Positions 1 to 64,000 of a stretch of 64,000 bases of DNA are shown piece after piece (within the stretch, counting starts at the first letter, position 1; each line of letters starts with the position of its first letter). The DNA is taken from the NCBI GenBank assembly GCA_041645145.1, contig JBAZQO010000001.1, positions 2,327 to 66,326 on the forward strand, read 5' to 3'. Both the position numbers and the translations under genes were made by a program. The notes beneath the pieces were generated by a model. The model was not told the origin of the DNA. It made no database searches and saw only the letters and a program-made list of their open reading frames with translations. The stretch is from Candidatus Omnitrophota bacterium (GTDB lineage: Bacteria; Omnitrophota; Gorgyraeia; Gygaellales; Profunditerraquicolaceae).

Positions 1-1078
1 AAATGCACCTTTATACCTGACCTCTTTGTATATTCGATCATCTTTTTAGCATTAGCCAGGTTCATATCCTTTTTGCAGAGTTTTAAAACCTCGTCATTCG
101 CTGATTCAATCCCATATTTAACCGCGTATAAACCGGCACCGGCCATGGAGCGCAATAATTCTTCATCCATAAGGTCAACCCTTGCCATCGCTGCCCAGGG
201 AACTTTTATCTTTCTCTTCTTTATTTCTTCGCAAATGCCTAAAACATGGGTTTTGTCAATATTAAATGTATCGTCATCAAAATATACGGCTTTAAAATTG
301 AATTTCTCAATGAGCCAAGCCATCTCTTCAACGACATTTGCCGGATTTCTTTTCCTGTATTTATGCTCCCCATATATTACCTGCGGCCAAAGACAAAATG
401 TGCATTGGAAGGGACAACCGCGGCTTGACCACATTTGAACATTAGGGACAGGCAAGCCGGAAAAACCGTCATTATATCTGTAAATATCCGGAGCCTCCCT
501 TTGCGGATAAGGTAGGTCATCCAGGTTGCCTATTGCCGGCCTTGGTTTATTAACCACGATATTTTTATTATTTCTGTAGGCCAGGCCTAAAACGGATTTT
601 AGGTCTCTGGAGTTCTCCAACTCCTCTACTAAGCTTAATAAAGTATATTCGTACTCCCCCATCAAAATGTACTCTATATAATCATATTTACTCAAAATAT
701 CTTTTGCGTAGGTCGTGGCATGCGGGCCGCATAGAACTATTTGGGAATTTGGCCTTTTCTGCCTTATTCTATAAGCAAGCCTCATATCGTTGTAAAAAGA
801 AGGGGTTGAGATTTCTATAACTATGAGACCGGGCTTAGCCGCGTCAATTTCATCCATAACTCTTTGTTCATCCAGACCCCTGGCTATGGCATCAATTAAT
901 TTTACATCTTTATTCTTACTTTTTAAAAGAGAGGCGGCGTAGGCGAGAAAAAAGGGGAAGGGAATGTATTTAATATAATTGTTTTCTTCGGCTTCAGATG
1001 TAAAAGGCCAGCGCGAACCGGCTCTTACTCCCCAGCGATTATTTTTGCGCCAGGGAAGATTTAACAGTATTATGCGCA
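1..1078 (-). CDS. B12-binding (class B) radical SAM protein, partial (C-terminus beyond window start)
   Basis: Translating the minus strand from ATG near 1078 gives MRIILLNLPWRKNNRWGVRAGSRW..., typical of an N-terminal cobalamin-binding domain. Further on is SSRGCPFQCTFC, a CxxxCxxC radical SAM cluster motif. The frame stays open to position 1. The plus-strand track ORFs 73-438 and 246-428 are shadow ORFs inside this gene. Confidence 0.6.
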
Positions 1079-1516
1079 TTATTTCTTAAGATCCAGGTGC
1101 CTTTCAATTTGCTCAAAGAAAACCCTGATCTGTTGAATATTCTGATTCATATCTCTCGAATCACAATTCATCTGATCAAAATTATCTTTTATGGCTCCGA
1201 GCTTCTGAGCTATGGACTGAAGATTTTGAATAAGAGCTTCATCCTGGGCCTCCCCTGATTCTTTAGCCTGCCTGAATGAATTCTGGATATCCGCTTTTAT
1301 ATCAAATGTCATCTGCCCGATATTAGCAAACATTTTTATTAAAGCTGCCAAGAGCAAGCTGCCCATTAAAATCAAAAAACCATAAATAAATGCATTAATA
1401 TCCTTGAATTTGAATATCATCCATAAACTTCCGGCAGCAACACCGCAAATTGCGATGAAATAAGAAAAAAACAGCAAGATTATCGTAATCGGCATCTTGT
1501 TGGCAATCTTTATCAT
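1079..1516 (-). CDS. hypothetical small membrane protein with C-terminal coiled coil
   Basis: 145 aa. Two hydrophobic helices (ITIILLFFSYFIAICGVAAGSLW; FIYGFLILMGSLLLAALI) are followed by a charged, Q-rich helical tail. It is tightly packed between rSAM and GT2 genes on the same strand. Confidence 0.35.
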   Translation of the reverse strand: MIKIANKMPITIILLFFSYFIAICGVAAGSLWMIFKFKDINAFIYGFLILMGSLLLAALIKMFANIGQMTFDIKADIQNSFRQAKESGEAQDEALIQNLQSIAQKLGAIKDNFDQMNCDSRDMNQNIQQIRVFFEQIERHLDLKK

Positions 1517-1526
1517 CTAGTCCTCC

Positions 1527-2840
1527 TTAAGTTACAGTCATTGCCTGATCGGTTTCCCTGGCTGAGTTTTCGATTAATTTGCTTATACCGGAGAAGCGGC
1601 TTGCCAGGCTTTCTATACAAGATTTAAAATTGAGCAATAAAACCTCCAAGAACCCGCTATTGAGATTAACCTGCTGTTTTTTGATTAGCCCGCTCCAATC
1701 CTGGTGCAGTTGGGAGAGATTAAAGAATCTGTCCAATAGCCGGTCATCCCGTATTTTATAAACGGAGAAAAGTAAATGCCTGTGCAACGTTTTATTAAAC
1801 TCCCTATCACTGAATTTCATCCTCATAAAAATAGATAGGATCAGCCCCAAAGCCAAAAAATTCTGCGGAAAGGTATCTTCCTTTTGAATCAGGCTGGAAA
1901 GGTTTCTTTTTGAGCAATCAAAATGATAAAAAAAGGTTAAGTCCAGCAAAGAAAGCCAAAACGAGACCTTGGAATGCATAGCTATATTAAACTGACCCTG
2001 GCTACCGGGAAAATTAAAATAATCAAAATCCCTTAAAGAATGATGCAGGGCTATCAAAAAATCCAAATAAATTAATTTATATCTTTCATTATTCAGGTCT
2101 TCTTCTAAAAAACGGTTAGCCAATCCAATATTATCCTTGATCTTGAAAGCAAATCTTTCCGGATTTTTATAAAACCCTTCTTCCACATAAAAAGCAAAAT
2201 GCCATCTCCAGAAATTATTCAACAGTGAGAATAAATCATCTTCCCTTAAATGCCCTACGGCTGCTTGCGGCTCATAAACTAAATTATATCCGGTTTTCCT
2301 AAGACGCCTGGAAATATCCACATCTTCAAAGTTATTTCTATAGTTATCGTCGTAAAATCCTGCTGAGATCAGCGCCGCTTTGCGGAATAAAGTATTCGAA
2401 CCGAACAAAAAAGGAGGGTTGGTTTTCCGGCGCTCTCCCCAATGTTGCTGCATATGGACAGAGCGCCAAATGTCAAAGATACTAGAGGCCCCGGTTTCCA
2501 CAACTCTTCCCCCTGCTCCCGCCACATTTGACAGATTAATTCTTCCAACCAAATACTTAAGCCAATCTTTATCCGGCTTGCAATCGCTGTCTAAGGAAGC
2601 GATAAATTCGGCATCGGTATTTTTAATAGCGGTATTTCTTGCCGCTGCTAACCCCATGTTTTTAGCATGCTTAATGATCTTTACCGGATATTTCCCGGCA
2701 ATTGCAGCAGTCATATCGGTTGAGCCGTCATCAATAACCAGTATCTCATCCGCGGGCATACTCTGGTGCAACGCCCCCTCCAAACAAGCCCCCAGAGTCT
2801 TTTCTGAATTGAAGCAAGGAATACAGAGGGAGATTTTCAT
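1527..2840 (-). CDS. glycosyltransferase family 2 with long C-terminal extension
   Basis: N-terminus MKISLCIPCFNSEKTLGACLEGALHQS...ILVIDDGSTDMT is a GT2 (GT-A fold) signature including the DDG motif. Its ATG overlaps the stop of the upstream rSAM gene (2837-2840). Confidence 0.7.
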   Translation of the reverse strand: MKISLCIPCFNSEKTLGACLEGALHQSMPADEILVIDDGSTDMTAAIAGKYPVKIIKHAKNMGLAAARNTAIKNTDAEFIASLDSDCKPDKDWLKYLVGRINLSNVAGAGGRVVETGASSIFDIWRSVHMQQHWGERRKTNPPFLFGSNTLFRKAALISAGFYDDNYRNNFEDVDISRRLRKTGYNLVYEPQAAVGHLREDDLFSLLNNFWRWHFAFYVEEGFYKNPERFAFKIKDNIGLANRFLEEDLNNERYKLIYLDFLIALHHSLRDFDYFNFPGSQGQFNIAMHSKVSFWLSLLDLTFFYHFDCSKRNLSSLIQKEDTFPQNFLALGLILSIFMRMKFSDREFNKTLHRHLLFSVYKIRDDRLLDRFFNLSQLHQDWSGLIKKQQVNLNSGFLEVLLLNFKSCIESLASRFSGISKLIENSARETDQAMTVT

Positions 2841-4069
2841 AGCGAATGGATCTCTTCCCTTAATTTTCTTTTTAGCCGGCTGATCTCCGAAAGGATGATC
2901 TCTTTGTCTTCCCCGCCGCTTTCCCTTATGCGCCGGAATTTGTTAAAAATACCGGGTAGCCTCCTTTTGAGGAGGTTCGTTACCGAACCCTTGTAAGAAG
3001 AATAGAACCTGTACCTTAATTTCATTTTTATTACCTGGCTCTTTAAAAACTGCAAGGCCTTATTAGTCAGCTTTCGGTAACTGGCGATCCTTTTTACCTT
3101 TTTAGCCTTATCCAATATGTACGCTTTTGAGAATCGGCTGCCGAAAACTTCATCATAACAGCTCATCAGGCACCCGCTGCATCCGTTATTGATAATAGAA
3201 TTGATCAACTTCCTTCTTTTTTCAGACAACCATAATTCATACAGGCTTTCTTCCCTTATATTTCCAATCAGCTTATTATGCGAAGCTTCGATCCAACAAG
3301 GAAATATATCTCCGTTTGAATTAATGGGGCATGAATACCGAAGCGCGCCGCAATTATCCGGATGGAATTTCTTACCGGTTAAATATGCGGGTATTTTAAA
3401 TAAATAGTTTGCTGGATTAGTAGAAATTTTGCGTTCTTGAGAAATATCGATAAATCTGTGGATTATGTCCTCTATCTTCGGAATCTCCCGCTTATCTATT
3501 AAGAATTCACCCGCGCGTGCAGAATCCTTTAAAAAGATTGCATTAAAAGGCTGTAATCTTACGGTGGTAGCTCCGTACTCTCCAGCTATCTCTAAAACGT
3601 AAAGCAAGTCTTCATAATTATACCTTGATACAGTTGAAGCAACAGTAGTCTCTATTTTATATTTCCTGAGGTTGGCCAGGGCAGAGGCCGCTTTATCAAA
3701 ACTGCCGGGGCCCCTTAAGTAATCGTGCGTCCCCTTGGTTCCTTCTATAGAAATATTCACCACATTGGCCCCGGACGCGCTAAGCCTGGAGGCAACCTGC
3801 TCATCGATTAAACACCCGTTCGAAGTAACGCATGCGTTTAAATTATTCTTCTTTGCAAAGAAAATAAGTTCAAAAATATCCTCTCTTAATAGCGGCTCTC
3901 CTCCGCTAAAAACTACAGTCTGCGCTCCTAATCTAGAGGAGTCATTAATGACTTTTTTCCATTGATCAGTAGATAATTCCTCAATTTTTCCGCAAGGAAT
4001 ATCGCACATCCTGCATCGCAAATTACATCTATTGGTGATAGAAAATATGACTTCCTTTAGGTTAAGCAT
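2837..4069 (-). CDS. radical SAM / SPASM-domain protein (paralog 1)
   Basis: CNLRCRMC (CxxxCxxC) near the N-terminus; GGEPLLREDIFELI SAM-binding glycine-rich motif. The C-terminal Cys-rich region (CGALRYSCPINSNGDIFPC...GCSGCLMSC) is consistent with a SPASM or twitch auxiliary Fe-S domain. Confidence 0.75.
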   Translation of the reverse strand: MLNLKEVIFSITNRCNLRCRMCDIPCGKIEELSTDQWKKVINDSSRLGAQTVVFSGGEPLLREDIFELIFFAKKNNLNACVTSNGCLIDEQVASRLSASGANVVNISIEGTKGTHDYLRGPGSFDKAASALANLRKYKIETTVASTVSRYNYEDLLYVLEIAGEYGATTVRLQPFNAIFLKDSARAGEFLIDKREIPKIEDIIHRFIDISQERKISTNPANYLFKIPAYLTGKKFHPDNCGALRYSCPINSNGDIFPCWIEASHNKLIGNIREESLYELWLSEKRRKLINSIINNGCSGCLMSCYDEVFGSRFSKAYILDKAKKVKRIASYRKLTNKALQFLKSQVIKMKLRYRFYSSYKGSVTNLLKRRLPGIFNKFRRIRESGGEDKEIILSEISRLKRKLREEIHSL

Positions 4070-5205
4070 TCTTTCAGCAATTCTTCGTAATCTGTTAATT
4101 TGAATAATGCGGTAGATAATGATTCCTTTTTGCTTTTTCCATCAATATTATCTTTTTTCAGATCATAAATAAACGTATCAATAATGTTTGTCAATGAATC
4201 TGCCTTGGGATTGGCCCAGCAAGTTTGCAGGCAGGGTTTTTGACAATTCTTCATTGTTCTTCTGGCCTGATCAGCCTCCCTGGTTTTTAAACATTCCCCT
4301 AAACTCAAACCTTGGATATTTCCAAAGGCCGAGCCACAACTACGAACATTGCCGTCAGGGCCAACATTTACAAAAACAAACGGATTACATTTCCACTCTC
4401 TTTTGGTCAGTTCGCCCTTAAAATGCTTAACCCACATATACGGATCGTGAAGAAAAGCTACCAAACCATGATGTTTTTTATAATTAACTATTTTGTCAAT
4501 TTGCTGCTTTAATAACTCAATATCATTATCTTTAAGCCAAAAACGGGCTTTGGGCGAGGTATTCTGCATATCATCCTGATTAACAATAACCGGATGATAA
4601 ACTAAACACTCTGCGCCGGCTTCTTTAACAAGAAGTATGATATCAAAAAGTTCACCGACATTCTCCCTCATGATTGTAGCCCAAACTGATATTTGGGGGC
4701 CGGTCCCCAACTTACTCTTACTTTCGGCTAAATTATTAATAGCGGCTATGGCCTTATTAAAAGCCCCTTTTTGTCTTATGGCATCATGGGTCGCTTCTTC
4801 AGCTCCATCAAGTGAGATGGCGATATTCTTTAAACCGGATGATATAATCCTATCGGCTAAATCTTTAGTGATTAAAGCCCCGTTAGAAACAGCTTCTATT
4901 TTTAATCCTTTAGCGAATCCATATTCTACGATCTCAAATATATCGTTTCTTAAAAAAGCTTCTCCTCCGGTTATAACAACGGTCAAATCCCATCCCCAGG
5001 CAGCAATTTCATCAAATAGATTTTTCACTGCATCCTTATGCAATTCATAACCCTGCAAAATGTTGACTACCCCGCACATTTGGCAACGATAAGTACATTT
5101 ATGGCTAAGGCTTAAATAAATCCAAAGAGGCTTTGCCAAAGGCCTTTCCAATAACTCCGAGAAATAATACGCTAAGTCCTGCTCGAATCTTTTAATATAA
5201 CTCAT
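4057..5205 (-). CDS. radical SAM / SPASM-domain protein (paralog 2)
   Basis: CTYRCQMC; GGEAFLRNDIFEIV. C-terminal CNPFVFVNVGPDGNVRSCG...CQKPCLQTC. Overlaps its neighbour gene by 13 nt. Confidence 0.75.
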   Translation of the reverse strand: MSYIKRFEQDLAYYFSELLERPLAKPLWIYLSLSHKCTYRCQMCGVVNILQGYELHKDAVKNLFDEIAAWGWDLTVVITGGEAFLRNDIFEIVEYGFAKGLKIEAVSNGALITKDLADRIISSGLKNIAISLDGAEEATHDAIRQKGAFNKAIAAINNLAESKSKLGTGPQISVWATIMRENVGELFDIILLVKEAGAECLVYHPVIVNQDDMQNTSPKARFWLKDNDIELLKQQIDKIVNYKKHHGLVAFLHDPYMWVKHFKGELTKREWKCNPFVFVNVGPDGNVRSCGSAFGNIQGLSLGECLKTREADQARRTMKNCQKPCLQTCWANPKADSLTNIIDTFIYDLKKDNIDGKSKKESLSTALFKLTDYEELLKECLT

Positions 5206-5222
5206 AAGATAACTTTTTAAAA

Positions 5223-6512
5223 TTATGCCGCCAGTTTATAGTTTTTTAATACTTCTTTTTTAAGTATATTCAATTTATAAACCTCTAATCTTTTCTGATT
5301 AAAATTACCCAAGAAATTGGGCTTTACGCGCTTTAACAACTCATTGATACAATAATCTATCCTGGATATTATTCGTTCACGGGCATTAGCATTATCCAAG
5401 CATCCTTCTATTCCGGTAAGAAAATGTTTCACCTGCCCTGAAATATCCATGGGAAAATATACACAATCTTGAAGGCAATGAGCTTTGCATTTATTCACAG
5501 TATCTCTAATCTTTTGTGCTTGCAGCGAAAACCAAATCTGTCTTAAATTTTCTTTTTTAAAATCGCCATAGAGCCCCTTACAACTCCATAATTTACCATC
5601 GCACGTTATAACTATCCGCTTAATCCCCTCATAACATTTAAAACGCCTCCCAGGCTTTTTGCCCCTGAAATAACCAGGGATGGACTTCAATATGGCAGGG
5701 TCTGTGTATATGAGAATGTCCTTGGTTTCTTCTTTAATGTTGACTAGCTTACATATATTTTCCTCTAAAAGTGGCATCTCTTCCACCGATGGCCATAATG
5801 AATTTTTCTTACGTTCATACATGCTAACATTGCTCATCAAAACAGGCTGAAACACAACGGTATTGCATTTTTTGCTTTTGGCAAATTCAACGATCTTCAG
5901 CATATCGTTAATATTTTTATTCATGATGGTAAAATTTATGCCGATGGACGGACTGGTTACCTTCATTTTTTCTTTGTAATAATTCAATTTATCGATTGCA
6001 TCAACGGACTTAGCGAAAGAGCCTTCACCCCTTATCGCGTCATTTACTCCGGAAATACCGTCTAATGAAATAGTAACGTGGTTTAACCCCGAACCGATTA
6101 AACTTTGCGCCGCTTCATCATTGCATAATGCTCCGTTTGTAATAATATCCACCCAGGGAATACCGCTCTCCCTGGAAAATCTTATAAGCTCCGTAAGATC
6201 TCCGCGCAGCAGCGGCTCGCCTCCAGAGAAAATAAGATGTTTCACGCCTAAATCTTTTATTTGTAATATAATTTTCTTTATCTCGTCAGTATTCAACTCA
6301 TCTTCCTGCCTACCCGGAGATTTAGGTATATCGCACATAACACAGCGTAAACAACATCTATTGGTTAACGAGAAATAAACATGTTCAGGTGGCACCAGAG
6401 GATAAGAAACTATCCGGCTGGCATAGAATCCTATCATATCCTCGACTTTTATCAGTTCTCTTTCTAAGTACTTATCCATTACTGCCCTTGCCGGTAGATA
6501 TCCCAAATACAT
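5223..6512 (-). CDS. radical SAM / SPASM-domain protein (paralog 3)
   Basis: CCLRCVMC; GGEPLLRGDLTELI. C-terminal CYEGIKRIVITCDGKLWSC...CKAHCLQDC. The true start is probably an internal Met (M12 or M26), because the first 41 nt overlap the upstream gene. Confidence 0.75.
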   Translation of the reverse strand: MYLGYLPARAVMDKYLERELIKVEDMIGFYASRIVSYPLVPPEHVYFSLTNRCCLRCVMCDIPKSPGRQEDELNTDEIKKIILQIKDLGVKHLIFSGGEPLLRGDLTELIRFSRESGIPWVDIITNGALCNDEAAQSLIGSGLNHVTISLDGISGVNDAIRGEGSFAKSVDAIDKLNYYKEKMKVTSPSIGINFTIMNKNINDMLKIVEFAKSKKCNTVVFQPVLMSNVSMYERKKNSLWPSVEEMPLLEENICKLVNIKEETKDILIYTDPAILKSIPGYFRGKKPGRRFKCYEGIKRIVITCDGKLWSCKGLYGDFKKENLRQIWFSLQAQKIRDTVNKCKAHCLQDCVYFPMDISGQVKHFLTGIEGCLDNANARERIISRIDYCINELLKRVKPNFLGNFNQKRLEVYKLNILKKEVLKNYKLAA

Positions 6513-7527
6513 TCCTTAAGCTGGAAGATGATTCCCTGGAGTAACAGGATTGTAGACATAACTTTTCGCATTTTTTTGAATGCCTCCTCAATTCATGGGC
6601 CTCTTTTGATCTCCAGGCCCCTTTTAACGACATCATGTTCAAATTTCCGCATATCCCGTGGCAGGTATAAACAAGCGGTTCGTTCTTAGAAAAACATATG
6701 AATACAGTCTTAAGCCCTCCGAAACAAACCCAATCCGGTTTCTTAAGTGTGCCCTGATAATATTTAATTAATAATTCCGGGCGTGGTTCTTTTAACACAA
6801 CAATATGTTTCCATGCGGTTTTTTCTATTTTTTCAATTTGATCTCTTAATAACGGTATCTTCTCTGCGGCCACCCAGTTTTGCGGAATCTTTCTTTCCAC
6901 GAAATTGGCATTATCGCTGATCAGCGGCTGAAAGTTAATCACATCGACGTTTAGGTCATCGGCTAATTGCGCGATATCATGAAGCTGGGAAACATTTTCA
7001 TCCATAACCGTGACAGCGATACCCAATGAGAAATTCCTGCCTGCGGCCTTCTTCTTGCCAAGCAATTTAATGCCTTCAACGGTTTTAGCGAAAGTATGCT
7101 TTCCTCTGTAATAATCATTCGTATTTTCCAGGCCATCGAGCGAGAAATGGATATGGTCTAAGTTTGATCCAGCTATCCGCTCTGACATATCAGCGTCTAT
7201 AAGCACGCCGTTAGTAGTAATAATATTTCTCAATCCCTTGGCATGAGAATAATCGCATATACTAAACAGGTCTTTCCTTAAAAAAGGCTCCCCCCCTGTT
7301 AAAAGCAGCTCTTTTACCCCATAAGAAGCGGTTTCATCAACTACCCTGTATATCTGTTCGGTAGACAATTCTTCATCCGGCGGCAACAAATCAACTATAC
7401 TGCACATGCGGCACCTTAAGTTACACCTGTAACTAAGGGAGATTTGTACCACCTCCGGATGGATTAAAGGATAATTCATCTTCCGGGATAACCAATAAAA
7501 CAGGTTATTCATCATTTCTCTCCGCAA
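6472..7527 (-). CDS. radical SAM / SPASM-domain protein (paralog 4)
   Basis: CNLRCRMC; GGEPFLRKDLFSIC. C-terminal CFGGLKTVFICF...CHGICG...CEKLCLQSC. The N-terminus (FYWLSRKMNYPLIHPEVVQISLSYRC) closely parallels paralog 5. Confidence 0.75.
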   Translation of the reverse strand: MRREMMNNLFYWLSRKMNYPLIHPEVVQISLSYRCNLRCRMCSIVDLLPPDEELSTEQIYRVVDETASYGVKELLLTGGEPFLRKDLFSICDYSHAKGLRNIITTNGVLIDADMSERIAGSNLDHIHFSLDGLENTNDYYRGKHTFAKTVEGIKLLGKKKAAGRNFSLGIAVTVMDENVSQLHDIAQLADDLNVDVINFQPLISDNANFVERKIPQNWVAAEKIPLLRDQIEKIEKTAWKHIVVLKEPRPELLIKYYQGTLKKPDWVCFGGLKTVFICFSKNEPLVYTCHGICGNLNMMSLKGAWRSKEAHELRRHSKKCEKLCLQSCYSRESSSSLRNVFGISTGKGSNG

Positions 7528-7540
7528 AAACTACCCCTAA

Positions 7541-9517
7541 CTATTTCGTAGCCCAAAGAGTAATGGCCGGGCCATGTTCATGCTTCTCTTTCCCGATTAT
7601 CTCAATTGAATTAAAGCCCGCATCTCTGATTGCTGCAAGCAAATCTTCTTCAAATAACCAAAACACCCTTTTCTCCAAACCACACACAATATCATTGATA
7701 TTCTCATCAAAATATTTTCCGCGGTAAATGCGATTATTCCACCTGGTTCCTTCAGCCGGAGCGATAGGATAACTATCATTGGCGTAATGCGACCAGACAA
7801 AAAGGCTGTTGCAGAGCTGGCCAATTCGATAAAGCAGCGCAACTGGGTTATTTAGATGATATAGAACTCCTGATGCCAGGCATAAATCAAAATGACCGGA
7901 AAAAGAGCTTAACACTTCATTCGCGTCACCAAATAAAAATTCGCATTTATCTAATTTGAACGCATTCTTAACGATCAGCGCTTTCAGAAAGTTTTCTTTT
8001 CTGCCTTCGATAGAGATAACCTTTTTAGCTCCGTTCCCCTGCAGTAGAGATGAATGCATCCCTTCCAAACAACCCATATCCAGAATAGTTAACCCTTTCA
8101 GGTTTATTCTTTTTCTTATCTCATTGATCTTTGATTCAAAAGGAACGCCTGGTTTAGGCTGTCCCGAAACAGAAATCTCTTCAAACGAAAAATTACCCAC
8201 CCAATTTTGAAAAATCCCAAACCCATATAATTGGGATATTGTTAACGACCCCCTAAAAGAGTTGAGTATATTCTCTAATTTCTTTAACGTATTTACAATA
8301 TCGCTATCCGGCTCTTCAGTCTTTGAATTAAGGACCCCTCTCATTGATTGCAAAAAAAAGTATTCTTCTTTGCGAATGGTAATTTGGGCGTCCCGAGGCA
8401 AGTTTCTTATTTCTATCTCTAATTGTTCATGAATTAAACTAATGTCGTCCGATTGTGAGCGTTCTGAACAAAATTGGGTGCAGCTTTTTTTACAATTCTT
8501 GATCATTTCCCTGATTTTACCGGTATCCTCTGCATACCATAATTGTTTCAGGCTGTCTTTTTTGATATTCCCGAATGACTGTAAGCATACAAAACTCATA
8601 TCTCCCTGCGGATTTACAAAAATCCTGTTGAATCCCGCAAAACAGGTATTCTCAAATCCCTCTCCCCGGAAATGTTTGATGGTTTTCTCCGGCATGATAT
8701 CTATATGCATGAAACCTGAAAATTGTCTCTTTTTGGCAATCAAAATATCGAAAATTTGCTGCAGCCTGGGGATATCCTTTTCTTCAATCCAGAGTTCATT
8801 ATTTTCTAAAGGTGCGGGTAAATCCCCGTTATTCACCAAGGGCTGGAAGGCTATATAACAACAACCTATTTTTCTTGCCAAATCAGCCAAGGCAGGCAGT
8901 TCCTCCATATTCTTCTTCATGATCACGCTTACCATTGCAATATCCAAAACCCTATCTTCGCTATTACGGCCGCGGCCATATTTTTTTTTATAGTAATTAA
9001 GATACTCAATGGAACGCATCGCTTTCTCAAATATTCCTTCACCCCGGAAAAAATTATGCGTTTTGGGGCTTGCCCCGTCGATAGAAAAACTTATATTCCT
9101 TAATCTTGACCTTACTATTTTTTCAGCAGTCTCTTCGTTGATAAAACCACCATTAGTATTAATTGTAGTGACGATCCCAGGGCGAGCAGCGTAATCGATT
9201 AACTCAAATATGTCTTTTCGCAGGAGCGCTTCGCCTCCGGTAAAATAAATCGTCTTTATACCCATAGATAGGGCTTCATCAATAAACCTTTTAATGTCTT
9301 CTGCACCTGCTTCTTCCTGAAACCGCTGCTTCCATACATTACACATCTTACACTGAAGCTGACAACGGGACGTAACCATAAGCTGCAGCATATCAGGCTC
9401 AACCATTGCTTTATTTAATAAGCGGGAAAAATTAAACAAATAATCCCTTTTGTGCTTATTAAAAATTTCTTCCATCCTATCCACGACCATGATACTCCCC
9501 CATTCTGGAAATAACAA
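7541..9517 (-). CDS. fusion protein: N-terminal radical SAM/SPASM domain + C-terminal class I SAM-dependent methyltransferase domain
   Basis: N-terminal half: CQLQCKMC, GGEALLRKDIFELI, CFAGFNRIFVNPQGDMSFVC...CKKSCTQFC. C-terminal ~200 aa: LTILDMGCLEGMHSSLL resembles the Rossmann-fold methyltransferase motif I (hhDhGCGxG-like), followed by hydrophobic and acidic motifs. Confidence 0.65.
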   Translation of the reverse strand: MLFPEWGSIMVVDRMEEIFNKHKRDYLFNFSRLLNKAMVEPDMLQLMVTSRCQLQCKMCNVWKQRFQEEAGAEDIKRFIDEALSMGIKTIYFTGGEALLRKDIFELIDYAARPGIVTTINTNGGFINEETAEKIVRSRLRNISFSIDGASPKTHNFFRGEGIFEKAMRSIEYLNYYKKKYGRGRNSEDRVLDIAMVSVIMKKNMEELPALADLARKIGCCYIAFQPLVNNGDLPAPLENNELWIEEKDIPRLQQIFDILIAKKRQFSGFMHIDIMPEKTIKHFRGEGFENTCFAGFNRIFVNPQGDMSFVCLQSFGNIKKDSLKQLWYAEDTGKIREMIKNCKKSCTQFCSERSQSDDISLIHEQLEIEIRNLPRDAQITIRKEEYFFLQSMRGVLNSKTEEPDSDIVNTLKKLENILNSFRGSLTISQLYGFGIFQNWVGNFSFEEISVSGQPKPGVPFESKINEIRKRINLKGLTILDMGCLEGMHSSLLQGNGAKKVISIEGRKENFLKALIVKNAFKLDKCEFLFGDANEVLSSFSGHFDLCLASGVLYHLNNPVALLYRIGQLCNSLFVWSHYANDSYPIAPAEGTRWNNRIYRGKYFDENINDIVCGLEKRVFWLFEEDLLAAIRDAGFNSIEIIGKEKHEHGPAITLWATK

Positions 9518-9547
9518 TATTTCACATTAGCTTATAGGAAAAGAATA

Positions 9548-10912
9548 TTAAGAAATACCGCCCTTATAAACTCCTAAGATTTTAGCCAACCCGAATAACA
9601 TTCCTCTTCTTATTTCCCGGATCCTTGGGCTGTTCTTCCCCCTGATATACCATTCTGAGTTATTATTATAGCGGATATTCAAAGAACCCTGCTCTCTCCA
9701 TAACCGCGATTTATGCGGGATATAACAGCTGCTGACACTTACGAACTCATCAATATATTCCCGGTTATTAAATAAAAAGATCATAGTCTCTATAACGTCG
9801 CTCCATCTTTCCGCAGGATAGCCTACCATCCATAATGTATTAACCCTGATTCCGGAATCGTGAGTTCTCCGTAAAGCTTGAGAAATATGTTTTTTTAGCG
9901 GCTTGCCCATATGCGCCAGGACTCTGGCGGCCCCGCTTTCAATGCCATATGTAAAATAAATCCCGCCTGCTTTCTTTATTTTGCACAGAAATTCCTGCGA
10001 CATTTCTATCCGCGCCCGGGCCATACCTCCCCATTCAAAATTATTCTTACTGGCGATTATTTTATCCGTTAATTGCCCCAATTTCTCTAAATCTCCGTTA
10101 ATCATTAAATCGTTGCACTTAAAACGCCTGCGGCCAAAGAGCTCGCCATGCTTTATCATTTCTTCAAGGATGTTATCGGCGCTCCTCATGCGATACCTTC
10201 CCCACATAGGCGCGTCCGTACAGAATGCGCAGCTATAATTACATCCCCGGCTGAAAATAATCGGGATTTCTAATTTATTAGTATAGCGCTCGAGATCAAA
10301 TAGTTTTAGTGCAGGAGACAGGATGCTATCAACATCCAAAGGATTCGCATCCCAACCATTATCTTTGAAACCGGTGCCCGTATTAACCAATGTGCCTTCT
10401 AAGGCTAAATCCATTATGGATTCGCCACGCTCAATTATTTTCGCTATTCTACTAATGATCTTCTCGCCTTCCCCCCGGACATAAACATCAACATTGTTAT
10501 TCAACTCTCCGGATTCTATAATCTCCGTGCACAAGGGACCGCCAAATACAATACAGGCATCCTTCGCTTTCTTCTTTAATACATCCGCCAATAAATTAGC
10601 CAATATTCTGGAATGGCTGTTAACGCTTAAACCTATAATTTTTGGATCACACTCCAAAACGGTTTCTGTCCATTTTTCTACCAAATCCGAAACATTAAAA
10701 TTTCTATTTATTTTTTCTAAAGAAGCCCAGTGATCGGAATTTTCCCAGTCCCACAAAAATTGTTTATCTTTACTCTCTACGTATAGTTGAGAATTGAAAC
10801 AAAAAACAGAAACTTTATATCCGTCATTCATTAACTGGCTGGCTATATATGCTATGCCCAAAGGTGGCATATCAACTCCGTAGAGAGGAGGAAAGACCAA
10901 GGCTACATTCAT
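9548..10912 (-). CDS. B12-binding (class B) radical SAM protein
   Basis: The N-terminus MNVALVFPPLYGVDMPPLGIAYIASQL...GYKVSVF is typical of a cobalamin-binding domain. Further on is IIFSRGCNYSCAFCTD (CxxxCxxC). Its stop overlaps the next gene's start (ATGA). Confidence 0.75.
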   Translation of the reverse strand: MNVALVFPPLYGVDMPPLGIAYIASQLMNDGYKVSVFCFNSQLYVESKDKQFLWDWENSDHWASLEKINRNFNVSDLVEKWTETVLECDPKIIGLSVNSHSRILANLLADVLKKKAKDACIVFGGPLCTEIIESGELNNNVDVYVRGEGEKIISRIAKIIERGESIMDLALEGTLVNTGTGFKDNGWDANPLDVDSILSPALKLFDLERYTNKLEIPIIFSRGCNYSCAFCTDAPMWGRYRMRSADNILEEMIKHGELFGRRRFKCNDLMINGDLEKLGQLTDKIIASKNNFEWGGMARARIEMSQEFLCKIKKAGGIYFTYGIESGAARVLAHMGKPLKKHISQALRRTHDSGIRVNTLWMVGYPAERWSDVIETMIFLFNNREYIDEFVSVSSCYIPHKSRLWREQGSLNIRYNNNSEWYIRGKNSPRIREIRRGMLFGLAKILGVYKGGIS

Positions 10913-11970
10913 TTTTGCTTTCTAAAGTTATTTTTTAAGATATCCCTTAAGCTGGCTGATTCCTGCCGGGCGTGACAATCCTGAAGGCAGTAATTACGGC
11001 ATTTTTTGATTTTAACCCTTCTTTTCTTAGCCTTAAGAGAAAACCAATTATTTTTTACCGAAGGCTCTCTTCTTATATTCCCGATTTCTTCGCCGCACAT
11101 TTGGATTGAGCCGCCGGGGACTACTACAAACCTGCGATAACCTGCAAAACAAACCCAATCACCCTCACACAGATCCCTCCTGAAATATTTCTTTATTAAA
11201 TAAAAACTGGGATAGTTCAGGCCGTATCCTTTCTGTTGAAGAAGATCGATTTTATCTATCATCTCATCCAGCTTTTTTAAACGGTCACCAGTAATCCACA
11301 AATTTCCTTCACTGCTCCCAGAGTCCTGCTTATACAACTTAACATTGTTCAGGACAACAGAAGTTATATACAAGGCGTCAACCGACAAACCTTTGGCAAG
11401 ATGGAAATATTCCTCTAATTCATCAAGGTTATAATTAGATAGGGTCAATATCAATACCTTGATTAATTTCTTTTCCTCCGGGGAATTATTTAAATGCCTT
11501 ATTCCCTGCATTATTTTATCGTAAGCGCCGGGTTGGGCTCTAATTTTATCATGCGTTTTGCCTCTGGCGCCATCAAGGGATATCGTAATTACATCAAGCT
11601 TAGACTGAATTAACCTTCTTGCCACCTCTTCAGTTATCAGCGTGCCATTCGTGGTTAGAATAACGGTTAAGCCCAGCGATTTTGCATATTCTATAACATC
11701 AAAACATATCTCGCACAAAAGAGGCTCTCCTCCGCATAGATTGACTTCCTTAACCCCCCATTCGCGGCACTGATTCAGAATATCCTTAATTTCTTTAAGG
11801 GTTAATTCCTCGCTTATGTTTGCAGCCTTCCATACGCTACACATCTCGCATCTAAGATTGCATCTACTGGTAAGGGATATCTGCAGGGTATCGGGTGGAA
11901 CAAGAGGGAAATTAATCTTTCGCGACAGCCAAAATCCGAAATCCCTTTTTATTTTATCAATTTTATTCAT
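10909..11970 (-). CDS. radical SAM / SPASM-domain protein (paralog 5)
   Basis: CNLRCEMC; CGGEPLLCEICFDVI. C-terminal CFAGYRRFVVVPGGSIQMCGEEIGNI...CRNYCLQDC. Confidence 0.75.
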   Translation of the reverse strand: MNKIDKIKRDFGFWLSRKINFPLVPPDTLQISLTSRCNLRCEMCSVWKAANISEELTLKEIKDILNQCREWGVKEVNLCGGEPLLCEICFDVIEYAKSLGLTVILTTNGTLITEEVARRLIQSKLDVITISLDGARGKTHDKIRAQPGAYDKIMQGIRHLNNSPEEKKLIKVLILTLSNYNLDELEEYFHLAKGLSVDALYITSVVLNNVKLYKQDSGSSEGNLWITGDRLKKLDEMIDKIDLLQQKGYGLNYPSFYLIKKYFRRDLCEGDWVCFAGYRRFVVVPGGSIQMCGEEIGNIRREPSVKNNWFSLKAKKRRVKIKKCRNYCLQDCHARQESASLRDILKNNFRKQK

Positions 11971-11991
11971 AATCCAGCGGTAATGTTATTT

Positions 11992-13914
11992 TCAATCGCA
12001 AAAACAAGGCAAAAGACAGGGATTTTTGCACTCCCTGACCCTTTTTCTTGCCTGCACACTCTTTTCAGATTCGAAAATCTTTCTTAAGGAGTCTTTCCGG
12101 ATATTACCATAACTTTCAAAACAAGTAGCTACATCGCCGTTGTTAGCAACCAGAACCGTCTTAGCTGCATAAAGGCACTTTACATCGCCTTGGGATAAAT
12201 ACCCCCGGAAATATTTTTTTACAAGCCTGAGGTTATTCTCTGAATTACGCACAAGGAGATAATTATCTTTTTTAAATTCAAGCAATTTATCTATTACCGC
12301 ATCTAATACTGCCAGCCTCTCCTGAGGTATCCAGTATTTAGTTCCCCCCCTCCTCTCTTTCATTATTAGATTATTGGGAAGCAGGGGTTGAAACTGGATA
12401 GAATTAACATTGAGTGATTTTAAAAAAACAGCTAAGTCCAAAAGCTCTTCCAGATTCTCATTAAGAATTATAGAGATAGTGTTAAAATTTATACCTCGAC
12501 CCCTTTTCTTTAATCGGGAAAGTTTTTCCAGGGCAGCGGATGTCTTCTGGAAAGCTCCTTCGACCCCACGTATTTCATCATGAATTCCAGGGTTCAACGC
12601 GTCAAGTGAAATACTCAAAGAGAGGCTCCCCGAATTAAAATATGGCAGTAACTTATTAATAAAATATTCATTCAATATAATGCCATTAGTCAGCACGCCT
12701 ATATGGTAATTTTTTTCTTTTACAAAATCTAATATTTCAAAAATGTCCTCTCTTATAAAGGGTTCTCCGCCGGATAAAACAAATTCCCTGACTCCCCAGC
12801 CAATAGCTTCATTTATAAGATTTTTTATTTCATCCGAGGTGTACTCCCCGATTGGCTTATCTTTTCTTATTTCACAGATATTACATTTAAGATTACACCT
12901 GTGCGTAATATCCAAAATAATAACTTCCGGCTTGGGAGGATTGCTGACGGTGTTATTTTGGCCATTATTTAAGTCATTCTCCGGTATTTTTGCTGCTCTT
13001 ATATGCTCTACCGTATTACCGATTAAATAATTCACTTTATGCAACGCAAAATAAAGGAAAATTTGGAACTTTTCATATAAAGTAATGTGGGTAAGCGACC
13101 GGATTAAACGCCTGCCCAAAAGATAAGAAAAGCGCGGGATCTTGAAAAAATTTATGATTGACCCAAAAATAAAATAAGTGTTATTTTGAGTCTTTATTTC
13201 CTTTAATAGGGGGTGGTCTTTATGCACATGTTGCACCAAGTAATTCCCCCGGCCGTACATATACGCCTGTTTTAAAAATGAAATGATGTTTGTATGACAA
13301 TCGTGGAATATTTTTATATCTTGCTTATAGCTAAGCCTGCCGCCATTTTTAAAAATCCTCCAGAATAAATCTAGATCTTCACCTGCGGGAAAAGGGAACA
13401 GTTCATTGAAACCATTGACAAGATAATCTCGCTTAAAAGACACATTGCAAGTCGGGAAAAATATAGTTTCGGGCTTTCCCTTTATCTCGGTTGCTATTGC
13501 TCCGTCACTTAAAAATTGGCTAACCTTCGCCTTAATATTATGGCTGGCGACCTCAGTAGTACCCCCAATTGCTGCGATATGTTTCTCTAATCTATGCGCC
13601 TGAACCATCTGCCTGACCCAATCTTTATTCAAGATACAATCGCTATCCGTAAAACCGATTATTTCTGCAGATGCATATTTTATGCCTAAATTTCGCGCAA
13701 CAGCAGGGCCTTTGTGCTGTTGAATAAAATACCTCAAGTTAGGATTTATTTTAGAAAGCGCCTCAAGCATATCTTTAGTTCCATCATTAGAACCATCATC
13801 TATTACAATTATCTCAAAGGCATCTTTTGGATAAATCTGCGCGAATAAGGAATCGAGGCATTGTCTGAGTTTGAGCTTTCGATTATAAGTAGGAACTACT
13901 ATAGTAAAATCCAT
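11992..13914 (-). CDS. fusion protein: N-terminal GT2 glycosyltransferase + C-terminal radical SAM/SPASM domain
   Basis: N-terminus MDFTIVVPTYNRKLKLRQCLDSLFAQ...IIVIDDGSNDGT (GT2). C-terminal half: ILDITHRCNLKCNICEIR (CxxxCxxC), GGEPFIREDIFEIL, CLYAAKTVLVANNGDVATCFESYGNI...CKNPCLLPCFCD. Confidence 0.7.
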   Translation of the reverse strand: MDFTIVVPTYNRKLKLRQCLDSLFAQIYPKDAFEIIVIDDGSNDGTKDMLEALSKINPNLRYFIQQHKGPAVARNLGIKYASAEIIGFTDSDCILNKDWVRQMVQAHRLEKHIAAIGGTTEVASHNIKAKVSQFLSDGAIATEIKGKPETIFFPTCNVSFKRDYLVNGFNELFPFPAGEDLDLFWRIFKNGGRLSYKQDIKIFHDCHTNIISFLKQAYMYGRGNYLVQHVHKDHPLLKEIKTQNNTYFIFGSIINFFKIPRFSYLLGRRLIRSLTHITLYEKFQIFLYFALHKVNYLIGNTVEHIRAAKIPENDLNNGQNNTVSNPPKPEVIILDITHRCNLKCNICEIRKDKPIGEYTSDEIKNLINEAIGWGVREFVLSGGEPFIREDIFEILDFVKEKNYHIGVLTNGIILNEYFINKLLPYFNSGSLSLSISLDALNPGIHDEIRGVEGAFQKTSAALEKLSRLKKRGRGINFNTISIILNENLEELLDLAVFLKSLNVNSIQFQPLLPNNLIMKERRGGTKYWIPQERLAVLDAVIDKLLEFKKDNYLLVRNSENNLRLVKKYFRGYLSQGDVKCLYAAKTVLVANNGDVATCFESYGNIRKDSLRKIFESEKSVQARKRVRECKNPCLLPCFCD

Positions 13915-16629
13915 TTATTTATCTTGTATAGTTAGAAGACCGGAAAAATAATGATATTTGCCGGGGGAAAAATTTGTTTGCGCGGAAGAAGAGTATTGTA
14001 AAATCCTGCCGCGATGATATCTATCGGAATTTATTATTTTAAGATGCCATTGTGGATTTGATTTTTTGAGAGACAAAGAAACCCGCGGTAAATTATATAT
14101 AGGATTCTCTCTTAAGCTAATAATTCGATCGTCTTTTTTACCACTCCATAAACAATCCCAGTTATCATCAACATCATCTGCGAATTCGGGAAAGAAACCC
14201 TCTTCCTTGTCAACCAGCCATTGAGAAAATCTCTCAGAAAACATAATATTGGACTGAAGACAATCTACCTCAATTTCTTTTTCTACTTCCAGCCTGACCA
14301 TCCATTCAAATAACCCATCATCTTTAATCGCTATCTCCCATTCCTGAGACAAGGGCAGCTGGAGCCATTTGCCAACAGCTTTAATTTGCTGGCTATCTTT
14401 ATAGATAATTTTCCAAGAAGCAGAAGAAAAAGAGTCATGCCAACGCCCCTTTGAACGCATTGAGGTATAGAGGGCGATATTCTTGGTAAGCTCCTCACCG
14501 TTTTTATAAAACCTCCCGCTTCCTTTATTAAATACAAATCTGATATTTTTATCTTCGATGATATTATTAAGCTTATCAATGTCCGTTGTTTTGTTTCTAT
14601 CCAAAACAAACCGCGTCCTAAAGCATTCATATTTACCCGGGGAAAACATAACGTTTATTTCCGGCTCAACCTTTTCCAAATGTAAGAGCCTTGCTTTACT
14701 ATAATGATCGGAGTTAAAAACTTTTATAAAATTGCCTAATTTTTCGGAGAAAAACAAAGAGACCTGGGGGAGACTTCCCGTAGGATCCCTTAATCCCACT
14801 TCTCCCGTAGAAACACACCTTTGCAATAAATCTACCTCCGTATCATTAAATGTGTCGCTGAATTTCTCAGAAACAAACTTACTAAAGAAAAGCTTAAAAT
14901 CTGCGGGGAAAAAACACCTTAGGCGCTGATGTTCAATAGCGATATCCCGTTTGGCTTCAATATCAACATCCCAGGTAAAAGAAAGACCATTGCATATATT
15001 GATGCGCCATGTTTGAGAAATTCCAAGATCATCCCAGTTACCTCGGGCAATCAATATATTATCTGACTCTTTTTCTAGCGTCCAGCGAGCCAAATCTGAA
15101 GTAAACCATCTCTGCTTTGTAAAAAATGCGGAATACATATGGCCGGCCTTAGTTAAAGGGATGTTATCAAAGAATACACTTAGCCTGCCATTATCAAATA
15201 TCAATTTTAACTTTTTGTTTGAAATAATAAACTCGTTTTGTATCTTAGAGACATAATCATGAATATCGGCAATATTAACCTTTATCGCGCCTGAAAAACA
15301 GATAAACCTACTGGGCTGGTTAATTGGGTTGCTGGAGATAGGTATCGTTTTATACTGCAGTATACGTCCGGGATTCAAATAATCAGAATTTAATACGGTC
15401 CCCTGACCAAGATATCTTAAGCGGGATTGTTCAAAAAACAAAGCTGGAAGCTTACCGGAAGCAGATTCCTGCGGATATACGCCAATGCAGACACTGGGTC
15501 CATTCTTGAAAAATATGGATTTCCAGTTCTTATCCTCTTCTTTTATAACAGGAAATTCTCCTTGTTCCGAGTCAACAAACCACTGCTTATAGCCGTCAAC
15601 GAGCATAACGTTAGCGTATATCTGGTGTAATTGTATATCTGTCTCCGTTTCAATTTCTATGTCCCACTTAATCTCATAATTATCAGATACCTCTATCCTC
15701 CAAATCTGAGACAGTGCAAGATGATAAAACTTACCCGTTGCTACCAACTTACCATTTGATTCCTCAACATCCCATTCTGCCTGAGTAGAACTATACCATA
15801 CGCCGGATATTCCAAATGTCGTATAAACTCCGGGAAAAGACGTGATTAATTTACCTTCCCAATTCAACAATAGGCGGCCGTTATTGAATACAAGGCTAAG
15901 CTGTTTTCTCGCAACAATGGCTATTCCCTTCGGGCTGCCGACTGCCTGCGAATAAAAAGACGCTACCTTGGCCGTTTCTCCATCTTTAATCATCATTCCA
16001 TTTTTCAAAAATATCGTTCTTTTGCACAGTTTCTGCAGCATTGCCATATCGTGGGTAACGATGATAACTGTTTTGCCGCTTTCTCCCACTTTAAATATTT
16101 CTTTAATACATTTTTTTTGGAAATACTCATCTCCCACGGCAAGCGTATCATCTATCAGGAAAATTTCCGGCTCCATATGAATGGCTATGGCAAAAGCCAA
16201 CCGCACAAACATGCCTTGCGAATAACACTTTACCGGGGCGTCTATAAACTTGCCGATCTCGGCAAAGTCGATAATCTGCTGATACCTTTTATTAATTTCA
16301 TCGCGGCTTAAGCCAAATAATTCAGACTGTAAAAAAATATTCTCTCTTCCCGTAAGCTCCGCTTGAAAGCCCGCGCCCAATTCCAGGAGCCCCGATACGC
16401 TGCCGGAGATATTTGCCTGGCCGCGGTCAGGATTTAACATTCCGGCAATTAATTTTAAAATGGTCGACTTACCCGAACCATTCTCGCCGATAATCCCCAG
16501 CGACTCACCCCTCTCCATAGAAAAACTGATTCCCCGCAAGGCCCAGAAATTTTGCCATGAGGCCTTACCCTCAATAATAAACTTGATGCGATACATCTCC
16601 CATACATCATTAAATTTAATTATAGGCAT
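13915..16629 (-). CDS. wzt: Wzt/KpsT-type ABC transporter ATP-binding protein with ~670-aa C-terminal extension of three tandem repeat modules
   Basis: N-terminal ~235 aa: Walker A GENGSGKST, signature-like YSQGM, Walker B IFLIDD, H-loop VTHD. This is the polysaccharide-exporter ATPase family. The remaining ~670 aa form three ~220-aa repeats, each with an L.L.FNNGRL...W..L..SQ.WRI...W.V.IE...DI core and an NSD(Y/H/R)...RILQY...SPGKY(E/H)(C/Y)F tail. Confidence 0.75.
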   Translation of the reverse strand: MPIIKFNDVWEMYRIKFIIEGKASWQNFWALRGISFSMERGESLGIIGENGSGKSTILKLIAGMLNPDRGQANISGSVSGLLELGAGFQAELTGRENIFLQSELFGLSRDEINKRYQQIIDFAEIGKFIDAPVKCYSQGMFVRLAFAIAIHMEPEIFLIDDTLAVGDEYFQKKCIKEIFKVGESGKTVIIVTHDMAMLQKLCKRTIFLKNGMMIKDGETAKVASFYSQAVGSPKGIAIVARKQLSLVFNNGRLLLNWEGKLITSFPGVYTTFGISGVWYSSTQAEWDVEESNGKLVATGKFYHLALSQIWRIEVSDNYEIKWDIEIETETDIQLHQIYANVMLVDGYKQWFVDSEQGEFPVIKEEDKNWKSIFFKNGPSVCIGVYPQESASGKLPALFFEQSRLRYLGQGTVLNSDYLNPGRILQYKTIPISSNPINQPSRFICFSGAIKVNIADIHDYVSKIQNEFIISNKKLKLIFDNGRLSVFFDNIPLTKAGHMYSAFFTKQRWFTSDLARWTLEKESDNILIARGNWDDLGISQTWRINICNGLSFTWDVDIEAKRDIAIEHQRLRCFFPADFKLFFSKFVSEKFSDTFNDTEVDLLQRCVSTGEVGLRDPTGSLPQVSLFFSEKLGNFIKVFNSDHYSKARLLHLEKVEPEINVMFSPGKYECFRTRFVLDRNKTTDIDKLNNIIEDKNIRFVFNKGSGRFYKNGEELTKNIALYTSMRSKGRWHDSFSSASWKIIYKDSQQIKAVGKWLQLPLSQEWEIAIKDDGLFEWMVRLEVEKEIEVDCLQSNIMFSERFSQWLVDKEEGFFPEFADDVDDNWDCLWSGKKDDRIISLRENPIYNLPRVSLSLKKSNPQWHLKIINSDRYHRGRILQYSSSAQTNFSPGKYHYFSGLLTIQDK

Positions 16630-16630
16630 A

Positions 16631-17422
16631 TTAAATACGTTTTAAGGCGCTGGATTCAAGACAAACCGACACCGACAGCCCGATAAATAAACTGAAAAAA
16701 GCCCAACCGATAACCCCCAAGAACGTCCCGACATCCGGTATCCTGCCGTAAAGAATTATCTCCCGGTAACAGATAATAAACGGAGACATCGGATTAAAAT
16801 TAAAAGCCCACCGGAATTCAGGCGGAATCATCTCTATAGAGTAAAAAACAGGGGTGACCCAAAACCAAAACATAAGCAGGATTCCAAGCAAATGTTCCAG
16901 GTCACGGAAAAGAATGTTAATTACGCTAAATAACAAACTAATCCCGCAGGTAAAAAAATAAGTCAACAAAAATATAACCGGCAACAAAGGGGTCAGGGGG
17001 ATAATCTTGGGATTGTGGAAAGAAAATACCGGATAGACAATGCACCAACTCATAAGAAAACTCATAAAATAAGACAAGACAGAACTCAAGGGCAGTATCT
17101 CTTTCGGTAAACTGAATTGATGGAGGACGCTTTTCTGGACTAAAAGAGAGGGAGTGGCTTCGGATAGAGCCCCGGAAAAAAACATCCACGGTAAAATACC
17201 CGAAAGCACAAACAAAGCGAAATCTTTTACTCCGGTTTTAAAAACAGCGGTAAATACAAAGGTTATTACCAGCATCATGAGCAAAGGGTTTATTATCACC
17301 CAGAAAAAACCTAAAACAGAACCGGCGTATTTAGCCTTAAATTGCTTTAATGACATGCTCCATAAAGAGCGCCGGTAAGAATATATTTTCTGAATTCTTT
17401 TTATAATTAATTTTACGGGCAT
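16631..17422 (-). CDS. wzm: ABC-2 type polysaccharide exporter permease (Wzm/KpsM/TagG family)
   Basis: 263 aa with six predicted TM helices. It lies immediately downstream of the ABC ATPase, 1 nt apart, which is the typical Wzm-Wzt pair. Confidence 0.75.
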   Translation of the reverse strand: MPVKLIIKRIQKIYSYRRSLWSMSLKQFKAKYAGSVLGFFWVIINPLLMMLVITFVFTAVFKTGVKDFALFVLSGILPWMFFSGALSEATPSLLVQKSVLHQFSLPKEILPLSSVLSYFMSFLMSWCIVYPVFSFHNPKIIPLTPLLPVIFLLTYFFTCGISLLFSVINILFRDLEHLLGILLMFWFWVTPVFYSIEMIPPEFRWAFNFNPMSPFIICYREIILYGRIPDVGTFLGVIGWAFFSLFIGLSVSVCLESSALKRI

Positions 17423-17430
17423 TCCGCTCC

Positions 17431-18741
17431 CTACAGCTTAGGGCCTTTGTTCAACCTGGATATTTCATTGTCTATAAAACTTTTGCCTGAGGAAAGCTGC
17501 TTTGCTTTTTCTAAACTATTTAATGCTAAATCATGTTTATCCATTTTTTCGTATATCTTAGATATAGTAAGACGCGCCTGCCTGTAGCGGGGATACGTAG
17601 AAACCAAACCTTCTGCTATTTCCCGCGCCCTGCTTGATTCGCCGGCGCCATTTAACGCGTAGGCATAATTATTCAATAGAGCAGGATCTGCAGGTGAGTT
17701 TTTGAGTTTTTCCCGGCAATACTTTGCTTCTTGCCGGTATTCCGCAAGCGCCTGTTCACCTCTGCCCAAGTTAACATAAATATCAGCCAAGTCATTATGT
17801 AAATTGGGATAATCATTTTTTAACACCCTCACCTTATTATACTCCAATATTGCCTGATTAAACATTTTGTCATCGCGATATACACTCCCCAGGCTATAAA
17901 TATAATCCACATTATCCGGAGCCAGGCTGACTGCCTTCTGTAAATAAGGCAGCGCTTCTCTGTAACGTTCAAGGCGCATCAATAATAATCCCAGCTCATT
18001 GTAACTGGATGCGTCGTCGCTATCCAAAGATATTGTCTTTTGCGCGTAGAAAACTGCCTTCTCAATATCTCTTTTTCTAAAATAGATGTCAGAAAGCAAT
18101 CTGTAAGCATGGCGAAACTGCGGATCTATTGTGATAGATTTATTCAGGTTTATTTCGGCATTATTGTAATCCTGCCCGGAGAGATAATAATAGCCCAAGG
18201 TATAATACGCCAAGACGTTCCCCGGGCAGAAGAGAAGAACATTCTCCAGTATAGAGATCGCCTCTTTATTCTTCTGCGCCAGGTGCAACCCTGCGCTCGT
18301 GCCTAAGGCGCCGGCAAAATAGGTATCGCAGCAGTTTTTGAATGACTCCTTTATTCTTTCATCTGACGGATTTTCCTTCTGCCCCTGGAGTAAAATCCTC
18401 AGCGCTTCCGCGTAATTTCCCTCCTCATGATAGATGCGGGCTAAAGAATCATACGCCCTGGCGCAAAGAGGATTAATACCCAGCGCTTTTTTGTATTCCC
18501 GGGCTGAAGTCTGGTAATCCTTACTTTCCAAATAAAGATCTGCCAACCCTAAATGCGCCATCCAGGCTTTGGGATTAATCCTCAGAGAGTTTCTGTAAGC
18601 GGCCTCTGCTTTTTTGTAATCCCGGTGTTCAAAATAATAATTTCCCTGGTTACAAAAGAATGCCCCCAGCTTACCCCAGGCCGAGTATGCGAAGATCGCT
18701 AACAAAACCAAAAACAGTGAATATTCAATTGCCTTCTTCAT
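17431..18741 (-). CDS. TPR-repeat protein with N-terminal membrane anchor
   Basis: N-terminal hydrophobic helix (YSLFLVLLAIFAYSAWG) is followed by more than eight ~34-aa repeats with the TPR consensus (W/Y..LG..Y....Y..A...Y..AL...P). Confidence 0.7.
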   Translation of the reverse strand: MKKAIEYSLFLVLLAIFAYSAWGKLGAFFCNQGNYYFEHRDYKKAEAAYRNSLRINPKAWMAHLGLADLYLESKDYQTSAREYKKALGINPLCARAYDSLARIYHEEGNYAEALRILLQGQKENPSDERIKESFKNCCDTYFAGALGTSAGLHLAQKNKEAISILENVLLFCPGNVLAYYTLGYYYLSGQDYNNAEINLNKSITIDPQFRHAYRLLSDIYFRKRDIEKAVFYAQKTISLDSDDASSYNELGLLLMRLERYREALPYLQKAVSLAPDNVDYIYSLGSVYRDDKMFNQAILEYNKVRVLKNDYPNLHNDLADIYVNLGRGEQALAEYRQEAKYCREKLKNSPADPALLNNYAYALNGAGESSRAREIAEGLVSTYPRYRQARLTISKIYEKMDKHDLALNSLEKAKQLSSGKSFIDNEISRLNKGPKL

Positions 18742-20039
18742 AATTTGATTTCCCCGGCTGCCCTCCTGCCGTCAAGTATCGCATCCTCCATAGACATATA
18801 CTCCCAGCTTCCGTAACGGCCGCAGGCAATTATATTGTTGCGCGACAAGAATTCTTTTATTCCCGCGGTTGCCCGGGAATAATATTGATCATAAATGGGA
18901 TACCCGTATTTTATATCGTTTGTATCCAGAACCGCTATCCTGTTTTTTTTACTTAAGATCCCGGTTCTATGGAGGTCATTTAAAACCCGTTTAACAATAT
19001 TTTCCCTGTTGATAGGTTTGCTTTTTGAATATGAAACCTCCGCATATAAAGAGCTTGTACCGCCAGGAGCATTATTATGAGAAAAATTATGGAAGAATCC
19101 AACCCTGAAAAAAATGGTTTCTTTGCGCGGGAAGTACACCCAGTGCTTATTATCCTGGCAGCTTCCTTCTACGCCAAGATTCAAATTAAAAATCGAATTC
19201 CAGCGCAGCTTTTTAAGGCTGTTAATAATTTTATCAGGCAGCGGCTTAATTATCTTTATCAATTCGGGTAGAGGTATCGTCAAAATCAGGGTATCAAATC
19301 TTTCCGAACCAGCGCCTTTGATGGTTATCTCCTTTTTCTTAAGATCAATCCCGCTAACGCAACAATTCTTGGAGACATAGCCTATTTGTTTTTCAAATGC
19401 ACCAGCAAGCTGAGCGATCCCCCCTTTTCCGGGATACCAAAAAGTGGCGTTATAACCAAAACGGTCTCTGTTTTCCGCAAAGAACCCGTTAACCATATCG
19501 GCTAGGCTGGGCTGGGGAATAAATCTTTCTGACCACGGACAAGCCATCCGGCTTAAAGGAACTGTCCAGAATTTACTGTTATAAGGGATCATAAAATGCC
19601 TGGCTATGCCTTTGCCAAAGGTAGCATTTATCCATTTTAAGAAATCTGCCTGGCTATTACCTCTCCTGGGGAACTTGCCGGCCCAGATAAATTCCCATAA
19701 GCATTCCCAGGCTATTGGCCCAGGTAAGGCGCAGAGATTAGCCTGAAAGGGGTAGCGGCTAAAAATCCCGAAATTATTGACCCAGGCGCTCCTTTCATGG
19801 CGCGCCAGATTACCTTTCAATAGCCTTCTGGCCAATTGCAGCGTATAATTGTTTCTAAAATGCAGGAGGTGGCCGTCATAATCAAAAATAAAACCCTTGA
19901 TCTGCTTGGAACGGCACAGTCCGCCGACGGTGTCTTCTCTTTCAAATACGGCAGATTCTATCCCTCTTTTCTTAAGATGCCAGGCAGCGCTTAGGCCTGC
20001 CAGGCCCGCTCCTAAAATAATAATCTTCTTCTTAGCCAT
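18738..20039 (-). CDS. FAD-dependent oxidoreductase, UDP-galactopyranose mutase (Glf)-like
   Basis: N-terminal dinucleotide-binding motif IIILGAGLAGLSAAWHL...VFERED.VGG. GHLLHF... and the C-terminal ...ACGRYGSWEYMSMEDAI resemble UGM (GxHIFH...GRLAEYKYYDMHQ). Confidence 0.5.
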   Translation of the reverse strand: MAKKKIIILGAGLAGLSAAWHLKKRGIESAVFEREDTVGGLCRSKQIKGFIFDYDGHLLHFRNNYTLQLARRLLKGNLARHERSAWVNNFGIFSRYPFQANLCALPGPIAWECLWEFIWAGKFPRRGNSQADFLKWINATFGKGIARHFMIPYNSKFWTVPLSRMACPWSERFIPQPSLADMVNGFFAENRDRFGYNATFWYPGKGGIAQLAGAFEKQIGYVSKNCCVSGIDLKKKEITIKGAGSERFDTLILTIPLPELIKIIKPLPDKIINSLKKLRWNSIFNLNLGVEGSCQDNKHWVYFPRKETIFFRVGFFHNFSHNNAPGGTSSLYAEVSYSKSKPINRENIVKRVLNDLHRTGILSKKNRIAVLDTNDIKYGYPIYDQYYSRATAGIKEFLSRNNIIACGRYGSWEYMSMEDAILDGRRAAGEIKL

Positions 20040-21015
20040 TTACTTCTATCTTAATCAGTCTCTGAAATATGCCTATGCTAAATAAAAAAACCGCCATAAT
20101 GATGCCTGCTGCGGACAGATTGGTTACCCTTGTCAAAACAACACCGCAGACGGCAAAAATAGAACATAATAAATACATAATCAAAATTGTTTTGGTCCGC
20201 GAAAGCCCCAGGGCATCGATCTTTAATGCCATATGGTCATTACTTTTCTTAAAAGGCGGCCTTCTTTTGATTACCCTGAAGATAATAAGCAATATTGTAT
20301 CCATAATAGGCAGGCCGAGAATCATTACCGGGCTAAGCAGGGCAAAAACATTGTCTCTGGATGCATAATGCGTAATTAAGGCAATGCAAGAAATGAGCAT
20401 ACCCAAGAAATGGCTGCCGGAATTACCCAGATAGGCCTTGGCGGGAGGAAGGTTAAAGATTAAAAATCCGGTGCTTGAGGCGCATAAAATAAGGCTAAGG
20501 ATCTGCACATTTAAATCTGCGCTTAATAAACCTATGAGCAGGAATGCGCTACTTACAATCAAAGCCGTACCCGCGGCTAGCCCATCCATAATATCAAGCA
20601 GATTAAAGGCATTGGTCATGCCTAAAATCCAGAAAAAAGTAATTACGGCATTGCCCCAAAAACCAAAATAAATGATGTCGGTTCTTATACCAAATGAAAC
20701 TAATAAAACTGCGCAAAATGATTGGGCCAGAAATTTCTGCGTTACCGACAATTCCCTCAAATCATCTATTACGCCTAAAAATAGCACCAAGAGAGAAACG
20801 CCTGCTACCGCTAATATCTTAGTTAAAGAAAGCCCAAATACAAAAATACCTAAACACGAAGAGAAAATAAAAGACAGCCCTATTCCCGGACCCCCTGCCA
20901 AAGGAATATTCCCTACTTTAAGTATTTTATATCTTAAAGAAACTCTTGCTATTAAGAAAGTGCAAAGCAGACAGGAGATTAGGGCCGCGGTAAAGATAAT
21001 CAGGTATTTAAGCAT
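20032..21015 (-). CDS. polyprenyl-phosphate N-acetylhexosamine-1-phosphate transferase (WecA/MraY family, GT4 superfamily) - initiating glycosyltransferase
   Basis: Polytopic membrane protein of ~10 TM helices with the conserved NAFNLLDIMDGLAAG motif (N.xN.xDG.DGL) of the MraY/WecA/WbpL family. Confidence 0.75.
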   Translation of the reverse strand: MLKYLIIFTAALISCLLCTFLIARVSLRYKILKVGNIPLAGGPGIGLSFIFSSCLGIFVFGLSLTKILAVAGVSLLVLFLGVIDDLRELSVTQKFLAQSFCAVLLVSFGIRTDIIYFGFWGNAVITFFWILGMTNAFNLLDIMDGLAAGTALIVSSAFLLIGLLSADLNVQILSLILCASSTGFLIFNLPPAKAYLGNSGSHFLGMLISCIALITHYASRDNVFALLSPVMILGLPIMDTILLIIFRVIKRRPPFKKSNDHMALKIDALGLSRTKTILIMYLLCSIFAVCGVVLTRVTNLSAAGIIMAVFLFSIGIFQRLIKIEVNG

Positions 21016-22177
21016 TTTGTCCGTTTTTCCATAAATTAAAATATATTTCTTCGGTATTTTTAAGCATGTTACTTAATAAAAACTCCTCAGAATCGATGGC
21101 TATCCTGGATAGCCTTGCGAATTCATCTCTCTGCCGAGCGTCTTCTAATAGTTCCCTCACCCGGTTCCGCATGGATTGTATGTCCCCTGCCTTAATCAAA
21201 TAACCTGTTTTCCCGTTTACAACAACCTCGCCAATACCTCCGGTATCAGTAGCCACCAGCGGAACCCCCGCGGCCATTGCTTCCAAAGCAGCTATCGGCA
21301 GGCCCTCCCATCGTGAGGTAAGCACAAAAACATCCAGGCAGGATAAAATTAAAGGTATATCATTGCGCCAACCGGTTAAGATAACCGCCTCTTCCAAATT
21401 AAGTTTCTTGATCAGGGCGCAAACCTTCCTGCGCAACGCCCCATCGCCTGCGAGGATAAATCTAGTATCCGGGAAATCTTTTTTAACAGCACTGGCTAAT
21501 TTTATAAAATCCAAAGGGGATTTCTGTTTTTTAAGACAAGCAACCGTGCCTACGACTAAACCTGCCCCGGACAACCCCAGCTTTTCCCTGGCGGCAGAAG
21601 ATACAGCGCCACCCTTGAACTCCCGGGCATTTATGGCATATTTTACCAGCGCATATTTATCCCGGCTGCCGACTGCATGAGCTAATCCTTTATTTTTATC
21701 AGATTGGGAAACCACGATTATTTTGCTGGTAAAAACCGCGCATGCCTTTTCTAAAAACAGATACAAATGATACGCGACCTTATGCTGATAATCATGAAAA
21801 CTCCAACCGTGGACAGTATGGATAATAATCTTGATACCGGCCGCCTTGGCAGCCCACCTGCCCAAAATACCGGCTTTTGAGCTATGTGTATGTATAATAT
21901 CTATATTGTTATTTTTTATATAAAAATAAAGGGAAAATAAAGCCAGGGTGTCTTTAACCGGATGGATCGGGCGCTCAAGAAATCTGCAGCAGGTTAACTT
22001 TAGATTAGGAATCTTTGCCGCTGCGTCAAGCAGTAAGCCATCTTTTGCGGTAACAAGATGGGGGTTGAATCTTTCTTTGTTTAACCCTTGAATAAGGCTT
22101 AAAAGCTGCTTTTGGGCCCCGCCTAATTCCAGCTTGGTAATTACATAAAGGATATTGACTTTCCGCTCAAAGCCCAT
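21008..22177 (-). CDS. glycosyltransferase family 4 (GT-B, group 1)
   Basis: C-terminal EGLPIAALEAMAAGVPLVATDTGGIGEVVVNGKTGYL is the canonical GT4 E-x7-E region. Confidence 0.75.
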   Translation of the reverse strand: MGFERKVNILYVITKLELGGAQKQLLSLIQGLNKERFNPHLVTAKDGLLLDAAAKIPNLKLTCCRFLERPIHPVKDTLALFSLYFYIKNNNIDIIHTHSSKAGILGRWAAKAAGIKIIIHTVHGWSFHDYQHKVAYHLYLFLEKACAVFTSKIIVVSQSDKNKGLAHAVGSRDKYALVKYAINAREFKGGAVSSAAREKLGLSGAGLVVGTVACLKKQKSPLDFIKLASAVKKDFPDTRFILAGDGALRRKVCALIKKLNLEEAVILTGWRNDIPLILSCLDVFVLTSRWEGLPIAALEAMAAGVPLVATDTGGIGEVVVNGKTGYLIKAGDIQSMRNRVRELLEDARQRDEFARLSRIAIDSEEFLLSNMLKNTEEIYFNLWKNGQNA

Positions 22178-22201
22178 TTTATTATTATATTACCTTGGGA
22201 G

Positions 22202-22825
22202 TTAAACCGCAATGATATTAAGGCCGGCCAGGTCTTTGGTCAGCCCTAAGGTATCCCTAAAAATAAAGCTTTTAATTCCCAGGCTGGCGGCGCTTTCAAC
22301 CAATTCCGGCCGGTCGTCGGTGTAGAATATCTCTTCAGCTGATACACCAAGGCTTGAAATTACTTTCTGGTAAATCAGTTTGTCCGGCTTGGCCAAACCT
22401 AACTCGTAAGAAAAAAACAGCTTATGGAAGACATCAAAGACCGGAAAGTTCTTCTTCAAATATTCATAATGCAGAATGTTGATATTTGAAAGAAGCGCAG
22501 TCTGATAATCCGCTTTCAACAGGTTAAGCAGCGCATAAACCTTGCGGTTCCTTGCGCTTAAGAAGAATATATCATTCCATATGGGGACAAACGAATCATA
22601 GCTGAGTTTTAAATCAAGCATCTCTTTAACTTTAGAATAAAATTCCTGCGGGGCAATCTTTCCTTCTTCAAAGACTGCGGTTACCTGCGAATCAAAAAAG
22701 AGGTTATATATTTCAAGAGGGCTCCTCGCGCAGAAACCCGAGATCCTTTCTGCTGAGCGCTTATGGTTAAAATCCACCAGGACATTCCCCAGGTCAAACA
22801 AAACAACTTTTATCTGATCTGCCAT
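22202..22825 (-). CDS. HAD-superfamily hydrolase
   Basis: N-terminal motif I VVLFDLGNVLVDF (DxG with catalytic Asp); ~207 aa as expected for small HAD phosphatases. Confidence 0.6.
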   Translation of the reverse strand: MADQIKVVLFDLGNVLVDFNHKRSAERISGFCARSPLEIYNLFFDSQVTAVFEEGKIAPQEFYSKVKEMLDLKLSYDSFVPIWNDIFFLSARNRKVYALLNLLKADYQTALLSNINILHYEYLKKNFPVFDVFHKLFFSYELGLAKPDKLIYQKVISSLGVSAEEIFYTDDRPELVESAASLGIKSFIFRDTLGLTKDLAGLNIIAV

Positions 22826-22828
22826 TTT

Positions 22829-23800
22829 CTAATTTCCCTGCTCCTTATTCTTCCTAAATAGGTCCAGAAACCTGTCTTCATACTCCTTATAAACATTCCA
22901 TTTATCCAGTTCCGCTTTCAATACATTGGCCTTGGCTATCTCCAGCCTGCTTTCCTCAAAAAGTTTTTCGATCTTTTCTTTAACCGAACCCGGCAGTTTG
23001 GTAAGCTGGCTTAATGTTTTCTTGATCAACTCCACCTCCTCCTCACCGATAGGAGAAGATTGGCCGGGAGTGCCCAGCTTAAGAAAATCTAAAAGCTTGT
23101 TAATCTCATTCTCCATGACAAGCGCCTGCTCTTTTAACGGCTGCACATCTATCTGCATATTTAATATTTTTCCCAGGCCTTCGAGCACCGCGGCTGAAGC
23201 CTTGGGATTTTCAATCTGGATGGTATAAAGAGGAATATCCCCGAGCAGGCAGAACCCTTTTAATCCCGCTTTCTTGGCCAGGGTTAAGAATAGCCCGTTC
23301 ATCCCGCTGATCTGGCCATCCTCTAAAACGCTAAAATTATATTTCTTCAGATTTTCTTTTGTTTTCTGGTCCGTAGCCGCAAACCATACGCGCGAATCCT
23401 GCATGTGGTCGGTTGCCTGCGGCATAGAGGCAAAACTCACCACCGTCTCTACCTGGAATTTCTTAGCCAAGGTTAAAATCTCCCGGGAATACTCCTCCGC
23501 TTTGGAGAGATCAGGCTGGGCATTGCTTAAGAATATAATCAAGTCATTCTTTCCTGCCTTATTCCTCCAAAAATAGAATTTGCTCTCCGGCAATTGCGGC
23601 TTTTCCAAGATGCCGGACGCGATTACGCTGCCGGTAAGATAAAAAAATCCTTCAGCCTCTATACTGGCCAACTCCTCGGCTTTTAAATGTTCCACCAGGT
23701 AGTTGGCCGCCTTAAAAGCCACATCCCCCATCCCCGGCCAGGCCACAACCAGGTAAGGCTTCTTGAGGTGCACCCGGCGCTTGATCTTCAATGTTTCCAT
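22829..23800 (-). CDS. PAC2-family (proteasome assembly chaperone 2-like) protein
   Basis: KPYLVVAWPGMGDVAFKAANYLVEHL matches the conserved N-terminal hhh.PG.G.V...A..hL block of PAC2-family proteins. The C-terminal half is coiled-coil rich. Confidence 0.45.
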   Translation of the reverse strand: METLKIKRRVHLKKPYLVVAWPGMGDVAFKAANYLVEHLKAEELASIEAEGFFYLTGSVIASGILEKPQLPESKFYFWRNKAGKNDLIIFLSNAQPDLSKAEEYSREILTLAKKFQVETVVSFASMPQATDHMQDSRVWFAATDQKTKENLKKYNFSVLEDGQISGMNGLFLTLAKKAGLKGFCLLGDIPLYTIQIENPKASAAVLEGLGKILNMQIDVQPLKEQALVMENEINKLLDFLKLGTPGQSSPIGEEEVELIKKTLSQLTKLPGSVKEKIEKLFEESRLEIAKANVLKAELDKWNVYKEYEDRFLDLFRKNKEQGN

Positions 23801-23828
23801 TTTGTCTCCTTGTGATTTTTAAGAATTA

Positions 23829-24950
23829 TTAAAATTTGTAATTCTTAAGGAACCCGCTTAAAACCTCTGCCCCTTTATATAAATTGCTGATCCTGGCATA
23901 TTCATCCGCAACATGCGCGCAACCCTCGCTTCCAAAACCAGTAGCAACAGCCGGGATATTTCTGGCTTTAAAGAATGTAATTACGGTTGCTCCCTCCGAG
24001 CCGCTGATGCGCCCTTTAACCTTAGCCTTGCGCATCGCCGAAACCAAATGCGTAACCAACGGATGTTCAGGGTTAATATAATACGGCTCCTGGACACCCT
24101 GGATCTCAACCTTAAAATTACGGCTGTAGCGGGAGATGGTTTCTTTTAAGTTCCGCAAAATCCGCATCTGGCTTGTTCCGGGAAGGAAACGAAAATCCAG
24201 CTCAAATTCACACCAGTCGCTAACCACATTTACTTTATCCCCGCCTTTTATGGTGCCGACATTAACCGTAGGTTCCCGCAAATATTTGTTCTTTTGATAA
24301 CTTATTTTTTGATTTTTAAGGTCGGTAATTATCCTGGCTGCCATCTCTATGGCATTAACCCCCAGCCAAGGATAGGCCCCGTGCGCTTTTTTACCTTTAA
24401 TGGATACTTTTAGATGCATCAACCCTTTCTGCGTGACCACGATCTCGAAATCATCAGCATCCAGAACTACTGCCGCATCTACTTTTAAGATCAAGCGCTC
24501 CAGCAAAGGTATCAGCCCCAGGAATGAGCCACTTTCCTCATCGGCAGTAGCAGCAAAAACCAGATTATAATTAAGTTTAGCGCCCTCTTCAACCAGACTA
24601 TGGATAGCCTCCATAGCGCAGGCGACATTTCCCTTGCAATCCGTTGCCCCTAAGCCGTATATTTTATCCCCGCAAATTTTCCCCAGGAAAGGGTTGGTTT
24701 TCCAGCTTTTCCCGGCCGGGACAGTATCAAGATGCGGGGTAAGCAAAAGTGATTTAGCGGATTTACCATTAAGGACCGCAATTACATTGGCCCTTTTACT
24801 TTTAAAGCTATATGTTCTAACATCCAGGCCAAGCTTGCGCAAATACCGGGCTACAAAACCGGCTATCTTAGATTCATCGCCAGGAGGATTCTGGGAATCC
24901 AGGCTGATTAATTTCCGGATGGTTCTTATCAGGCGTTTTTTATTGACCAT
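23829..24950 (-). CDS. M20-family metallopeptidase (ArgE/DapE/acetylornithine deacetylase-like)
   Basis: HLDTVPAG and GATDCKGNVA (metal-binding His/Asp blocks of M20). ~373 aa. Confidence 0.7.
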   Translation of the reverse strand: MVNKKRLIRTIRKLISLDSQNPPGDESKIAGFVARYLRKLGLDVRTYSFKSKRANVIAVLNGKSAKSLLLTPHLDTVPAGKSWKTNPFLGKICGDKIYGLGATDCKGNVACAMEAIHSLVEEGAKLNYNLVFAATADEESGSFLGLIPLLERLILKVDAAVVLDADDFEIVVTQKGLMHLKVSIKGKKAHGAYPWLGVNAIEMAARIITDLKNQKISYQKNKYLREPTVNVGTIKGGDKVNVVSDWCEFELDFRFLPGTSQMRILRNLKETISRYSRNFKVEIQGVQEPYYINPEHPLVTHLVSAMRKAKVKGRISGSEGATVITFFKARNIPAVATGFGSEGCAHVADEYARISNLYKGAEVLSGFLKNYKF

Positions 24951-25581
24951 GGAGCGGGCAAATTACGCATTTAGGATCCTGCTTGCGGCAGTAATCCTTG
25001 CCCAACCTTACTAAAAGGGCATGGTATTCATTAAACATCTTCACGCTATTTTTAAGATTGCGCATAAAAATATCCTGCACCTGGGCGTAATCAGCTTCCT
25101 CTTTAATTAATCCGTGCCGGGAAAATATTCTTTTGGTGTAAGCATCCACCACGAATACCGGCTTATTCAAAGCATAGAGAAGGATCGAATCCGCTGTTTC
25201 CGGGCCTATTCCGTTTACCGAAAGCAAAAGCTTACGCAGTTGGCGGGGGTTAGCTTGCGACATTTTCTTAAGATCCCCCTTGTAAACCTCAAAAAAGAAC
25301 TTCAGGAACTCTTTAATCCGCCTGGCCTTAATATTATGGTAACCTGCGCTTTTAATCAGCGCGGAAATTTTAGCCGGGCTCATCCGGTAAAGTTTCTCCG
25401 GGCGCAACACTTTTTTAGCCTTAAGCCTGGCTATGGCTTTTTCCACATTCAACCAATTAGTACCCTGGGTAAGGATTGCTCCGATGATAACCTCAAAACT
25501 ATTCTCCGCAGGCCACCAGTGCTGCGGCCCAAATTTAGAATAAAGCCTGCGAAAAATAACCTTTAATTTCCGCTGCATCAA
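24940..25581 (-). CDS. HhH-GPD base-excision DNA glycosylase, endonuclease III-like with C-terminal 4Fe-4S cluster loop
   Basis: Helix-hairpin-helix GPD region LLSVNGIGPETADSILLYAL, catalytic Asp VVDAYTKRIF, and C-terminal Cys ladder CRKQDPKCVICPL. Confidence 0.65.
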   Translation of the reverse strand: MMQRKLKVIFRRLYSKFGPQHWWPAENSFEVIIGAILTQGTNWLNVEKAIARLKAKKVLRPEKLYRMSPAKISALIKSAGYHNIKARRIKEFLKFFFEVYKGDLKKMSQANPRQLRKLLLSVNGIGPETADSILLYALNKPVFVVDAYTKRIFSRHGLIKEEADYAQVQDIFMRNLKNSVKMFNEYHALLVRLGKDYCRKQDPKCVICPLHGQ

Positions 25582-27512
25582 TCAAGTTCCAGAGGGTTAT
25601 AACCGTAATAGGCAAAAATGGCATAAGCAGTCCCGGATACCGAACCGGTATACTTGCCTTTAGGGGTTCTCCAGCCATGCCCGGTATCCACAAAATCCTG
25701 CGTTGCGTACGGCAGGCAGCCTTCCCCCTGGCCCGAAGGAGAAGGGCTGGAAATAATCATATTCCCTAATTGTGCCAGGTAATTATCTGCTTTATCCCGA
25801 TAAGCAGCGGATTTAGCTGTTTGTCCTCCTTTAGAATAATAATCAGCCATAATTTTAAATGATACAGCCATCTGGGCTGTCCATTCGCTTGAGACCACCC
25901 CTCCCCGGGCAACATTGCGCTGCGGCGCAAAATCAAAACCCCGGATCTTAACTGTCTGGCCTCCCGGCCGGATAAAATCGACCTGGGCTTCGCAATTCTC
26001 CTCGACAAACTCCATTATTTTATCCGGGTCCATACCCAAGGTTTTAAGCCTTGCCGGGCCGATAGCGGCAATAGACCAGGCATAGGTATCTGTGGCAATC
26101 GTGGAATCACCTTTACCGCGCTTAACCGGCAGATCCTCCCGGCCATAAGTATTGCGCATCAGCCACCCTAATGTTTTTTCCGCGGCCCGGACATACTTTT
26201 CCTTATTGGTAACTTTAGCGAGCATCTCAAAAAAAGCATAAGCATCCAGATTATGCTCTGTGGAATACCAGCTCATCTGCGGGCCTCCGCGGATACCGCC
26301 ATCAACATCAGAATCCTGCAGCTTGATTATATTCCGGGCAATCTCTTCGGCTATCTCCAGGTAATTCCTGTCTTGGGTTTTCCGGGTATACTGGAGAATG
26401 GCAATACCCAGCCAGATATTCGGTCCGCAGTGCATGACATATTCCGCAGGGGAGCCGGTATCGGCATAATAAACATTAAAAAACCAACCGTTCTCCCTTT
26501 TGGCCTGATCGCTAAAAAAATCCAGCAGCTTCTTTGCCCGGTCATAATCACCGAAGTTATTAAAAATCTGGATCATCAGCGCCTGGTCATAAGTAAACGC
26601 CCAGCTGGCGATATCCTTGTCTCCTTCAAAACTCATTACTAAGCCCGTGCGTGGATTCTGGTGAATTTTAAGCCACTGGTACATCTTGTCCAGGTTTGCC
26701 TTTGTCAGGATTACCTTTTTACTATCCAAGCGCAGGGATTCTTCTTGAGCTGCCTTCTCGTTAATTTGCAACGCAGCCAGTTCCGCTTGAAAAAGATCCC
26801 TTTCCCTAACCAGCCTTAAAATTAAACCATTTAATTCCTTTGTCTTGTCAACGGCAGCAGGCGCCTGAACGCTCTTTGTCTGGGAGGCAGATTTAATTTG
26901 TGAAACCAGCGATTTGATCTTCTGCTGCAAAGCGCCTCTCTGCTGGGCTATCTGGTTTATCTTCTGCCTGGCAAGATCAGACTCATGCAATACGCCGACC
27001 AGCTCCTCAACGAGCATCTTATTCTTTTGGGTCAACTGTATATTTAAATAGGCGCCAAAAGCCAAAAAGAGGGTTAAGCAGGCGATAAACAAGGTTATTA
27101 CCGGTATAAACAGCTTCTTTGCCCGGGCATAACGCATAAGCATGTTATTCTCGGAGGGATTAATCTGTTCGTAGGATAAGCCGATAAGGTAGCGGTTGGG
27201 TGAGCCTGGAATTTCTTTTGTCCAGGCCACGCAGGTAAAAGCGACTATCGGGTTCCTAAATAAAGGCGCCTCTGTCTCTATGGATAATTTAACTTTTTTT
27301 TCTTTGATCAGGTTGAATAAATCGGGAGCAAGGCCGTTTACCGAAAGGCATATGCCACCGCGGCTGATACTGTTGGTAAATCCCTGCAGCCATGGCGAAA
27401 AAAACTGCGACCTATCCGGGCTTTCTAAACGGAACTGCACGGGAAAAACAGTATCCAGGCGGATATACTTTCTGCGCTCAAGGTCAAAATCAATTTTAGT
27501 TTTAAACCACAT
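25578..27512 (-). CDS. PilZ-domain membrane protein with coiled coil and C-terminal (alpha/alpha)6 glycoside-hydrolase-like domain
   Basis: N-terminus RRKYIRLDTVFPVQF...FTNSISRGGICL is the PilZ RxxxR...DxSxxG c-di-GMP-binding signature. One TM helix (LFIPVITLFIACLTLFLAFGAYL) and a ~130-aa heptad-rich segment follow. The ~370-aa C-terminal domain has recurring aromatic/Gly-rich helical hairpins resembling six-hairpin glycosidases. Confidence 0.5.
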   Translation of the reverse strand: MWFKTKIDFDLERRKYIRLDTVFPVQFRLESPDRSQFFSPWLQGFTNSISRGGICLSVNGLAPDLFNLIKEKKVKLSIETEAPLFRNPIVAFTCVAWTKEIPGSPNRYLIGLSYEQINPSENNMLMRYARAKKLFIPVITLFIACLTLFLAFGAYLNIQLTQKNKMLVEELVGVLHESDLARQKINQIAQQRGALQQKIKSLVSQIKSASQTKSVQAPAAVDKTKELNGLILRLVRERDLFQAELAALQINEKAAQEESLRLDSKKVILTKANLDKMYQWLKIHQNPRTGLVMSFEGDKDIASWAFTYDQALMIQIFNNFGDYDRAKKLLDFFSDQAKRENGWFFNVYYADTGSPAEYVMHCGPNIWLGIAILQYTRKTQDRNYLEIAEEIARNIIKLQDSDVDGGIRGGPQMSWYSTEHNLDAYAFFEMLAKVTNKEKYVRAAEKTLGWLMRNTYGREDLPVKRGKGDSTIATDTYAWSIAAIGPARLKTLGMDPDKIMEFVEENCEAQVDFIRPGGQTVKIRGFDFAPQRNVARGGVVSSEWTAQMAVSFKIMADYYSKGGQTAKSAAYRDKADNYLAQLGNMIISSPSPSGQGEGCLPYATQDFVDTGHGWRTPKGKYTGSVSGTAYAIFAYYGYNPLELD

Positions 27513-27588
27513 TTTTTCTACGGCTTAAGGGTGAATGTTACGGATTATATTTTATAACAAATGAAGTTTAATACAATGTGAATATTCC

Positions 27589-28410
27589 TTAGACAATCTC
27601 AAGGCTCAAAATATTATCTATGCGAAAGGTGCGCTCCTCTTTTTTTAAACAACAATATCCTGCAAGATACTTATGCCCCTTATCCTGTTTTATCTCTTTA
27701 GGGATAACCTGGCGCTCGGTTACTTCAGCGCTATGGGTAGAGAGGTAACGTATCTTTAATGTTGCCTTTAAATCGATGCATTCCCGGATTTTAGAGGCCT
27801 TCTGCTCGTTGAAACTTTCCAGCAAGCCGGGATTAAAAGCAAAAAGGTTGGAGAAGCCGGCAAAATCAGTTATCCCCTTGGCCTGGCAGATAGCTTTGAG
27901 TTTACCAAAAACATCCCAGGTCATCTCCACGTCGGAGAAAGCGCGGTGCTCCTGTTTTGATTTAACCCCCAGCTTATCCGCTACAAACCAAAGCGCGTAA
28001 CGGCTCAAGCCCGGTATAAGCCTTTTAGCCATAGTGAGCAGGTCAAAAACAACCATATTGTTAACCGCAGGAAGAGAGATGAGCTTAAGCTCATTATTCA
28101 AAAAACCTAAATCAAACTCCGCGTTATATGAACAAAGGCAGCTGCCCCGGATAAATTCCAAGAATTGCAGGATAACCTCTTTAGGTTCCCTGGCGCTTTG
28201 CAGCATCTGGAGAGTTATTCTATTTACCGCAAAGGCAGCTTCAGAAACAGGTTGTCCAGGATTAACCAAAGAGGAGAACGTGGCGATTCTCTCCTTGCCT
28301 TTAAACCTTAAGCCCGCTATCTCAACTATGCGGTCTCCGGTTTGCCAATTAAGCCCAGTAGTCTCAGTGTCAAATATAGTAAACTCTACATCATCAATAT
28401 CTTTATGCAT
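27589..28410 (-). CDS. DnaQ-like (DEDDh) 3'-5' exonuclease with C-terminal WYL-like domain
   Basis: Exo I FTIFDTETTGLN, Exo II SYNAEFDLGFL, Exo III H..FSDVEMT. C-terminal ~90 aa: ...KYLAGYCCLKKEERTFRIDNILSLEI resembles the WYL ligand-binding domain core. Confidence 0.6.
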   Translation of the reverse strand: MHKDIDDVEFTIFDTETTGLNWQTGDRIVEIAGLRFKGKERIATFSSLVNPGQPVSEAAFAVNRITLQMLQSAREPKEVILQFLEFIRGSCLCSYNAEFDLGFLNNELKLISLPAVNNMVVFDLLTMAKRLIPGLSRYALWFVADKLGVKSKQEHRAFSDVEMTWDVFGKLKAICQAKGITDFAGFSNLFAFNPGLLESFNEQKASKIRECIDLKATLKIRYLSTHSAEVTERQVIPKEIKQDKGHKYLAGYCCLKKEERTFRIDNILSLEIV

Positions 28411-29299
28411 TCCTGGTCACTATATAAGCGGGAATTAACCGCTCCGGGTGATATGAGAGTTTTGTTTTACGTAAATTCTCCAAGCCCGAATCATCCATAA
28501 TATTAATGTATTTATAACTCTTTAACCCTTCGCAGAACCTGCGGAAGATAAATTGCGCCAGGCCCTTGACAGAAAGGTCGGTTATCTCATAAAGCACGCA
28601 GAATGTATCATAGCTCAACCTATAGCCAAAAGTAAACCCCTTGATTTGTTTATTAACCTTAACGACAATCCCCTCAAAACCCAGCTGCCTGTAATTAGCC
28701 AGGGCGACTTTGATTACCTTACGGTTATCCTCAAGCATCCCGCAATAAATATCGTCACCGCCCTGCCCCTTACGCGCCTGTGCCCAGGAACTAAATAAGC
28801 CTAAACAATCCGCCGCGTCCGCCGGAAGCAACGCCCTTGAATCAAAATCATAATGCTTGATAAAATAATTATAAGAGGCGCGCTGGGATTTAAATTTATT
28901 TCCCCTTAATAGCGCCAAATCGCGACACACACAAAGATAATCCGGATATTTATCTTGAGCCAGATAACCTAAGGCGCGGTAATATCCCAAATCCTGCTGC
29001 CGGACATTTTCAATACGGGAGATATCTTTATTTTTATTAATACCGTCCATAATTTCAAAAGCCTGTTTTATAATTAAAGGGTTTGGCTCTTTTCCCAGCA
29101 CAGGAAGATACATGAAGCAGCCGATCTTATCGCGGAAGAATACGCAAAGGCTGTTTTGGATCAAAACCCATTGGATATCAAAGAGGGCTTTCCAGATGTA
29201 GATATCGGGAAAAGAAAACGCTGCCAGTTCGTGCCTGCCTTGGGCAAGGTATCGATTAAACAGCTTTTGGTCTTTTAAGGTTAGCTTATTCAGTTTCAT
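28403..29299 (-). CDS. DUF2156-like protein (fold related to the aminoacyl-tRNA-dependent C-terminal domain of MprF-type lysyl-phosphatidylglycerol synthases)
   Basis: The N-terminal block LTLKDQKLFNRYLAQGRHELAAFSFPDIYIWK is characteristic of the DUF2156 family. ~298 aa; overlaps the upstream gene by 8 nt. Confidence 0.4.
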   Translation of the reverse strand: MKLNKLTLKDQKLFNRYLAQGRHELAAFSFPDIYIWKALFDIQWVLIQNSLCVFFRDKIGCFMYLPVLGKEPNPLIIKQAFEIMDGINKNKDISRIENVRQQDLGYYRALGYLAQDKYPDYLCVCRDLALLRGNKFKSQRASYNYFIKHYDFDSRALLPADAADCLGLFSSWAQARKGQGGDDIYCGMLEDNRKVIKVALANYRQLGFEGIVVKVNKQIKGFTFGYRLSYDTFCVLYEITDLSVKGLAQFIFRRFCEGLKSYKYINIMDDSGLENLRKTKLSYHPERLIPAYIVTRNA

Positions 29300-29796
29300 G
29301 GGGTGAGCTTTAATTCAGCGACCTCTCTTACTTCTTCATAAGCCTGGATGATCTGCGGGTTATCTTTAAGAATTTTCAGCTGTTTTGGCGAGTTAAGGTA
29401 GGTGGAAAGATAGGTAATATAATCCTGCATCTTTGGGCTGTCTATTGTCTCGACGACATAAGGGCAGTTTAAATCAACGGTCAGAAGCACTTTGCCTTTG
29501 CGCAGATTGATCAGAAAAGGGTAGAGCTGGCATTCAAAGGGCCGCAGATTGTAAATGCGGCATTGGTTATTCGCGTTGTTAAAAAAGGGGCAAATAAATC
29601 CATCGCCGCCAGGATCAGCCACAGCTTGGATACGCCGGTCTATAGATATAGAGGCTGCGGGTATGCCTTCCCTGTCCACCAACTCCTGCATCTCCTCATC
29701 CAATAAGCATGGGCTCCACACTGAATTTGCTTCTTTAAAGCGACAGCAAGAGCGGCATTTAAGGCAAAACTCCTGCGGCACAAATTGTTTGATCAT
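29296..29796 (-). CDS. YkgJ-family putative zinc/iron-chelating CxxCxxCC protein
   Basis: N-terminal CLKCRSCCRF matches the CxxCxxCC motif of PF03692-type proteins. Additional conserved Cys at CPFF, CRIY, CQLY, CPYV. Confidence 0.5.
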   Translation of the reverse strand: MIKQFVPQEFCLKCRSCCRFKEANSVWSPCLLDEEMQELVDREGIPAASISIDRRIQAVADPGGDGFICPFFNNANNQCRIYNLRPFECQLYPFLINLRKGKVLLTVDLNCPYVVETIDSPKMQDYITYLSTYLNSPKQLKILKDNPQIIQAYEEVREVAELKLTP

Positions 29797-29929
29797 TTAA
29801 CAATGCTCCCTCGGCCACCTAAATCCACGGTTAAAATCAATAATTTATCCGCGTTCGGATGGTCATTCACCTCTTTTATCTCCCCAATCCTTAACTCTAA
29901 CTTCCTGAAATCTTCAACAGTAACCATCT
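29795..29929 (-). pseudogene. 44-codon ORF encoding only the N-terminal part of a tRNA-binding (Trbp111/CsaA/MetRS C-terminal) domain - likely gene remnant
   Basis: Minus strand has AGGAGG, 7 nt, then ATG. The ORF encodes MVTVEDFRKLELRIGEIKEVNDHPNADKLLILTVDLGGRGSIVK, which is the conserved start of the OB-fold tRNA-binding domain. It ends at a TGA overlapping the ykgJ-like ATG. It is absent from the ORF track because it is under 60 aa. Coordinates +/-2. Confidence 0.35.
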
Positions 29930-29939
29930 TAAATCCTCC

Positions 29940-31454
29940 TTAGAATTTTAATTCCGCATAAAATTCAATCTGGTAAGCGTTATTCGCCCGGCCATCCCCG
30001 CGCACAAAAGGGCTAAACAGGCTTCCCTCTGCATCATCGCGGCTTTCTTTATAAAACCTGCCCGGGAAAAAACAACCACCCAGAAAACCAACCGTCATAT
30101 GCCTGTTTATCTTATAATCAATATAAAGATCCGCTTCATATCCCAGGTCGCGGGAGAGGTATTTCCCCTGGCCGTCTAAAGTTCCCACCGGACGGTTAAA
30201 TGCCCTTAGATAATAGCCGTACAAACTTACGCAAAGCTTATCCGTAAAATTATAATCAAAGCCTATTGAAGGCATGATTAGGTTTTCAAAATCACCTGAG
30301 AAAAATGTTTTTGGCCGCGGTACTCCGTAATTCAGACCATAACCTCCACCCATCGCTACAATAGGAAGCATATCTGCATTACTGCTGCTTATTGTATCCC
30401 CCAGGTTCATGTTGGTGGGGGAAAAATAACTAAAAGCGCGGTTTTTCCCCGAAACATACAGTGCCGTCGGGTCCCCCGCCATATCCGGCGTTACTTTATT
30501 GCCCGAGCAAAGCAAGAACTGCAATTCCGGGACGAATTTTCCCAGCACATAATCCAATCCGGAATAAAACATGTATCCGGTGTGCGCGATATCTTTATAA
30601 GCGCTATCCTGGCTCTGGGCGTATCCGAAATTATGCGCTGCCTCTAACTTTAAAGAGAAATCCTCTCCCTTAAACTTCCAGGCAGTGCCAAATGTCCCCA
30701 ACAGGTCTCTTTTTATGGGCGCCGCAAAAAGATTATCCCGCTTGCCATTAGAGGTATAATCCGCCAACATGCCTACATACGGCCAAAAAGTCTGCTTACC
30801 CGCGGTGATCTTAACGTCCGTAGAGAAGAAATTAGCCGCGTTAGGTTCGTATTTCTGGCCCTGCTCATTTTCCTGTTTAATATACGGGCCTAATTGATTT
30901 TTGTAAACCAGGTCCGAGCGGCAATAATAAAGGCGCCAGAGTAAATCTTGCGTTTCTTTATACAGGGTAATCCCGTAATTTTCATAATTGCCGTTAAGAC
31001 TGAAACCATTGCCTACTTCGTAGATATACAGCCCGGCTTTAAGGCCAAAGTTACCAAATATCCGGGAATCAAACCAGAATTCTTCAATCTGCGGAAGCAG
31101 TTCTGCGTTACGGTATTTCTCAATCCTGCCCCCGGAATTAATCAGCGTGTTGTGGATAAAAATAGGCGCGCTGTAATCATAAGGGCCGTTGCGCTCAAGC
31201 TTGATAAAAAACTTGTTTCCTGAATCTTTAAAATCCGCGCTAAAAGCAAAACTGTAATCTATCCCCAGATAGGTGGTATGGTCATCTTTATTGTGGCTAT
31301 CCAGATCCGCTACGTTCTTAAAACTTACCAGGTCGGTGCGCAAATAGGTATCTAATCCCAACGCCAGATGCTCAGTATTCAGCAGTTCGTAGCTGTGTGC
31401 GCAAGGAATAAAACTCAGGGCTAAAATTAAAACAAGCCAGGATTTTCTTAACAT
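29940..31454 (-). CDS. outer-membrane beta-barrel protein (secreted, C-terminal Phe)
   Basis: Signal peptide MLRKSWLVLILALSFIPCAHS. Alternating amphipathic beta-strand pattern rich in Y/G/N, and a terminal ...YAELKF aromatic residue typical of BamA-dependent OMPs. Confidence 0.5.
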   Translation of the reverse strand: MLRKSWLVLILALSFIPCAHSYELLNTEHLALGLDTYLRTDLVSFKNVADLDSHNKDDHTTYLGIDYSFAFSADFKDSGNKFFIKLERNGPYDYSAPIFIHNTLINSGGRIEKYRNAELLPQIEEFWFDSRIFGNFGLKAGLYIYEVGNGFSLNGNYENYGITLYKETQDLLWRLYYCRSDLVYKNQLGPYIKQENEQGQKYEPNAANFFSTDVKITAGKQTFWPYVGMLADYTSNGKRDNLFAAPIKRDLLGTFGTAWKFKGEDFSLKLEAAHNFGYAQSQDSAYKDIAHTGYMFYSGLDYVLGKFVPELQFLLCSGNKVTPDMAGDPTALYVSGKNRAFSYFSPTNMNLGDTISSSNADMLPIVAMGGGYGLNYGVPRPKTFFSGDFENLIMPSIGFDYNFTDKLCVSLYGYYLRAFNRPVGTLDGQGKYLSRDLGYEADLYIDYKINRHMTVGFLGGCFFPGRFYKESRDDAEGSLFSPFVRGDGRANNAYQIEFYAELKF

Positions 31455-31540
31455 CTTCCGGATTTTGGGATACCTTCGCTTAAAGACTTAGGTTTATGCT
31501 AACACTTGCGGCGGGAAAACTCAAGGAAAACAAAATTAAG

Positions 31541-31616
31541 CGGGGCCGACGAGATTCGGACTCGCGATCTCCTCCGTGACAGGGAGGCGCTTTAAACCAG
31601 GCTAAGCTACGACCCC
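31541..31616 (-). tRNA. tRNA-Asp (anticodon GTC)
   Basis: Minus-strand cloverleaf with a 7-bp acceptor GGGGTCG/CGGCCCC containing one G-U pair. D-arm GCTT/AAGC. Anticodon arm CCTCC-CTGTCAC-GGAGG with anticodon GTC. 5-nt variable loop. T-arm GCGAG-TCCGAAT-CTCGT. Discriminator G, no encoded CCA. Confidence 0.8.
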
Positions 31617-31690
31617 CGCATTAACTAAAATTTTAGAAATTTATTATACTTTCTTTTGAATCAAAGTCCACTATTTATTTTGCAATTTAA

Positions 31691-31767
31691 TGGTGGGCGA
31701 TAGAGGACTTGAACCCCTGACCCTTTGCGTGTAAAGCAAATGCTCTAACCAACTGAGCTAATCGCCC
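31691..31767 (-). tRNA. tRNA-Val (anticodon TAC)
   Basis: Reverse complement reads GGGCGATTAGCTCAGTTGGTTAGAGC ATTTGCTTTACACGCAAAG GGTCAGGGGTTCAAGTCCTCTATCGCCCACCA. Anticodon loop TTTACAC gives TAC. Canonical GTTCAAGTC T-arm. CCA encoded. Confidence 0.85.
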
Positions 31768-31772
31768 AAAAT

Positions 31773-32231
31773 TTATAATCCGGATAGCTTCCCCAGGATA
31801 ATCAGAGTAAAAACCATTACAAAAAGCGCAACCGTTTCAGTAATACCCAAAACTGCCAGGTAATTTCCGAAACCCTTGCCAGTCTCACCCATAGCATCGC
31901 AGGCACAGGCAGCGCATTTACCTTGGAAATAAGCGGAAAGGCCTATTGCCATGCCGGCAAAAGCACCTACTCCCCAAAGATATTGCCCTTTATTGGCCAG
32001 TTCGATCATCTTGGTCATTACGATATTGCCATAAATTGTCTGCGTTAGAGGCGCACCGACCAAAGCAACCAGCAAGAATGAAGCGCTTTTATTCTGGTTG
32101 AAGTTTTTCTTCCATGCCCCTATTGCAGCCATTCCTGCTACACCTGCCCCTGCGGCAGAGCCCAAAGCTGAAAGACCAAGCACTAGCCCTAACCCCAAAT
32201 CCTTAAACTGTATTAAAGCCCCTGTTTCCAT
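31773..32231 (-). CDS. atpK: V/A-type ATP synthase proteolipid subunit K (duplicated 4-TM c subunit)
   Basis: 152 aa with four hydrophobic helices. Helix 2 carries LTQTIYG, helix 3 carries YFQG, and helix 4 carries GITETVALF with the conserved carboxylate. Confidence 0.8.
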   Translation of the reverse strand: METGALIQFKDLGLGLVLGLSALGSAAGAGVAGMAAIGAWKKNFNQNKSASFLLVALVGAPLTQTIYGNIVMTKMIELANKGQYLWGVGAFAGMAIGLSAYFQGKCAACACDAMGETGKGFGNYLAVLGITETVALFVMVFTLIILGKLSGL

Positions 32232-32314
32232 CTTAATTCTCCTTTAAATGAGCACTAAACTTACGGGGTACGAAGTCACGAAGTGAGGCGTAAGTTTATG
32301 TGCGGGAACATACT

Positions 32315-34090
32315 TTATTCTTCCTTACAAAACGGTTTATAGGCAAAACCATCCCAGACAACATTGGCGTGGCTGCAAAACTCCAGCACATTAAGCCTTA
32401 CCCCATGGACTAAAACCGACATCGGCCCCAAGATAATATTAAGTGCATGCCCACAGGCAATAATTAAAGCGGCTATAATTATAGTTAAAAAGTCGCCTTT
32501 TTTAATTATTCCGGCAGCCATGGCGTTAAAAGCATCTGCGATAGCTACGCCTGCCAAACCCACCGCAAAAAGACGGATATAGGAAACTACGTCGGTAAAG
32601 TTATTTACCAGGGTTAAAGCTATTGTACCTAAGCCTGCGCCGATTGTCTTAAATATGTTTTTTTGCGGGTTGGTAAAAAATAAAATCAAAATTAAGCCGG
32701 CTATAATCAACCAGTTTCCGAATAATGGGAAAGCATTGCTCAAAAGCAAGCTTTTGGCTAAGAAAAATACTGCCCAGATAATAAAAATCCAGCCTATATC
32801 CGCCAGGGCTGATAATGTCGGAGCCTTTAGTATTGCCCTCCAGCCATGAGCCAGAGATAGGTGTAGCGCACCAATAAAAAAACATAACGCCTGGACAAAG
32901 GCCGCATTATGCAGCGCCGGAACCAGAGGTTTTACCCCTATATCGAACAACCATTCCTGGCCAAAAAATGTTCCAGTCAATAACCCCCATATAATAGCGC
33001 AAAAACTCAGGTTATAAAAGAGAAAAAATACGCTTTTATCTTTAACTTTATATCCAATTTTCTTCTGTAGCCAAAAGTTAAGCAGCAAATAAACCGCTCC
33101 GTATCCAGCATCACCAATAAGCATGCCAAAAAAAATACTAAAAAATATAATAAAAAGCGGGCTGATATCAAGTTCACGGTACCCCGGAATAAGCTCCAGC
33201 AGTTTTAGTACCGGTTTTATAAGTGAAATCCAGGCGGGATTACGGACCAAGGTTGGTACGGCATCTTCCTCATTGGGCTCAAGGGTTAAGATTCCCCAGC
33301 CGTTTTGTTTTGCCTGCTTAACCAACATATCTTCTACATCAATTGGTATATAGCCTTTCAAATATACAATCTCATTTGCCTGCCCCATACCTTTTAAGAC
33401 AGAATAAAAATCTTTTTGATTTAAAAAGGCTTCTTCGACGGCAATAAAATCACGATTATAAACCAAATGCGCGGATAGCTCTTCTCTTATGTTTTGCATA
33501 ACCTTAGTATCTTCACTAAACTTGTTTCTCATGCCAGATAGTGATAATTTAGGTAATTCTAATTCCTTAAAACCAATCTCTATATTTTCTGTTGCCACAA
33601 CTAGACAATTTATTAATGCGCCCTGTACAGAAATCTTCTTTAATAGTATACCTGGCGGCAAACTTTTGATCTTATCCTTGGGAATCTGGTAAAATTTAAT
33701 CAGAACATTCTTTTGTTGCAGAGCCTTTATCTGGGCAGGGTCAAAATCACCCCAAGACTCCCATAAATCTATCCAGTTATTCAAGGTTACCGAATACTCC
33801 CTTAATTGATCATACCTTTTCTGTAAATCAATGACGTGGCGACAGACGGCATCCAAATCTTCTGATTTACGGATTATATGTTTTCCCGGATGTTTCTGGT
33901 TAGCCGCCGATAAAACAGACCTGGCTTGTTCAATCAGATTTAGCTTCTCGCTGATTTCATTAAGCTCAGAGCCACAAGGAATATTCTCGTGCTCAACATG
34001 AACTACCCCCAAGACACGTAAATCATCCAAAGCGCCTTGGGCATGGTTCTGCTGGATAAGCAGAAATACTTTTTTCATTTTAACAATCAT
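32315..34090 (-). CDS. atpI: V/A-type ATP synthase subunit I (a-subunit)
   Basis: 591 aa. A soluble N-terminal coiled-coil half is followed by a polytopic C-terminal half containing the conserved Arg-bearing helix (...SYIRLFAVGLAG...). Confidence 0.8.
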   Translation of the reverse strand: MIVKMKKVFLLIQQNHAQGALDDLRVLGVVHVEHENIPCGSELNEISEKLNLIEQARSVLSAANQKHPGKHIIRKSEDLDAVCRHVIDLQKRYDQLREYSVTLNNWIDLWESWGDFDPAQIKALQQKNVLIKFYQIPKDKIKSLPPGILLKKISVQGALINCLVVATENIEIGFKELELPKLSLSGMRNKFSEDTKVMQNIREELSAHLVYNRDFIAVEEAFLNQKDFYSVLKGMGQANEIVYLKGYIPIDVEDMLVKQAKQNGWGILTLEPNEEDAVPTLVRNPAWISLIKPVLKLLELIPGYRELDISPLFIIFFSIFFGMLIGDAGYGAVYLLLNFWLQKKIGYKVKDKSVFFLFYNLSFCAIIWGLLTGTFFGQEWLFDIGVKPLVPALHNAAFVQALCFFIGALHLSLAHGWRAILKAPTLSALADIGWIFIIWAVFFLAKSLLLSNAFPLFGNWLIIAGLILILFFTNPQKNIFKTIGAGLGTIALTLVNNFTDVVSYIRLFAVGLAGVAIADAFNAMAAGIIKKGDFLTIIIAALIIACGHALNIILGPMSVLVHGVRLNVLEFCSHANVVWDGFAYKPFCKEE

Positions 34091-34725
34091 GCTATCGCCT
34101 CTTCTAAAGCCAGCTCCTCAATCTTTCTTTTAGCAATTTTACAGCGGCCCACGGCATTAGCCATCTGGTCACCTATATAAATCTTAATCAACCGAATATC
34201 CTCTTCTGCCTGCGGAATTTTAACCTTTTCAAAAAGATTAACCCGTTGAGTCGTAATGCGCAGTTCATGCCGCAATATGGCAATACCTTCCTGACGCATC
34301 AAGATCTCTTTTTTTAAAATAATAGTTTCCCTAAGCGCCTCGATTGCTGCGTCAATCCATAAAGGGGTAGAGAACAAATCATATTCGCCTGTGTCAAATT
34401 CCAACGCATCAAATACAGGGATATCCACACCGGCGATATTCTTAAAATGGGTATTTGTTTTGCTTGGCAATAAAAATGGTTTCAGGTCAACTTCCGGCTG
34501 ATTGAGCAAACCAATCCAGTGGTCAATCGCCTGTCTTTTTTTAATCAGAGATTGTTTTCTTTCTTCGAGGATTAAATTCTGCTGCAGGATTTCCAGCTGC
34601 AACTGCTGTTTTTTCAATTGCAAAGTAGGTAGATAGCGCTGGAATTGTTTTAATGCATCGCGCTGCCTCTTTAATTCACCCTTAGTAAGCCTTATCTTTG
34701 CCATTATTTCTTCAGCCAGCCCCAT
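34087..34725 (-). CDS. atpD: V/A-type ATP synthase subunit D (central stalk)
   Basis: 212 aa, highly helical with long coiled coil (LQLKKQQLQLEILQQNL...). It sits between B and I as in V-type operons. Confidence 0.7.
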   Translation of the reverse strand: MGLAEEIMAKIRLTKGELKRQRDALKQFQRYLPTLQLKKQQLQLEILQQNLILEERKQSLIKKRQAIDHWIGLLNQPEVDLKPFLLPSKTNTHFKNIAGVDIPVFDALEFDTGEYDLFSTPLWIDAAIEALRETIILKKEILMRQEGIAILRHELRITTQRVNLFEKVKIPQAEEDIRLIKIYIGDQMANAVGRCKIAKRKIEELALEEAIA

Positions 34726-34775
34726 TAGAAACAGGTTACCAGAGGCAACCGTGAGGTATCTCTGATGTATTGTTT

Positions 34776-36068
34776 CTAACGGGGCCAGTACTGCTCAACA
34801 ATTGAACGCTTGATCCCGGTTTCCTCCGGGCTGAAAGAATCCGCTAAGATTTGCCAACCCAGATCTAAGGCTTTTTCCAAAGGGATATTTACTTTAAGCG
34901 ACATCATGTTCTTTTCAAAAAGCTCCCCGTATTTAAGCAGTTTCTTATCCCAGGCGCTCATCTGAAAACCCATGGATTGTTTTTCAACAGTCTGGCGATA
35001 GCTGGCAAAAAGCTGGATCATCGTATCCATAATAGCGCGGTGGTCTGGCCGGGTCTTACCGTTTACCTGCTGCTTGAGCCGGCTTAATGAACCAAACGGT
35101 TCAATAACCCCATCTTTAAGATAAAACTGGCCCTCCGTAATATAACCTGTATTATCCGGGACAGGGTGTGTTACATCATCGCCCGGCATGGTAGTTGCCG
35201 CAAGAATCGTGATCGAACCTGCCCCTTCAAAATCAACTGCCTTTTCATAACGGCTGGCCAACTGACTGTAAAGATCCCCGGGATAACCGCGGTTAGAGGG
35301 GACCTGTTCCATGGTTATGGAGATTTCTTTTAAGGCGTCGGCAAAATTGGTCATATCGCTTAACAGGACTAATACGCGTTGGCCTTTTAAAGCAAAATCC
35401 TCGGCTACTGCCAGGGCCATATCCGGCACTAAAAGGCATTCCACCACCGGATCAGAAGCGGTATGCATAAAAAATATGGAACGGCTTAAAGCCCCGTGCT
35501 GCTTTAATGTCTCCTTAAAAAATAAATAATCATCATATTTTAGGCCCATGCCGCCTAGAATAATAATGTCGATCTCGGCCTGAATAGCGATCCTGGCTAA
35601 TAGTTCATTGTAAGGCTGGCCGGCAATGGAGAAAATAGGCAGCTTCTGCGATTCCACCAAAGAATTAAATACATCGATCATGGGGATGCCGGTGCGGATC
35701 ATCTTATTAGGCACGATTCTTTTTACCGGGTTAACCGGCGGGCCGCCTATATCAATCATATTCTCGGAAAGTTCCGGGCCACGGTCTAAAGGCATACCGC
35801 TGCCGTTAAATATGCGGCCTAATAGATTCTCTCCCGTGCCTACGCGCATAGGGCGGCCTAAGAAACGCACCTTATCCCCCGTAGAAATACCCCGGCTTCC
35901 GGCAAAGACTTGCAAAGACACTTTCCTGCCGTCAATACGGATGACCTGGGCAAAGCTTGAGCCCTGGCGCACCGAGACCTGGGCGACATCATTATAACCT
36001 ACCCCTTCAGCCTCAACGGTGATCACGTCTCCGGCAATCTGAATAATATTGGTATATACCTTTTGCAT
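34776..36068 (-). CDS. atpB: V/A-type ATP synthase subunit B (regulatory)
   Basis: 430 aa. The nucleotide-binding fold lacks a full P-loop, as expected for B subunits. Conserved blocks [32 protein letters not shown]. Confidence 0.85.
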
Positions 36069-36069
36069 T

Positions 36070-37824
36070 TTATTTTTCTTCCGGGATTCTCTTCTCTTCC
36101 AGTAATATAGAGATCTCTTCTTCGGTCTGCCTAAACTCTGCGCTCATCCAGGCGCTTGAATTCCAGGTACGCAACAGCTGCCTTAATCTCTGAAAAAAGC
36201 GCAAAGCCTTTTCTTTGTCCTCTAATTTAAAGTCGCTAAGCAGTATATTATGGATAAAATCAAATATATAAACCTGCCTTTCTTGAGATGTGGCCTCATC
36301 CACCGCATCAAAAGCATTCTGCTGCAGATAAACAAAATCAAAAAACTCACCCTTAAGATACCCTATGTAATCTTTAAGTGAGATCCCTTCCTCTCCGATA
36401 ACCTTCATCATCTGGGAGATCTCATAGCTTCTGCGCAAGGCCTCATGCCCGTAATTTTCTTTTTTCTCGTCGATAAATCCCTTATATTTGCTCCAGCTGA
36501 TCAGCGGGTCGATCGCCGGATACCTGCGCGCATCGGAACGTTCGCGGGAAAGGCCGTGAAATGCCCCCACTACTTTAAGCGTGGCCTGGGTAACCGGCTC
36601 TTCGAAGTTTCCTCCGGCAGGGCTGACTGCCCCTCCGATAGTAACCGAACCGAAAGAGCCGTCATGCAACCTGACTAACCCGGCCCTTTCATAAAAAGAG
36701 GCGATGCGCGATTCAAGATAGGCAGGAAATGCCTCTTCTCCCGGAATCTCTTCTAATCTTCCGGACATCTCGCGCATGGCCTGGGCCCAGCGCGAAGTTG
36801 AATCCGCAAGCAGCAAAACATTTAAACCCATCTGGCGGTAATACTCCGCCAGTGTCACCGCGGTATAAACGCTGGATTCCCTGGCAGCAACAGGCATAGA
36901 GCTTGTATTGCAGATGATCACTGTGCGGTCAATAAGCGGTGAGTTTGTGCGCGGATCAATTATCTCAGGGAAGCTCTTAAGTGTCTCAACTACCTCTCCG
37001 GCGCGCTCGCCGCAGGCGGCAATAATCACAATATCCACCTCTGCGTGGCGGCTGGTTAGTTGCTGTAAAACGGTTTTTCCCGCGCCAAACGGCCCGGGTA
37101 TGCAATAAGTGCCTCCGCGGGCCACCGGAAACAAGGAATCAATAAGGCGCATCTTGGTTATCAGCGGCTCGCCGGGCTTTAGTTTCTCGGCATATGCCTG
37201 GATAGGAATCTTAACCGGCCAAATCTGTTGTAAAAAAACATCATGTATTCTCCCCGCGGCATTTCTAACTTGAGCAATCGATTGCTTTAAATTATACTTT
37301 CCTGGCGCAGCGACATTTGTTACCTCTAGACTACCAGAAAGCGCGAAAGGAACCATAATATAATGCTTAAAGATTTTCTCTGGGACAAAACCCAACCAAC
37401 TGCCGGCTAAAACTTTATCCCCTAGTTTTACCAAAGGAGTAAAATCCCATTGCGCTTCATCAGAAAGAGCTTCGAGATATACGCCACGTTTAAGAAAAAA
37501 ACCACATTTTTCCGCCAATGCCGGAAGAGGATTTTGCAAACCGTCAAAAATCTGACCCAACAATCCCGGGCCCAACTCAACAGAAAGCAATTCATCACTA
37601 AATTCAACTTCTTGGCCAACCCTTAAACCCGCGGTATTTTCATAAACCTGCATCTCGGCGCGATTTTCTCTTACGCGGATTACCTCTGCCTTTAAACGCT
37701 CAGCGCCATGCAAAATATAGGCAACCTCATTCTGAATAATATGGCCATCGACTTCTGCGACAACCATATTGGCATTAACTTTTACGACGCGCCCGGTTCT
37801 TTTCTTTTCCATATTAGTTTGCAA
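36070..37824 (-). CDS. atpA: V/A-type ATP synthase catalytic subunit A
   Basis: 584 aa. P-loop GPFGAGKT. N-terminal beta-barrel plus the non-homologous insert typical of A subunits. Walker B region [17 protein letters not shown]. Confidence 0.9.
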
Positions 37825-38344
37825 CTACTTGATTAAATAAACGTTCTTTATCCGTCTTTTGTGCTTTATCCCAACGCTCTAAAATCTTCAGTTTTAAAAG
37901 ATAAGTCAGAAGAAAATCAAAATCAAAATAATGGCCAAGGCTTAAAGATTCTAGAAAATTCCACCTGGCTTGATCCAGGATCTTTTCCGCTCCCAATATA
38001 GAGGTGCTTCTATAAGCAGTCATAGCTACATGGATAATATACGCCTCGGGATCATCGGGAAGACGGGTAAATTTTAAAGCATCTACCTTCTTACGCCTGG
38101 CCCGCGCGCGGGCCAATTCATTTCTTAAGCCTATCTCAAAGTTAGCCCATTTCCCCAGAATGCCTGTTGCTGCGGCGTTTAAAAAAGATGCCTCTTTATA
38201 ACAGGCATTACGCAAAAGCTCAATCTCTGTTTCCGGGATTAACCCCTTACACTTAGCAAAGAAGTCCTCTAAGCTAAAAGGCGGCCGGGAAGCAAAACTA
38301 AGCATTGGCAGGCTAGAGATCAGATATGTATAATAAGCTCCCAT
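37814..38344 (-). CDS. hypothetical protein at the subunit C/F position of the V-ATPase operon (DUF2764-like?)
   Basis: 176 aa, helical. Conserved location between atpE and atpA, which mirrors the chlamydial atpE-hypothetical-atpA arrangement. Confidence 0.4.
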   Translation of the reverse strand: MGAYYTYLISSLPMLSFASRPPFSLEDFFAKCKGLIPETEIELLRNACYKEASFLNAAATGILGKWANFEIGLRNELARARARRKKVDALKFTRLPDDPEAYIIHVAMTAYRSTSILGAEKILDQARWNFLESLSLGHYFDFDFLLTYLLKLKILERWDKAQKTDKERLFNQVVAN

Positions 38345-38947
38345 TTATTCGGATTTTAAGACCCTGTTTAGCTCAGGCCTTAAGGAGCCGGATATATACT
38401 CTGTTAAAGCCTGGGTGCTAAAATCAAAGGTGGACTTACCGGAATCAAAGCTGATCATAAACCCGCTATCAATTTCATCCGCGGACTTTAAGATTATCTG
38501 TTTTTTTGTTTCCTCCGCCAACTGCTTTAAAAATCCCTTTTCTAATTTATCCTTATCTTGCCGAGCAAGGGAAATAACAATCTGGCTGCCTAAAGAAAGC
38601 GGCGCGTTCTTAATCAAGTCCCTAATAATTCTGGTTAATTCTTCTACGGTCAAAGCCTGACGTATATTTAACTTAACCAACCTGTCCAGCATAGAATTGA
38701 TTTCTTTTCTTAAACTAATCAGTAAATCTCGGCCTGCCTGTTTTAGAGAGGCGTTGGTGGAATTATCCAGTTTTTTCGCCTCAAAGTTAGCCTGCTCAAT
38801 AATTTTCTCAGCCTGCATTTTTGCCTCAGCAATTATTCTTTGAGCCCTGGAATCTGCTTCAGCTTTTATTTGCGCAGCCTGCTTTTCAGCCGCCACTATC
38901 CCTTCCTGTTGTATCTTGGCAATCAAATCCTTAATCTCTTCTGCCAT
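38345..38947 (-). CDS. atpE: V/A-type ATP synthase subunit E (peripheral stalk)
   Basis: 200 aa. N-terminal long charged helix MAEEIKDLIAKIQQEGIVAAEKQAAQIKAEADSRAQRIIAEAKMQAEKI typical of subunit E. First gene of the V-ATPase block. Confidence 0.7.
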   Translation of the reverse strand: MAEEIKDLIAKIQQEGIVAAEKQAAQIKAEADSRAQRIIAEAKMQAEKIIEQANFEAKKLDNSTNASLKQAGRDLLISLRKEINSMLDRLVKLNIRQALTVEELTRIIRDLIKNAPLSLGSQIVISLARQDKDKLEKGFLKQLAEETKKQIILKSADEIDSGFMISFDSGKSTFDFSTQALTEYISGSLRPELNRVLKSE

Positions 38948-39626
38948 ATAAATCTCCTAAAAGTTCTTCTGTTTTCGCCAGTGGGTTATCCGCCTTTAAT
39001 ATCGGCCTGCCAATTACCAAAAAATCGCTTCCTGCTTTTACTGCCTGCTTAACGGTGGCGGTTCTTTTTTGATCATCCGCGGCAGATTTATCCGGCCGTA
39101 TCCCGGGCGTAATGATAAAAAAATCTTTTTTTATTTTCTTACGCAAAAGACCGGCCTCTTTAACTGAACAGACTATGCCGTCTAAACCGCTCTCTATGCC
39201 TTTTCTTGCTAAAACCAGCACCTCTTTGGGTTTTGCATGGCTGCTGGTTAAAACCGTGACCCCGATCAATAATGGCCTGGTTGCGTTTGTTGCCTTTGCC
39301 TCTGCTTCTGCGGAAACAACAGCAGCCTCTAGCATTTCTTTGCCTCCGGAAATATGCAAGGTAAGCATCCTGACTTTATGGCGGACTGCCGCAGCCACTG
39401 CCTGGGCTACGGTATTGGGAATATCAAAATACTTCAGGTCTAGGAAAACCTCGGCGCCTTTTTTATGGATCAATTCAATGATCTGGGGGCCGTAAGCAGT
39501 AAAAAGATGGCTGCCTACCTTATAAATCTTTATCTTTGGATAAAGCTTGTCCACAAAACCTGCGGCGCTCTCTATAGTATCTACGTCCAAAGCAAGGATA
39601 ATCTCAGGCTTTCTTAGCTCTCGCAT
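38931..39626 (-). CDS. pyrF: orotidine-5'-phosphate decarboxylase
   Basis: IILALDVDTIESAAGFVDKL...KIYKVG, FLDLKYFDIPNTV (catalytic Lys in DxKxxD), ~231 aa. Overlaps atpE start by 17 nt. Confidence 0.8.
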   Translation of the reverse strand: MRELRKPEIILALDVDTIESAAGFVDKLYPKIKIYKVGSHLFTAYGPQIIELIHKKGAEVFLDLKYFDIPNTVAQAVAAAVRHKVRMLTLHISGGKEMLEAAVVSAEAEAKATNATRPLLIGVTVLTSSHAKPKEVLVLARKGIESGLDGIVCSVKEAGLLRKKIKKDFFIITPGIRPDKSAADDQKRTATVKQAVKAGSDFLVIGRPILKADNPLAKTEELLGDLYGRRD

Positions 39627-40537
39627 GCCTTTAAACTTCCGATAAGATTGTTTAAATTATGGATATTGTTATCCGCCATATATTCCTTTAACCCGGAAAT
39701 AATCTCCAGACTTGCCCGGGGATTAATGAAGTTTGCTGTCCCTACGCTTATAGCAGTAGCGCCGGCAATAAAAAATTCCAAAGCACTTTGAATATCTATT
39801 ATACCACCTGAGCCGATAATGGGAATCTTAATTTTATTATACGCCTCCCAGACCATCTTCACTGCCACCGGCCTGATTGCCGGGCCGCTTAAGCCGCCTG
39901 ACCATGAGCCTATTTTAGGGGTGCGCTTATCTACATCAATGCTCATACCGCCAAGCGTATTAATCAAAGCCACGGCATCACTACCAGCTCTTTCGGCAGC
40001 TAAAGCGATCTCTGAAGCTGAAGTAACATTAGGAGACAGCTTGGTGATCAGGCATTTTTCCGTAAGTTTGCGCACTGCACTGACCAATGCAAAGGTATCT
40101 TTAGCATCCTGAGAGATTAGCCTCTCTTTGTGTAGGTTGGGGCATGAAATATTCAATTCAATAGCGGAAACTTCTTTTATTCTATCCAGCTGTTTAACCA
40201 GGATAGTAAATTCTCCCGGGTCGTCAACGCTGGCGATACTTACAATAACCGGGATACCCAGCTTCTTTAAGAAGGGCATTTTCTCTTTGATAAATTTATC
40301 TATTCCGGGGTTTTCCAGGCCGATAGAATTAAGCATACCGGAGGGAGTTTCGCAGGTTCGGGGAGGAAGGTTGCCTAGCCGCGGCTTAATAGTAATAGTT
40401 TTAGTAACAATAGCGCCGAGTTTTTTTAAGTCGATAAAATCCCCGAACTCTTCGGCATAACCAAAGGTTCCGGAGGCAACCATCACCGGATTCTTTAAGT
40501 CAAGCTTTCCTATTCTTACGCTTAAATCTGGCTTCAT
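39614..40537 (-). CDS. pyrD: dihydroorotate dehydrogenase catalytic subunit (class 1B)
   Basis: DLSVRIGKLDLKNPVMVASGTFGY, NISCPN (active-site Cys), GGIIDIQSALEFFIAGATAISVGTA. Confidence 0.85.
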   Translation of the reverse strand: MKPDLSVRIGKLDLKNPVMVASGTFGYAEEFGDFIDLKKLGAIVTKTITIKPRLGNLPPRTCETPSGMLNSIGLENPGIDKFIKEKMPFLKKLGIPVIVSIASVDDPGEFTILVKQLDRIKEVSAIELNISCPNLHKERLISQDAKDTFALVSAVRKLTEKCLITKLSPNVTSASEIALAAERAGSDAVALINTLGGMSIDVDKRTPKIGSWSGGLSGPAIRPVAVKMVWEAYNKIKIPIIGSGGIIDIQSALEFFIAGATAISVGTANFINPRASLEIISGLKEYMADNNIHNLNNLIGSLKACES

Positions 40538-40542
40538 CTGTT

Positions 40543-41325
40543 TTACCAGGTTAACTCCTTGCCTGAAAAAACCGGGCCATCCTTACAGACTCTTTTGTAG
40601 CCGGATTTAGTAGATACAACGCAGCCTAAACAAGCCCCGATCCCGCAGGCCATATGCTCTTCCAAGGAAAGCTGGCTATCAATATTGTTTTCGCAGGCCA
40701 TCCGGGAAACAGCCTTTAACATGGCTCCCGGGCCGCAGGCGTATATAGCTAATTGCCTGGCGCCTTGAGCCTGGCGCAGAACCTGGCCTAATAACTCTGT
40801 AACCCTGCCTTTAAATCCGGCTGAGCCGTCATCAGTGGCTATTTTTACCGCGCAACCTAAAGCTTTGAATTCTTGCAAACAAAGAATTTGCTTCTTTGTC
40901 TTAGCACCGATTAAAACCAGCGGTTTCTTTAACTTTATGCTCTCGGCCAGAAAAACCAGCGGCGCAACCCCCATGCCTCCGGCAACTAATATGGTCGCTT
41001 GTCGCTTGTCGCTTGTCGCTTGTAAATCAAAGCCGTTACCCAGCGGCCCGATAACATCTAAAAGCTCGCCCGGCTTTCTGCTTGATAAAATCTGCGTGCC
41101 TTTGCCTATAACTTCGTAAAAAAGCTTAACCTTCGGGCCTTTTGTCCCGTGGATACTGATCGGTCTTCTTAATAGCGGATCAATACTACTATTTACTTTT
41201 ATATTTACAAACTGGCCGGGCAGGGCATGCATGGCAATTAAGCCGGACTCAAACTCTAAATGCCAGTAATTATCTTTAAATCTTTTATTGGAAATTATCT
41301 TAGCTTTTATTTGTGCCTGGTTCAT
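40543..41325 (-). CDS. pyrK: dihydroorotate dehydrogenase electron-transfer subunit (FAD / 2Fe-2S)
   Basis: Ferredoxin-reductase-type FAD/NAD fold (RRPISIH, ILVAGGMGVAPL) and C-terminal cluster loop MACGIGACLGCVV. Confidence 0.8.
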   Translation of the reverse strand: MNQAQIKAKIISNKRFKDNYWHLEFESGLIAMHALPGQFVNIKVNSSIDPLLRRPISIHGTKGPKVKLFYEVIGKGTQILSSRKPGELLDVIGPLGNGFDLQATSDKRQATILVAGGMGVAPLVFLAESIKLKKPLVLIGAKTKKQILCLQEFKALGCAVKIATDDGSAGFKGRVTELLGQVLRQAQGARQLAIYACGPGAMLKAVSRMACENNIDSQLSLEEHMACGIGACLGCVVSTKSGYKRVCKDGPVFSGKELTW

Positions 41326-42016
41326 CCCTTTTATCCGTCAATTTGCTAAGCAGGGTTACGAAAATAATAAATAAAGCAAATGTAAAAAACAGCCAGAGAG
41401 ACTGCCTAAGATAAGCCGCGATGCCTTCCTGGTAGATGTCCTCCCAGGATTCCGCTAATAAAGTAAGGAAAAGAAGCGCAGAAATCGAGCCGATCTCTTT
41501 TTTAAACCAGGACAATTTTATTGGCAGATACTCACTTATATCCAGATCGATTATACTGGATAATTTCGGAAAAATGCAGGGTATCCTTCCGCGGTATTCC
41601 CGGTATGCGTCTGGGAATGCCGCCAAAAGTTTCTTTTCCTCCTTGCGGATAAGAAGTATATAGCGCATCGCAAAAACCGCGAGAAAGATAATCGCTACCC
41701 ACAATTTAAAAACTGCCAATACTACGCCTAAGCCGATGAAAAGTATACCTAGATACATGGGGTTGCGCACAACCTGATAAGGCCCGCCCTGGATTAATGC
41801 CTGGCTTTCCCGGGAATGCTCTGCCTTATATCCCCGCGCGGAAACGCGGATGATTTGTCCCAGGAAAATAAGGGAAAAACCCAGAATCTCTATATATTCC
41901 TGTATCGTGCCGCTAGCATTGTTACGAAAGAAAACACGGGGGAAAAACGCGACTATAATTGCGGCGCAGACCATAATTATCCCGTTTATTTTAAGGCGTT
42001 GTTTCATTTTTGACAC
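41300..42016 (-). CDS. isoprenylcysteine carboxyl methyltransferase (ICMT)/phospholipid methyltransferase-family membrane protein
   Basis: Polytopic membrane protein. C-terminal region VVRNPMYLGILFIGLGVVL matches the conserved SAM-binding block of the ICMT/PEMT family. Confidence 0.55.
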   Translation of the reverse strand: MSKMKQRLKINGIIMVCAAIIVAFFPRVFFRNNASGTIQEYIEILGFSLIFLGQIIRVSARGYKAEHSRESQALIQGGPYQVVRNPMYLGILFIGLGVVLAVFKLWVAIIFLAVFAMRYILLIRKEEKKLLAAFPDAYREYRGRIPCIFPKLSSIIDLDISEYLPIKLSWFKKEIGSISALLFLTLLAESWEDIYQEGIAAYLRQSLWLFFTFALFIIFVTLLSKLTDKRDEPGTNKS

Positions 42017-42804
42017 TTAGGGCAGAAATAAGTTCCTCTGCCTCCCTGGGCAATCCTTTTAACCGGGTTTCCACATACAAAACAGGGTTTACCGTCCCGG
42101 CCATAAACCTGATGAAACCGCGCATAATCCCCGGGTTTCCCTGAAACCCGCACGTAATTATCTACCGAAGAGCCCCCATGCTTAATCGCGCTGCTTAATA
42201 CCTGTTTTGTTTCCTTATACAGGGTCTCTTTTTCTTTCCCGGTTAAGCTTTGGCTGGATCTTTCCGGATTAATCTTTGCCCGGAATAAAATCTCGGCAGC
42301 ATAGAGATTACCAATGCCTGAGATAAAACCCTGCTCCATAAGCAAAGGCTTGATCTTAGTTTTCTTCTTAGAAAGCATATCCTTAAAATCTGCGGAAGTC
42401 AAATCAAAAGGTTCCGGGCCCAGGCCTTGCACAAATTTCAGCTTTTTCCAGTCGCGAACTACGCGCAGCTCGCCGAATAAACGCTGGTCATTAAAATCTA
42501 AAACTTTTCCTCCGGAAAGATGAAAAGCCACGCGGCTGTTCTTGGCTTTTCCCGGATAAACCAATTGTCCGGTCATTTTTAAATGTATTGTCAGGGCCTG
42601 GCCGTTGGATAATTCCAAAATTAACAGTTTCGCCCGGCGCAGGATATTCTTTATAGTTGCGCCTTCAAGAGACTTTTTAAATGCCGCGGGCGAAGGCTCG
42701 CGGATAACCATAGGATTATTCACGCAAACCTCGGTTATTTTTTTGCCCAGGATTACCTTTTCTAAGTCCCTTTTTATGGTTTCAACCTCTGGAAGTTCAG
42801 GCAT
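42004..42804 (-). CDS. mutM: formamidopyrimidine-DNA glycosylase
   Basis: The N-terminus MPELPEVE (catalytic Pro2/Glu3) is canonical Fpg. The H2TH region and C-terminal zinc finger CFVCGNPV...YFCPKCQ are present. Confidence 0.85.
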   Translation of the reverse strand: MPELPEVETIKRDLEKVILGKKITEVCVNNPMVIREPSPAAFKKSLEGATIKNILRRAKLLILELSNGQALTIHLKMTGQLVYPGKAKNSRVAFHLSGGKVLDFNDQRLFGELRVVRDWKKLKFVQGLGPEPFDLTSADFKDMLSKKKTKIKPLLMEQGFISGIGNLYAAEILFRAKINPERSSQSLTGKEKETLYKETKQVLSSAIKHGGSSVDNYVRVSGKPGDYARFHQVYGRDGKPCFVCGNPVKRIAQGGRGTYFCPKCQK

Positions 42805-42834
42805 AATCTTTCCCTATATTCTGGCTACTACCTG

Positions 42835-44409
42835 TTATCTGCCCTTCTTATTCTTTGTCTTATAATACTCCTGCAAAGATTTGACTCTGAGTTTTTTCTT
42901 CAGCAGCACCTCTATACCGCCGACCGTGGCAAACGCCCCGAATATGGTCGTGGTATAAGGTATGCCATACAAAATAACCTGCGAGCGGATTTTTACCTCA
43001 TCAAGCCGGGGGATCCTGCCTGAGGGTGTATTGATCACCAGCTGGATCTTACCCTCCTTCATCAGGTCCAATATGTTTGTTTTCCCCTCGGAGATCTTAG
43101 GCAAAACCTTTGCAGAAATACTGCTCTTTACTAATGCCGCGGCTGTCCCGGCTGAGGCATAGATCTTAAAACCCATATCTTTTAGCTTCTTAGCCACCAG
43201 GATAACATCCCTCTTGTCCCGGTCATGCACGGAGATAAAGACATTGCCTTTTTTGGGCAGCTTCTGGCCTGCGGCTAACTGGCTCTTTATATACGCCTGG
43301 CCAAAATCCGCGTCAATACCCATAACCTCGCCGGTAGATTTCATCTCCGGGCCAAGAATTATATCAACCCCCGGGAAACGGTTAAAAGGGAACACCGATT
43401 CTTTGATCGACACGTGTTTAGGAATAATTTCTTTGGTAAAGCCGAGCCTTTTTAATTTTCTGCCCAGCATAACCTTGGTAGCCAGCTTTGCCAAAGGCAC
43501 CCCGATCGCTTTTGAAACAAAAGGCACGGTGCGGCTGGCCCGCGGATTGACCTCTAAGACATAAACCAGGTTATCCTTTACCGCATACTGCACATTCATT
43601 AACCCCACCACATTCAATTCTTTAGCCATAGCCACGGTTGCCTGGCGGATATTCTTTAATACTTCGGAGGATAGAGTGTAGGTGGGAATGGACATGGCTG
43701 CGTCGCCGGAATGAACCCCGGCCTGCTCAATATGCTCCATTATCCCGCCGATTATAAAATCCTGGCCGTCTCCAATTAAATCAACGTCAACCTCAATAGC
43801 ATCTTCCAGGAATTTATCAACCAGGATAGGATGCTCCCCGGAAACCTCCGCTGCCTCTTTGATAAATCTTTCCAGCACGCTCTGGTCATAAACAATCTCC
43901 ATGGCCCGGCCGCCTAATACATATGAAGGCCGCACCAACACCGGATATCCAATCCTGCTGGCTATCTCCTTTGCTTCGCTAAATGTAAATGCCGTGCCGT
44001 TAACCGGCTGCAAAAGGCCAAGTTTATCCAGCATCTGCTTAAAGCGCTTGCGGTCCTCGGCAATATCAATGCTATCAGCGCTTGTCCCAAGAAGATTGAC
44101 CCCGGCCTGGCGCAAAGGAACAGCCAGGTTAAGCGGGGTCTGGCCGCCAAACTGCACGATCACGCCAAACGGCTTCTCCAACTCAATAATATTCATGATA
44201 TCTTCAAAGGTAAGCGGCTCAAAATAAAGCCGGTCCGAGGTATCATAATCAGTGGAAACTGTTTCCGGATTACAGTTGACCATAATGCTAACAGCGCCTT
44301 CCTCTTTAAGCGCGTATGCCGCATGGCAACAGCAGTAATCAAACTCAATGCCCTGGCCAATCCTGTTCGGCCCGCCTCCTAAAATAACCACCTTTTTCTT
44401 CATTATCAA
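42835..44409 (-). CDS. carB: carbamoyl-phosphate synthase large subunit, C-terminal half (split carB: second ATP-grasp + MGS-like domain)
   Basis: 524 aa starting KVVILGGGPNRIGQGIEFDYCCCHAAYALKEEG, which corresponds to the start of the second CPSase ATP-grasp repeat (~residue 550 of full-length CarB). C-terminal MGS-like domain GNVFISVHDRDK...GFKIYASAGTA. No N-terminal half is present in this window. Confidence 0.8.
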   Translation of the reverse strand: MIMKKKVVILGGGPNRIGQGIEFDYCCCHAAYALKEEGAVSIMVNCNPETVSTDYDTSDRLYFEPLTFEDIMNIIELEKPFGVIVQFGGQTPLNLAVPLRQAGVNLLGTSADSIDIAEDRKRFKQMLDKLGLLQPVNGTAFTFSEAKEIASRIGYPVLVRPSYVLGGRAMEIVYDQSVLERFIKEAAEVSGEHPILVDKFLEDAIEVDVDLIGDGQDFIIGGIMEHIEQAGVHSGDAAMSIPTYTLSSEVLKNIRQATVAMAKELNVVGLMNVQYAVKDNLVYVLEVNPRASRTVPFVSKAIGVPLAKLATKVMLGRKLKRLGFTKEIIPKHVSIKESVFPFNRFPGVDIILGPEMKSTGEVMGIDADFGQAYIKSQLAAGQKLPKKGNVFISVHDRDKRDVILVAKKLKDMGFKIYASAGTAAALVKSSISAKVLPKISEGKTNILDLMKEGKIQLVINTPSGRIPRLDEVKIRSQVILYGIPYTTTIFGAFATVGGIEVLLKKKLRVKSLQEYYKTKNKKGR

Positions 44410-44864
44410 TTATCTCCTAAGATTTTTTTGGACTGCGCAAGGGCTTCTTCGACCGTAGAAACTTTAATAACCCCCTTAATATCCCAGGAGCCTAAACTAA
44501 TCACCGGGATCCCAAACTGCAAACAATAGGCGATCTCAGAAAGCGTGCCGGCCTCACCCGGAAGGGCTATTACCAGGTCCGCAGCCTTTACCACCAGCAC
44601 ATTCCTGGCTAGCCCCATGCCTGTGGGGATAACTATATCTACAAATGCATTGGCGTCTTTCTTGTTATAACCAGGTATAATACCAATAGTTAGGCCGCCT
44701 CCAGCTTTAAATCCCTGGCAAACCGCCTTCATTGTTCCCCCTAAACCGCCAGATACAAGGATATCAACCACTTTAGCCAATTTTATGCCTAAATTATGGG
44801 CTAATTGCTCCACTTCTGCATTACAAATGCGTCCACCGATCACTGAGACTATCTTTTTTTGCAT
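44406..44864 (-). CDS. LOG-family / TIGR00725-like Rossmann-fold nucleotide-binding protein
   Basis: 152 aa. VSVIGG...VSGGLGGTMKAV...PGEAGTLSE blocks resemble the LOG/YvdD/DprA-like phosphoribohydrolase fold. Confidence 0.45.
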   Translation of the reverse strand: MQKKIVSVIGGRICNAEVEQLAHNLGIKLAKVVDILVSGGLGGTMKAVCQGFKAGGGLTIGIIPGYNKKDANAFVDIVIPTGMGLARNVLVVKAADLVIALPGEAGTLSEIAYCLQFGIPVISLGSWDIKGVIKVSTVEEALAQSKKILGDN

Positions 44865-44871
44865 ATTTTTT

Positions 44872-44943
44872 TGCGCCTGGCAGGAATTGAACCTGCACCA
44901 CCAGCTTCGGAGGCTGGTGCGCTATCCGTTGCGCTACAGGCGC
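44872..44943 (-). tRNA. tRNA-Arg (anticodon CCG)
   Basis: Reverse complement reads GCGCCTGTAGCGCAACGGATAGCGCA CCAGC CTCCGAA GCTGG TGGT GCAGGTTCAATTCCTGC CAGGCGCA. Anticodon loop CTCCGAA gives CCG. 72 nt, no encoded CCA. Confidence 0.8.
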
Positions 44944-44947
44944 ATAT

Positions 44948-46186
44948 TTAGAATAAACTTAACTGCTGCTCGCCTCTCCCCTCTTTTTTATCATCCTCAA
45001 ATATGGAGATCGTGCCATATTCGCCGTCAAAACCGGCTTTAATATTAACCTTACCTTGGCGCACCCGCAAAACTCCCTCTGCAACCTTTTTCGGCAGGCT
45101 CTTAAGTAGTTCTTCTTTTGATGCCCTAAGCAAAACCTCAAACTCTGTTCCGAACTTGGCCAGATAGCCGTGATAATCCCTTGCCACGCTTACCGAGGCC
45201 TTACCCACACCTTTTGCCTCGGCAATTATTTCCTCAAAGGGGATCAAATTCTTAAAGGGTATGGCGTTCTCCGGCTTAAAACCTTCCGGGCGGTCAGCAA
45301 GTTTTTCTACGCGATTGGCCACGCCTACTGTGACGGGTTTTCCGCATTTAGGACACCTGCCGTTATTTTGCCTGGTTTCCTCCGGCGAGAAGCGCACCCC
45401 GCAGAGGCGGTGGCCGTCAAAATGGTATTTACCTTCTTCGGGAAAGAATTCAATAGTATATAAAAATCTCTTCCTGTCCTTGGTTTTTAAAACCTCGCGG
45501 ATAGTTTGGTAATCTAATTCGCAATTAAAGACATTGGCCTCGCGGCCGATTTTAGACGGGGAATGCGAATCGCTGTTTGAGATCAAGGTGAATTTATCTA
45601 AAGCGGAAAGCCGCCAATTCATACCAGGATCCGAGCTTAATCCCGTCTCCAGCGCAAAGATTTTCGGCGTCTGTTCCTCAAAACAATCCTGGATTCTATC
45701 AAATCCTGACATAGACCCAAATAGAGAAAACCAGGGGGTCCAGATATGGCCCGGGACGATCATGCAGTTTTCGTCAATATCAAAGACAATACGCGCTAAC
45801 TCCGCCGCGTCTAAACCCAATATCGGACGGCCGTCGCTGGCCAGGTTCCCTATCCTGCTTAAACGCTCATTTATCTTGTCTACGCTTTTAAATGAAGGGC
45901 TAAAAATCAAATTATGGATACGGTATGTGCGCCCCCCCTTGGAATAAATACTGCTTACCTCGGCGGTAAGCATAAAATATATTCCTGCGTGCTTAAACAG
46001 GCCGTTTCCGCAATCCTCTAATGTATGCTTTAACTCTTCCAGCCAGAGATGATGCGTAAAATCTCCGGTGCCCATCAAAGTTATGCCTTTTAATCTCGCC
46101 CACTCTGCCAAATGCTTAATATCCATATCCCGGCTGGTTGCCCGGGAGTATTTTGAGTGGATATGAAAATCAGCGATAAATTCCAT
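44948..46186 (-). CDS. PHP-domain endonuclease Q-like protein (EndoQ family) with C-terminal zinc finger
   Basis: MEFIADFHIHSKYS (PHP metal-binding His), GTGDFTH, SNSDSHSP, IGREANVF, then GKYHFDGHRLCG...CPKCGKP zinc ribbon, ending ...LSLF. Block order matches archaeal EndoQ as far as I can recall it. Confidence 0.6.
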   Translation of the reverse strand: MEFIADFHIHSKYSRATSRDMDIKHLAEWARLKGITLMGTGDFTHHLWLEELKHTLEDCGNGLFKHAGIYFMLTAEVSSIYSKGGRTYRIHNLIFSPSFKSVDKINERLSRIGNLASDGRPILGLDAAELARIVFDIDENCMIVPGHIWTPWFSLFGSMSGFDRIQDCFEEQTPKIFALETGLSSDPGMNWRLSALDKFTLISNSDSHSPSKIGREANVFNCELDYQTIREVLKTKDRKRFLYTIEFFPEEGKYHFDGHRLCGVRFSPEETRQNNGRCPKCGKPVTVGVANRVEKLADRPEGFKPENAIPFKNLIPFEEIIAEAKGVGKASVSVARDYHGYLAKFGTEFEVLLRASKEELLKSLPKKVAEGVLRVRQGKVNIKAGFDGEYGTISIFEDDKKEGRGEQQLSLF

Positions 46187-46188
46187 GT

Positions 46189-47463
46189 TTACTTTTTATA
46201 TACTATTTTTCCGTTACAGATCGTGTAATCCACCACGCCTTTTAAAATGCGGCCAAGAAATGCGCAGTTTTTGGATTTAGAAATCAGCTCGCTTTTTCTA
46301 ACCTCCCATTCTTCTTCGCTAGAGATAACCACTATATCCGCGGCCTTACCTTCACTTAAGGTGCCTTTATCTATGCCTAAAATCCTGGCGGGATTAAGAG
46401 AGAACTTTTCAAACAGTTTCCCCCAGTCCAATACCTTAAGATGAACCAGCTCGGTTACACCCACGGCTAATTCGGTTTCTAAACCAACCACCCCGAACTC
46501 CGCGCGCTCAAACTCAATATCCTTTTCATTCTCCGTATGCGGGGCATGATCGGAAGCAATCGCGTCAATGGTCCCGTCTTTTAATCCCTGTTTTATCGCC
46601 GCGAGGTCCTCTTTGCTTCTTAAAGGTGGATTCATCTTCATATTTGTATCATACCCTAAAAGAGCATCCTCAGTAAGAGAAAAATAATGCGGGGTAGTTT
46701 CGCAGGTTACCTTAATGCCTTTTTTCTTGGCCTTAGAGATTATCTCTACTGATTCCCGGCAGCTTACATGAGCAATGTGCACTGCTGCACCGGCTTTTTC
46801 TGCCAACTCAATATCCCGCTCTATTCTTTTATACTCTGATGCATTTGATATCCCGCGCAGGCCCAAGCGCGTAGAATTAAAACCCAGGTTAATTACCCCC
46901 TTGCCGGAAAGTTTTTTATCCTCAGAATGGCAGATAGTTAAAATTCCGGCCTGGCTTGCTTTCTTAAATGCCTCCAGCATCAGCTCATCGCTATCCACTG
47001 AGCAACCATCGTCAGATATGGCATAAACCCCGCTTTTCTTTAACGCAGGGATCTCGCATAATTCTTTGCCCAGGCGTGCCTTGGTAATCGCCCCGCAGAT
47101 AAGCACATTGACTTTCGCGTCTTTTCTGATTATTCCTTTTAACAATTCAATACTCTCCGCGCAATCCATAGCCGGATTAGTATTCGGCATGGCTAAAACA
47201 GTAGTCACCCCGCCTTTGGCAGCGGCAGCTGTGGCAGTAGCCACTGTCTCTTTATCTTCTCTTCCGGGCTGGCGCAGATGCACGTGCATATCAATGATCC
47301 CCGGGGCAACAATTTTACCTGCCGCATCAATTACGCTATCTGCCTGCGCTTTAATATTTTTGGCAACCTTGGATATTTTTTTATCCTCAATTAAAATATC
47401 CAGCAGGGCGTCAATTTTTTTCGCCGGGTCAATTACCCTTCCGCCTTTAACCAGTATACTCAT
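46189..47463 (-). CDS. pyrC: dihydroorotase
   Basis: Amidohydrolase metal ligands DMHVHLRQPG, carboxylated-Lys region, AIASDHAPH. 424 aa. Start overlaps pyrB stop (4 nt). Confidence 0.8.
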   Translation of the reverse strand: MSILVKGGRVIDPAKKIDALLDILIEDKKISKVAKNIKAQADSVIDAAGKIVAPGIIDMHVHLRQPGREDKETVATATAAAAKGGVTTVLAMPNTNPAMDCAESIELLKGIIRKDAKVNVLICGAITKARLGKELCEIPALKKSGVYAISDDGCSVDSDELMLEAFKKASQAGILTICHSEDKKLSGKGVINLGFNSTRLGLRGISNASEYKRIERDIELAEKAGAAVHIAHVSCRESVEIISKAKKKGIKVTCETTPHYFSLTEDALLGYDTNMKMNPPLRSKEDLAAIKQGLKDGTIDAIASDHAPHTENEKDIEFERAEFGVVGLETELAVGVTELVHLKVLDWGKLFEKFSLNPARILGIDKGTLSEGKAADIVVISSEEEWEVRKSELISKSKNCAFLGRILKGVVDYTICNGKIVYKK

Positions 47464-48392
47464 GTTTTTGCTTCCCTTGCCTGGGCTACCAGGAATAAAA
47501 CCGCCATTCTTACGGCAATACCATTGGTTACCTGCTCTAAAATCACCGAATTTGCCCCATCCGCTACTTCGCTGGACATCTCAATCCCCCGGTTAATCGG
47601 GCCGGGGTGCATAACAACTATATCTTTTTTGGCCTTGGCTAATCTTTCTCCGGTAATCCCGAACCTCTTAAAATAATCCAGCTGCTCGGGGAATGCCGCG
47701 CCTTCATCGCGCTCAAACTGCATCCTTAAGACATTTACCGCGTCAGCGTTTTTTAAAGCCTCATCAATACTGCTGGAAGCCCTCACCCCGGTTTTTTCTA
47801 TTCCAACCGGAAGCAGCATCTCAGGTGCGCATACCGTAACATTGGCGCCTAACTTAGTCAACCCCCAGATATTAGAGCGGGCAACCCGCGAATGCGCGAT
47901 ATCACCTACGATAGTTACATTCAAGCCTTTTATTTTCCCCAGTTTTTCTTTGAGCGTAAAAATGTCCAGCAGTGCCTGGGTGGGATGCTCATGCCAGCCA
48001 TCCCCGGCATTTACCACGCTGATATCCAGCGCGCGGGCAAGCATGTTCGCCGCCCCTGAGCAGTTATGCCGCATAATAATTATATCGGCTTTTAGCGCCT
48101 GGATATTCTTCCCTGTATCAATCAAGGTCTCCCCTTTACGCACGCTGGAGGTTTCTGTTGCAATATTAATTACGTCCGCGGATAATCTTTTTGCCGCTAC
48201 TTCAAAAGAAACCCTTGTCCTGGTAGACGGCTCGTAGAAAAGATTTACCGCGGTCTTGCCGCGCAAGGCCGGGACCTTCTTGATCTCTCTTGTAGAAACC
48301 TCTTTGAAGGAATCCGCGGTATCTAAAATTAACTCAATCTCTTCTTGTGTTAAATACTCCAATCCTAAGAGATCCTTCTTTGTCCAAAACAT
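47460..48392 (-). CDS. pyrB: aspartate carbamoyltransferase catalytic subunit
   Basis: STRTR carbamoyl-phosphate motif (EPSTRTRVSFE), HPTQ, and HCLP-equivalent region. 310 aa. Confidence 0.9.
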   Translation of the reverse strand: MFWTKKDLLGLEYLTQEEIELILDTADSFKEVSTREIKKVPALRGKTAVNLFYEPSTRTRVSFEVAAKRLSADVINIATETSSVRKGETLIDTGKNIQALKADIIIMRHNCSGAANMLARALDISVVNAGDGWHEHPTQALLDIFTLKEKLGKIKGLNVTIVGDIAHSRVARSNIWGLTKLGANVTVCAPEMLLPVGIEKTGVRASSSIDEALKNADAVNVLRMQFERDEGAAFPEQLDYFKRFGITGERLAKAKKDIVVMHPGPINRGIEMSSEVADGANSVILEQVTNGIAVRMAVLFLVAQAREAKT

Positions 48393-48931
48393 TATTCCTT
48401 CTCCGCAATTAATACTTCATCACTACCATCGGATTCTTGCAAATGCACTTCCACAGATTCTTTTTTTGAAGTAGGAATATTCTTGCCTACAAAATCCGCG
48501 CGAATGGGTAACTCGCGGTGGCCGCGATCAACTAAAACTGCCAGCTGTATGGACTTAGGCCGGCCAAAATCAATTAAAGCATCTAAAGCAGCCCTGATTG
48601 TACGGCCCGTATAAAGTACATCATCAACCAACACCAGGTTTTTATTATTAATATCAAAATCTATCTCCGTCTTACGCACCAAAGGCTGGCCGCTGGCTAA
48701 AGCCAGGTCGTCACGATAAAGCGTGATATCTAACGCCCCAGTTGCAATCTCCTTGCCTTCAATCTTTTTAATGCATTCTGCCAGGCGCAAAGCGATATAA
48801 ACCCCGCGGTTCCTAATGCCTATAACGCATAACTCTGTAGTTCCCTTATTTTTCTCAATAATTTCATGCGCAATGCGCATGATCGCGCGATTAATACCTT
48901 CCTGATCTAGTATTTTAGCTTTTTCTTTCAT
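48392..48931 (-). CDS. pyrR: bifunctional pyrimidine operon regulator / uracil phosphoribosyltransferase PyrR
   Basis: PRPP-binding loop [18 protein letters not shown]-terminus [24 protein letters not shown] matches the PyrR start. The track ORF extends 30 nt further ([10 protein letters not shown]), but those codons are the attenuator poly-U tract, so the start is called at the internal ATG near 48931. Confidence 0.85.
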
Positions 48932-48942
48932 GGACTTAGGAG

Positions 48943-48974
48943 CAAAAAAAATCCGCCACATTATTTTGGCGGAT
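48943..48974 (-). terminator. PyrR-type transcription attenuator: intrinsic terminator hairpin + U8 tract in the pyrR leader
   Basis: Minus-strand RNA reads GCAUCCGCCA aaauaaug UGGCGGAU UUUUUUUU, an 8-bp GC-rich stem, 8-nt loop and U8, ending 11 nt before the pyrR ATG. Confidence 0.6.
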
Positions 48975-48984
48975 GCTTTTACAA

Positions 48985-49045
48985 TGATACAATTTTATTT
49001 TCATTTTATTTACCTTGCCAGCTTCACGGAGCCGGACTTAAAGGT
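48985..49045 (-). promoter_or_regulatory. candidate PyrR-binding anti-terminator region of the pyr leader
   Basis: The leader RNA contains AAGUCCGGCUCCGUGAAGCUGGCAAGG, with a CCGGCU/AGCUGG stem and purine-rich flank GCAAGG. This resembles PyrR binding-loop consensus elements (UCC...GAGGCU...GCAAGG) and lies upstream of the terminator. Confidence 0.35.
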
Positions 49046-49057
49046 TTATTTATTTAC

Positions 49058-49092
49058 ATAAATATAGCATCTAAAAAATAGCTTGTCAAGCC
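49058..49092 (-). promoter_or_regulatory. putative sigma70-type promoter for the pyr operon
   Basis: Minus strand has TTGACA (plus ~49085-49090), then 19 nt, then TATATT (plus ~49060-49065). Perfect -35 but the spacer is 1-2 nt longer than optimal. Confidence 0.35.
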
Positions 49093-49108
49093 ATTAATTC
49101 ACAGGCTC

Positions 49109-49138
49109 GTAGGTAACAGGCATGCCTGTTACCTACGA
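49109..49138. terminator. perfect 30-nt palindrome (13-bp stem, CATG loop)
   Basis: cgtaggtaacagg catg cctgttacctacg. The two arms are exact reverse complements. It lies between the giant-gene stop and the pyr promoter. Confidence 0.5.
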
Positions 49139-49150
49139 ATTTCGCAAATA

Positions 49151-49218
49151 AAAGGGACGCTTAATTGGAGACCTTCTTATTGGCTGATAAACCTTTGGGA
49201 AGGTTAGCGTCCCTTTTA
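49151..49218 (-). terminator. long-range stem (12 bp) enclosing an inner hairpin, immediately 3' of the giant ORF stop
   Basis: aaaagggacgct ...45 nt... agcgtccctttt. The inner part has ccttc..gaagg pairing. On the minus strand it is followed by UUAUUUG. Confidence 0.45.
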
Positions 49219-52200
49219 TTGAGCTATCAATTGTGGCTCTTTAGCGAGAACCTGCACCTTTGCTAATGCCAGTCTTAATTCATTTACCGGTTTATCCGAT
49301 TCAAGTAGAACCAGGATTTCTCTTAAAGATGATTCCGTGTAACAGGCCTTTTCTTCCTCCTGCCTTAGGATATCCGCAATGCAGGCAAGAACCTTATCTA
49401 CCTGGCTATTTGGATCTTGCAAAGACAAAAGATATTCTCTTAAGCGTTCGCAGGAGGGAGCTATGCCTGAATTTGCCATCCTCTCTATCTCCTGCCATTC
49501 TTTATCAGAAACAGGGACAGGCCCCTTCGGGGACAGTCCCTGTTTTAAAGCTTTTGATGCCGCCATCGGCTGGATAACCGTATTCTTGGACAATGACCGC
49601 ATATCAATTCCGCCGACATTTTCTTCAAGTGGGCTAGCGGTCTTAGTTTTATCATATACTGCATCATATTGCTCCAGGGTGGCACCGTTGATTCTCCGCC
49701 AATGCCAACGCTCTCCTCCATCAATAATTTCCTTTGTTGGATCCTCGTAGCCATCGAAATGTGGCGCAAATCTTCCTCCAGCTCCGGTAACAACAGGCGA
49801 GGTATAAATATCACTGAACGGTTTACCTCGTTCTTCAATCTCTTTTTTTACAACTGCTTGAATAAAATTAGCAGGTATATTGTTAATACCGGATTCGCGT
49901 AAGCTTCTTACTTCTTTTTTCTTTCTCTCAATATATTCCAACTTCAAAATTTCTCCTTCTTGTCGAATATGCGTATAGACAGCTACACTATTATTAACAA
50001 CTCCAAAATATAGTTTTCCGCCTGTTGATGGCCTAATTAAAGCCAATGCCTGGTCATATTGTTTGCCCGACAATTCTCCAAGTAGACTGATTTCAATTTC
50101 ATTGTCATTTGCGGCGATAGCAACATCTTGCCCAAGCTGTTGCTCTAGGCTAGCAGATCGATCTTGCGTGGCAACCGGCGAGCCGGCTGACTCACCGTAT
50201 ATGCGTTTCTCAGTATAATTATACTTCTGGCCATCATTTAGGCTGCCAACTTTTTCTTTTAACCTCCAGAAATCGCCATTTACCGGATTTATGATATTTT
50301 CGTAGAGATCCTTTATTTGTTCGTCATTTTGACAGGAAAAAAATGCTCTGCGATTTTTCACATATCTTGCATCGTTCCCCCAATAATACTCTAATGACAA
50401 ATATAACTTAATCAGACGGCTATAATATGCTCCTTCGGGATTTTTGGTAACATCAATGAGGCTGTTTAAGTCGGTTTTTAGTATGGCTATTTGGTTCAGG
50501 ATTACTTGCTCGCGTTGCCCCGAAGAATGAAGCCAGTTTACGACCTGGATATTTATGTCCATGTTGTCAGCCAATCCCGATATCCCCATGGAACTAACTG
50601 ATTGTTTAATTTTATCGGATAATTCGCGCTTGAACCCAAATTCCTCGCCTCGTTTTGCCCAGGGCACAGCAATATCTATATCTCTGATAGAATCTAGGGG
50701 CACCAACCCCGATTCATCCGCCAAATATCTGGCGCTGCCTACCAAGACAGCATCGCTACCTGCAGCTTCCTTCAACATAGATTCAAATAATCTTATGTTC
50801 AACCAAATGCTCCCGTCTTCTTTAGCTATAGTTAATCCGCTAACAGGAGAACTGGCGGGCTTGCCTGCAACCGGCGAGCCGGCGGATTGCTGCTGCATCC
50901 GACCAGCTATTACTTCTCCATAATTATTTTTAATCCAGGACAATATGTAATCCCTTCGATGTTTCAAGGTGTCTTGCAAATAAGTCCGGTCAACTCTGCT
51001 CATGCGTATACTATCCACTAAGGTGTTAATAGCGTCATCAGTTAGCCGTGTTTTTAAAACCGCTCCTTGTTCAATAATATCTTTTGGGGTTAGTCCATAT
51101 GCTTCATAGGCCTGGCGCATACCATAGCCTAATCTCTCAAAATTATCACCTCTTTCGAGTTCTCGAACGGGAGCCTGTGGCCCAAACAAATCTTTGTCCT
51201 TTCTTTGTCCGCGTGCACGGAAAAGTAGTGCGCCTCCATTATCTATCCTATAGAGCAACCCTCCGGAAATCAATGTATTGCGATCTATAGCGTAAGGAAT
51301 ATCCCAGTTAGCCATTAAGGTATCTGCCAAAAATCCATGGATAACCAGCTGCTTATGTGCCTCGAGAGTAGCTGTCATGTCAAGGGGCAATATCCTAGAG
51401 GCATGCCCATAGTTTCCGGCGACTTTAACGATTTTTGTTTCAGGAACAGGGATTCCGAGAACTCTGTACAACTTATTTGCCAAATCCTCTACCCAAATAT
51501 GTGACTCCTCTTCATGCTGGGCAAACTTCACATAATATGGTGAAGGACCGCTATCTGTAGGAACGGTGAATTCTGCTCCGGGATTGCTTCCTTTTTGTTC
51601 GCCTGTCTTTAGAGAATAATCCCATACTTCAACTGGAACTGAATAGTTGAAGTTTGAACGGATAGAATCATATTCATCAGCGCTGAATAATAACGTTCCT
51701 TGCAAATTATAAAGAGGAATATAAAAGCCATTTTCTACAATTGCTCTCTTGACCTTTTCCAATGTCTTATCGGGACTACGCAAGACGATTGATGCTATCT
51801 CAGTTGCTGGCATTCCTCCTAAAAGTAGCGAGTGATGAGAAGAAGGCCCATACTCTTTCCCTTCCTCCCAACATCCCTTTCCGCGATGATATACATACCA
51901 TAACTGACCATCTGACCCTAATAAACCTCTACCCCCATAACCGTTTGAAAGTGATGCGGTGATAATACGCTCCGTCTCCTGGTGCAGCCCTATAAAATCC
52001 CGCGTAAGACGGGTGAAATCTACATGGAATGGATATGAATCGGTTGTCGCTCCTTCACCCAATGCCTCTCTAGGAAGATTGCCGTTTCTAAGCACAGATT
52101 CAAGGACATCAACTGTCGAACCATGCAAATAATCTCCGTCTTGCAAACTTAATTTCTTAATGACGACTTGCCGGTTTCGTGCATCTGCTTCGGCTTTACT

Positions 52201-55200
52201 TTTCTCGTCCTGACTTGTTTCTATTGTTTGTTTTAAATAGTGCCGAAAAATCCACGGCTTATAGTCAGTTTCCAGTTCCGAAAATGGAATAGAATGAATT
52301 TGTCCAGACTCTAGCTGGGTAATCAAGGACTGATTAACAACTATGCCCTCTAATCGCGTCTTTGTGTTCGGATTGTTCTGTTTAGCCGCTATATGTTCTG
52401 CGACAATATCAGTCAAAGGAACAACTGTCCCATCTTCAAATGCTATCTCAGTTAACGGATACTCAGACGCAGCAGATCTTAATTGCGAACCAAGCCGCGT
52501 CTCAGCAAAAAGAAACAATTGCTGCCAATACGCTGTGGGCTTCGTAAATATTGATTCAATTACCTGGGCTCTAGCTACCGCATTATCATTGGAGAAAATA
52601 TCCTGCATGATAAGCATGCGGTTTTCATGTAAAGGGCCACCAACTTGCAAAAGACTAAAAAGATTTGGTGCGTATTCCGATAGAGATACGATTTCATTAA
52701 TCTTGTCTGGCCTGCGCGCCAGATATGCCAACACAGCTTTATCTAAATAAAAATCTTGATGTACGTATAACTTCCCGTTCGGCTCAAAAAGATTCATAAG
52801 CAACATCTGTACGGCTTTATTAAATAAAACATGGTGCTTCTCGTCCGCTGTCCTGTAATCCCACCTTGCTTTCAATTGATAATCAGTAGAGCCTAACCAC
52901 TTCAAGATTCCATTAGTTAACGCCTGCGATAGAAAACCCTGCGCTTGCTGGATTGTATAGAGATGATAAAAGAACGGCCGTAGGCCTTCATTCCTATTAG
53001 CGTAAAATCGCATCAAATTCTCATACGGATCTATAATAAAAATCCTATCGTAGCCTCTCGGGCTATCCTTATTGTTTTCTATTTCATAAAATAAGTGGTA
53101 CTGAAAATCGGGGGATATCTTTTTAATTTCGTAAAGCGCACTGATTATGTCGGCTTTTTGTTCATATATCCCTGGCAAAATCTTATAATGCTCAATAGAG
53201 AACAAGTATCCAAGGGGTCTCAAATCTTCTATGCATTGTACAATTTCATCTCGGTTAGCTAACATAATATACTGTTTAAGATATTCAGGATCATAGAAGC
53301 CCCCATATCCGGTTTCATAGATATCGCGGACTCTTTTAAGAAATGAAATTGTTTTTTTCAAGGCCTGAATCTTTTGTCTAGTGGAAGCGTGAGGAGGAAA
53401 ATAATCATCCCCTAAAGCGGGGATGAATAAACTAATCTCGGAGTCTGCAATACCCTCCTTTTCTATAGTAGCCAAAAACATCTGGGGTGCAAGAGCACGG
53501 ATTTTCTCCTGCAGGTAATCTGGCACATGTGTGAAACTACGCAGGACGACCTCCACAGCGGCAAAGTTATTCGGATCATCGAAGTATCGTGATTTAAAGA
53601 CGACCATGTCTAAAAGCTCTGCCTGCAACCGATGATTACGCGAAGTCCGTAAAATATCTTCCATAATTGCGTATCCTAGGCTCAAATTTACATCCTTGAG
53701 GCGCTCGAGAAGCGCCATAACAAAAAACTGTTTAGCTTCATTATATCCTCCTCTCCCATCTCTCTCCCGGAGGAAAGTTATACACATCTCTGCTAAATTT
53801 TGCTTAATTTGCTTATAAATAGGATTGTCTACAAGAGATGCGGACATTGTTCTATCCTTAACAATACCTGGCTGCATACCGATATCTTTACAGGCGCTCT
53901 CAATCGCTTCCCGCAAAGATAAAACTGTGTCTCTTCTTCCTATTTCCCAAATTGTCTCCTCTCTGCCTTCTTGATAAGCAAACATTAACTCATCAAATTT
54001 GTCTATGTTAGGAGAAAAATACCTTTTCTCAAACGCTTCTTTTAATCGTTTCCATTCAGGATTGTCAATCATCAACGCGCTATAAGTATTAGGGTGAGTG
54101 CGTACTGTCTCAATGATTTCTATTAAACCCGGGATATTTTTCTGCTTTAAGGTAATTCGTTCGCTTTCAGTCAGAGACAATATGAAATAGGTCACCCGCC
54201 CTGGGAGAAAAGGATACTCTCCTGAATAGCCCGGCTCTCTCCAAGAATTCATAATAATTAAAGGTGCCAATTCTACTTTTAATCCCGGGCTTTCTTCTGC
54301 TAACCAGAATAATCGATATCCTAAGTCGATTGATTCATTTGTATGTTCTTTTTCCTCAAGCAGATCATTAACCGTTCGCTTAGCAAGTGTTCGCTCAAGC
54401 GCATCGAACGTATAGTCGCCAAACATACTTTTGATTTTAGGGTTAGCCTTGAATGTACTCCAGCGTTGCTTGAAGCTTTCATTTATAAAATGATCTTTAA
54501 GAATTGCTTTAGGCATCAATGAGATATCCAACGGCAAATTCTCTCGGTGTTCGCTAATATGCCGTTCAACATTGGCCGTGATATTTCCTGATCCTATCCG
54601 GATAAATTCTTTTCTCATTGTATTTTGTTTAGCTTCGCTTTGGCCTAATGTGTCTCTGATTATTTCTTTTACTTGGTTCACCAAAGATATGGGTAAATTT
54701 TCCGCTTCAAGAGCATTGATAAAACTCAAGAGCAATTCATGCGCATGTTGTCTTATCAATAAATCGGTTATTCTCCCATATGCTTTATCTTGGTCGCCCC
54801 GTTGTAGACCGATCTGTCCGCCTAATTCACTTAGTTTAAAACTACACTCTCGATTTAATTCATCGAGCCTGTTATTCCGCTGGCGAACGCGATCGCTCTC
54901 TTCCTGGCTTCCCCCCCATCCACTATATATTGCGGCAATTCCTTCTCTTAGCTGTTCTCTTGCAAGCGCCAAGTACTCCTTGGCCTGCTCAGGAGTTATA
55001 TTTCCTTTTCGCTCTAACTCACGAAGCCCCGGCATTATTTTCTTATCTATCAATTCTTCATTTAATTCTGCGTATAAGCTATCATTATTTACTAAAGACT
55101 CTTCCGCCCGAGTATATTTTGCCAAAACCCCAGTTATAATGCTCTTTATTTTATCAAGATATTCCACACATTTATCGTCCATTTCGTTTTGCAACGACTC

Positions 55201-56853
55201 TGTTCTTGAGTTGAGCTGATTAATCTCATTGGCGATTTCTTGTTTCTTATTTTCTAACTGCAACTGGAGAGTATCAATTTCTGACTGCATTCGTGTTATA
55301 TTTTGCTTTGTGTCTTTTCGCATCCCCCAACTCTTGAACCAAATCAACCAGGGCTTATTTTTTTCATCACGCAAAATCTGTTTTTCCTTTTCTATATTAC
55401 CTTGGATTTCTTCTATTTTTGTTTTAGATATAAAATCTGCCTGTTCTCTTTGTTTTATCAAGATAGCTATTCTCTGTTCACGTGCTTTCTTCTCTTGTTC
55501 TAATCCTTTAATTCTTTCTTTAAGCCCAGCAATGTTTATTAGATCATTTTTAAAAACCGCTTCTATCTCTATGCCGATAGTACCTAAGGGAAAACTGGTC
55601 GACTTGGACTGTAAAGTCGCCGACGAGCTGGCGGCGGGCGGCTGCTCAACCGCAGATGAAGCTAGCTCTGTTTCCCCATCAAAAGGATTGCTTACAATAC
55701 CACCTTTAAATTTAAAGCCTAATCCATATGGCCGAATTAACGCCTTAGCATCTCTCCGCAGTACAAGTCCTTGCGTAATCGCTGAAGATACTGATGCCAA
55801 AGCAATGCCACCACTCATATAGCTCCTGATAGTCTGACCATAGGGAGTGTAGCGCGGCTCTTTAATGTTATATTCTCCTTGCTGGAAAGAAGCTTTGTAG
55901 GCATTAAAGTAAGTTGTTTTAGACCAAGAGGTTTTGGAGGTTAAACCAGTCAGGTTGTGTCTGTCTATGAGGTAGGGATATACGCCTGATTTACCGTAGA
56001 ATTTCTGTTTAAACCACTGCGCCAGGATAAGTGAATAGTAAACCTGCCTTAAGGGAGCGTATCTTTTGGAGGAATTAATTTCTTTGGTTAACTTAGGAAT
56101 AATGGTTTCTCTGATGAGTTGTGAGGAGTATTCGTTCAGAGCTTTGGAGCGCTCATCCTTGAAATTATAGGTAGATGAATCCTTAAGATAGTCTTGCTCA
56201 AGCATGACCTTCAGCGTGGCTTTGTAGATGTAAGCATTGTCAGAGCTCTCTCTGATGATGATTTCATCCGGGACTATCCATGGACGAGTGAGCGTAGGAA
56301 TGGTTATATTTTCAGAACCGTAGAGCTCTTCTGCTTTCTTGTAAAGCTTGTCCCAATAGTCTTTTCCTTCTAGAGTTTGGGGGGAGGTAAAATTAGCGGT
56401 ATCTTTCTTTAGCTGGAGGTCTGCCTCAAGCAGAATCTTTCCTACGTCAGTTTCGCCCAGTTCGCTATCTATAATGTTGTCTTCTGCATCTGGCCTTAAA
56501 TTTACCCAAAAGGCTTCATTGGGCAAGGATATGCCGATGAAAAAATAATTGAGCAGGGTTTTGGTTTCTTGTTGCAAACTCTCCTTAGGGTCAGTTCCCT
56601 TCGGGGACAGACCCTTCACAAAATCTCCTTTGTCTAGAAGCAGATTAAAGTTGTTGACGCTTGGGTCATAAGAGAGGTACCTTAAATGAAGAGGCCGGAA
56701 TCTGTCCTGAATGAAGCTATTTCGCAGGGCAAGAAAATGGCTTGAGAGATCCAACTCTCCGGCAATTTGGGCAAAGCCGGATTGCTCAAATACCATGAAA
56801 AAACATATGGCAATAGCAATGATTTTAAATAATTTACTAGATTTAATCTTCAT
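49216..56853 (-). CDS. giant secreted/surface protein (2545 aa), largely alpha-helical with coiled-coil segments; contains an atypical kinase-like motif region
   Basis: Signal peptide MKIKSSKLFKIIAIAICFFMVFEQSGFAQIA. Heptad-rich region around residues 430-560. Low-complexity linkers (PPAASSSATLQS; GESAGSPVA twice). Region ~1700-1790 HGFLADTLMANWD...LLYRIDNGGALLFRARG has the D-x4-N ... D-x-G spacing seen in protein-kinase-like folds. Confidence 0.6.
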   Translation of the reverse strand: MKIKSSKLFKIIAIAICFFMVFEQSGFAQIAGELDLSSHFLALRNSFIQDRFRPLHLRYLSYDPSVNNFNLLLDKGDFVKGLSPKGTDPKESLQQETKTLLNYFFIGISLPNEAFWVNLRPDAEDNIIDSELGETDVGKILLEADLQLKKDTANFTSPQTLEGKDYWDKLYKKAEELYGSENITIPTLTRPWIVPDEIIIRESSDNAYIYKATLKVMLEQDYLKDSSTYNFKDERSKALNEYSSQLIRETIIPKLTKEINSSKRYAPLRQVYYSLILAQWFKQKFYGKSGVYPYLIDRHNLTGLTSKTSWSKTTYFNAYKASFQQGEYNIKEPRYTPYGQTIRSYMSGGIALASVSSAITQGLVLRRDAKALIRPYGLGFKFKGGIVSNPFDGETELASSAVEQPPAASSSATLQSKSTSFPLGTIGIEIEAVFKNDLINIAGLKERIKGLEQEKKAREQRIAILIKQREQADFISKTKIEEIQGNIEKEKQILRDEKNKPWLIWFKSWGMRKDTKQNITRMQSEIDTLQLQLENKKQEIANEINQLNSRTESLQNEMDDKCVEYLDKIKSIITGVLAKYTRAEESLVNNDSLYAELNEELIDKKIMPGLRELERKGNITPEQAKEYLALAREQLREGIAAIYSGWGGSQEESDRVRQRNNRLDELNRECSFKLSELGGQIGLQRGDQDKAYGRITDLLIRQHAHELLLSFINALEAENLPISLVNQVKEIIRDTLGQSEAKQNTMRKEFIRIGSGNITANVERHISEHRENLPLDISLMPKAILKDHFINESFKQRWSTFKANPKIKSMFGDYTFDALERTLAKRTVNDLLEEKEHTNESIDLGYRLFWLAEESPGLKVELAPLIIMNSWREPGYSGEYPFLPGRVTYFILSLTESERITLKQKNIPGLIEIIETVRTHPNTYSALMIDNPEWKRLKEAFEKRYFSPNIDKFDELMFAYQEGREETIWEIGRRDTVLSLREAIESACKDIGMQPGIVKDRTMSASLVDNPIYKQIKQNLAEMCITFLRERDGRGGYNEAKQFFVMALLERLKDVNLSLGYAIMEDILRTSRNHRLQAELLDMVVFKSRYFDDPNNFAAVEVVLRSFTHVPDYLQEKIRALAPQMFLATIEKEGIADSEISLFIPALGDDYFPPHASTRQKIQALKKTISFLKRVRDIYETGYGGFYDPEYLKQYIMLANRDEIVQCIEDLRPLGYLFSIEHYKILPGIYEQKADIISALYEIKKISPDFQYHLFYEIENNKDSPRGYDRIFIIDPYENLMRFYANRNEGLRPFFYHLYTIQQAQGFLSQALTNGILKWLGSTDYQLKARWDYRTADEKHHVLFNKAVQMLLMNLFEPNGKLYVHQDFYLDKAVLAYLARRPDKINEIVSLSEYAPNLFSLLQVGGPLHENRMLIMQDIFSNDNAVARAQVIESIFTKPTAYWQQLFLFAETRLGSQLRSAASEYPLTEIAFEDGTVVPLTDIVAEHIAAKQNNPNTKTRLEGIVVNQSLITQLESGQIHSIPFSELETDYKPWIFRHYLKQTIETSQDEKSKAEADARNRQVVIKKLSLQDGDYLHGSTVDVLESVLRNGNLPREALGEGATTDSYPFHVDFTRLTRDFIGLHQETERIITASLSNGYGGRGLLGSDGQLWYVYHRGKGCWEEGKEYGPSSHHSLLLGGMPATEIASIVLRSPDKTLEKVKRAIVENGFYIPLYNLQGTLLFSADEYDSIRSNFNYSVPVEVWDYSLKTGEQKGSNPGAEFTVPTDSGPSPYYVKFAQHEEESHIWVEDLANKLYRVLGIPVPETKIVKVAGNYGHASRILPLDMTATLEAHKQLVIHGFLADTLMANWDIPYAIDRNTLISGGLLYRIDNGGALLFRARGQRKDKDLFGPQAPVRELERGDNFERLGYGMRQAYEAYGLTPKDIIEQGAVLKTRLTDDAINTLVDSIRMSRVDRTYLQDTLKHRRDYILSWIKNNYGEVIAGRMQQQSAGSPVAGKPASSPVSGLTIAKEDGSIWLNIRLFESMLKEAAGSDAVLVGSARYLADESGLVPLDSIRDIDIAVPWAKRGEEFGFKRELSDKIKQSVSSMGISGLADNMDINIQVVNWLHSSGQREQVILNQIAILKTDLNSLIDVTKNPEGAYYSRLIKLYLSLEYYWGNDARYVKNRRAFFSCQNDEQIKDLYENIINPVNGDFWRLKEKVGSLNDGQKYNYTEKRIYGESAGSPVATQDRSASLEQQLGQDVAIAANDNEIEISLLGELSGKQYDQALALIRPSTGGKLYFGVVNNSVAVYTHIRQEGEILKLEYIERKKKEVRSLRESGINNIPANFIQAVVKKEIEERGKPFSDIYTSPVVTGAGGRFAPHFDGYEDPTKEIIDGGERWHWRRINGATLEQYDAVYDKTKTASPLEENVGGIDMRSLSKNTVIQPMAASKALKQGLSPKGPVPVSDKEWQEIERMANSGIAPSCERLREYLLSLQDPNSQVDKVLACIADILRQEEEKACYTESSLREILVLLESDKPVNELRLALAKVQVLAKEPQLIAQ

Positions 56854-56896
56854 TTTTTATAAAGGTCTATCAGCCTTGGTTATATTATAAGTTTAT

Positions 56897-56924
56897 ATTA
56901 TAGGTAAGCGATTACAAGGACAAA
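56897..56924 (-). promoter_or_regulatory. putative promoter of the giant gene
   Basis: Minus strand has TTTGTC/TTGTCC, then 15-16 nt, then TATAAT (perfect -10; plus ~56897-56902), ~45 nt upstream of the ATG at 56853. Confidence 0.3.
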
Positions 56925-56948
56925 AAGGTGGTTTTGGGAAAGCGCTTG

Positions 56949-57602
56949 CTAAATGACTATTACAAATTCACCGCGGGGTTTTTGTTGCCGGAATTCTTCT
57001 AACAGAAGCTGGGGGTTAGCGCGTCTTATTTCTTCAAATTTTTTAGTCAATTCCCTGGCGCAGACTATCTCTTGTTCGCCAAAGACTTCCTTGATATCCT
57101 GGAGGGTTTTTAGAATACGGTGGCAGGATTCATAAAAAACTAAGGTGCAGCCAATCTTTTTTAGCCTTTCCAGCTGGTTTTTGCGCGCCTGAGAGCGATT
57201 CGGAAGAAACCCGGCAAAGAAAAATTCATGAGCTGGCTTCCCGGAAAGCACGAGGGCATTTATAAAAGCCGCGGCTCCCGGGATAAAAGTCATTTCCAGA
57301 TTATTTTTTATCGCCAGATTAATCAGGTTATAGCCAGGATCAAGTATGCCAGGCGTGCCGGCATCAGAAACCAAGGCAACATTTTTGCCTGCTTGCAACA
57401 GGCCGATAATATATGCGCCTTTGCTGAATCTGTTATGCTGATAAAAGCTTGTAGTAGGGGTTTTGATGCCGTAATGTTGGAGCAGGATTTTGGTATGCCG
57501 GGTATCTTCACAGGCAATTAAATCTACATTTTTTAAAACCTCGATTGCCCGCAAAGTTATATCTTTTAAATTCCCTACCGGCGTGGCGACAATATAAAAC
57601 AT
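56949..57602 (-). CDS. rsmI: 16S rRNA (cytidine1402-2'-O)-methyltransferase RsmI (tetrapyrrole-methylase fold)
   Basis: MFYIVATPVGNLKDITLRAIEVLKNVDLIACEDTRHTKILL is the canonical RsmI N-terminus. Its start abuts the glmS stop. Confidence 0.75.
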   Translation of the reverse strand: MFYIVATPVGNLKDITLRAIEVLKNVDLIACEDTRHTKILLQHYGIKTPTTSFYQHNRFSKGAYIIGLLQAGKNVALVSDAGTPGILDPGYNLINLAIKNNLEMTFIPGAAAFINALVLSGKPAHEFFFAGFLPNRSQARKNQLERLKKIGCTLVFYESCHRILKTLQDIKEVFGEQEIVCARELTKKFEEIRRANPQLLLEEFRQQKPRGEFVIVI

Positions 57603-59437
57603 TATTCCACGGTTACTGATTTAGCGAGGTTGCGCGGTTGGTCCACGTCGCATCCGCGTTTTACTGCGATATGGTATGCTAATAACTGCAGCGGCAATAC
57701 TACCAGGAGAGGAGAAAACAGCTCCTCGCATTTAGGGATATAAATTACCTCTGCGGTCAGCTCCTTGATATTAGAATCTCCATCAGTGGCAATAGCAATG
57801 ATTTTGCCGCGCCGGGAGCGGATCTCCTGGATGTTGGAAGCCATCTTTTCATATACCTTGGACTCCGGGGTAATGCAGACCACGGCGCGGTATTCATCAA
57901 TTAAAGCGATGGGGCCATGCTTCATCTCTCCGGCGGCATAACCTTCTGCCGGGATATACGAAATTTCTTTTAATTTCAGCGCCCCCTCCAAAGCTGACGG
58001 ATAATTTATATTTCTACCTAAATACAAAAATGAACCAAAATGCGAATGCCTGCGGGATAAACGGGCAATGTCATCCTGTTCTTTAAGGATCGCCGCCTGC
58101 TTCTTAGGTATACCTCTTAACTCTTCGAGTAATTTATTTATTTTATTCTGTGGGATTATATCGCGCACCTCTGCCAGATACAAGGCAAATAAATAAATCG
58201 CGGCCAGCTGCGCAGTATAGGCCTTAGTAGATGCAACCCCGATTTCCGGGCCGGCGTGGGTATACATCACCCCGTCTGATTCGCGGGTTAAGGTTGAGCC
58301 CAGGACATTACATATAGAAATTACCGAAGCGCCCAGCTTTTTCGCCTCCCTGATTCCTGCCAGAGTATCCGCGGTCTCGCCGGACTGGCTGATCGCCAAT
58401 ACCAGGGTATCCTTATCAATAAGCAGGTCCCGATAACGGAATTCGCTTGAAACATCTATATGCGTGGGTATTTTACAGAGGGATTCTAAGGCATATTTGC
58501 CTACCAGGCCCGCATGATAAGCTGTGCCGCAGGCAACGATAAAAATACTCTTTATGCTTTTCAACTTTTCAAGCGGGATATCCTGCTCCTGGAAAAGAAT
58601 GCCGTTGTCGTTTTGTATCCTCAGGCCGAGCAGGTCCTCGATGATCTTAGGCTGCTCATTAATTTCTTTGAGCATAAAATACTTATACCCCTGCTTCTGC
58701 GCCTGCTCAATATCCCAGTTGAGCCGCACTGCCTCCCTGATTACTGTCTTGCCGTTAAGATCCGTTATTTTGCAGCTGTTTTTGCTTAACACCACCACCT
58801 CGTTCTCATCCAGGAAAATTATATCTTTGGTGTGTTCAAGGATTGCCGGAGCATCCGAGGCAAGAAAATTCTCATTTTCCCCTATTCCTATTATCAAAGG
58901 GCTTCCTGAGCGAGCGCCGACCAATTTTCCTGGCTCACGCTTAGCGATAACCGCAATGGCAAAAGAACCGGTGACTAATTTCAGGGCTTTGCGCACCGCG
59001 TCTTCTAATGGAATATTTTTATAAAACTTCTCGATAAGATGCACGATGACTTCGGTATCAGTCTGGCTGCGAAAGACATGCCCCTCCTTAAGCAGCTGCG
59101 CTTTAAGGGGCTCGTAGTTTTCGATTATTCCGTTATGCACAAGCGCTATTTCATTTTCACAGTCAGTATGCGGATGGGCATTATTTTGGGTAGGCGCGCC
59201 ATGGGTAGCCCAGCGGGTATGCGCAATGCCTACTGTTCCTGCAAGGGGTTTTGATTTAAGCAATTTATCCAGGGCGCTGATCTTACCGGGAGACTTTCTG
59301 ACAGAAGGAGTGTTTTTAGCGGGGAGAATAACGGCTATACCGCTGGAATCATAACCGCGGTACTCCAGGCGCTTAAGGCCAGTCAAGAGTATTTCTTGCG
59401 CTGGCCTTTCACCGATATATCCGACTATTCCGCACAT
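57602..59437 (-). CDS. glmS: glutamine--fructose-6-phosphate aminotransferase (isomerizing)
   Basis: MCGIVGYIG catalytic Cys2 N-terminus. The start is called at this internal Met; the track ORF carries a spurious 30-codon leader. Two SIS domains and C-terminal ...SVTVE. Confidence 0.9.
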   Translation of the reverse strand: MCGIVGYIGERPAQEILLTGLKRLEYRGYDSSGIAVILPAKNTPSVRKSPGKISALDKLLKSKPLAGTVGIAHTRWATHGAPTQNNAHPHTDCENEIALVHNGIIENYEPLKAQLLKEGHVFRSQTDTEVIVHLIEKFYKNIPLEDAVRKALKLVTGSFAIAVIAKREPGKLVGARSGSPLIIGIGENENFLASDAPAILEHTKDIIFLDENEVVVLSKNSCKITDLNGKTVIREAVRLNWDIEQAQKQGYKYFMLKEINEQPKIIEDLLGLRIQNDNGILFQEQDIPLEKLKSIKSIFIVACGTAYHAGLVGKYALESLCKIPTHIDVSSEFRYRDLLIDKDTLVLAISQSGETADTLAGIREAKKLGASVISICNVLGSTLTRESDGVMYTHAGPEIGVASTKAYTAQLAAIYLFALYLAEVRDIIPQNKINKLLEELRGIPKKQAAILKEQDDIARLSRRHSHFGSFLYLGRNINYPSALEGALKLKEISYIPAEGYAAGEMKHGPIALIDEYRAVVCITPESKVYEKMASNIQEIRSRRGKIIAIATDGDSNIKELTAEVIYIPKCEELFSPLLVVLPLQLLAYHIAVKRGCDVDQPRNLAKSVTVE

Positions 59438-59579
59438 TTGAGCACACTCCTGGGCTTGCCTAACGGCAAGCCCATTTAGCGAAATCCCGACGAATGCTGC
59501 AAAATTTTGGAACAAAATTTTGCGCATCTTATGAGTCGGGAGTGGCTACCTGTAATCCCTAAAACGCCGGCAAATTTAA

Positions 59580-59654
59580 TGACCCTGACGGGATTTGAAC
59601 CCGTGTCGAGAGCTTGAAAAGCTCTTGTCCTAGACCAGGCTAGACGACAGGGTC
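59580..59654 (-). tRNA. tRNA-Glu (anticodon TTC)
   Basis: Reverse complement reads GACCCTGTCGTCTAGCCTGGTCTAGGACA AGAGC TTTTCAA GCTCT CGAC ACGGGTTCAAATCCCGT CAGGGTCA. Anticodon loop TTTTCAA gives TTC. The D-arm TCGTCTAG...GGAC is typical of tRNA-Glu. No CCA. Confidence 0.8.
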
Positions 59655-59659
59655 GGAAT

Positions 59660-62600
59660 TTACTCTTCCTCCTCGGCGATTACCGGGGCAACGCAGGAAA
59701 CCCGGTCTTTATCCTGCAGCTTAATCAACCGAACACCTTGCGCTGAACGACCGGTTTCACGGATATCCTTTATGGCGCAGCGCAAGAATATGCCATTTTG
59801 AGTAATTACCATAAGCTCATCATTGTCATTTACGGTCTTTAAATTTACTGCCTGGCCGTTCTTATCCGTAACCTTAATATTGATCACCCCTTTGCCGCCG
59901 CGGCTGGTTAAGCGATACTCATCAATGGTGGTGCGTTTTGCAAAACCCAATGCCGTAACCGTCAATATTGTAGAATCCTTTTGCGGGACAACCATATCGA
60001 TAACTTCGTCCTTTTTAGCCAGAGATATCGCGCGCACGCCATGCGCCCCCCTGCCCATATCGCGCACATTTTCCTCAGAAAATCTTATGGCCTTACCTTG
60101 CCTGGTCCCGATAAGCAGTTCCTGTTTTCCGTCGGTCATCTCCACGCCGATCAACGCGTCATCCTTATCTAAGGTAATCCCGATAATCCCGCCTTTGCGC
60201 GGATTACCATAAGCCTCTAGCTTAGTTTTCTTAATTTGCCCCAGCTTAGTCACCATGACCAAATATTTATCCGGTGAAAAATCCTTAACCGGAATAGTAG
60301 AGCTAATTTTCGCTACCTGCTCCATCTGCACCAAATTCACAATAGCCTTGCCCTTAGAGACACGGCTAGCTTGGGGTATCTCATAAACCTTTAGCCAGTG
60401 CACCTGTCCTTTATCTGTAAAAATCAAAAGGTAGTCTTTGGTAGAAGCCACAAAAAGATGTTCACTAAAATCTTCCTCTTTTAAATCCGCTCCGGTTGCC
60501 CCTGTGCCCCCGCGTTTTTGCTTACGGTATGCGCTTACCGGCAGGCGCTTAATATAGCCACCATGACTAATTGTCACCACTACATCCTCATCGGCAATTA
60601 AATCCTCAACCTCCAACTCTTCTGCTTCACCCACTATATCTGTACGCCTTTGGTCACCATATTTTTTCTTTAAATTATCCAGCTCTTCCTTAATAATCCC
60701 TTCAATTTTTTTATCCGAACCTAAGATCGCCCGGCAGATTTCAATTTTCTTTAAAAGCTCGGCATACTCCGCGTCAATTTTATCGCGCTCAAGAGCAGTT
60801 AAGCGCTGCAACTGCATTTCAAGAATTGCCTGCGACTGCAACTCCGAAAGCTCAAACTCCTTCATTAAGTTTACCTTGGCCGCCTCAACACTCTTAGAGG
60901 TCTTAATGACTTTGATAATCCGGTCAATAAACTTAAGCGCTATCTTTAAACCTTCTAAAATATGCGCGCGCCTTAAAGCCTTGTCTAATTCAAACTGGGT
61001 GCGTCGGCGGATAACAATCTTGCGATGCTCAATATAACAATCTAATACCTGGCGTAAATTTAATACCCTGGGCCGATTATCCACCAGAGCCAGCATAATA
61101 ATGCCAAATGTGGTTTCCAGTTGAGTATGTTTAAAAAGTTGATTCAAAACAATCTGGGATTCGATATCACGCTTAAGTTCAACCACAATGCGCATGCCAT
61201 CCTTATCAGATTCATCGCGGATATCAGATATGCCTTCAATTTTTTTATCATCAACCAAAGCCGCAATAGCTTCAATAAGCCCCGATTTCTGCACCTGATA
61301 AGGAATTTCAGTAATAATAATTAAATCTTTGCCATTCTTTTGATGCTCTACAGTTGCCCGGGAACGTATGAGTAATTTACCTCTTCCGGTAGTATACGCA
61401 TCTTTAATCCCCGCCTTGCCGCAGATTAATCCTCCAGTAGGAAAATCCGGCCCTTTTACATAACGCATCAGGTCCTTAATCTCTGCCTCGGGGTGATCAA
61501 GTAGATAAATAATGGCATCACAAACTTCATTTAAATTATGCGGCGGTATATTGGTGGCCATGCCCACGGCAATACCGCTTGAGCCGTTGACTAAAAGATT
61601 GGGAAGGCTCGCCGGTAAAAGTAAAGGCTCCTTTAAAGAAGAATCAAAGTTCGGACCAAAATTAACGGTTTCTTTTTCAATATCACCAAGCATCTCTTCA
61701 GAAACCGCAGCCAGGCGGGCCTCGGTATTATGACTTATGAATCCATTGGATACAAATGAGTGACATGGACTATCCACTTTAATTGAATAGACTCTTTTCT
61801 TACCGGCATCTTCTATCGAAACAATTTTATCAAAGATATATCTATTTTTTATCAAACCCTCAAACAAACTAACATCGTCTTTATCAAGAGCCCTTCTTAG
61901 CCTAGGCCAGTATTTTTCTATTTTTGGGTACCTATCGATGTTGTGTTTTTTTAGCCATTCTATGTTCCCCCAATATTTTCTCCTGCACCGTGTGCTTTTT
62001 TTACGAATATAGTCGGCGATGTAGGGAATAAAATCTGTCTTGGACATAGCCCAATCAGTTTTATTGCGATTACAAATATCTATCAGCCTTTCACGACTTT
62101 TCTTGGTAGCAAAATTTATTTGATTTTTAAATAAATCGAGATTATTGCGGCCTCTAATAAACAACCTAAAATAGTTTTTTTGCTTATGAAATCTATGCGA
62201 AGAATCGATGCCAAACATTAGCAGAAAAACTTGTAAACCTTGAATCAATTTTCCGCTGGTTGATATCAAGCTAACATCGGGGTTTCTCTTGCCAACACAA
62301 ATACTACCATCTCCCTCCGCATAACCTTTTATAAATGCAGCAACCGATTTTTTCGAGGAAGAAAAAATTATATCTGGAATGGTTTTATCATAAGCTCGCA
62401 ACTGGCGTAACCCTAGATTTTTCAAAAAATCTATAACATGCATTGAATGAATTTCTAAATAAGTACACTTCTTTTTCCCATAACCCAATGGTTTTCTTAC
62501 AAATTCATGCAGCCTGCAATCGGGGAATACTCGCTGGAAGCACGATTTAAATTCCCGTAGAAACTCTTTATCCCCATTACAGAATCCAATTTGTTCTTTG

Positions 62601-63415
62601 CTAATAGAACCTTCTGAAATTAGCGCTCCCAAAATAAAGGCCAGATCTGCATTCATAGCGCGAGGGAGTTTATGACCCTGCCTTCTGTTTCGAAGTTCTG
62701 GATAAAATTTCTTTAATAAAGGTTCCCTTGAAGGGAATAACAAACCGCTCCTGCTGACTACGACAAAATCGCCATTTTCTACATTATTCAATAGTGTCCA
62801 AACTAATTTTGGCTTTGTTCCATTGCGTTGCCACGTTAAAATAGGATGATTCAGGCTCCCGCATAAGCTAAAACCTCTAAAGGTAGTAATTTTTTTAGTT
62901 AAATGCTCTCCGGAATCAAACCATTTTGAAACATGATTTATCTTATTATTGCATGAAAGTACTCGAAAATCTGTTTTGGAATGATGGGGCAGCTCGTCTA
63001 TTCTTTGCAGTCCTTTATCTGTAACAATCAGGGCGTCGCCGGTGACGCAGTATCTCATCGCCGCAGCTGCGTCCCCGTCGACCGATCCGAAATTTCCTTG
63101 ACCATCCACGAGCGGATAGCGCAGGGAAAAATCTTGTGCCATGCGCACCAGGGTATCATAAATAGCCACATCACCATGTGGATGATACTTACCCATGGTT
63201 TCACCGACAATACGCGCACATTTCTTATAAGGCTTAGAGTGTTCGAGATTAAGCTCCTGCATTGCGTAAAGAATTCTGCGATGCACCGGCTTTAACCCGT
63301 CGCGCACATCAGGCAGGGCTCGACCGACAATTACGCTCATTGCATAATTCAAATAGGAGTCTTTAACCTCGTCCTCAATATAAACCGGAATTATTTTTTC
63401 GTTGCGTGTATACAT
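59660..63415 (-). CDS. gyrA: DNA gyrase subunit A interrupted by an in-frame intein (1251 aa precursor; ~810-aa mature GyrA)
   Basis: The N-terminus has the GyrA-box region through ...[10 protein letters not shown] (catalytic Tyr). Canonical GyrA resumes at [10 protein letters not shown].... C-terminal beta-pinwheel repeats and acidic tail are present. Confidence 0.9.
61727..63049 (-). mobile_element. GyrA intein (441 aa) with LAGLIDADG homing-endonuclease domain, inserted directly after the active-site Tyr
   Basis: Starts CVTGDALIV (Cys1, block A). Ends ...[11 protein letters not shown] (block G His-Asn), followed by extein Thr+1. Two LAGLIDADG motifs ([14 protein letters not shown]; [14 protein letters not shown]). 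Coordinates +/-2. Confidence 0.8.
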
Positions 63416-63416
63416 A

Positions 63417-64000
63417 TTAAATATCCAAATTCTTTACTTGATGCGCGTAATCTTCTATAAATTGACGGCGCGGCTCAACCTGGTCACCCATTAAAACCGT
63501 AAACATCTTATCCGCCGCAACCGCATCCTCTAAGATCACCTGTAAAATCGTTCTTTTTTCCGGATCCATAGTAGTATCCCAAAGCTGACGTGGATTCATT
63601 TCACCCAGGCCTTTGTATCTTTGGATGTGCATGCCTTTTGTCGCCACTTCTTTAATATACACCAGAACCTCTTTTAAACTAAAAACCTCTTTTGCGTCCT
63701 CTTCATTAGTAATGCGGTAAACTGCCTTTAATTTTTTCTCCCCTTCTTTAACTGTGCCGGCCTTAGGAACTATAATGCCGCTAAAATAAGTTTCAATCCC
63801 CAGGCCGAGTTTTTCAATCTTAGCTACTACCTCCTCAACCTCCTGAGATTCAAAGAGCTGCAAAACATCCTGCTCTAACCCTTTACCTTCTTGCTCAGTG
63901 AGGGCAGCAAGTTCTTTATCAGAATATAGAAAATGGTCTTTTCCATCCACTTTTACCCTATAAACTGGCATTTTTTTGGTCTTTTGGTGCCTAAAACCCA
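63417..64000 (-). CDS. gyrB: DNA gyrase subunit B, C-terminal part (5' end beyond window)
   Basis: Ends with the conserved GyrB C-terminus ...[27 protein letters not shown]...[13 protein letters not shown]. The frame stays open to position 64000. Confidence 0.85.

Follow-up and report, generated by a model that had tools for sequence, protein, structure and literature searches.

The locus analysed here raises the question of why a single gene joins a radical SAM enzyme to a methyltransferase, and of whether the two enzymes that it encodes work together. The window (the whole 64,000-nucleotide stretch of DNA that was analysed, from a MAG of an uncultured Candidatus Omnitrophota bacterium) carries on its reverse strand the 658-residue ORF described in the first-pass annotation, at 7541..9517(-), but this is the maximal ORF, read from a TTG codon, and the gene itself is likely to be shorter. 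It probably begins at the ATG at 9490, which lies 5 nt downstream of the sequence GGGGGAG (containing a GGAG ribosome-binding site), and this gives a fusion gene, D+MT, at 7541..9490(-) that encodes 649 residues plus the stop. The database protein P0001 is 100% identical over 649 aa, and the exact fused protein is known from this one contig. From the N-terminus, the protein consists of a radical SAM core with a CX3CX2C motif, a five-cysteine SPASM-like domain and a class I methyltransferase. All of the motifs quoted previously (CQLQCKMC, GGEALLRKD, CKKSCTQFC and ILDMGCLEG) were found in the sequence, and the Pfam profiles Radical_SAM, Methyltransf_11 and Methyltransf_23 all scored above their gathering cut-offs. 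An AlphaFold2 model of the fusion protein was obtained with a mean pLDDT of 92.5 and a pTM of 0.75, and Foldseek searches with this model recovered both folds, including a methyltransferase fold in the C-terminal half. Pfam, NCBIfam, PDB sequence matches, AlphaFold2 and Foldseek therefore agree that one protein holds both a radical SAM domain and the fold of a class I SAM-dependent methyltransferase, and these data confirm that the fusion of a radical SAM enzyme with an ordinary sugar-type methyltransferase is real.

The radical SAM half, D, belongs to the radical SAM superfamily by motif, by profile and by its partial TIM-barrel fold. Its cluster motif, Cys43/Cys47/Cys50 in the 649-residue numbering (9341..9364(-)), is invariant in all 50-51 orthologue rows covering these residues, and the domain matches Pfam Radical_SAM (PF04055) with 80.9 bits against a cutoff of 29.5 (1.6e-22). 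Further along, Pfam SPASM (PF13186) matches with 29.3 bits against a cutoff of 21.5, at residues 292-347 in the 658-residue numbering. The five cysteine residues of this SPASM-like region, Cys 283, 302, 333, 337 and 341 (8468..8644(-)), are kept in 84-100% of the orthologue rows covering them. They are arranged as C-x12-G-x5-C ... CX3CX3C, whereas the canonical seven-cysteine pattern, which holds two auxiliary clusters, is CX9-15GX4C...CX2CX5CX3C...C. As a sequence pattern, the five-cysteine arrangement is compatible with one auxiliary cluster in a twitch-like manner, and it is probable that the domain binds one auxiliary Fe-S cluster or more. The first-pass annotation had rightly identified a radical SAM/SPASM protein, but its estimate of approx. 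380 residues was too short. A C-terminal tail of approx. residues 345-414 (8249..8458(-)), modelled as the three helices 350-361, 366-388 and 396-415, is common to all of the unfused D orthologues, and because this tail belongs to the radical SAM protein, the protein proper ends at residue 414. Residues 1-414 thus correspond over their whole length to the unfused D orthologues, the position of which in the cluster is conserved. Foldseek placed this half close to SuiB, SkfB, BlsE, PqqE and MoaA with E-values of 1e-10 to 1e-14 and a TM score of 0.73 for BlsE, which is also the best PDB sequence match (E 1.6e-12); a further PDB match is the tetraether synthase 7tol. None of the radical SAM proteins of the cluster reached a curated NCBIfam cutoff.

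The C-terminal methyltransferase fold had likewise been recognized correctly, but its extent was corrected from approx. 200 residues to residues 416-649 (7544..8245(-)). This module, hereafter MT, exceeded the Pfam cutoffs (given in parentheses) for Methyltransf_9 with 35.2 (23.8), Methyltransf_31 with 28.2 (27), Methyltransf_23 with 27.4 (27) and Methyltransf_11 with 24.9 (21.2) bits, and stand-alone MT orthologues are 48-76% identical to it. By phmmer it matched 5t38, a structure of EvdMO1, with an E-value of 3.4e-15 over 207 residues, and the first-ranked Foldseek match was 5t39, in which the EvdMO1 methyltransferase domain is bound to SAH and D-fucose (E 6.7e-15 and a TM score of 0.77 on the target). 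Many SAH-bound methyltransferase structures were among the other fold matches. The model shows alternating strands and helices over residues 468-568, with beta6 and beta7 at 628-648 and high pLDDT throughout, which is the seven-stranded Rossmann-like fold of class I. Motif I, ILDMGCLEG (residues 469-477; 8060..8086(-)), aligns with ILELGALEG of EvdMO1 and, as D-M-G-C-L-E-G, is without the middle glycine of GxGxG; the same variant is present in EvdMO1, which was crystallized with SAH. Conserved across the MT family are G473, E476 and G477, all three almost invariant, E495 at the end of beta2 (35/37 sequences), D522, D535, Y544, H545, W566 and H568. Among ten long MT-family members that we checked, none carried a radical SAM domain, and the family member P0120 carries two fused GT2 domains. 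By analogy with the sugar complex of its homologue, and from its gene context, the MT half, which corresponds in full to a stand-alone EvdMO1-type class I enzyme, is most likely a sugar O-methyltransferase.

How this fusion arose can be read from the closest relative, L009, in which D and MT are separate genes in the order D-Y1-Y2-Y3-MT, where Y1-Y3 are three radical SAM genes. Comparison by blastn showed that window positions 17415 down to 8248 correspond to L009 positions 2082-11246 and window positions 8247 down to 1623 to L009 positions 14567-21191, such that the window is without exactly 3,320 bp of L009 and the flanks, of 9.2 and 6.6 kb, are collinear. The junction falls within codon 415, TCG (Ser; 8246..8248(-)), in which the T comes from the ancestral TAA stop codon of D and the CG from MT codon 3 (CCG). 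Unfused D proteins end in NSLRG followed by the stop, and stand-alone MT proteins begin M(x)(x)LT(I/V)xQLYGF. A search of the junction for repeats or microhomology found nothing convincing. This alignment indicates that the fusion is the product of one recent in-frame deletion of 3,320 bp in this lineage, which took out the three intervening radical SAM genes together with the ribosome-binding site and start codon of MT. An artefact of assembly, in which a metagenomic mis-join has linked genes that are separate in the real genome, might be suspected, as the exact protein is known from a single contig and the closest relative is unfused. It is very improbable, however, given a join that falls in frame inside one codon between two long collinear flanks, a junction at which no repeat that might mislead an assembler was seen, and an equivalent natural fusion known from three independent samples. 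Both halves are under purifying selection, with dN/dS values versus L009 of 0.10 for D and 0.16 for MT and similar values for the neighbouring genes. The fusion could nevertheless be a neutral by-product of the loss of Y1-Y3, in which the in-frame join was how expression of MT survived.

The equivalent fusion, P0006, comes from a distant lineage and joins the same two partners in a protein of 667 aa that is 54% identical and was found in three samples. Its linker differs from that of D+MT, being 16 residues longer and retaining the Met of MT, and in the trees the window adjoins the unfused L009 and lies far from L004. These comparisons indicate that the P0006-type fusion arose independently of the one in the window. 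The twofold origin of the same fusion is evidence of a common pathway or complex, and of no more than that. In L007, L008 and L009 the D and MT genes stand 2-4 genes apart, with a GT2 gene directly after the MT gene in L007 and L008. MT belongs to a variable cassette, and in the P0003 lineage (L001 and L002), where D is present, no MT lies at the syntenic position between Y3 and E. A different fusion of a radical SAM protein with a methyltransferase, of the Methyltransf_31 type, is found in P0067 (844 aa) from another Omnitrophica MAG, so such fusions are not unique in the phylum. A genome scan with the single protein returned two already known contigs and one unrelated methyltransferase.

The surroundings of D+MT are those of a surface-glycan locus. 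Immediately upstream lies C (9548..10912(-)), with Pfam B12-binding and Radical_SAM domains, which in P0035 and P0038 is fused to a D-type protein; this is followed by B (10909..11970(-)), a radical SAM paralogue of 353 aa, and A (11992..13914(-)), a protein of 640 aa in which a GT2 glycosyltransferase is fused to a radical SAM-SPASM domain and which was found in all four related lineages with contigs covering the position (L001/L003, L004-L006, L008 and L009/L010). Next to these are a Wzt-like ABC ATPase of 904 aa (13915..16629(-)) and a Wzm-like ABC-2 permease (16631..17422(-); Pfam ABC2_membrane), and the cluster continues upstream (17431..22177(-)) with TPR, FAD amine-oxidase-like, WecA-like and GT1 genes by Pfam and NCBIfam, the WecA-like protein being of the polyprenyl-phosphate HexNAc-1-P transferase type and GT1 a glycosyltransferase family. 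The downstream part of the operon (1527..7527(-)), assigned by Pfam and the orthology map, consists of the radical SAM genes E (6472-7527), F (5223-6512), G (4057-5205) and H (2837-4069), all on the minus strand, and a GT2 gene (1527-2840(-)). The operon genes are tightly packed with gaps of 0-57 nt. The operon thus encodes seven radical SAM proteins in addition to D+MT, with approx. 30-33% mutual identity, which bears out the previously proposed local family of radical SAM-SPASM paralogues. The cluster as a whole, comprising WecA, GT1, Wzm, Wzt, the GT2-radical SAM fusion, approx. eight radical SAM genes and GT2, is conserved in Candidatus Omnitrophota MAGs. The Wzt protein consists of a nucleotide-binding domain and three tandem galactose-mutarotase-like beta-supersandwich modules; no Wzt_C-type carbohydrate-binding domain was found in this C-terminal extension, which has a fold of the carbohydrate-enzyme type.

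Given this context, we consider it probable, with some reservation, that D+MT is a bifunctional tailoring enzyme of a Wzm/Wzt ABC-transporter-dependent surface-glycan pathway, in which both domains act independently on the same lipid-linked glycan. The CX3CX2C cluster of D would cleave SAM to give a 5'-deoxyadenosyl radical, and the ensuing hydrogen abstraction would initiate a change in a sugar, which might be epimerization, oxidation, dehydration or the formation of a C-C or C-O bond. MT would methylate a hydroxyl of the glycan. The two active sites would work independently on the cytoplasmic side of the membrane, on one and the same glycan linked to undecaprenyl diphosphate, and the modified product would be exported by Wzm/Wzt. 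We infer the glycan substrate, the O-methylation and the action of both domains on one polymer from homologues and gene context. A glycan substrate, as already suggested in the first-pass annotation, is made plausible by the complex of EvdMO1 with SAH and D-fucose, by the MT-family member fused to two GT2 domains and by the WecA/GT1/GT2/Wzm/Wzt setting.

Several other readings of the locus were weighed. In one, MT, like WbdD, adds a cap at the non-reducing terminus of the glycan, and the C-terminal modules of Wzt read this cap and license export, in line with the earlier idea of terminal methylation as a chain-stop signal. That a Wzt carbohydrate-binding domain can read a terminal modification is well established (PMC9445017), and both the weak sequence matches of MT to the WbdD methyltransferase domain (E approx. 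5e-4) and the large Wzt extension with its carbohydrate-associated fold would fit. However, MT matches EvdMO1 far better than it does WbdD (3e-15 versus 5e-4), Pfam found no kinase or coiled-coil ruler domain, the Wzt extension is not of the Wzt_C type, and MT, as part of a variable cassette, is gone from L001 and L002, the Wzt proteins of which are still 73% identical over their full length; the evidence leans against a chain terminator, which we regard as unlikely. That the two domains modify the same glycan residue in sequence does not follow from the fusion, which arose by a recent deletion; the nearest relatives keep the genes apart. Another reading would have MT first adding an O-methyl (or other) group and the radical SAM domain then abstracting a hydrogen from or beside it, which would give a bridge, a ring or a C-C bond. 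Such an enzyme would correspond, in an anaerobe, to methyltransferase-oxygenases of the EvdMO1 kind, with hand-over of the substrate on one residue. The Omnitrophota are anaerobes, and in anaerobes radical SAM enzymes often stand in for oxygenases. In addition, identical partners were fused twice independently, full-length EvdMO1 (6ec3) also has an oxidative tailoring domain as fusion partner of its methyltransferase, and the pTM of the two-domain model may hint at a defined mutual orientation. Against this, MT in the unfused relatives adjoins GT2 or E rather than D, the P0003 lineage has D without MT at that locus, and the two domains of EvdMO1 reportedly act independently, to judge from the title of its structure paper, which counsels caution in reading mechanism into a fusion. 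We therefore consider coupled chemistry of this kind doubtful.

An improbable alternative is that the substrate is not a glycan at all, but that the enzymes mature a RiPP-like peptide or modify a lipid and the ABC transporter exports the product. In structure, the radical SAM half comes close to SuiB, SkfB and PqqE, the best NCBIfam matches include peptide maturases, all below their cut-offs, and those of the B12-binding neighbour include RiPP C-methyltransferases and a lipid B12-radical SAM family, again below the cut-offs; the match to the tetraether synthase and an FAD desaturase-like gene in the cluster could also be cited. Yet only approx. 32 residues, forming a single helix of approx. 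25 residues, precede the radical SAM core, and there is thus no RiPP-recognition domain; no small precursor ORF was found in the tightly packed operon, and the maturase NCBIfam scores lie far below the cut-offs for the RiPP-maturing radical SAM/SPASM class. Three GT2 domains, a WecA-like transferase, GT1 and the Wzm/Wzt pair are present, members of both the radical SAM and MT families are fused to GT2 domains, and the fold of the Wzt modules is that of carbohydrate enzymes, all of which speaks for a glycan. A more far-reaching glycan reading, to which we give equally little credence, is of an anaerobic glycan-tailoring pathway driven by radical SAM enzymes and so far confined to the Omnitrophota, in which D+MT couples O-methylation with radical cyclization or bridging of the same sugar. 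In such a pathway, 8-11 radical SAM enzymes, some of them fused to GT2, B12 or MT modules, may produce a heavily rearranged surface polysaccharide, which may be exported by a Wzt with three mutarotase-like sugar-binding modules, and D+MT could be the oxygen-independent counterpart of methyltransferase-oxygenases such as EvdMO1.

Full-text literature searches found no Wzm/Wzt cluster rich in radical SAM enzymes and no fusion of a radical SAM/SPASM protein with a class I methyltransferase. The fusion represents no new enzymatic principle, as both domains come from well-known superfamilies and their joining is a young deletion product. Its value is rather that of a natural ‘Rosetta stone’, a clue to the partnership of two proteins: since two separate events fused them, an uncharacterized radical SAM family and a sugar-type methyltransferase can be linked to each other within one pathway. 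In the conserved Omnitrophota cluster, standard Wzm/Wzt glycan export goes together with exceptionally many radical SAM enzymes. Should lipid-linked glycans be their substrates, the known chemistry of bacterial surface polysaccharides in anaerobes would be widened. As a single polypeptide, D+MT would lend itself well to in vitro study.

Among known systems, WbdD with the Wzt carbohydrate-binding domain of Escherichia coli O8/O9a likewise places a class I methyltransferase in an ABC-transporter-dependent glycan pathway. The similarity of MT to WbdD is weak, however, and covers only motifs I-III (approx. 83 residues of the Rossmann core) with no WbdD-specific Pfam match; the kinase domain and coiled-coil ruler of WbdD are missing here, the Wzt extension is instead galactose-mutarotase-like and in three copies, and MT is dispensable at the locus in one lineage. 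In gentamicin biosynthesis, according to PMC4340712, the class I SAM methyltransferase GenN and the radical SAM enzyme GenD1 act successively on the same sugar ring, but these are separate proteins of a secondary-metabolite pathway, and GenD1 is a B12-dependent C-methyltransferase and not of the SPASM type. CmoB (Methyltransf_9), a tRNA carboxymethyltransferase, gives the MT core its best family match in both Pfam and NCBIfam, with structural matches at approx. 1e-10. We rejected a CmoB-like carboxymethyl transfer because the Rossmann core alone matches, at profile positions 103-205 of 315, and TIGR00452 scores 44 bits against an equivalog cutoff of 275, with a match to its positions 105-208 of 316; the gene context here is unrelated to tRNA.

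For the radical SAM half, the nearest relative in the PDB by sequence is BlsE, a cytosylglucuronate decarboxylase with a sugar substrate and one of several radical SAM enzymes with SPASM or twitch domains that act on carbohydrates. D does not belong to the curated BlsE family, as it scores 57 bits with TIGR04466 against a cutoff of 400; it also differs from BlsE in its cysteine pattern and in its extra three-helix tail. For the MT half, the closest solved relative by both sequence and structure is EvdMO1 from the everninomicin pathway of Micromonospora carbonacea (5t38, 5t39 and 6ec3), the functional properties of which we take in part from PDB entry titles and one reference title. The identity between the two is only approx. 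23%. EvdMO1 serves a secondary-metabolite pathway in an aerobic actinomycete, whereas D+MT lies in a Wzm/Wzt surface-glycan cluster, and its partner domain is a C-terminal non-heme-iron oxygenase in place of the N-terminal radical SAM enzyme found here. Nevertheless, EvdMO1 and MT share the unusual motif I, LE(L/M)G(A/C)LEG, EvdMO1 was crystallized with a sugar as well as SAH, and in both proteins the methyltransferase is fused to a redox tailoring domain, which in EvdMO1 acts on an oligosaccharide.

The first-pass annotation had described a 658-aa ORF in which a radical SAM/SPASM domain is joined to a C-terminal class I methyltransferase, and this holds. The ORF lies at 7541..9517 on the minus strand, counted from a TTG codon; from the sequence itself, however, the ATG at 9490, preceded by GGGGGAG at a suitable spacing, is most likely the true start of a shorter, 649-aa product. 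An identical 649-aa database copy (P0001) from a Candidatus Omnitrophota MAG is annotated by NCBI as 'radical SAM protein'. In Pfam, Radical_SAM matched at 80.9 bits (cutoff 29.5) and SPASM at 29.3 bits (cutoff 21.5), and Methyltransf_9, _31, _23 and _11 all exceeded their gathering scores in the C-terminal third. Against NCBIfam the last 303 residues matched CmoB, TIGR04290 and UbiG, each far below the curated cut-offs. The AlphaFold2 model, computed with 84 homologues, had a mean pLDDT of 92.5 and a pTM of 0.75 and no disordered segment. In the PDB, Foldseek placed the N-terminal methyltransferase domain of EvdMO1 first (E 6.7e-15; TM 0.77 on the target; entry 5t39, a crystal structure with SAH and D-fucose) and matched the N-terminal half to SuiB, SkfB, BlsE (TM 0.73), PqqE and MoaA. 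By sequence, the methyltransferase domain aligned with EvdMO1 over 207 residues (3.4e-15), including an unusual motif I (ILDMGCLEG compared with ILELGALEG in EvdMO1), and the radical SAM half matched BlsE at 1.6e-12; matches of the methyltransferase domain to CmoB and WbdD reached only ~3e-4 to 1e-3. Together these data confirm the two-domain architecture, and the alternative, a C-terminal half without a methyltransferase fold, did not hold.

Residues are numbered here on the 649-aa product. Within the radical SAM part (D, residues 1–414), the CX3CX2C motif (Cys43/47/50) is invariant in the 50–51 orthologue rows covering these positions. The SPASM-like region, with five conserved cysteines (283, 302, 333, 337 and 341; pattern C...G-x5-C...CX3CX3C), differs from the canonical seven-cysteine motif and is predicted to hold at least one auxiliary cluster. 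Three helices follow at approximately residues 345–415 and belong to the radical SAM protein in every unfused orthologue. The methyltransferase module (MT) occupies residues 416–649, and G473, E476, G477, E495, D522, D535, Y544, H545, W566 and H568 are conserved in both its fused and stand-alone homologues.

A word-indexed search with the target retrieved 70 relatives. The closest relatives of the radical SAM part (84–89% identical) are just 415–423 aa long and are therefore unfused, and MT alone has some 23 stand-alone relatives (209–269 aa, 48–76% identity), those with a named source all being Omnitrophota. An exhaustive HMMER search at E<=1e-10 extended the MT family to 866 cluster representatives, for the most part stand-alone; none of ten long members checked carried a radical SAM domain, their partners being GT2 or other methyltransferase domains. 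The same fusion recurs in P0006 (667 aa, 54% identity across the full length). Other neighbours are also fused in these clusters, D with a second radical SAM domain (721–737 aa) and D with the neighbouring gene C (849 aa). A separate 844-aa protein from a Candidatus Omnitrophica CG11 MAG (P0067) combines radical SAM (residues 119–267) with a Methyltransf_31-type domain (residues 580–730), so such fusions arose more than once in the phylum, with different partners.

The origin of the fusion was traced by gene-neighbourhood look-ups and a BLASTP orthology map, which revealed a single conserved cluster whose cassette between D and the next radical SAM gene, E, varies. This interval holds Y1, Y2, Y3 and MT in L009, the closest relative; Y1, Y2, Y3, a TPR/GDSL protein, MT and GT2 in L007; X1, X2, MT and GT2 in L008; Y1, Y2 and Y3 without MT in L001 and L002; and MT alone, fused to D, in the window and in L004, the locus of P0006. 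Window 17415 to 8248 is collinear with L009 2082–11246 (78% DNA identity) and 8247 to 1623 with L009 14567–21191 (77%), indicating that the window lacks 3,320 bp of L009 comprising Y1–Y3, the MT ribosome-binding site and the first 7 nt of MT. The junction falls inside a single codon, the T of the TAA stop of D and the CG of MT codon 3 (CCG) giving TCG, Ser415; the product joins the two proteins end to end, each of them complete. After deletion of Y1–Y3, MT would have been expressed only if in frame with D, and we propose that the fusion was fixed for this reason. P0006 has a linker that is longer by 16 residues and in which the former MT methionine persists (…NLMSAAISKLYGFE). Since trees of D, MT and C place the window beside unfused L009, and L004 on a distant branch, two independent fusions are most parsimonious. 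The P0006 fusion is present in three samples, and an assembly artefact is very improbable. The dN/dS values against L009 (D 0.10, MT 0.16; neighbouring genes 0.08–0.15) indicate purifying selection on both halves.

The genes from ~1079 to 22177 all share the minus strand and are closely spaced. In transcription order they encode a GT1-family glycosyltransferase, a WecA-like polyprenyl-phosphate HexNAc-1-P transferase, an FAD amine-oxidase-like protein, a TPR protein, Wzm, a 904-aa Wzt, a 640-aa GT2 + rSAM-SPASM fusion (A; 11992–13914, minus strand), a radical SAM protein (B), a B12-binding radical SAM protein (C), the target, four further radical SAM paralogues (E–H) and a GT2. None of the radical SAM proteins of the cluster reached a curated NCBIfam cutoff. 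Fusion A, kept in all four related lineages whose contigs cover the position, makes a direct connection between radical SAM chemistry and the product of a glycosyltransferase. The operon at 1527–13914 (minus strand) encodes eight radical SAM domains, and its relatives up to eleven (L001, L004, L007, L008, L009 and L011). The variable D–E cassette and the frequent neighbour fusions resemble what serotype-style variation would produce at a glycan-tailoring locus. In L001 (14563–15593) the E orthologue, which is frameshifted or a pseudogene, is broken into two ORFs of 130 and 216 aa; its contig, JAVHQB010000093.1, is labelled Candidatus Paceibacterota by GTDB and is probably mis-binned, as it carries an Omnitrophota-type cluster at 71–89% identity. 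Elsewhere in the window, all on the minus strand, are an apparent V/A-type ATPase operon (32315–38947; A and B subunits and an I-subunit-like protein identified), a 2,545-aa ORF with no Pfam family at E<=1e-5 (49216–56853), which is an orphan giant protein of a sort reported for Omnitrophota, and a 1,251-aa GyrA (59660–63415) whose intein carries a LAGLIDADG homing-endonuclease domain.

The first-pass annotation had also suggested that Wzt could recognize methylation as the signal to stop the chain. Relaxing the Pfam threshold to E 1 still gave no match to the 674-aa C-terminal extension of Wzt, which is built from three homologous ~220-aa modules (mutual identity 27–29%) and is conserved in 67 cluster representatives, all source-named matches being Omnitrophota. 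The extension differs from the known Wzt carbohydrate-binding domain; the galactose-mutarotase-like fold of its modules is typical of carbohydrate-active proteins, which supports a glycan cargo. Chain termination is possible but disfavoured, and we consider it unlikely, because MT matches EvdMO1 much better than WbdD, the target has no kinase or ruler domain, MT occupies a variable, cassette-like position, and the D–E interval of L001 and L002 lacks MT although their Wzt is full-length and 73% identical.

The likeliest reading, to which we give somewhat better than even weight, is that D modifies a sugar and MT methylates a hydroxyl of the same polymer. The CX3CX2C cluster of D would generate a 5'-deoxyadenosyl radical for modification of a sugar in an Und-PP-linked polymer; carbohydrate precedents among radical SAM enzymes include epimerization, oxidation, dehydration and C–C or C–O bond formation. 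MT would methylate a sugar hydroxyl, and each active site would work on its own on that shared polymer. Coupled chemistry, in which methylation precedes the radical step, appears improbable. A peptide or lipid substrate is more doubtful still; a precursor-peptide gene was sought in the cluster, with no candidate and no space between genes.

We found no description in the full-text literature of non-subscription journals of a radical SAM/SPASM fusion with an EvdMO1-type methyltransferase, or of a Wzm/Wzt cluster with so many radical SAM genes; the cluster is a more unusual feature than the fusion itself. GenN and GenD1, a class I methyltransferase and a radical SAM enzyme, act successively on one sugar as separate proteins (PMC4340712). 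In both domain type and logic, EvdMO1 is the nearest known analogue: a methyltransferase of the same family is joined there to a domain for the oxidative tailoring of an oligosaccharide. The partner domain, domain order, organism and type of pathway all differ.

Follow-up and report, generated by a model that had tools for sequence, protein, structure and literature searches.

A GT2-radical SAM fusion protein kept across Omnitrophota is encoded in a conserved Wzm/Wzt-type cassette

Among radical SAM enzymes, those with sugar substrates are known almost only from antibiotic and lipid head-group pathways, always as separate proteins, and no bacterial O-antigen- or capsule-type pathway has to our knowledge been shown to depend on them. 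Galf-containing glycans exported by Wzm/Wzt include mycobacterial galactan (WecA, GlfT1/GlfT2, Glf, Wzm-Wzt), Klebsiella galactan and the product of the Kingella pam locus, and we are aware of no radical SAM enzymes in these systems. Multidomain terminators and modifiers of ABC-dependent O-antigens include the kinase-methyltransferase WbdD, and the C-terminal sugar-binding domain of Wzt gates export. WbbB is described as a multidomain O-antigen terminator or modifier of an ABC-dependent pathway that joins a Kdo-transferase to glycosyltransferases (GTs). In hopanoid synthesis, the GT2 enzyme HpnI puts GlcNAc on a membrane-bound acceptor, and HpnJ is proposed to ring-contract the attached sugar (PMC13459092; PMC9092360).

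The window analysed here, a whole stretch of 64,000 nucleotides from a Candidatus Omnitrophota bacterium, carries on its minus strand one open reading frame (ORF) that joins a GT2 glycosyltransferase to a radical SAM core, as a sequence-only reading of this DNA had proposed (Table 1). ORF analysis of the window returned 640 aa from an ATG start with zero internal stops, spanning the motifs VVPTYNR, IIVIDDGSNDGT, CNLKCNIC (C340/C344/C347) and GGEPFIRED and ending in a Cys-rich C-terminus. The ATG abuts the stop codon of the upstream wzt (TAAATG), and the N-terminus lines up with those of the homologues in the alignment. Domain profile searches placed all three parts above the Pfam thresholds: Glycos_transf_2 (PF00535; residues 4-165, E 6.3e-34, 117.8 bits vs cutoff 23.3), Radical_SAM (residues 336-497, E 1.8e-22, 80.7 bits) and, as a marginal pass, SPASM (PF13186; residues 580-630, E 2.7e-5, 24.8 bits vs gathering cutoff 21.5). 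The AF2 model of the protein has a mean pLDDT of 86.1 and a pTM of 0.61. No NCBIfam equivalog for either half of the fusion or for its neighbours came up to cutoff, and no name is therefore transferable to them.

Table 1. Predicted features of the fusion protein and its operon, with positions in the window
Feature	Coordinates	Strand	Evidence or remarks
GT4-family glycosyltransferase	21008..22177	(-)	Pfam
WecA/MraY-family polyprenyl-phosphate sugar-1-phosphate transferase, initiating	20032..21015	(-)	Pfam PF00953, 107.8 bits
UDP-galactopyranose mutase homologue (eukaryotic type)	18738..20039	(-)	PDB 4dsg match; Pfam only 'Amino_oxidase'
TPR-repeat protein	17431..18741	(-)	Pfam; synteny
Wzm-type ABC-2 permease	16631..17422	(-)	Pfam PF01061
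Wzt-type ABC ATPase, 904 aa	13915..16629	(-)	NBD residues 1-235 plus 669-aa extension
GT2-radical SAM/SPASM-type fusion gene	11992..13914	(-)	ORF, Pfam, >110 full-length homologues, AF2; coordinates include stop codon
GT2 (GT-A fold) module, residues 1-307	12994..13914	(-)	
Variable interdomain linker, residues ~308-328	12931..12993	(-)	Alignment A1, pLDDT, split point in L058/L063
Radical SAM core, residues ~329-575; CX3CX2C at C340/C344/C347; SGGE 381-384	12190..12930	(-)	
C-terminal SPASM/twitch-type auxiliary Fe-S domain, residues ~576-640	11995..12189	(-)	Pfam SPASM; invariant columns
Radical SAM paralogue, 353 aa	10909..11970	(-)	31% identity to fused radical SAM module, full length
B12-binding radical SAM enzyme, 454 aa	9548..10912	(-)	Pfam, NCBIfam
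Radical SAM/SPASM-type plus class I SAM methyltransferase, 658 aa	7541..9517	(-)	Pfam, paralogy; second fusion of operon
Four radical SAM paralogues	2837..7527 (6472-7527, 5223-6512, 4057-5205, 2837-4069)	(-)	Pfam
Terminal GT2 glycosyltransferase, 437 aa	1527..2840	(-)	Pfam; 28% identity to fused GT2 module

In two related genomes (L058 and L063) the halves are adjacent separate genes that break exactly at the linker, which speaks for a sequencing or assembly frameshift having merged two genes here. Against this, an identical protein (P0001) is listed in NCBI, JGI, Logan and ENA; database searching yielded over 110 homologues that align along the whole protein (identities of 49-95%, 100% coverage, many studies and assemblers); and the same fusion is a single ORF in 49 GTDB species-level loci. 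The linker, moreover, is in frame and variable in length, as a true linker would be: its ~20 residues are the sole poorly conserved stretch of alignment A1, in which every catalytic motif is invariant, and pLDDT falls below 50 at residues 317-326 of the AF2 model. With one continuous frame in all these homologues and loci, an artefact is therefore ruled out with near certainty, and the earlier claim that neither stop nor frameshift separates the domains stands. The fusion is kept across the phylum Omnitrophota, whose members are thought to be host-dependent nanobacteria. Alternative domain orders also exist (B12-rSAM-GT2-rSAM, GT2-rSAM-rSAM and rSAM...GT2, where rSAM is radical SAM); orthology of the third module of the 963-976-aa variants with the 353-aa paralogue of the window was not established, this module being simply a further paralogue. 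Loci labelled as DPANN archaea encode a fusion 41-44% identical to ours. These versions come without Wzm and Wzt; a helicase on one such contig contains the Pfam 'archaeal helicase domain 4', and the DPANN-labelled loci yielded no tRNAs. Occurrence of the fusion in DPANN archaea as well is suggestive only, with binning or labelling errors possible. A literature search found no characterised GT-radical SAM fusion, in agreement with the initial impression; what is new here is the joining of known enzyme kinds, GT2 and radical SAM, in a combination for which the literature offered no characterised counterpart. Xanthomonas papers that name radical SAM together with wzt were set aside, the radical SAM gene there being unconnected to the O-antigen locus.

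The N-terminal half is an intact GT-A/GT2 module of the inverting, metal-dependent GT2 family with a Rossmann-like GT-A fold, and is predicted to be a glycosyltransferase. The nucleotide/metal-binding Asp residues (DDGS Asp, DxD) and the catalytic acidic residue (GED/ED) are present, and D40, D90-x-D92 and G178-E179-D180 are invariant in an alignment of 32 homologues. Three amphipathic helices (245-307) close the module, which has no predicted TM segment. Its structural neighbours include PcManGT, DPMS, GtrB and ArnC, and its best NCBIfam matches were EpsD (135 vs cutoff 370) and MftF (134.8 vs cutoff 280). The radical SAM module is likewise intact: it combines the profile match with a GGE SAM-binding motif and a partial TIM-barrel fold, C340-X3-C344-X2-C347 is invariant across the aligned homologues, and a SAM-cleaving enzyme is predicted. 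Of the auxiliary-cluster region first read into the Cys-rich C-terminus, the SPASM-type domain held up, whereas the Cys residues proved too few for two fully ligated clusters. The canonical SPASM motif has seven Cys (CX9-15GX4C...CX2CX5CX3C...C), and two auxiliary [4Fe-4S] clusters need 7-8. This seven-Cys motif was not found in the C-terminus of the fusion, where only five Cys are invariant (C580-X17-C598, containing GX4C, then C629-X3-C633-X3-C637); C639 is variable, and the protein ends at D640 without a distal Cys. The domain is therefore classed as SPASM/twitch-type rather than canonical two-cluster, and five Cys would be enough for one fully Cys-ligated, twitch-like auxiliary cluster, not for two. 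The same pattern is repeated in five of the six paralogues of the locus, rSAM_2837 having CX2CX3C. A weak sequence match to 7tol, the structure of a tetraether synthase, was also obtained.

The fusion gene is a member of a conserved Omnitrophota cassette of GT4, WecA-like transferase, UDP-galactopyranose mutase (UGM) homologue, Wzm and a Wzt of ~905 aa. Wzt lies directly 5′ of the fusion in 23 of 42 loci; in 30 of 42 no other recognised gene comes between the two, 6 of these 30 having an unrecognised insert of ~2 kb and 1 an insert of ~6 kb. Wzm was present in 28 of the 30 loci with enough upstream sequence, with Wzm/Wzt synteny in 26-28/30, and the mutase homologue, WecA-like transferase and GT4 recurred in 23/30, 21/30 and 20/30, respectively; the TPR-repeat protein occupies the equivalent position in only some orthologous loci. 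Genes of O-antigen-ligase and heptosyltransferase type were seen near related loci. As in a Wzm/Wzt pathway, an ABC-2 permease and a Wzt/TagH-type ATPase share the operon with glycosyltransferases and an initiating transferase. The ATPase matched PF00005, and its best models were TagH (191 and 163 bits) and Wzt/RfbE (156), all under the equivalog cutoffs. The WecA-like transferase scored 86 bits against TIGR02380 wecA (cutoff 326) and is assigned at the family level only. The mutase homologue matched PDB 4dsg over residues 4-415 (E 1.5e-43), with the motifs YPFQ-N, PYN-K-W-VP, NATF-P-GG and GR(F/Y)G-W-Y aligned. Neither Wzt_C, the known type of Wzt carbohydrate-binding domain, nor any other Pfam family was detected in the Wzt extension at E <= 0.01. 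The extension comprises three homologous ~220-aa all-beta modules with a galactose-mutarotase-like beta-sandwich, predicted to be of sugar-binding type; profile-profile comparison revealed three clear repeats, which BLAST self-comparison missed because of its low sensitivity.

This gene content bears on whether the enzymes could instead serve a lipid, with the GT2 glycosylating a membrane lipid, the radical SAM enzymes remodelling its head group (by a Cds-/HpnJ-like ring contraction) or its chains, and the ABC-2 transporter flipping or exporting it. The nearest mechanistic precedents (HpnI/HpnJ and Cds) do work on lipids, the structural neighbours of the GT2 module include GT2s with lipid-phosphate acceptors, and the weak match to 7tol, the 'ladderane'-type clusters and Mss homologues that genome miners report in Omnitrophota and the transporterless DPANN-labelled versions point the same way. 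However, by combining a WecA-type transferase with a UGM homologue and with a Wzt that bears three carbohydrate-binding-type modules, the core shows the signature of a polyprenyl-linked glycan pathway, and the ligase- and heptosyltransferase-type genes close by in related loci also argue against lipid remodelling, which we consider unlikely.

Downstream of the fusion, 2-9 further radical SAM modules follow per locus, drawn in varying sets from at least seven orthogroups. The four paralogues that precede the terminal GT2 in the window are 29-33% identical to the fused module, and orthologues of each occur elsewhere among the loci. Many orthologous loci likewise end in a GT2, of 423-435 aa. The B12-binding radical SAM class, with one member here, includes radical methyltransferases. 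All 15 genes of the operon are separated by gaps of 30 nt or less, with several overlaps, and the sole ORF downstream of it encodes 145 aa with a hydrophobic N-terminal stretch. Arrays of this kind could also mature a RiPP or cofactor, SPASM-type radical SAM enzymes modifying a ribosomal peptide that the GT2 glycosylates and the ABC transporter exports; precedents for the GT2 role are SunS in glycocins and MftF, with MftC, in mycofactocin. Yet no precursor peptide gene was found in or beside the cluster, whose short gaps and overlapping genes leave no place for one. Nor is there space for an RRE domain in the paralogues or the fusion, CX3CX2C starting after 15-53 residues in every standalone paralogue and straight after the linker in the fusion, and no Pfam match to an RRE/PqqD-like domain or separate RRE protein was obtained in the fusion or its neighbours. 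RiPP maturase equivalogs were not reached (StsB 82.8/625, AlbA 67.8/850 and PqqE 63.3/381 bits/cutoff). Scores for mycofactocin enzymes were also far under their cutoffs: besides MftF, MftC was absent among the 25 best matches of the fusion and gave 87.3 and 84.7 vs 265 for two standalone paralogues. The transporter is of Wzm/Wzt type, not a peptidase-containing or lantibiotic-type exporter, and the cassette core has UGM and WecA homologues. Since neither a precursor peptide nor an RRE would fit, a RiPP product is very unlikely. The earlier proposal that the radical SAM enzymes of the locus work on glycosyl substrates is supported.

On balance, we lean toward the fusion being a bifunctional tailoring enzyme of a Wzm/Wzt surface-glycan pathway, which would add a sugar to a lipid-linked glycan and subject it to radical modification before export. 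The GT4 and GT2 modules would lengthen the lipid-linked glycan, for which the mutase homologue would probably provide a furanose donor (UDP-Galf, for example), and the amphipathic helices would keep the GT2 module on the membrane. The tethered radical SAM module would then cleave SAM reductively on its CX3CX2C cluster, and the resulting 5′-deoxyadenosyl radical could abstract H from the newly installed sugar or its neighbour, the single auxiliary cluster taking care of the redox side. Sequence cannot choose among the possible outcomes, which are oxidation to a keto sugar, epimerisation, deoxygenation, decarboxylation and ring contraction. The B12-radical SAM enzyme, the second fusion (radical SAM-methyltransferase) and the remaining radical SAM enzymes might edit the glycan further before the three mutarotase-like Wzt modules recognise its finished form for export. 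The same locus and exported product would result if the order of events were reversed, the radical SAM module first modifying a nucleotide sugar (e.g., UDP-hexose or UDP-furanose) and handing the unusual donor to the fused GT2. GT2 precedes radical SAM in the main family, but the order is reversed or interleaved elsewhere and so gives no direction; six standalone paralogues are easier to picture on a common polymer than on six donors. Neither point is decisive, and we rate donor editing as possible but fairly improbable.

Taken together with its setting, the fusion suggests that Omnitrophota edit surface sugars by uncharacterised radical reactions: a covalent GT-radical SAM pair is kept across an uncultivated phylum, in an export cassette with as many as nine further radical SAM modules next to it. 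If enzyme and glycan are indeed linked in this way, one expressible 640-aa protein offers an entry point to new carbohydrate radical chemistry, unusual sugars are predicted on the Omnitrophota surface, and glycan loci may be misread wherever genome miners assign rSAM-SPASM arrays to RiPP or 'ladderane' clusters. Even a simple oxidation or epimerisation would provide a useful annotation for several hundred proteins named just 'glycosyltransferase'. Tentatively, a wider scheme can be entertained in which radical glycan editing is combinatorial and phylum-wide, a conserved core building the lipid-linked glycan, which would be edited during or after assembly by B12-radical SAM and radical SAM-methyltransferase enzymes and by a set of ancient radical SAM orthogroups, at least seven in number. 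Were this so, C-H functionalisation, epimerisation, deoxygenation, C-methylation and carbocycle formation could give anaerobic, genome-reduced cells glycan diversity with no need for correspondingly many nucleotide-sugar pathways. The fusion would be the obligate entry step, its installed sugar being radically converted into the structure that Wzt reads; it would be the first GT-radical SAM bifunctional enzyme, and the scheme a new way of diversifying bacterial polysaccharides.

Among described systems, mycofactocin resembles the locus in placing a GT2 (MftF) and a SPASM radical SAM enzyme (MftC) in one pathway; it makes a redox cofactor, whereas the present locus serves glycan export, has no MftA/MftB equivalent or room for a peptide gene and matches MftF under its cutoff of 280. 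BlsE (cytosylglucuronate decarboxylase) and DesII are sugar-modifying radical SAM enzymes at only 16-17% identity; unlike the fusion, they are standalone enzymes of antibiotic pathways, act on nucleoside- or nucleotide-sugar substrates and have no GT domain, and the NCBIfam BlsE model is absent among the 25 best matches of the fusion, none of which reaches cutoff. Closer in order of events are Cds (Sulfolobus) and PtmC, radical SAM enzymes inferred to modify a hexose once it is attached to a lipid or aglycone; compared by description only, they differ in belonging to archaeal tetraether-lipid or antibiotic pathways, and the available portions of the texts on them report no GT fusion. HpnI/HpnK/HpnJ share with the fusion the sequence of glycosyl transfer and then radical editing at the membrane, but are encoded by separate genes and act on a hopanoid rather than on a WecA-primed, Wzm/Wzt-exported glycan; HpnJ is of the B12-binding class, not SPASM/twitch, and its NCBIfam model gave the B12-radical SAM enzyme of the locus 56.5 bits (cutoff 577.6). 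In contrast to the Galf-glycan Wzm/Wzt systems, the mutase here is of eukaryotic type, the triple mutarotase-like extension of Wzt is unique, and the cassette comes with 3-10 radical SAM modules. Finally, WbdD and WbbB, like the fusion, have a modifying activity fused or tethered to glycan assembly, and the fusion gene adjoins a Wzt with sugar-binding-type modules; these are three galactose-mutarotase-like units instead of Wzt_C, and phosphoryl or methyl transfer there is matched here by putative radical chemistry.

The fusion was recovered as one uninterrupted 640-aa polypeptide encoded on the minus strand; the sequence-only reading, which named no strand, had joined a GT2 glycosyltransferase and a radical SAM (rSAM) enzyme on the basis of quoted motifs, all of which were found. 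Pfam placed the three domains expected, i.e., Glycos_transf_2 (residues 4-165, E 6.3e-34), Radical_SAM (residues 336-497, E 1.8e-22), and SPASM (residues 580-630, 24.8 bits; cutoff, 21.5). No NCBIfam equivalog reached its cutoff on either half, the top models below cutoff being EpsD and MftF for the N-terminal half (∼135 bits) and AhbD, TIGR04053, and NirJ-type models for the C-terminal half (82-93 bits). Five C-terminal cysteines were invariant in an alignment of 32 homologues, as were GT2 residues (D40, D90-x-D92, and G178-E179-D180) and rSAM residues (C340, C344, C347, and S381-G-G-E384); residues ∼305-328 formed the sole poorly conserved, length-variable stretch. AlphaFold2 modelled both halves confidently (mean pLDDT 86.1) and left linker residues 317-326 disordered, at a pTM of 0.61 that does not fix interdomain packing.

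Among 5.8 billion clustered proteins searched, one (P0001) was identical to the fusion; it is encoded on a 67-kb contig that bears the name Candidatus Omnitrophota. A further >110 proteins of 620-657 aa combine GT2 and Radical_SAM at 49-95% identity and 100% query coverage. Scanning one genome per GTDB species yielded 71 loci, 49 of them with a full-length fused ORF (41-75% identity) and almost all of these labelled Omnitrophota, to which the family is essentially confined. The absence of a frameshift between the halves, as originally read, is thus upheld by the full-length homologues and the fused species-level loci. An assembly frameshift as the origin of the fusion is excluded by both, together with the invariant residues and the linker-only variation. 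Contigs with a Nanoarchaeota or Woesearchaeota label carry fusions of 41-44% identity, in another gene context without Wzm, Wzt, or the homologue of UDP-galactopyranose mutase; one such locus, L055 (Nanoarchaeota label, 42% identity), carries GDSL hydrolases and lacks Wzm/Wzt. There are hints of transfer of the fusion between ultra-small lineages. A GT2-MurB fusion (FAD_binding_4 and MurB_C; 2331..4031, minus strand) is also encoded in L055; its neighbours are a MurA-family gene and a helicase that contains the Pfam 'archaeal helicase domain 4'.

The fusion belongs to a run of 15 minus-strand genes, from 22177 to 1527, which overlap or are separated by gaps of ≤30 nt.

Genes of the operon that contains the fusion, in order along the minus strand
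Gene	Product	Coordinates	Strand	Remarks
1	GT4		-	
2	WecA/MraY-family transferase		-	
3	Flavoprotein (mutase homologue)	18738..20039	-	
4	TPR protein		-	
5	Wzm permease		-	
6	Wzt ATPase	13915..16629	-	904 aa
7	GT2-rSAM fusion	11992..13914	-	ATG start
8	Radical SAM		-	
9	B12-radical SAM		-	
10	Radical SAM-methyltransferase fusion	7541..9517	-	second operon fusion; rSAM/SPASM-type plus class I SAM-dependent methyltransferase, 658 aa
11-14	Four more radical SAM genes		-	
15	GT2		-	

The Wzt stop codon abuts the start of the fusion (TAAATG). The C-terminal 669 aa of Wzt form an extension of three mutually homologous beta-sandwich modules, each ∼220 aa long and galactose-mutarotase-like. This extension has no match in Pfam and represents a solution different from the known Wzt_C carbohydrate-binding domain; its homologues bear Omnitrophota names only. 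The flavoprotein is labelled merely 'Amino_oxidase' by Pfam, and NCBIfam offered only 'hypothetical protein' models below cutoff. Over residues 4-415, it matches eukaryotic-type UDP-galactopyranose mutases (E 1.5e-43; E ∼1e-43 for those of Trypanosoma cruzi and Aspergillus fumigatus) with the motifs YPFQ-N, PYN-K-W-VP, NATF-P-GG, and GR(F/Y)G-W-Y aligned, and is clearly a homologue of this type, which is unusual for a bacterium. GC content is 0.37-0.41 in the glycan locus (∼1-18 kb) versus mostly 0.42-0.47 in the remaining window; lower GC is common in surface-polysaccharide loci.

Across the window (1..64000), the minus strand carries nearly every long ORF, and GC skew is negative in every 2-kb bin except 56001-58000. 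Other minus-strand products include an RNase_T (DEDD) exonuclease of 273 aa (27589..28410) that ends in a WYL domain (residues 206-272) and a 644-aa protein with weak N-terminal PilZ and GH76-like matches (25578..27512), which may be c-di-GMP responsive and glycan related. Giant proteins are a reported tendency of Omnitrophota, which the 2545-aa (49216..56853) and 1251-aa (59660..63415) minus-strand ORFs fit.

The same cassette core appeared in four homologue neighbourhoods, retrieved through exact protein matches, and in a systematic phmmer annotation covering 75 loci. For the 30 loci with ≥8 kb upstream, the counts were 28 for Wzm, 26 for Wzt, 23 for the mutase homologue, 21 for a WecA-like gene, and 20 for GT4. 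Wzt was the nearest recognised upstream gene in 30/42 loci, abutting the fusion directly in 23, and 2 to 9 further rSAM modules (median, 5) lay downstream. A glycolipid or lipid substrate for the fusion is weakened by this core of WecA, mutase homologue, and Wzt reader. Likewise, the reading of the rSAM array as a peptide (RiPP) maturation system is weakened because the operon leaves no space for a precursor gene or RRE domain and scores fall far under the cutoffs of named maturase models. Related loci also contain a Wzy_C (O-antigen-ligase-type) gene, a GT9 heptosyltransferase, and GDSL/SGNH acylhydrolases. Several loci have an additional gene between Wzt and the fusion, which in L004 encodes a 677-aa protein matching Glyco_hydro_44 (7990..10023); the gap at this place is ∼2 kb in L041, L043-L045, L047, and L065.

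Of the seven standalone rSAM proteins encoded downstream, six are 29-33% identical to the fused rSAM module over the full length of that module. Five of these six share the module's five-Cys signature, the exception being rSAM_2837 (2837-4069, minus strand), whose last motif is CX2CX3C. As judged by sequence comparison, the paralogues did not arise by recent tandem duplication: separate orthologues of each exist in other genomes (median identity, 47%; median margin over the next paralogue, 131 bits). The 49 genuine fused modules found elsewhere are all orthologous to the window's module (median identity, 50%; margin, 150 bits); three further matches of the same size class are second modules of rSAM-rSAM proteins in the split loci. 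ORFs of 589-680 aa containing rSAM, similar in size to the methyltransferase fusion, recur in L031, L034, L036, and L058.

Two loci, L058 and L063, encode GT2 (311 and 315 aa) and rSAM (330 and 346 aa) as two ORFs that overlap in different frames, occupy the exact position of the fusion, and break within the variable linker; the rSAM protein of each locus is clearly orthologous to the fused module (47% and 46% identity). L072 has a standalone GT2, 37% identical to fusion residues 1-306, flanked by the mutase homologue and by B12-rSAM and rSAM genes. Other arrangements are GT2-rSAM-rSAM (963-976 aa), B12-rSAM-GT2-rSAM (1161-1170 aa; 1170 aa in L016), a different GT2-rSAM-rSAM protein (P0142), the reverse order rSAM...GT2 (P0150), a second, different GT2-rSAM-SPASM fusion in L003 (20045..22687, 880 aa), and an rSAM-rSAM fusion in L001 (15110..17470, 786 aa), besides distant GT2-rSAM families at 27-30% identity. 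Since the domains were fused repeatedly and in different orders, there is strong comparative evidence that both activities act on the same pathway intermediate.

Public annotations of the family are generic ('glycosyltransferase' and 'radical SAM/GT2'). Full-text literature searches found no characterised GT-radical SAM fusion, in agreement with the initial reading, nor any account of radical SAM arrays within ABC-dependent glycan loci. In a recent preprint on Omnitrophota genomes, both domains figure only as Pfam modules that co-occur in giant proteins. A Cariaco Basin study describes RiPP and 'ladderane' clusters of Omnitrophota in which radical SAM and glycosyltransferase genes serve as tailoring genes; loci similar to this one may therefore be mislabelled.

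Given its observed architecture, conservation, and genomic context, the fusion is best supported as a predicted bifunctional tailoring glycosyltransferase, for which we infer acceptor, donor, reaction order, and chemical outcome. The GT2 module would transfer a sugar, possibly a furanose from the mutase homologue, to a glycan carried on polyprenyl diphosphate, on the cytoplasmic side of the membrane; the tethered rSAM module would abstract an H atom from the newly added sugar in a redox-type edit, and Wzm/Wzt would then export the edited glycan. Modification of the nucleotide sugar by the rSAM module before transfer is inseparable from this order with present data. Transfer followed by radical remodelling of the attached sugar has proposed precedents in the literature, namely HpnI/HpnK/HpnJ, calditol synthase, and PtmC (PMC13459092; PMC9092360). 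The fusion offers a specific, testable way into carbohydrate radical chemistry that may be new: pathway type and domains are known, and what is new is their uncharacterised, conserved combination.

Follow-up and report, generated by a model that had tools for sequence, protein, structure and literature searches.

From the cytoplasmic face of the membrane, known PilZ receptors gate the activity of synthases, motors and transcription factors. The gene studied here, which lies in a 64-kb stretch of DNA (the window), raises the question of what a PilZ domain does when it shares a polypeptide with an exported, enzyme-like domain. Since the PilZ domain is joined to an exported six-hairpin domain, c-di-GMP may control glycan processing outside the cytoplasm, and a PilZ domain wired to such an exported domain by a continuous helix would amount to compact, single-polypeptide inside-out signalling. 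The Omnitrophota are mostly uncultured and probably host-dependent nanobacteria. The protein occurs in hundreds of their species. Its barrel domain, the basis of a six-hairpin family that lacks a model, turns up again in giant Omnitrophota proteins, and the 644-aa protein is therefore an experimentally tractable handle on a domain otherwise embedded in proteins of 10,000-40,000 aa.

Architecture of the protein and its PilZ domain

The gene is an ORF on the minus strand, at exactly the coordinates given in the original prediction, and its TGA stop overlaps the ATG of the downstream HhH-GPD gene by one base. More than 1,416 homologs of the 644-aa protein were found, and the PilZ-barrel fusion is present in 461 GTDB species genomes, nearly all of them Omnitrophota; this is not a chance ORF. 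Full-length relatives share 60-92% identity. A search of the 644-aa protein against NCBIfam gave no meaningful match, no paralogs of the PilZ or barrel domain were found elsewhere in the window, and literature searches on PilZ with GH76 and on PilZ with Omnitrophota returned no account of the fusion family. The protein was predicted to consist of a PilZ domain, one transmembrane helix, a coiled-coil stalk and a six-hairpin fold, and all four parts were recovered:

25578..27512, minus strand: whole ORF, 644 aa plus stop
27114..27479, minus strand: PilZ domain, aa 12-133 (from Pfam, the MotI profile match, AF2 and Foldseek)
27459..27476, minus strand: RRKYIR, the (R)RxxxR c-di-GMP-binding motif with R13, R14 and R18, aligned to RRQYVR of MotI
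27354..27371, minus strand: SISRGG, the [D/N]hSxxG position, aa 48-53 (register from the MotI alignment and the cluster representatives)
27045..27113, minus strand: single transmembrane helix, aa 134-156, LFIPVITLFIACLTLFLAFGAYL, the sole segment with hydropathy >1.6
26664..27044, minus strand: helical coiled-coil stalk, aa 157-283 (from AF2 helices, heptad frame and conservation)
25581..26663, minus strand: (alpha/alpha)6 six-hairpin domain, aa 284-644, of a family without a Pfam model

The PilZ assignment was confirmed by profile and structural comparison. Pfam PF07238 matched the 644-aa protein over aa 12-129 (E=2.6e-4) with 21.7 bits, 0.8 bit under the curated cutoff of 22.5. The same model matched 30 of 39 relatives at E<=0.01 (best 2.8e-8), and many relatives carry a precomputed PF07238 match. 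When the family profile was compared with the PDB, it matched Bacillus subtilis MotI (5vx6) with both PilZ motifs aligned. The AF2 model of aa 1-132 (pLDDT 86) has beta-barrel strands at 17-117 followed by a C-terminal helix (119-131), and the top 22 Foldseek matches to this model in the PDB were c-di-GMP PilZ domains, including those of MotI, Alg44, YcgR and BcsA.

The predicted RxxxR motif was correct, with R14 and R18, like G53, invariant among 57 cluster representatives, whereas the second motif, given as NSISRGG, was off by one residue and runs from S48 to G53. Position 48, the D/N site, is Ser in the window protein, the remaining 56 of the 57 representatives carry N or D there, and Ser48 is common to the six closest relatives listed (P0001-P0006, 80-92% identity). 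The hSxxG portion is kept in the window protein (S50, G53); the motif Ser is present in 40 of the 57 representatives and replaced by Gly in about half of the close relatives of the window protein (SxGxxG). R13, R14, R18, G52 and a family-specific QGFT stretch are also retained, and the PilZ region is 70% conserved across the family. The family carries a canonical PilZ domain, predicted to lie in the cytoplasm, which would bind c-di-GMP. Owing to the Ser at the D/N position, binding by the window protein is less certain than binding by the family.

The single transmembrane helix that had been predicted corresponds to aa 134-156, which is helical in the AF2 model and is flanked on its N-terminal (PilZ) side by R127, R130, K132 and K133. 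The positive-inside rule agrees with the predicted topology of a cytoplasmic PilZ domain and an extracytoplasmic barrel, as do the non-fused barrel homologs, 35 of 60 of which have an N-terminal signal-like segment; judged by these sequence features, the barrel domain family is exported. The heptad repeats, predicted to span about 130 residues, form a stalk of 127 residues that is hinged at 216-220, where an indel hot spot also lies. AF2 helices 119-215 and 221-283 lead from the PilZ C-terminal helix through the transmembrane helix and the stalk to the barrel. The juxtamembrane segment 157-178 is conserved, with Asn157 and Asn164 at heptad 'a' positions, and the stalk is probably a parallel dimer. 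Free barrel homologs start at the equivalent of aa ~272-284 (YxWLxxxQxxxTGL), which indicates that the stalk terminates as the first barrel helix; this helix begins at about aa 270, within the stalk. Because the indel hot spot lies at the stalk centre, an MFP-like antiparallel hairpin was also considered, and the insertion lengths (+7, +11, +14 and +25) do not discriminate between the two forms.

The six-hairpin domain and its relation to GH76

A C-terminal domain of about 370 aa with (alpha/alpha)6-like character had been predicted, and the predicted structure contains the twelve-helix (alpha/alpha)6 barrel of the six-hairpin superfamily, a fold also found in GH76. The original prediction had named two findings that would speak against it, a C-terminal fold other than six-hairpin and PilZ motif residues that fail to align, and neither was observed. 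The barrel is the best-conserved region of the protein, with 82% mean column identity. Its family is not confined to the PilZ fusion: members are also found in proteins with a signal peptide and in giant proteins of Omnitrophota (2,000-7,900 aa; E 1e-24 to 1e-52).

The GH76 alpha-1,6-mannanases (Bacillus circulans Aman6; Bacteroides BT3792, BT2949 and BT3782) share this fold and are the only enzymes with detectable sequence kinship; the N(I/V)W motif and the next hairpin align with the barrel. The Pfam matches of this region are weak and chiefly to GH76 (PF03663, E 1.2e-4), which also matched 21 of 39 relatives, with a weaker match to Pectate_lyase_2. The score for PF03663 was 22.2 bits with the full protein and 24.5 with the domain alone, against a gathering cutoff of 25.9, and no more than one hairpin was aligned. 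The best PDB matches of the barrel profile were GH76 structures (4mu9, E 4.8e-6), and a phmmer search of the PDB with the protein gave only a marginal GH76-like match. MmpH, the mycobacterial methylmannose polysaccharide endo-hydrolase (7QSJ), and the AGE epimerases are 10-12% identical to the barrel without a significant sequence match, and the profile of the AGE superfamily (PF07221) did not recognise the barrel as a member.

GH76 enzymes use a catalytic Asp-Asp pair, for example D124/D125 of BcGH76 and D136/D137 of Salegentibacter GH76A. In the barrel, this pair aligns to Gly363-Pro364, with G363 in 100% and P364 in 77-88% of the barrel family, and the substitution was confirmed against the sequence of a D136A/D137A mutant GH76. 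The barrel thus differs from the mannanases in having Gly-Pro in place of the dyad, together with other acids of its own:

26586..26588, minus strand: D309 (in YDQA), at the start of a barrel helix, family-wide conserved, candidate catalytic residue
26412..26426, minus strand: GPNIW, aa 363-367, aligned to the DDN(I/V)W catalytic motif of GH76
26256..26258, minus strand: E419 (in STEHN), in 100% of non-fused homologs, candidate catalytic residue
26088..26090, minus strand: D475 (in GDSTIATD), in 100% of non-fused homologs, candidate catalytic residue
25884..25886, minus strand: E543 (in SSEWT), family-wide conserved, candidate catalytic residue

Fused and free forms alike retain D309, N365, E419, D475 and E543, and the AF2 model places them one by one at the N-termini of alternate helices (307-, 362-, 418-, 475- and 542-, respectively). 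H420 is invariant in the fused subfamily only and not in free homologs. No known GH catalytic constellation was matched to the conserved residues of the barrel. The most conserved barrel loops, 460-472 and 590-626, have low AF2 confidence. A C507-C599 disulfide in the barrel was considered and dropped because C599 is not conserved among free homologs.

The original prediction had proposed fold recognition against GH8, GH15 and AGE. The fold is six-hairpin, but the barrel is not a member of these families, nor of GH76, for which the score is sub-cutoff and the catalytic Asp-Asp is missing. A canonical GH76 endo-alpha-1,6-mannanase anchored in the membrane would account for the Pfam and PDB matches falling chiefly on GH76, but it is very improbable given a score below the gathering cutoff and Gly-Pro at the position of the dyad. 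On its sequence, the barrel belongs to an unclassified family that is distantly GH76-like and has its own conserved acids, D309, E419, D475 and E543. If it is catalytic, it would found a novel family of glycoside hydrolases whose catalytic machinery is unlike that of GH76.

Genomic context

Conserved neighbours were assessed over 81 loci. In window-type synteny, the gene is accompanied by housekeeping genes encoding a DnaQ-like exonuclease, an HhH-GPD glycosylase, an M20 deacylase, a PAC2 protein and a HAD protein, a setting that is uninformative about glycans. In divergent lineages, it lies inside catabolic-looking loci resembling those for beta-glucan utilisation, with GH158/GH2_C-like TIM glycosidases, secreted CBM11-like proteins, sugar ABC importers and cellobiose-phosphorylase-like GH94 as neighbours, an association found for 5 of the 7 such loci analysed. 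No GT2 synthase was found among the conserved neighbours in the 81 loci, and no partner gene flanks the gene in every lineage. Coupling to polysaccharide synthesis of the BcsA/Alg44 type, which had been put forward on the strength of the PilZ domain, was not sustained, there being no conserved synthase neighbour and the contexts being housekeeping or catabolic.

Genes for glycan or sugar transport occur near some members of the family. A Glycos_transf_4/ABC-2 permease/ABC ATPase glycan-export cluster begins 1 kb downstream of the gene in locus L085, and a cluster of the same composition lies 3.4-13 kb downstream in the window; in loci L087 and L088, sugar ABC importer genes are upstream of the gene and in the same direction. 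A 504-aa porin with a weak Alginate_exp match is encoded 2.4 kb upstream in the window and is adjacent in 25 of the 81 loci. We considered this porin as AlgE-like and rejected the assignment, as the Alginate_exp match is sub-cutoff, there is no PDB match and adjacency is confined to those 25 loci.

No c-di-GMP turnover genes were recognised by Pfam in essentially all window ORFs of >=150 aa. Regular expressions for GGDEF, EAL and HD-GYP over all window ORFs yielded nothing beyond two E[AV]L[ILVM]R matches that arose by chance, one in a radical SAM enzyme (by Pfam) and one in a protein without a Pfam match. The GGDEF expression also found nothing over 1.1 Mb of related loci, a result that is uninformative because all of these loci represent the same syntenic region. 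GGDEF domains and pilZ genes have been reported in Omnitrophota, as has a GH76-like fold in giant proteins (bioRxiv 10.1101/2023.11.21.568195). Rfam gave only four tRNAs and no c-di-GMP riboswitch in the window, and a promoter and terminator scan near the gene was not above shuffled expectation.

Proposed mode of action and comparison with known systems

Taking these results together, we tentatively prefer, with a little less than even confidence, a periplasmic glycan-processing enzyme, tethered to the membrane and responsive to c-di-GMP, with signalling from the inside out. The protein would be a bitopic inner-membrane protein with its PilZ domain in the cytoplasm. The PilZ C-terminal helix would pass unbroken into the transmembrane helix and the coiled-coil stalk of ~127 residues, and the probably parallel dimer of stalks would end as the first helix of the exported six-hairpin domains. 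The exported domain would be the periplasmic glycan-processing enzyme, probably a glycanase, and c-di-GMP binding to the PilZ pair would set the activity, orientation or oligomeric state of the barrel. The context in divergent lineages suggests a beta-glucan-type glycan as a lead to the substrate. A bolder proposal, which we consider rather unlikely, is that Omnitrophota use c-di-GMP to switch an exported glycan-cleaving enzyme from inside and that the family is one of unclassified glycoside hydrolases. If so, second-messenger signalling would be linked directly to glycan degradation or envelope remodelling in host-dependent nanobacteria, by the same catalytic module as in giant, predation-associated surface proteins, and the protein would be the first case of a PilZ receptor acting through an extracytoplasmic enzyme to which it is covalently joined.

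The foremost alternative, somewhat unlikely, is modelled on Alg44, the alginate co-polymerase of Pseudomonas aeruginosa. The PilZ domain would act laterally, on a partner in the cytoplasm or inner membrane (for instance a glycan exporter, importer or synthase); the barrel, not itself regulated, would belong to the same envelope complex and would either edit glycans constitutively or hold them. Alg44 has the same order of parts, namely a cytoplasmic PilZ domain, one transmembrane helix and a periplasmic C-terminal domain, and its PilZ domain comes near the top of the structural matches to the window PilZ domain (4rt0, E 3.7e-4). PilZ domains mostly act via protein-protein contacts, and the PilZ C-terminal helix of Alg44 is implicated in dimerisation (bioRxiv 10.1101/814665). 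The export clusters of L085 and the window, the importers of L087 and L088 and the porin with its weak Alginate_exp match would offer partners. However, none of these genes is adjacent in all lineages, and the continuous PilZ-barrel helix and strongly conserved juxtamembrane stalk are no less compatible with coupling across the membrane. Alg44 itself differs in having an HlyD/MFP-like periplasmic domain in place of the six-hairpin barrel and in being encoded in the alg operon with the Alg8 synthase, whereas Pfam found no HlyD domain in our protein and its gene has no GT2 synthase beside it.

It is less probable that the PilZ domain of this lineage has lost c-di-GMP binding and serves as a structural or dimerisation module on a tethered enzyme. 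Such a loss would be in keeping with the Ser at position 48, the SxGxxG form of the closest relatives, the score just under the Pfam cutoff and the window's lack of turnover genes. It is countered by the retained R13, R14, R18, S50, G52, G53 and QGFT, by the conservation of the PilZ region and by the ability of Ser to donate a hydrogen bond; moreover, PilZ domains within fusion proteins generally retain binding (PilZ survey, bioRxiv 10.1101/814665). More improbable still is a non-catalytic barrel, a sensor or anchor that only binds a glycan of the periplasm or envelope, with the protein reporting or tethering instead of cleaving. The missing GH76 dyad and the failure to match a known GH active-site pattern would suit such a receptor, but four acids and several aromatics are conserved in fused, secreted and giant forms, as is typical of active sites, and PilZ is a receiver rather than a transmitter, leaving an outside-in signal with no cytoplasmic output domain.

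The predicted arrangement of a cytoplasmic PilZ domain and an extracytoplasmic enzyme-like domain was described as unusual, and so it is, without being unprecedented: Alg44 already joins PilZ, transmembrane helix and periplasmic domain, and LapD of Pseudomonas fluorescens is an inside-out c-di-GMP receptor. In LapD, c-di-GMP binding inside is relayed across the inner membrane to a periplasmic domain, a concept common to the signalling preferred here. LapD differs in using a degenerate EAL domain and a HAMP relay, with a periplasmic domain that sequesters a protease, and no sequence or fold kinship between it and the PilZ-barrel protein was found. BcsA-PilZ with BcsZ (GH8) and Listeria PssE with PssZ likewise pair c-di-GMP-controlled exopolysaccharide with a periplasmic or extracellular (alpha/alpha)6 glycanase, and the BcsA PilZ domain and PssZ are among the structural matches of the protein's domains. 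In those systems, receptor and glycanase are separate and the receptor gates a synthase, whereas here both lie on one polypeptide and there is no linked synthase.

The giant Omnitrophota proteins ('Archaeovorins') contain the same barrel family as a module, in chains of 2,000-7,900 aa. There, the barrel lies inside probably surface-exposed giants implicated in predation, in contrast to the 644-aa inner-membrane protein with its PilZ domain. A GH76-like fold has been described in such giants, along with GGDEF domains and nearby pilZ genes (bioRxiv 10.1101/2023.11.21.568195).

The fusion gene, its receptor domain and its membrane anchor

The PilZ fusion gene has exactly the coordinates given in the original prediction, 25578-27512; it lies on the minus strand and encodes 644 aa. 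It is a genuine gene, with more than 1,416 homologs among 5.8 billion proteins searched, and 461 genomes encoded the protein when each GTDB species was represented by a single genome. The best 120 homologs were almost all full-length (640-667 aa, 59-92% identity), and the named ones among them were nearly all from Candidatus Omnitrophota MAGs, annotated as "hypothetical" or "PilZ domain-containing". The JGI automatic annotation of one member reads "Glycosyl hydrolase family 76/PilZ domain", so both domains had already been noticed.

The PilZ domain predicted at the N-terminus was borne out by Pfam matches of relatives, by profile comparison and by structural modeling. PF07238 was matched by 30 of 39 aligned relatives (best E 2.8e-8), whereas the window protein itself fell just under the cutoff (21.7 against 22.5 bits, E 2.6e-4, aa 12-129). 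Searched as a profile, the N-terminal 132 residues matched MotI/YpfA of B. subtilis (5vx6), with RRKYIR of the fused family aligned to RRQYVR and N-N-I-S-r-G-G to N-I-S-A-G-G. The AlphaFold2 (AF2) model of aa 1-132 (pLDDT 86) had a C-terminal helix after a beta-barrel, and the 22 best PDB structures found with it by Foldseek were without exception c-di-GMP-binding PilZ domains, including MotI, PA 4xrn, Alg44, MrkH, PlzA, YcgR, CeSA and BcsA. The predicted signature therefore held in its RRKYIR half, but the second half, read as NSISRGG, was one residue out of register, because the aligned motif is S48-I-S50-R-G-G53, with Ser in place of D/N. When the fused family was clustered at 50%, all 57 representatives had R14, R18 and G53, position 48 was N in 29, D in 27 and S in 1, and position 50 was S in 40, G in 10, N in 4 and A in 3; the fused family is a canonical PilZ family. 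The lone Ser48 representative was the window protein; Ser48 was also found in its six closest listed relatives (P0001-P0006, 80-92% identity), and the next clade out carries NxGxxG. Judged from sequence, c-di-GMP binding by the window protein itself is plausible and, with Ser48, less secure.

The one predicted transmembrane (TM) helix corresponds to the sole hydrophobic segment, aa 134-156. R127, R130, K132 and K133 stand N-terminal to it, so that PilZ should lie on the cytoplasmic side according to the positive-inside rule. An extracytoplasmic barrel, the other half of the predicted topology, was supported by a signal-like hydrophobic N-terminal segment in 35 of 60 non-fused family members starting with Met; several of the remaining non-fused members resemble truncated gene calls. 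In the full-length AF2 model (pLDDT 78), an unbroken helix (119-215) started as the C-terminal helix of PilZ, crossed the membrane as the TM helix and continued through the first half of the stalk, and after a short break a second helix (221-283) led into the barrel. The predicted heptad repeats kept one frame throughout the first half (a/d pairs N157/L160, N164/L167, L171/V174, S178/A181, I185/I188, R192/L195 and I199/L202), and stalk length varied wholly at the 216-220 hinge, by insertions of +1 to +25 residues, +7 being commonest. Parallel dimeric coiled coils typically have conserved Asn at heptad "a"; N157 and N164, both >90% conserved or invariant, suggest that the stalk may be one.

The barrel as a domain family of its own

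The (alpha/alpha)6-barrel-like C-terminal domain was confirmed as a six-hairpin fold, with no one family prominent. HMMER searching of aa 285-644 against 1.84 billion cluster representatives gave 886 proteins at E<=1e-3, of which 105 reached E<=1e-30. The PilZ-TM N-terminus was present on 56 of the 150 listed representatives; other listed members were proteins of 370-450 aa, multidomain proteins, among them one with a subtilase domain, and giants of 2,000-7,900 aa, the named giants being partial Omnitrophota proteins and one labelled Deltaproteobacteria. Pfam did not cover the domain in the fused, free or giant members examined. This recurrence in giant Omnitrophota proteins fits the GH76-like fold predicted within one of them (West-Roberts et al., bioRxiv 10.1101/2023.11.21.568195), where GGDEF domains in many giants, with pilZ genes downstream, were also reported. 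The 64-kb window contained no GGDEF, EAL or HD-GYP genes and no c-di-GMP riboswitch, which says little of the genome as a whole.

Mean column identity was highest in the barrel (82%, against 70% in PilZ and ~60% in the TM helix and stalk). Fused and free forms had in common Y308-D309, G363-P364-N365-x-W367, D423, D469, D527, E543, Y602 and W614, together with E419 and D475, which were 100% conserved. D309, N365, E419, D475 and E543 each began alternate helices of the model (307, 362, 418, 475 and 542) and would be grouped in space; six-hairpin enzymes have their active sites at such helix starts. The two most strongly conserved loops of the barrel, which may form a lid or a ligand-dependent element, were modelled with the least confidence in AF2 (pLDDT <50):

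aa 460-472, window 26097-26135, minus strand: KRGKGDSTIATD
aa 590-640 (conserved loop 590-626), window 25590-25742, minus strand: SGQGEGCLPYATQDxVDTGHGWxTPKG

GH76 was the only relative detectable by sequence, and the barrel family profile matched 4mu9 (E 4.8e-6) and 6u4z (E 2.4e-4). The alignment spanned one hairpin, in which the GH76 motif DDN(I/V)W was opposite G363-P364-N-I-W, also when the D136A/D137A mutant sequence was used. The two Asp of this motif are the catalytic pair, and the PDB lists D125N, D136A/D137A and D164N inactive variants. Since the pair aligns to G363-P364, a defining feature of GH76 is absent. Pfam scores for GH76 were 22.2-24.5 bits, below the cutoff of 25.9, and the reading as a canonical GH76 mannanase is all but excluded.

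Proposed mechanism and its alternatives

Alg44 has its parts in the same order as the PilZ fusion protein, but differs in its MFP-like periplasmic domain and synthase partner. LapD has inside-out logic in common with the mechanism proposed here and nothing else, and in BcsA/BcsZ and PssE/PssZ the c-di-GMP receptor and the (alpha/alpha)6 glycanase are separate proteins. A PilZ survey (bioRxiv 10.1101/814665) included no PilZ-glycosidase-like fusion among its architectures, and no description of the family was found in literature on PilZ with GH76 or PilZ with Omnitrophota. We therefore class the protein as a PilZ receptor whose output is new and extracytoplasmic, the output domain coming from an unclassified six-hairpin family; the architecture is clean, testable and phylum-wide.

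We infer c-di-GMP binding, catalysis, substrate and signalling direction alike. The most economical reading, which we favor tentatively, is that c-di-GMP controls, from inside the cell, a glycan-processing enzyme tethered to the membrane on the periplasmic side. The cytoplasmic portion is a receiver domain only, PilZ is rigidly joined to the first barrel helix through a continuous, conserved helix (free homologs start at the equivalent of aa ~272-284), and the barrel is conserved in the pattern of an enzyme. As the main rival, the protein could work like Alg44, with c-di-GMP-bound PilZ acting on a partner in the membrane while the barrel serves as a constitutive subunit; we regard this as rather unlikely. 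Lineage-specific loss of c-di-GMP binding, on which Ser48 would bear, is improbable, and a non-catalytic glycan receptor, to be set beside the enzyme-like conservation, is more doubtful still.

Gene neighborhoods and glycan genes

The features of the window outside the fusion gene are as follows.

Features of the window (all on the minus strand)
1527-22177: glycan-biosynthesis cluster, radical SAM-dense
7541-9517: radical SAM-methyltransferase fusion
11992-13914: GT2-radical SAM-SPASM fusion
27589-28410: DnaQ-like 3'-5' exonuclease with C-terminal WYL domain, 273 aa, upstream neighbor
28403-29796: stand-alone LPG_synthase_C (DUF2156, MprF C-terminal-like) and CxxCxxCC zinc/iron-chelating protein
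29940-31454: probable outer-membrane beta-barrel, 504 aa, sub-threshold Alginate_exp
31773-38947: V-type ATPase operon
38931-48961: pyrimidine-biosynthesis genes, after the V-type ATPase operon
49216-56853: ORF, 2,545 aa
59660-63415: GyrA gene, 1,251 aa, intein-interrupted (Intein_splicing and LAGLIDADG_3, aa ~130-563)
63417-63971: GyrB C-terminal end, just upstream of GyrA

In 81 window-type loci (55-83% identity to the window protein), the order was CxxCxxCC protein, LPG_synthase_C, DnaQ-like exonuclease and PilZ fusion, followed by HhH-GPD DNA glycosylase, ArgE/DapE-type M20 deacylase, PAC2 and HAD. This neighborhood is conserved yet functionally uninformative. The HhH-GPD gene was next downstream in 71 of 74 loci with downstream sequence (median gap 6 nt), and the LPG_synthase_C/CxxCxxCC pair was kept upstream in 52-55 of 81. 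The 504-aa beta-barrel gene lay ~2.6 kb upstream in 25 of 81; its Alginate_exp match was below threshold (E 2.3e-4, 20.5 against 25.2 bits), and a PDB sequence search gave no match. In the homologous locus L001, the exonuclease counterpart has 195 aa and no WYL domain on record.

Seven divergent fused members (L085-L091) were examined, six of which were compared gene by gene with the window (33-45% identity over the matched stretch). In L085 and L088, the fusion gene ended a co-directional string beginning with MFS or SBP plus two permeases, then a 630-aa TIM-barrel glycosidase (GH2_C/GH72 Pfam matches, closest PDB relative a GH158), two secreted ~200-aa proteins, a second TIM glycosidase and a TPR/PKD protein. 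The order in L087 was GH94 (nearest cellobiose phosphorylase, E 1e-146), SBP, two permeases, TIM glycosidase, PilZ fusion and two small secreted proteins. Upstream of the fusion gene in L086 and L089 were a GH2_C-like gene and two proteins with the same small secreted domain. L090 had a window-like neighborhood, and the sequence of L091 was too short for judging. The small secreted domain (~165 aa, C-terminal ...GGFxxV...NPxGxxFYLDDIxYE) adjoined the fusion gene in five divergent loci:

Small secreted domain, two copies per locus
L085: 4383-5737
L088: 4032-5421
L087: 10843-12087
L086: 5552-7798
L089: 5301-8068

Its copies were 41-66% identical between loci, which exceeds the conservation of the PilZ proteins. 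The domain is probably a carbohydrate-binding module of an uncharacterised kind; it has no Pfam model and no PDB sequence match, and matched CBM11 once, faintly (E 3e-3). Given these glycosidase and secreted-domain neighbors, the fusion gene in five of the seven looks like part of a beta-glucan utilisation locus. Homologs of these partner genes were absent from the window.

The cluster at 1527-22177 holds an unusual density of radical SAM/SPASM proteins (eight, one B12-binding), together with an ABC-2 permease, a 904-aa ABC ATPase, a TPR protein, an amine-oxidase-like flavoprotein, Glycos_transf_4 and GT4. Part of this cluster recurs in a divergent locus: a glycan-export cluster of Glycos_transf_4, amine-oxidase-like, ABC-2 permease and ABC ATPase genes lies 1 kb downstream of the fusion gene in L085, and its window counterpart (13.9-21 kb) lies at least 3.4 kb downstream.

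The 2,545-aa ORF had no Pfam match at E<=1e-4 and lacks the six-hairpin domain of the fusion protein. An Fpg glycosylase and a PEMT-like methyltransferase lie between the V-type ATPase operon and the pyrimidine genes, and the GyrA intein carries a LAGLIDADG homing-endonuclease domain. The minus strand carries every substantial gene or ORF over the 64 kb, and GC skew was negative in every 2-kb bin of window 1-64000 except 56-58 kb.
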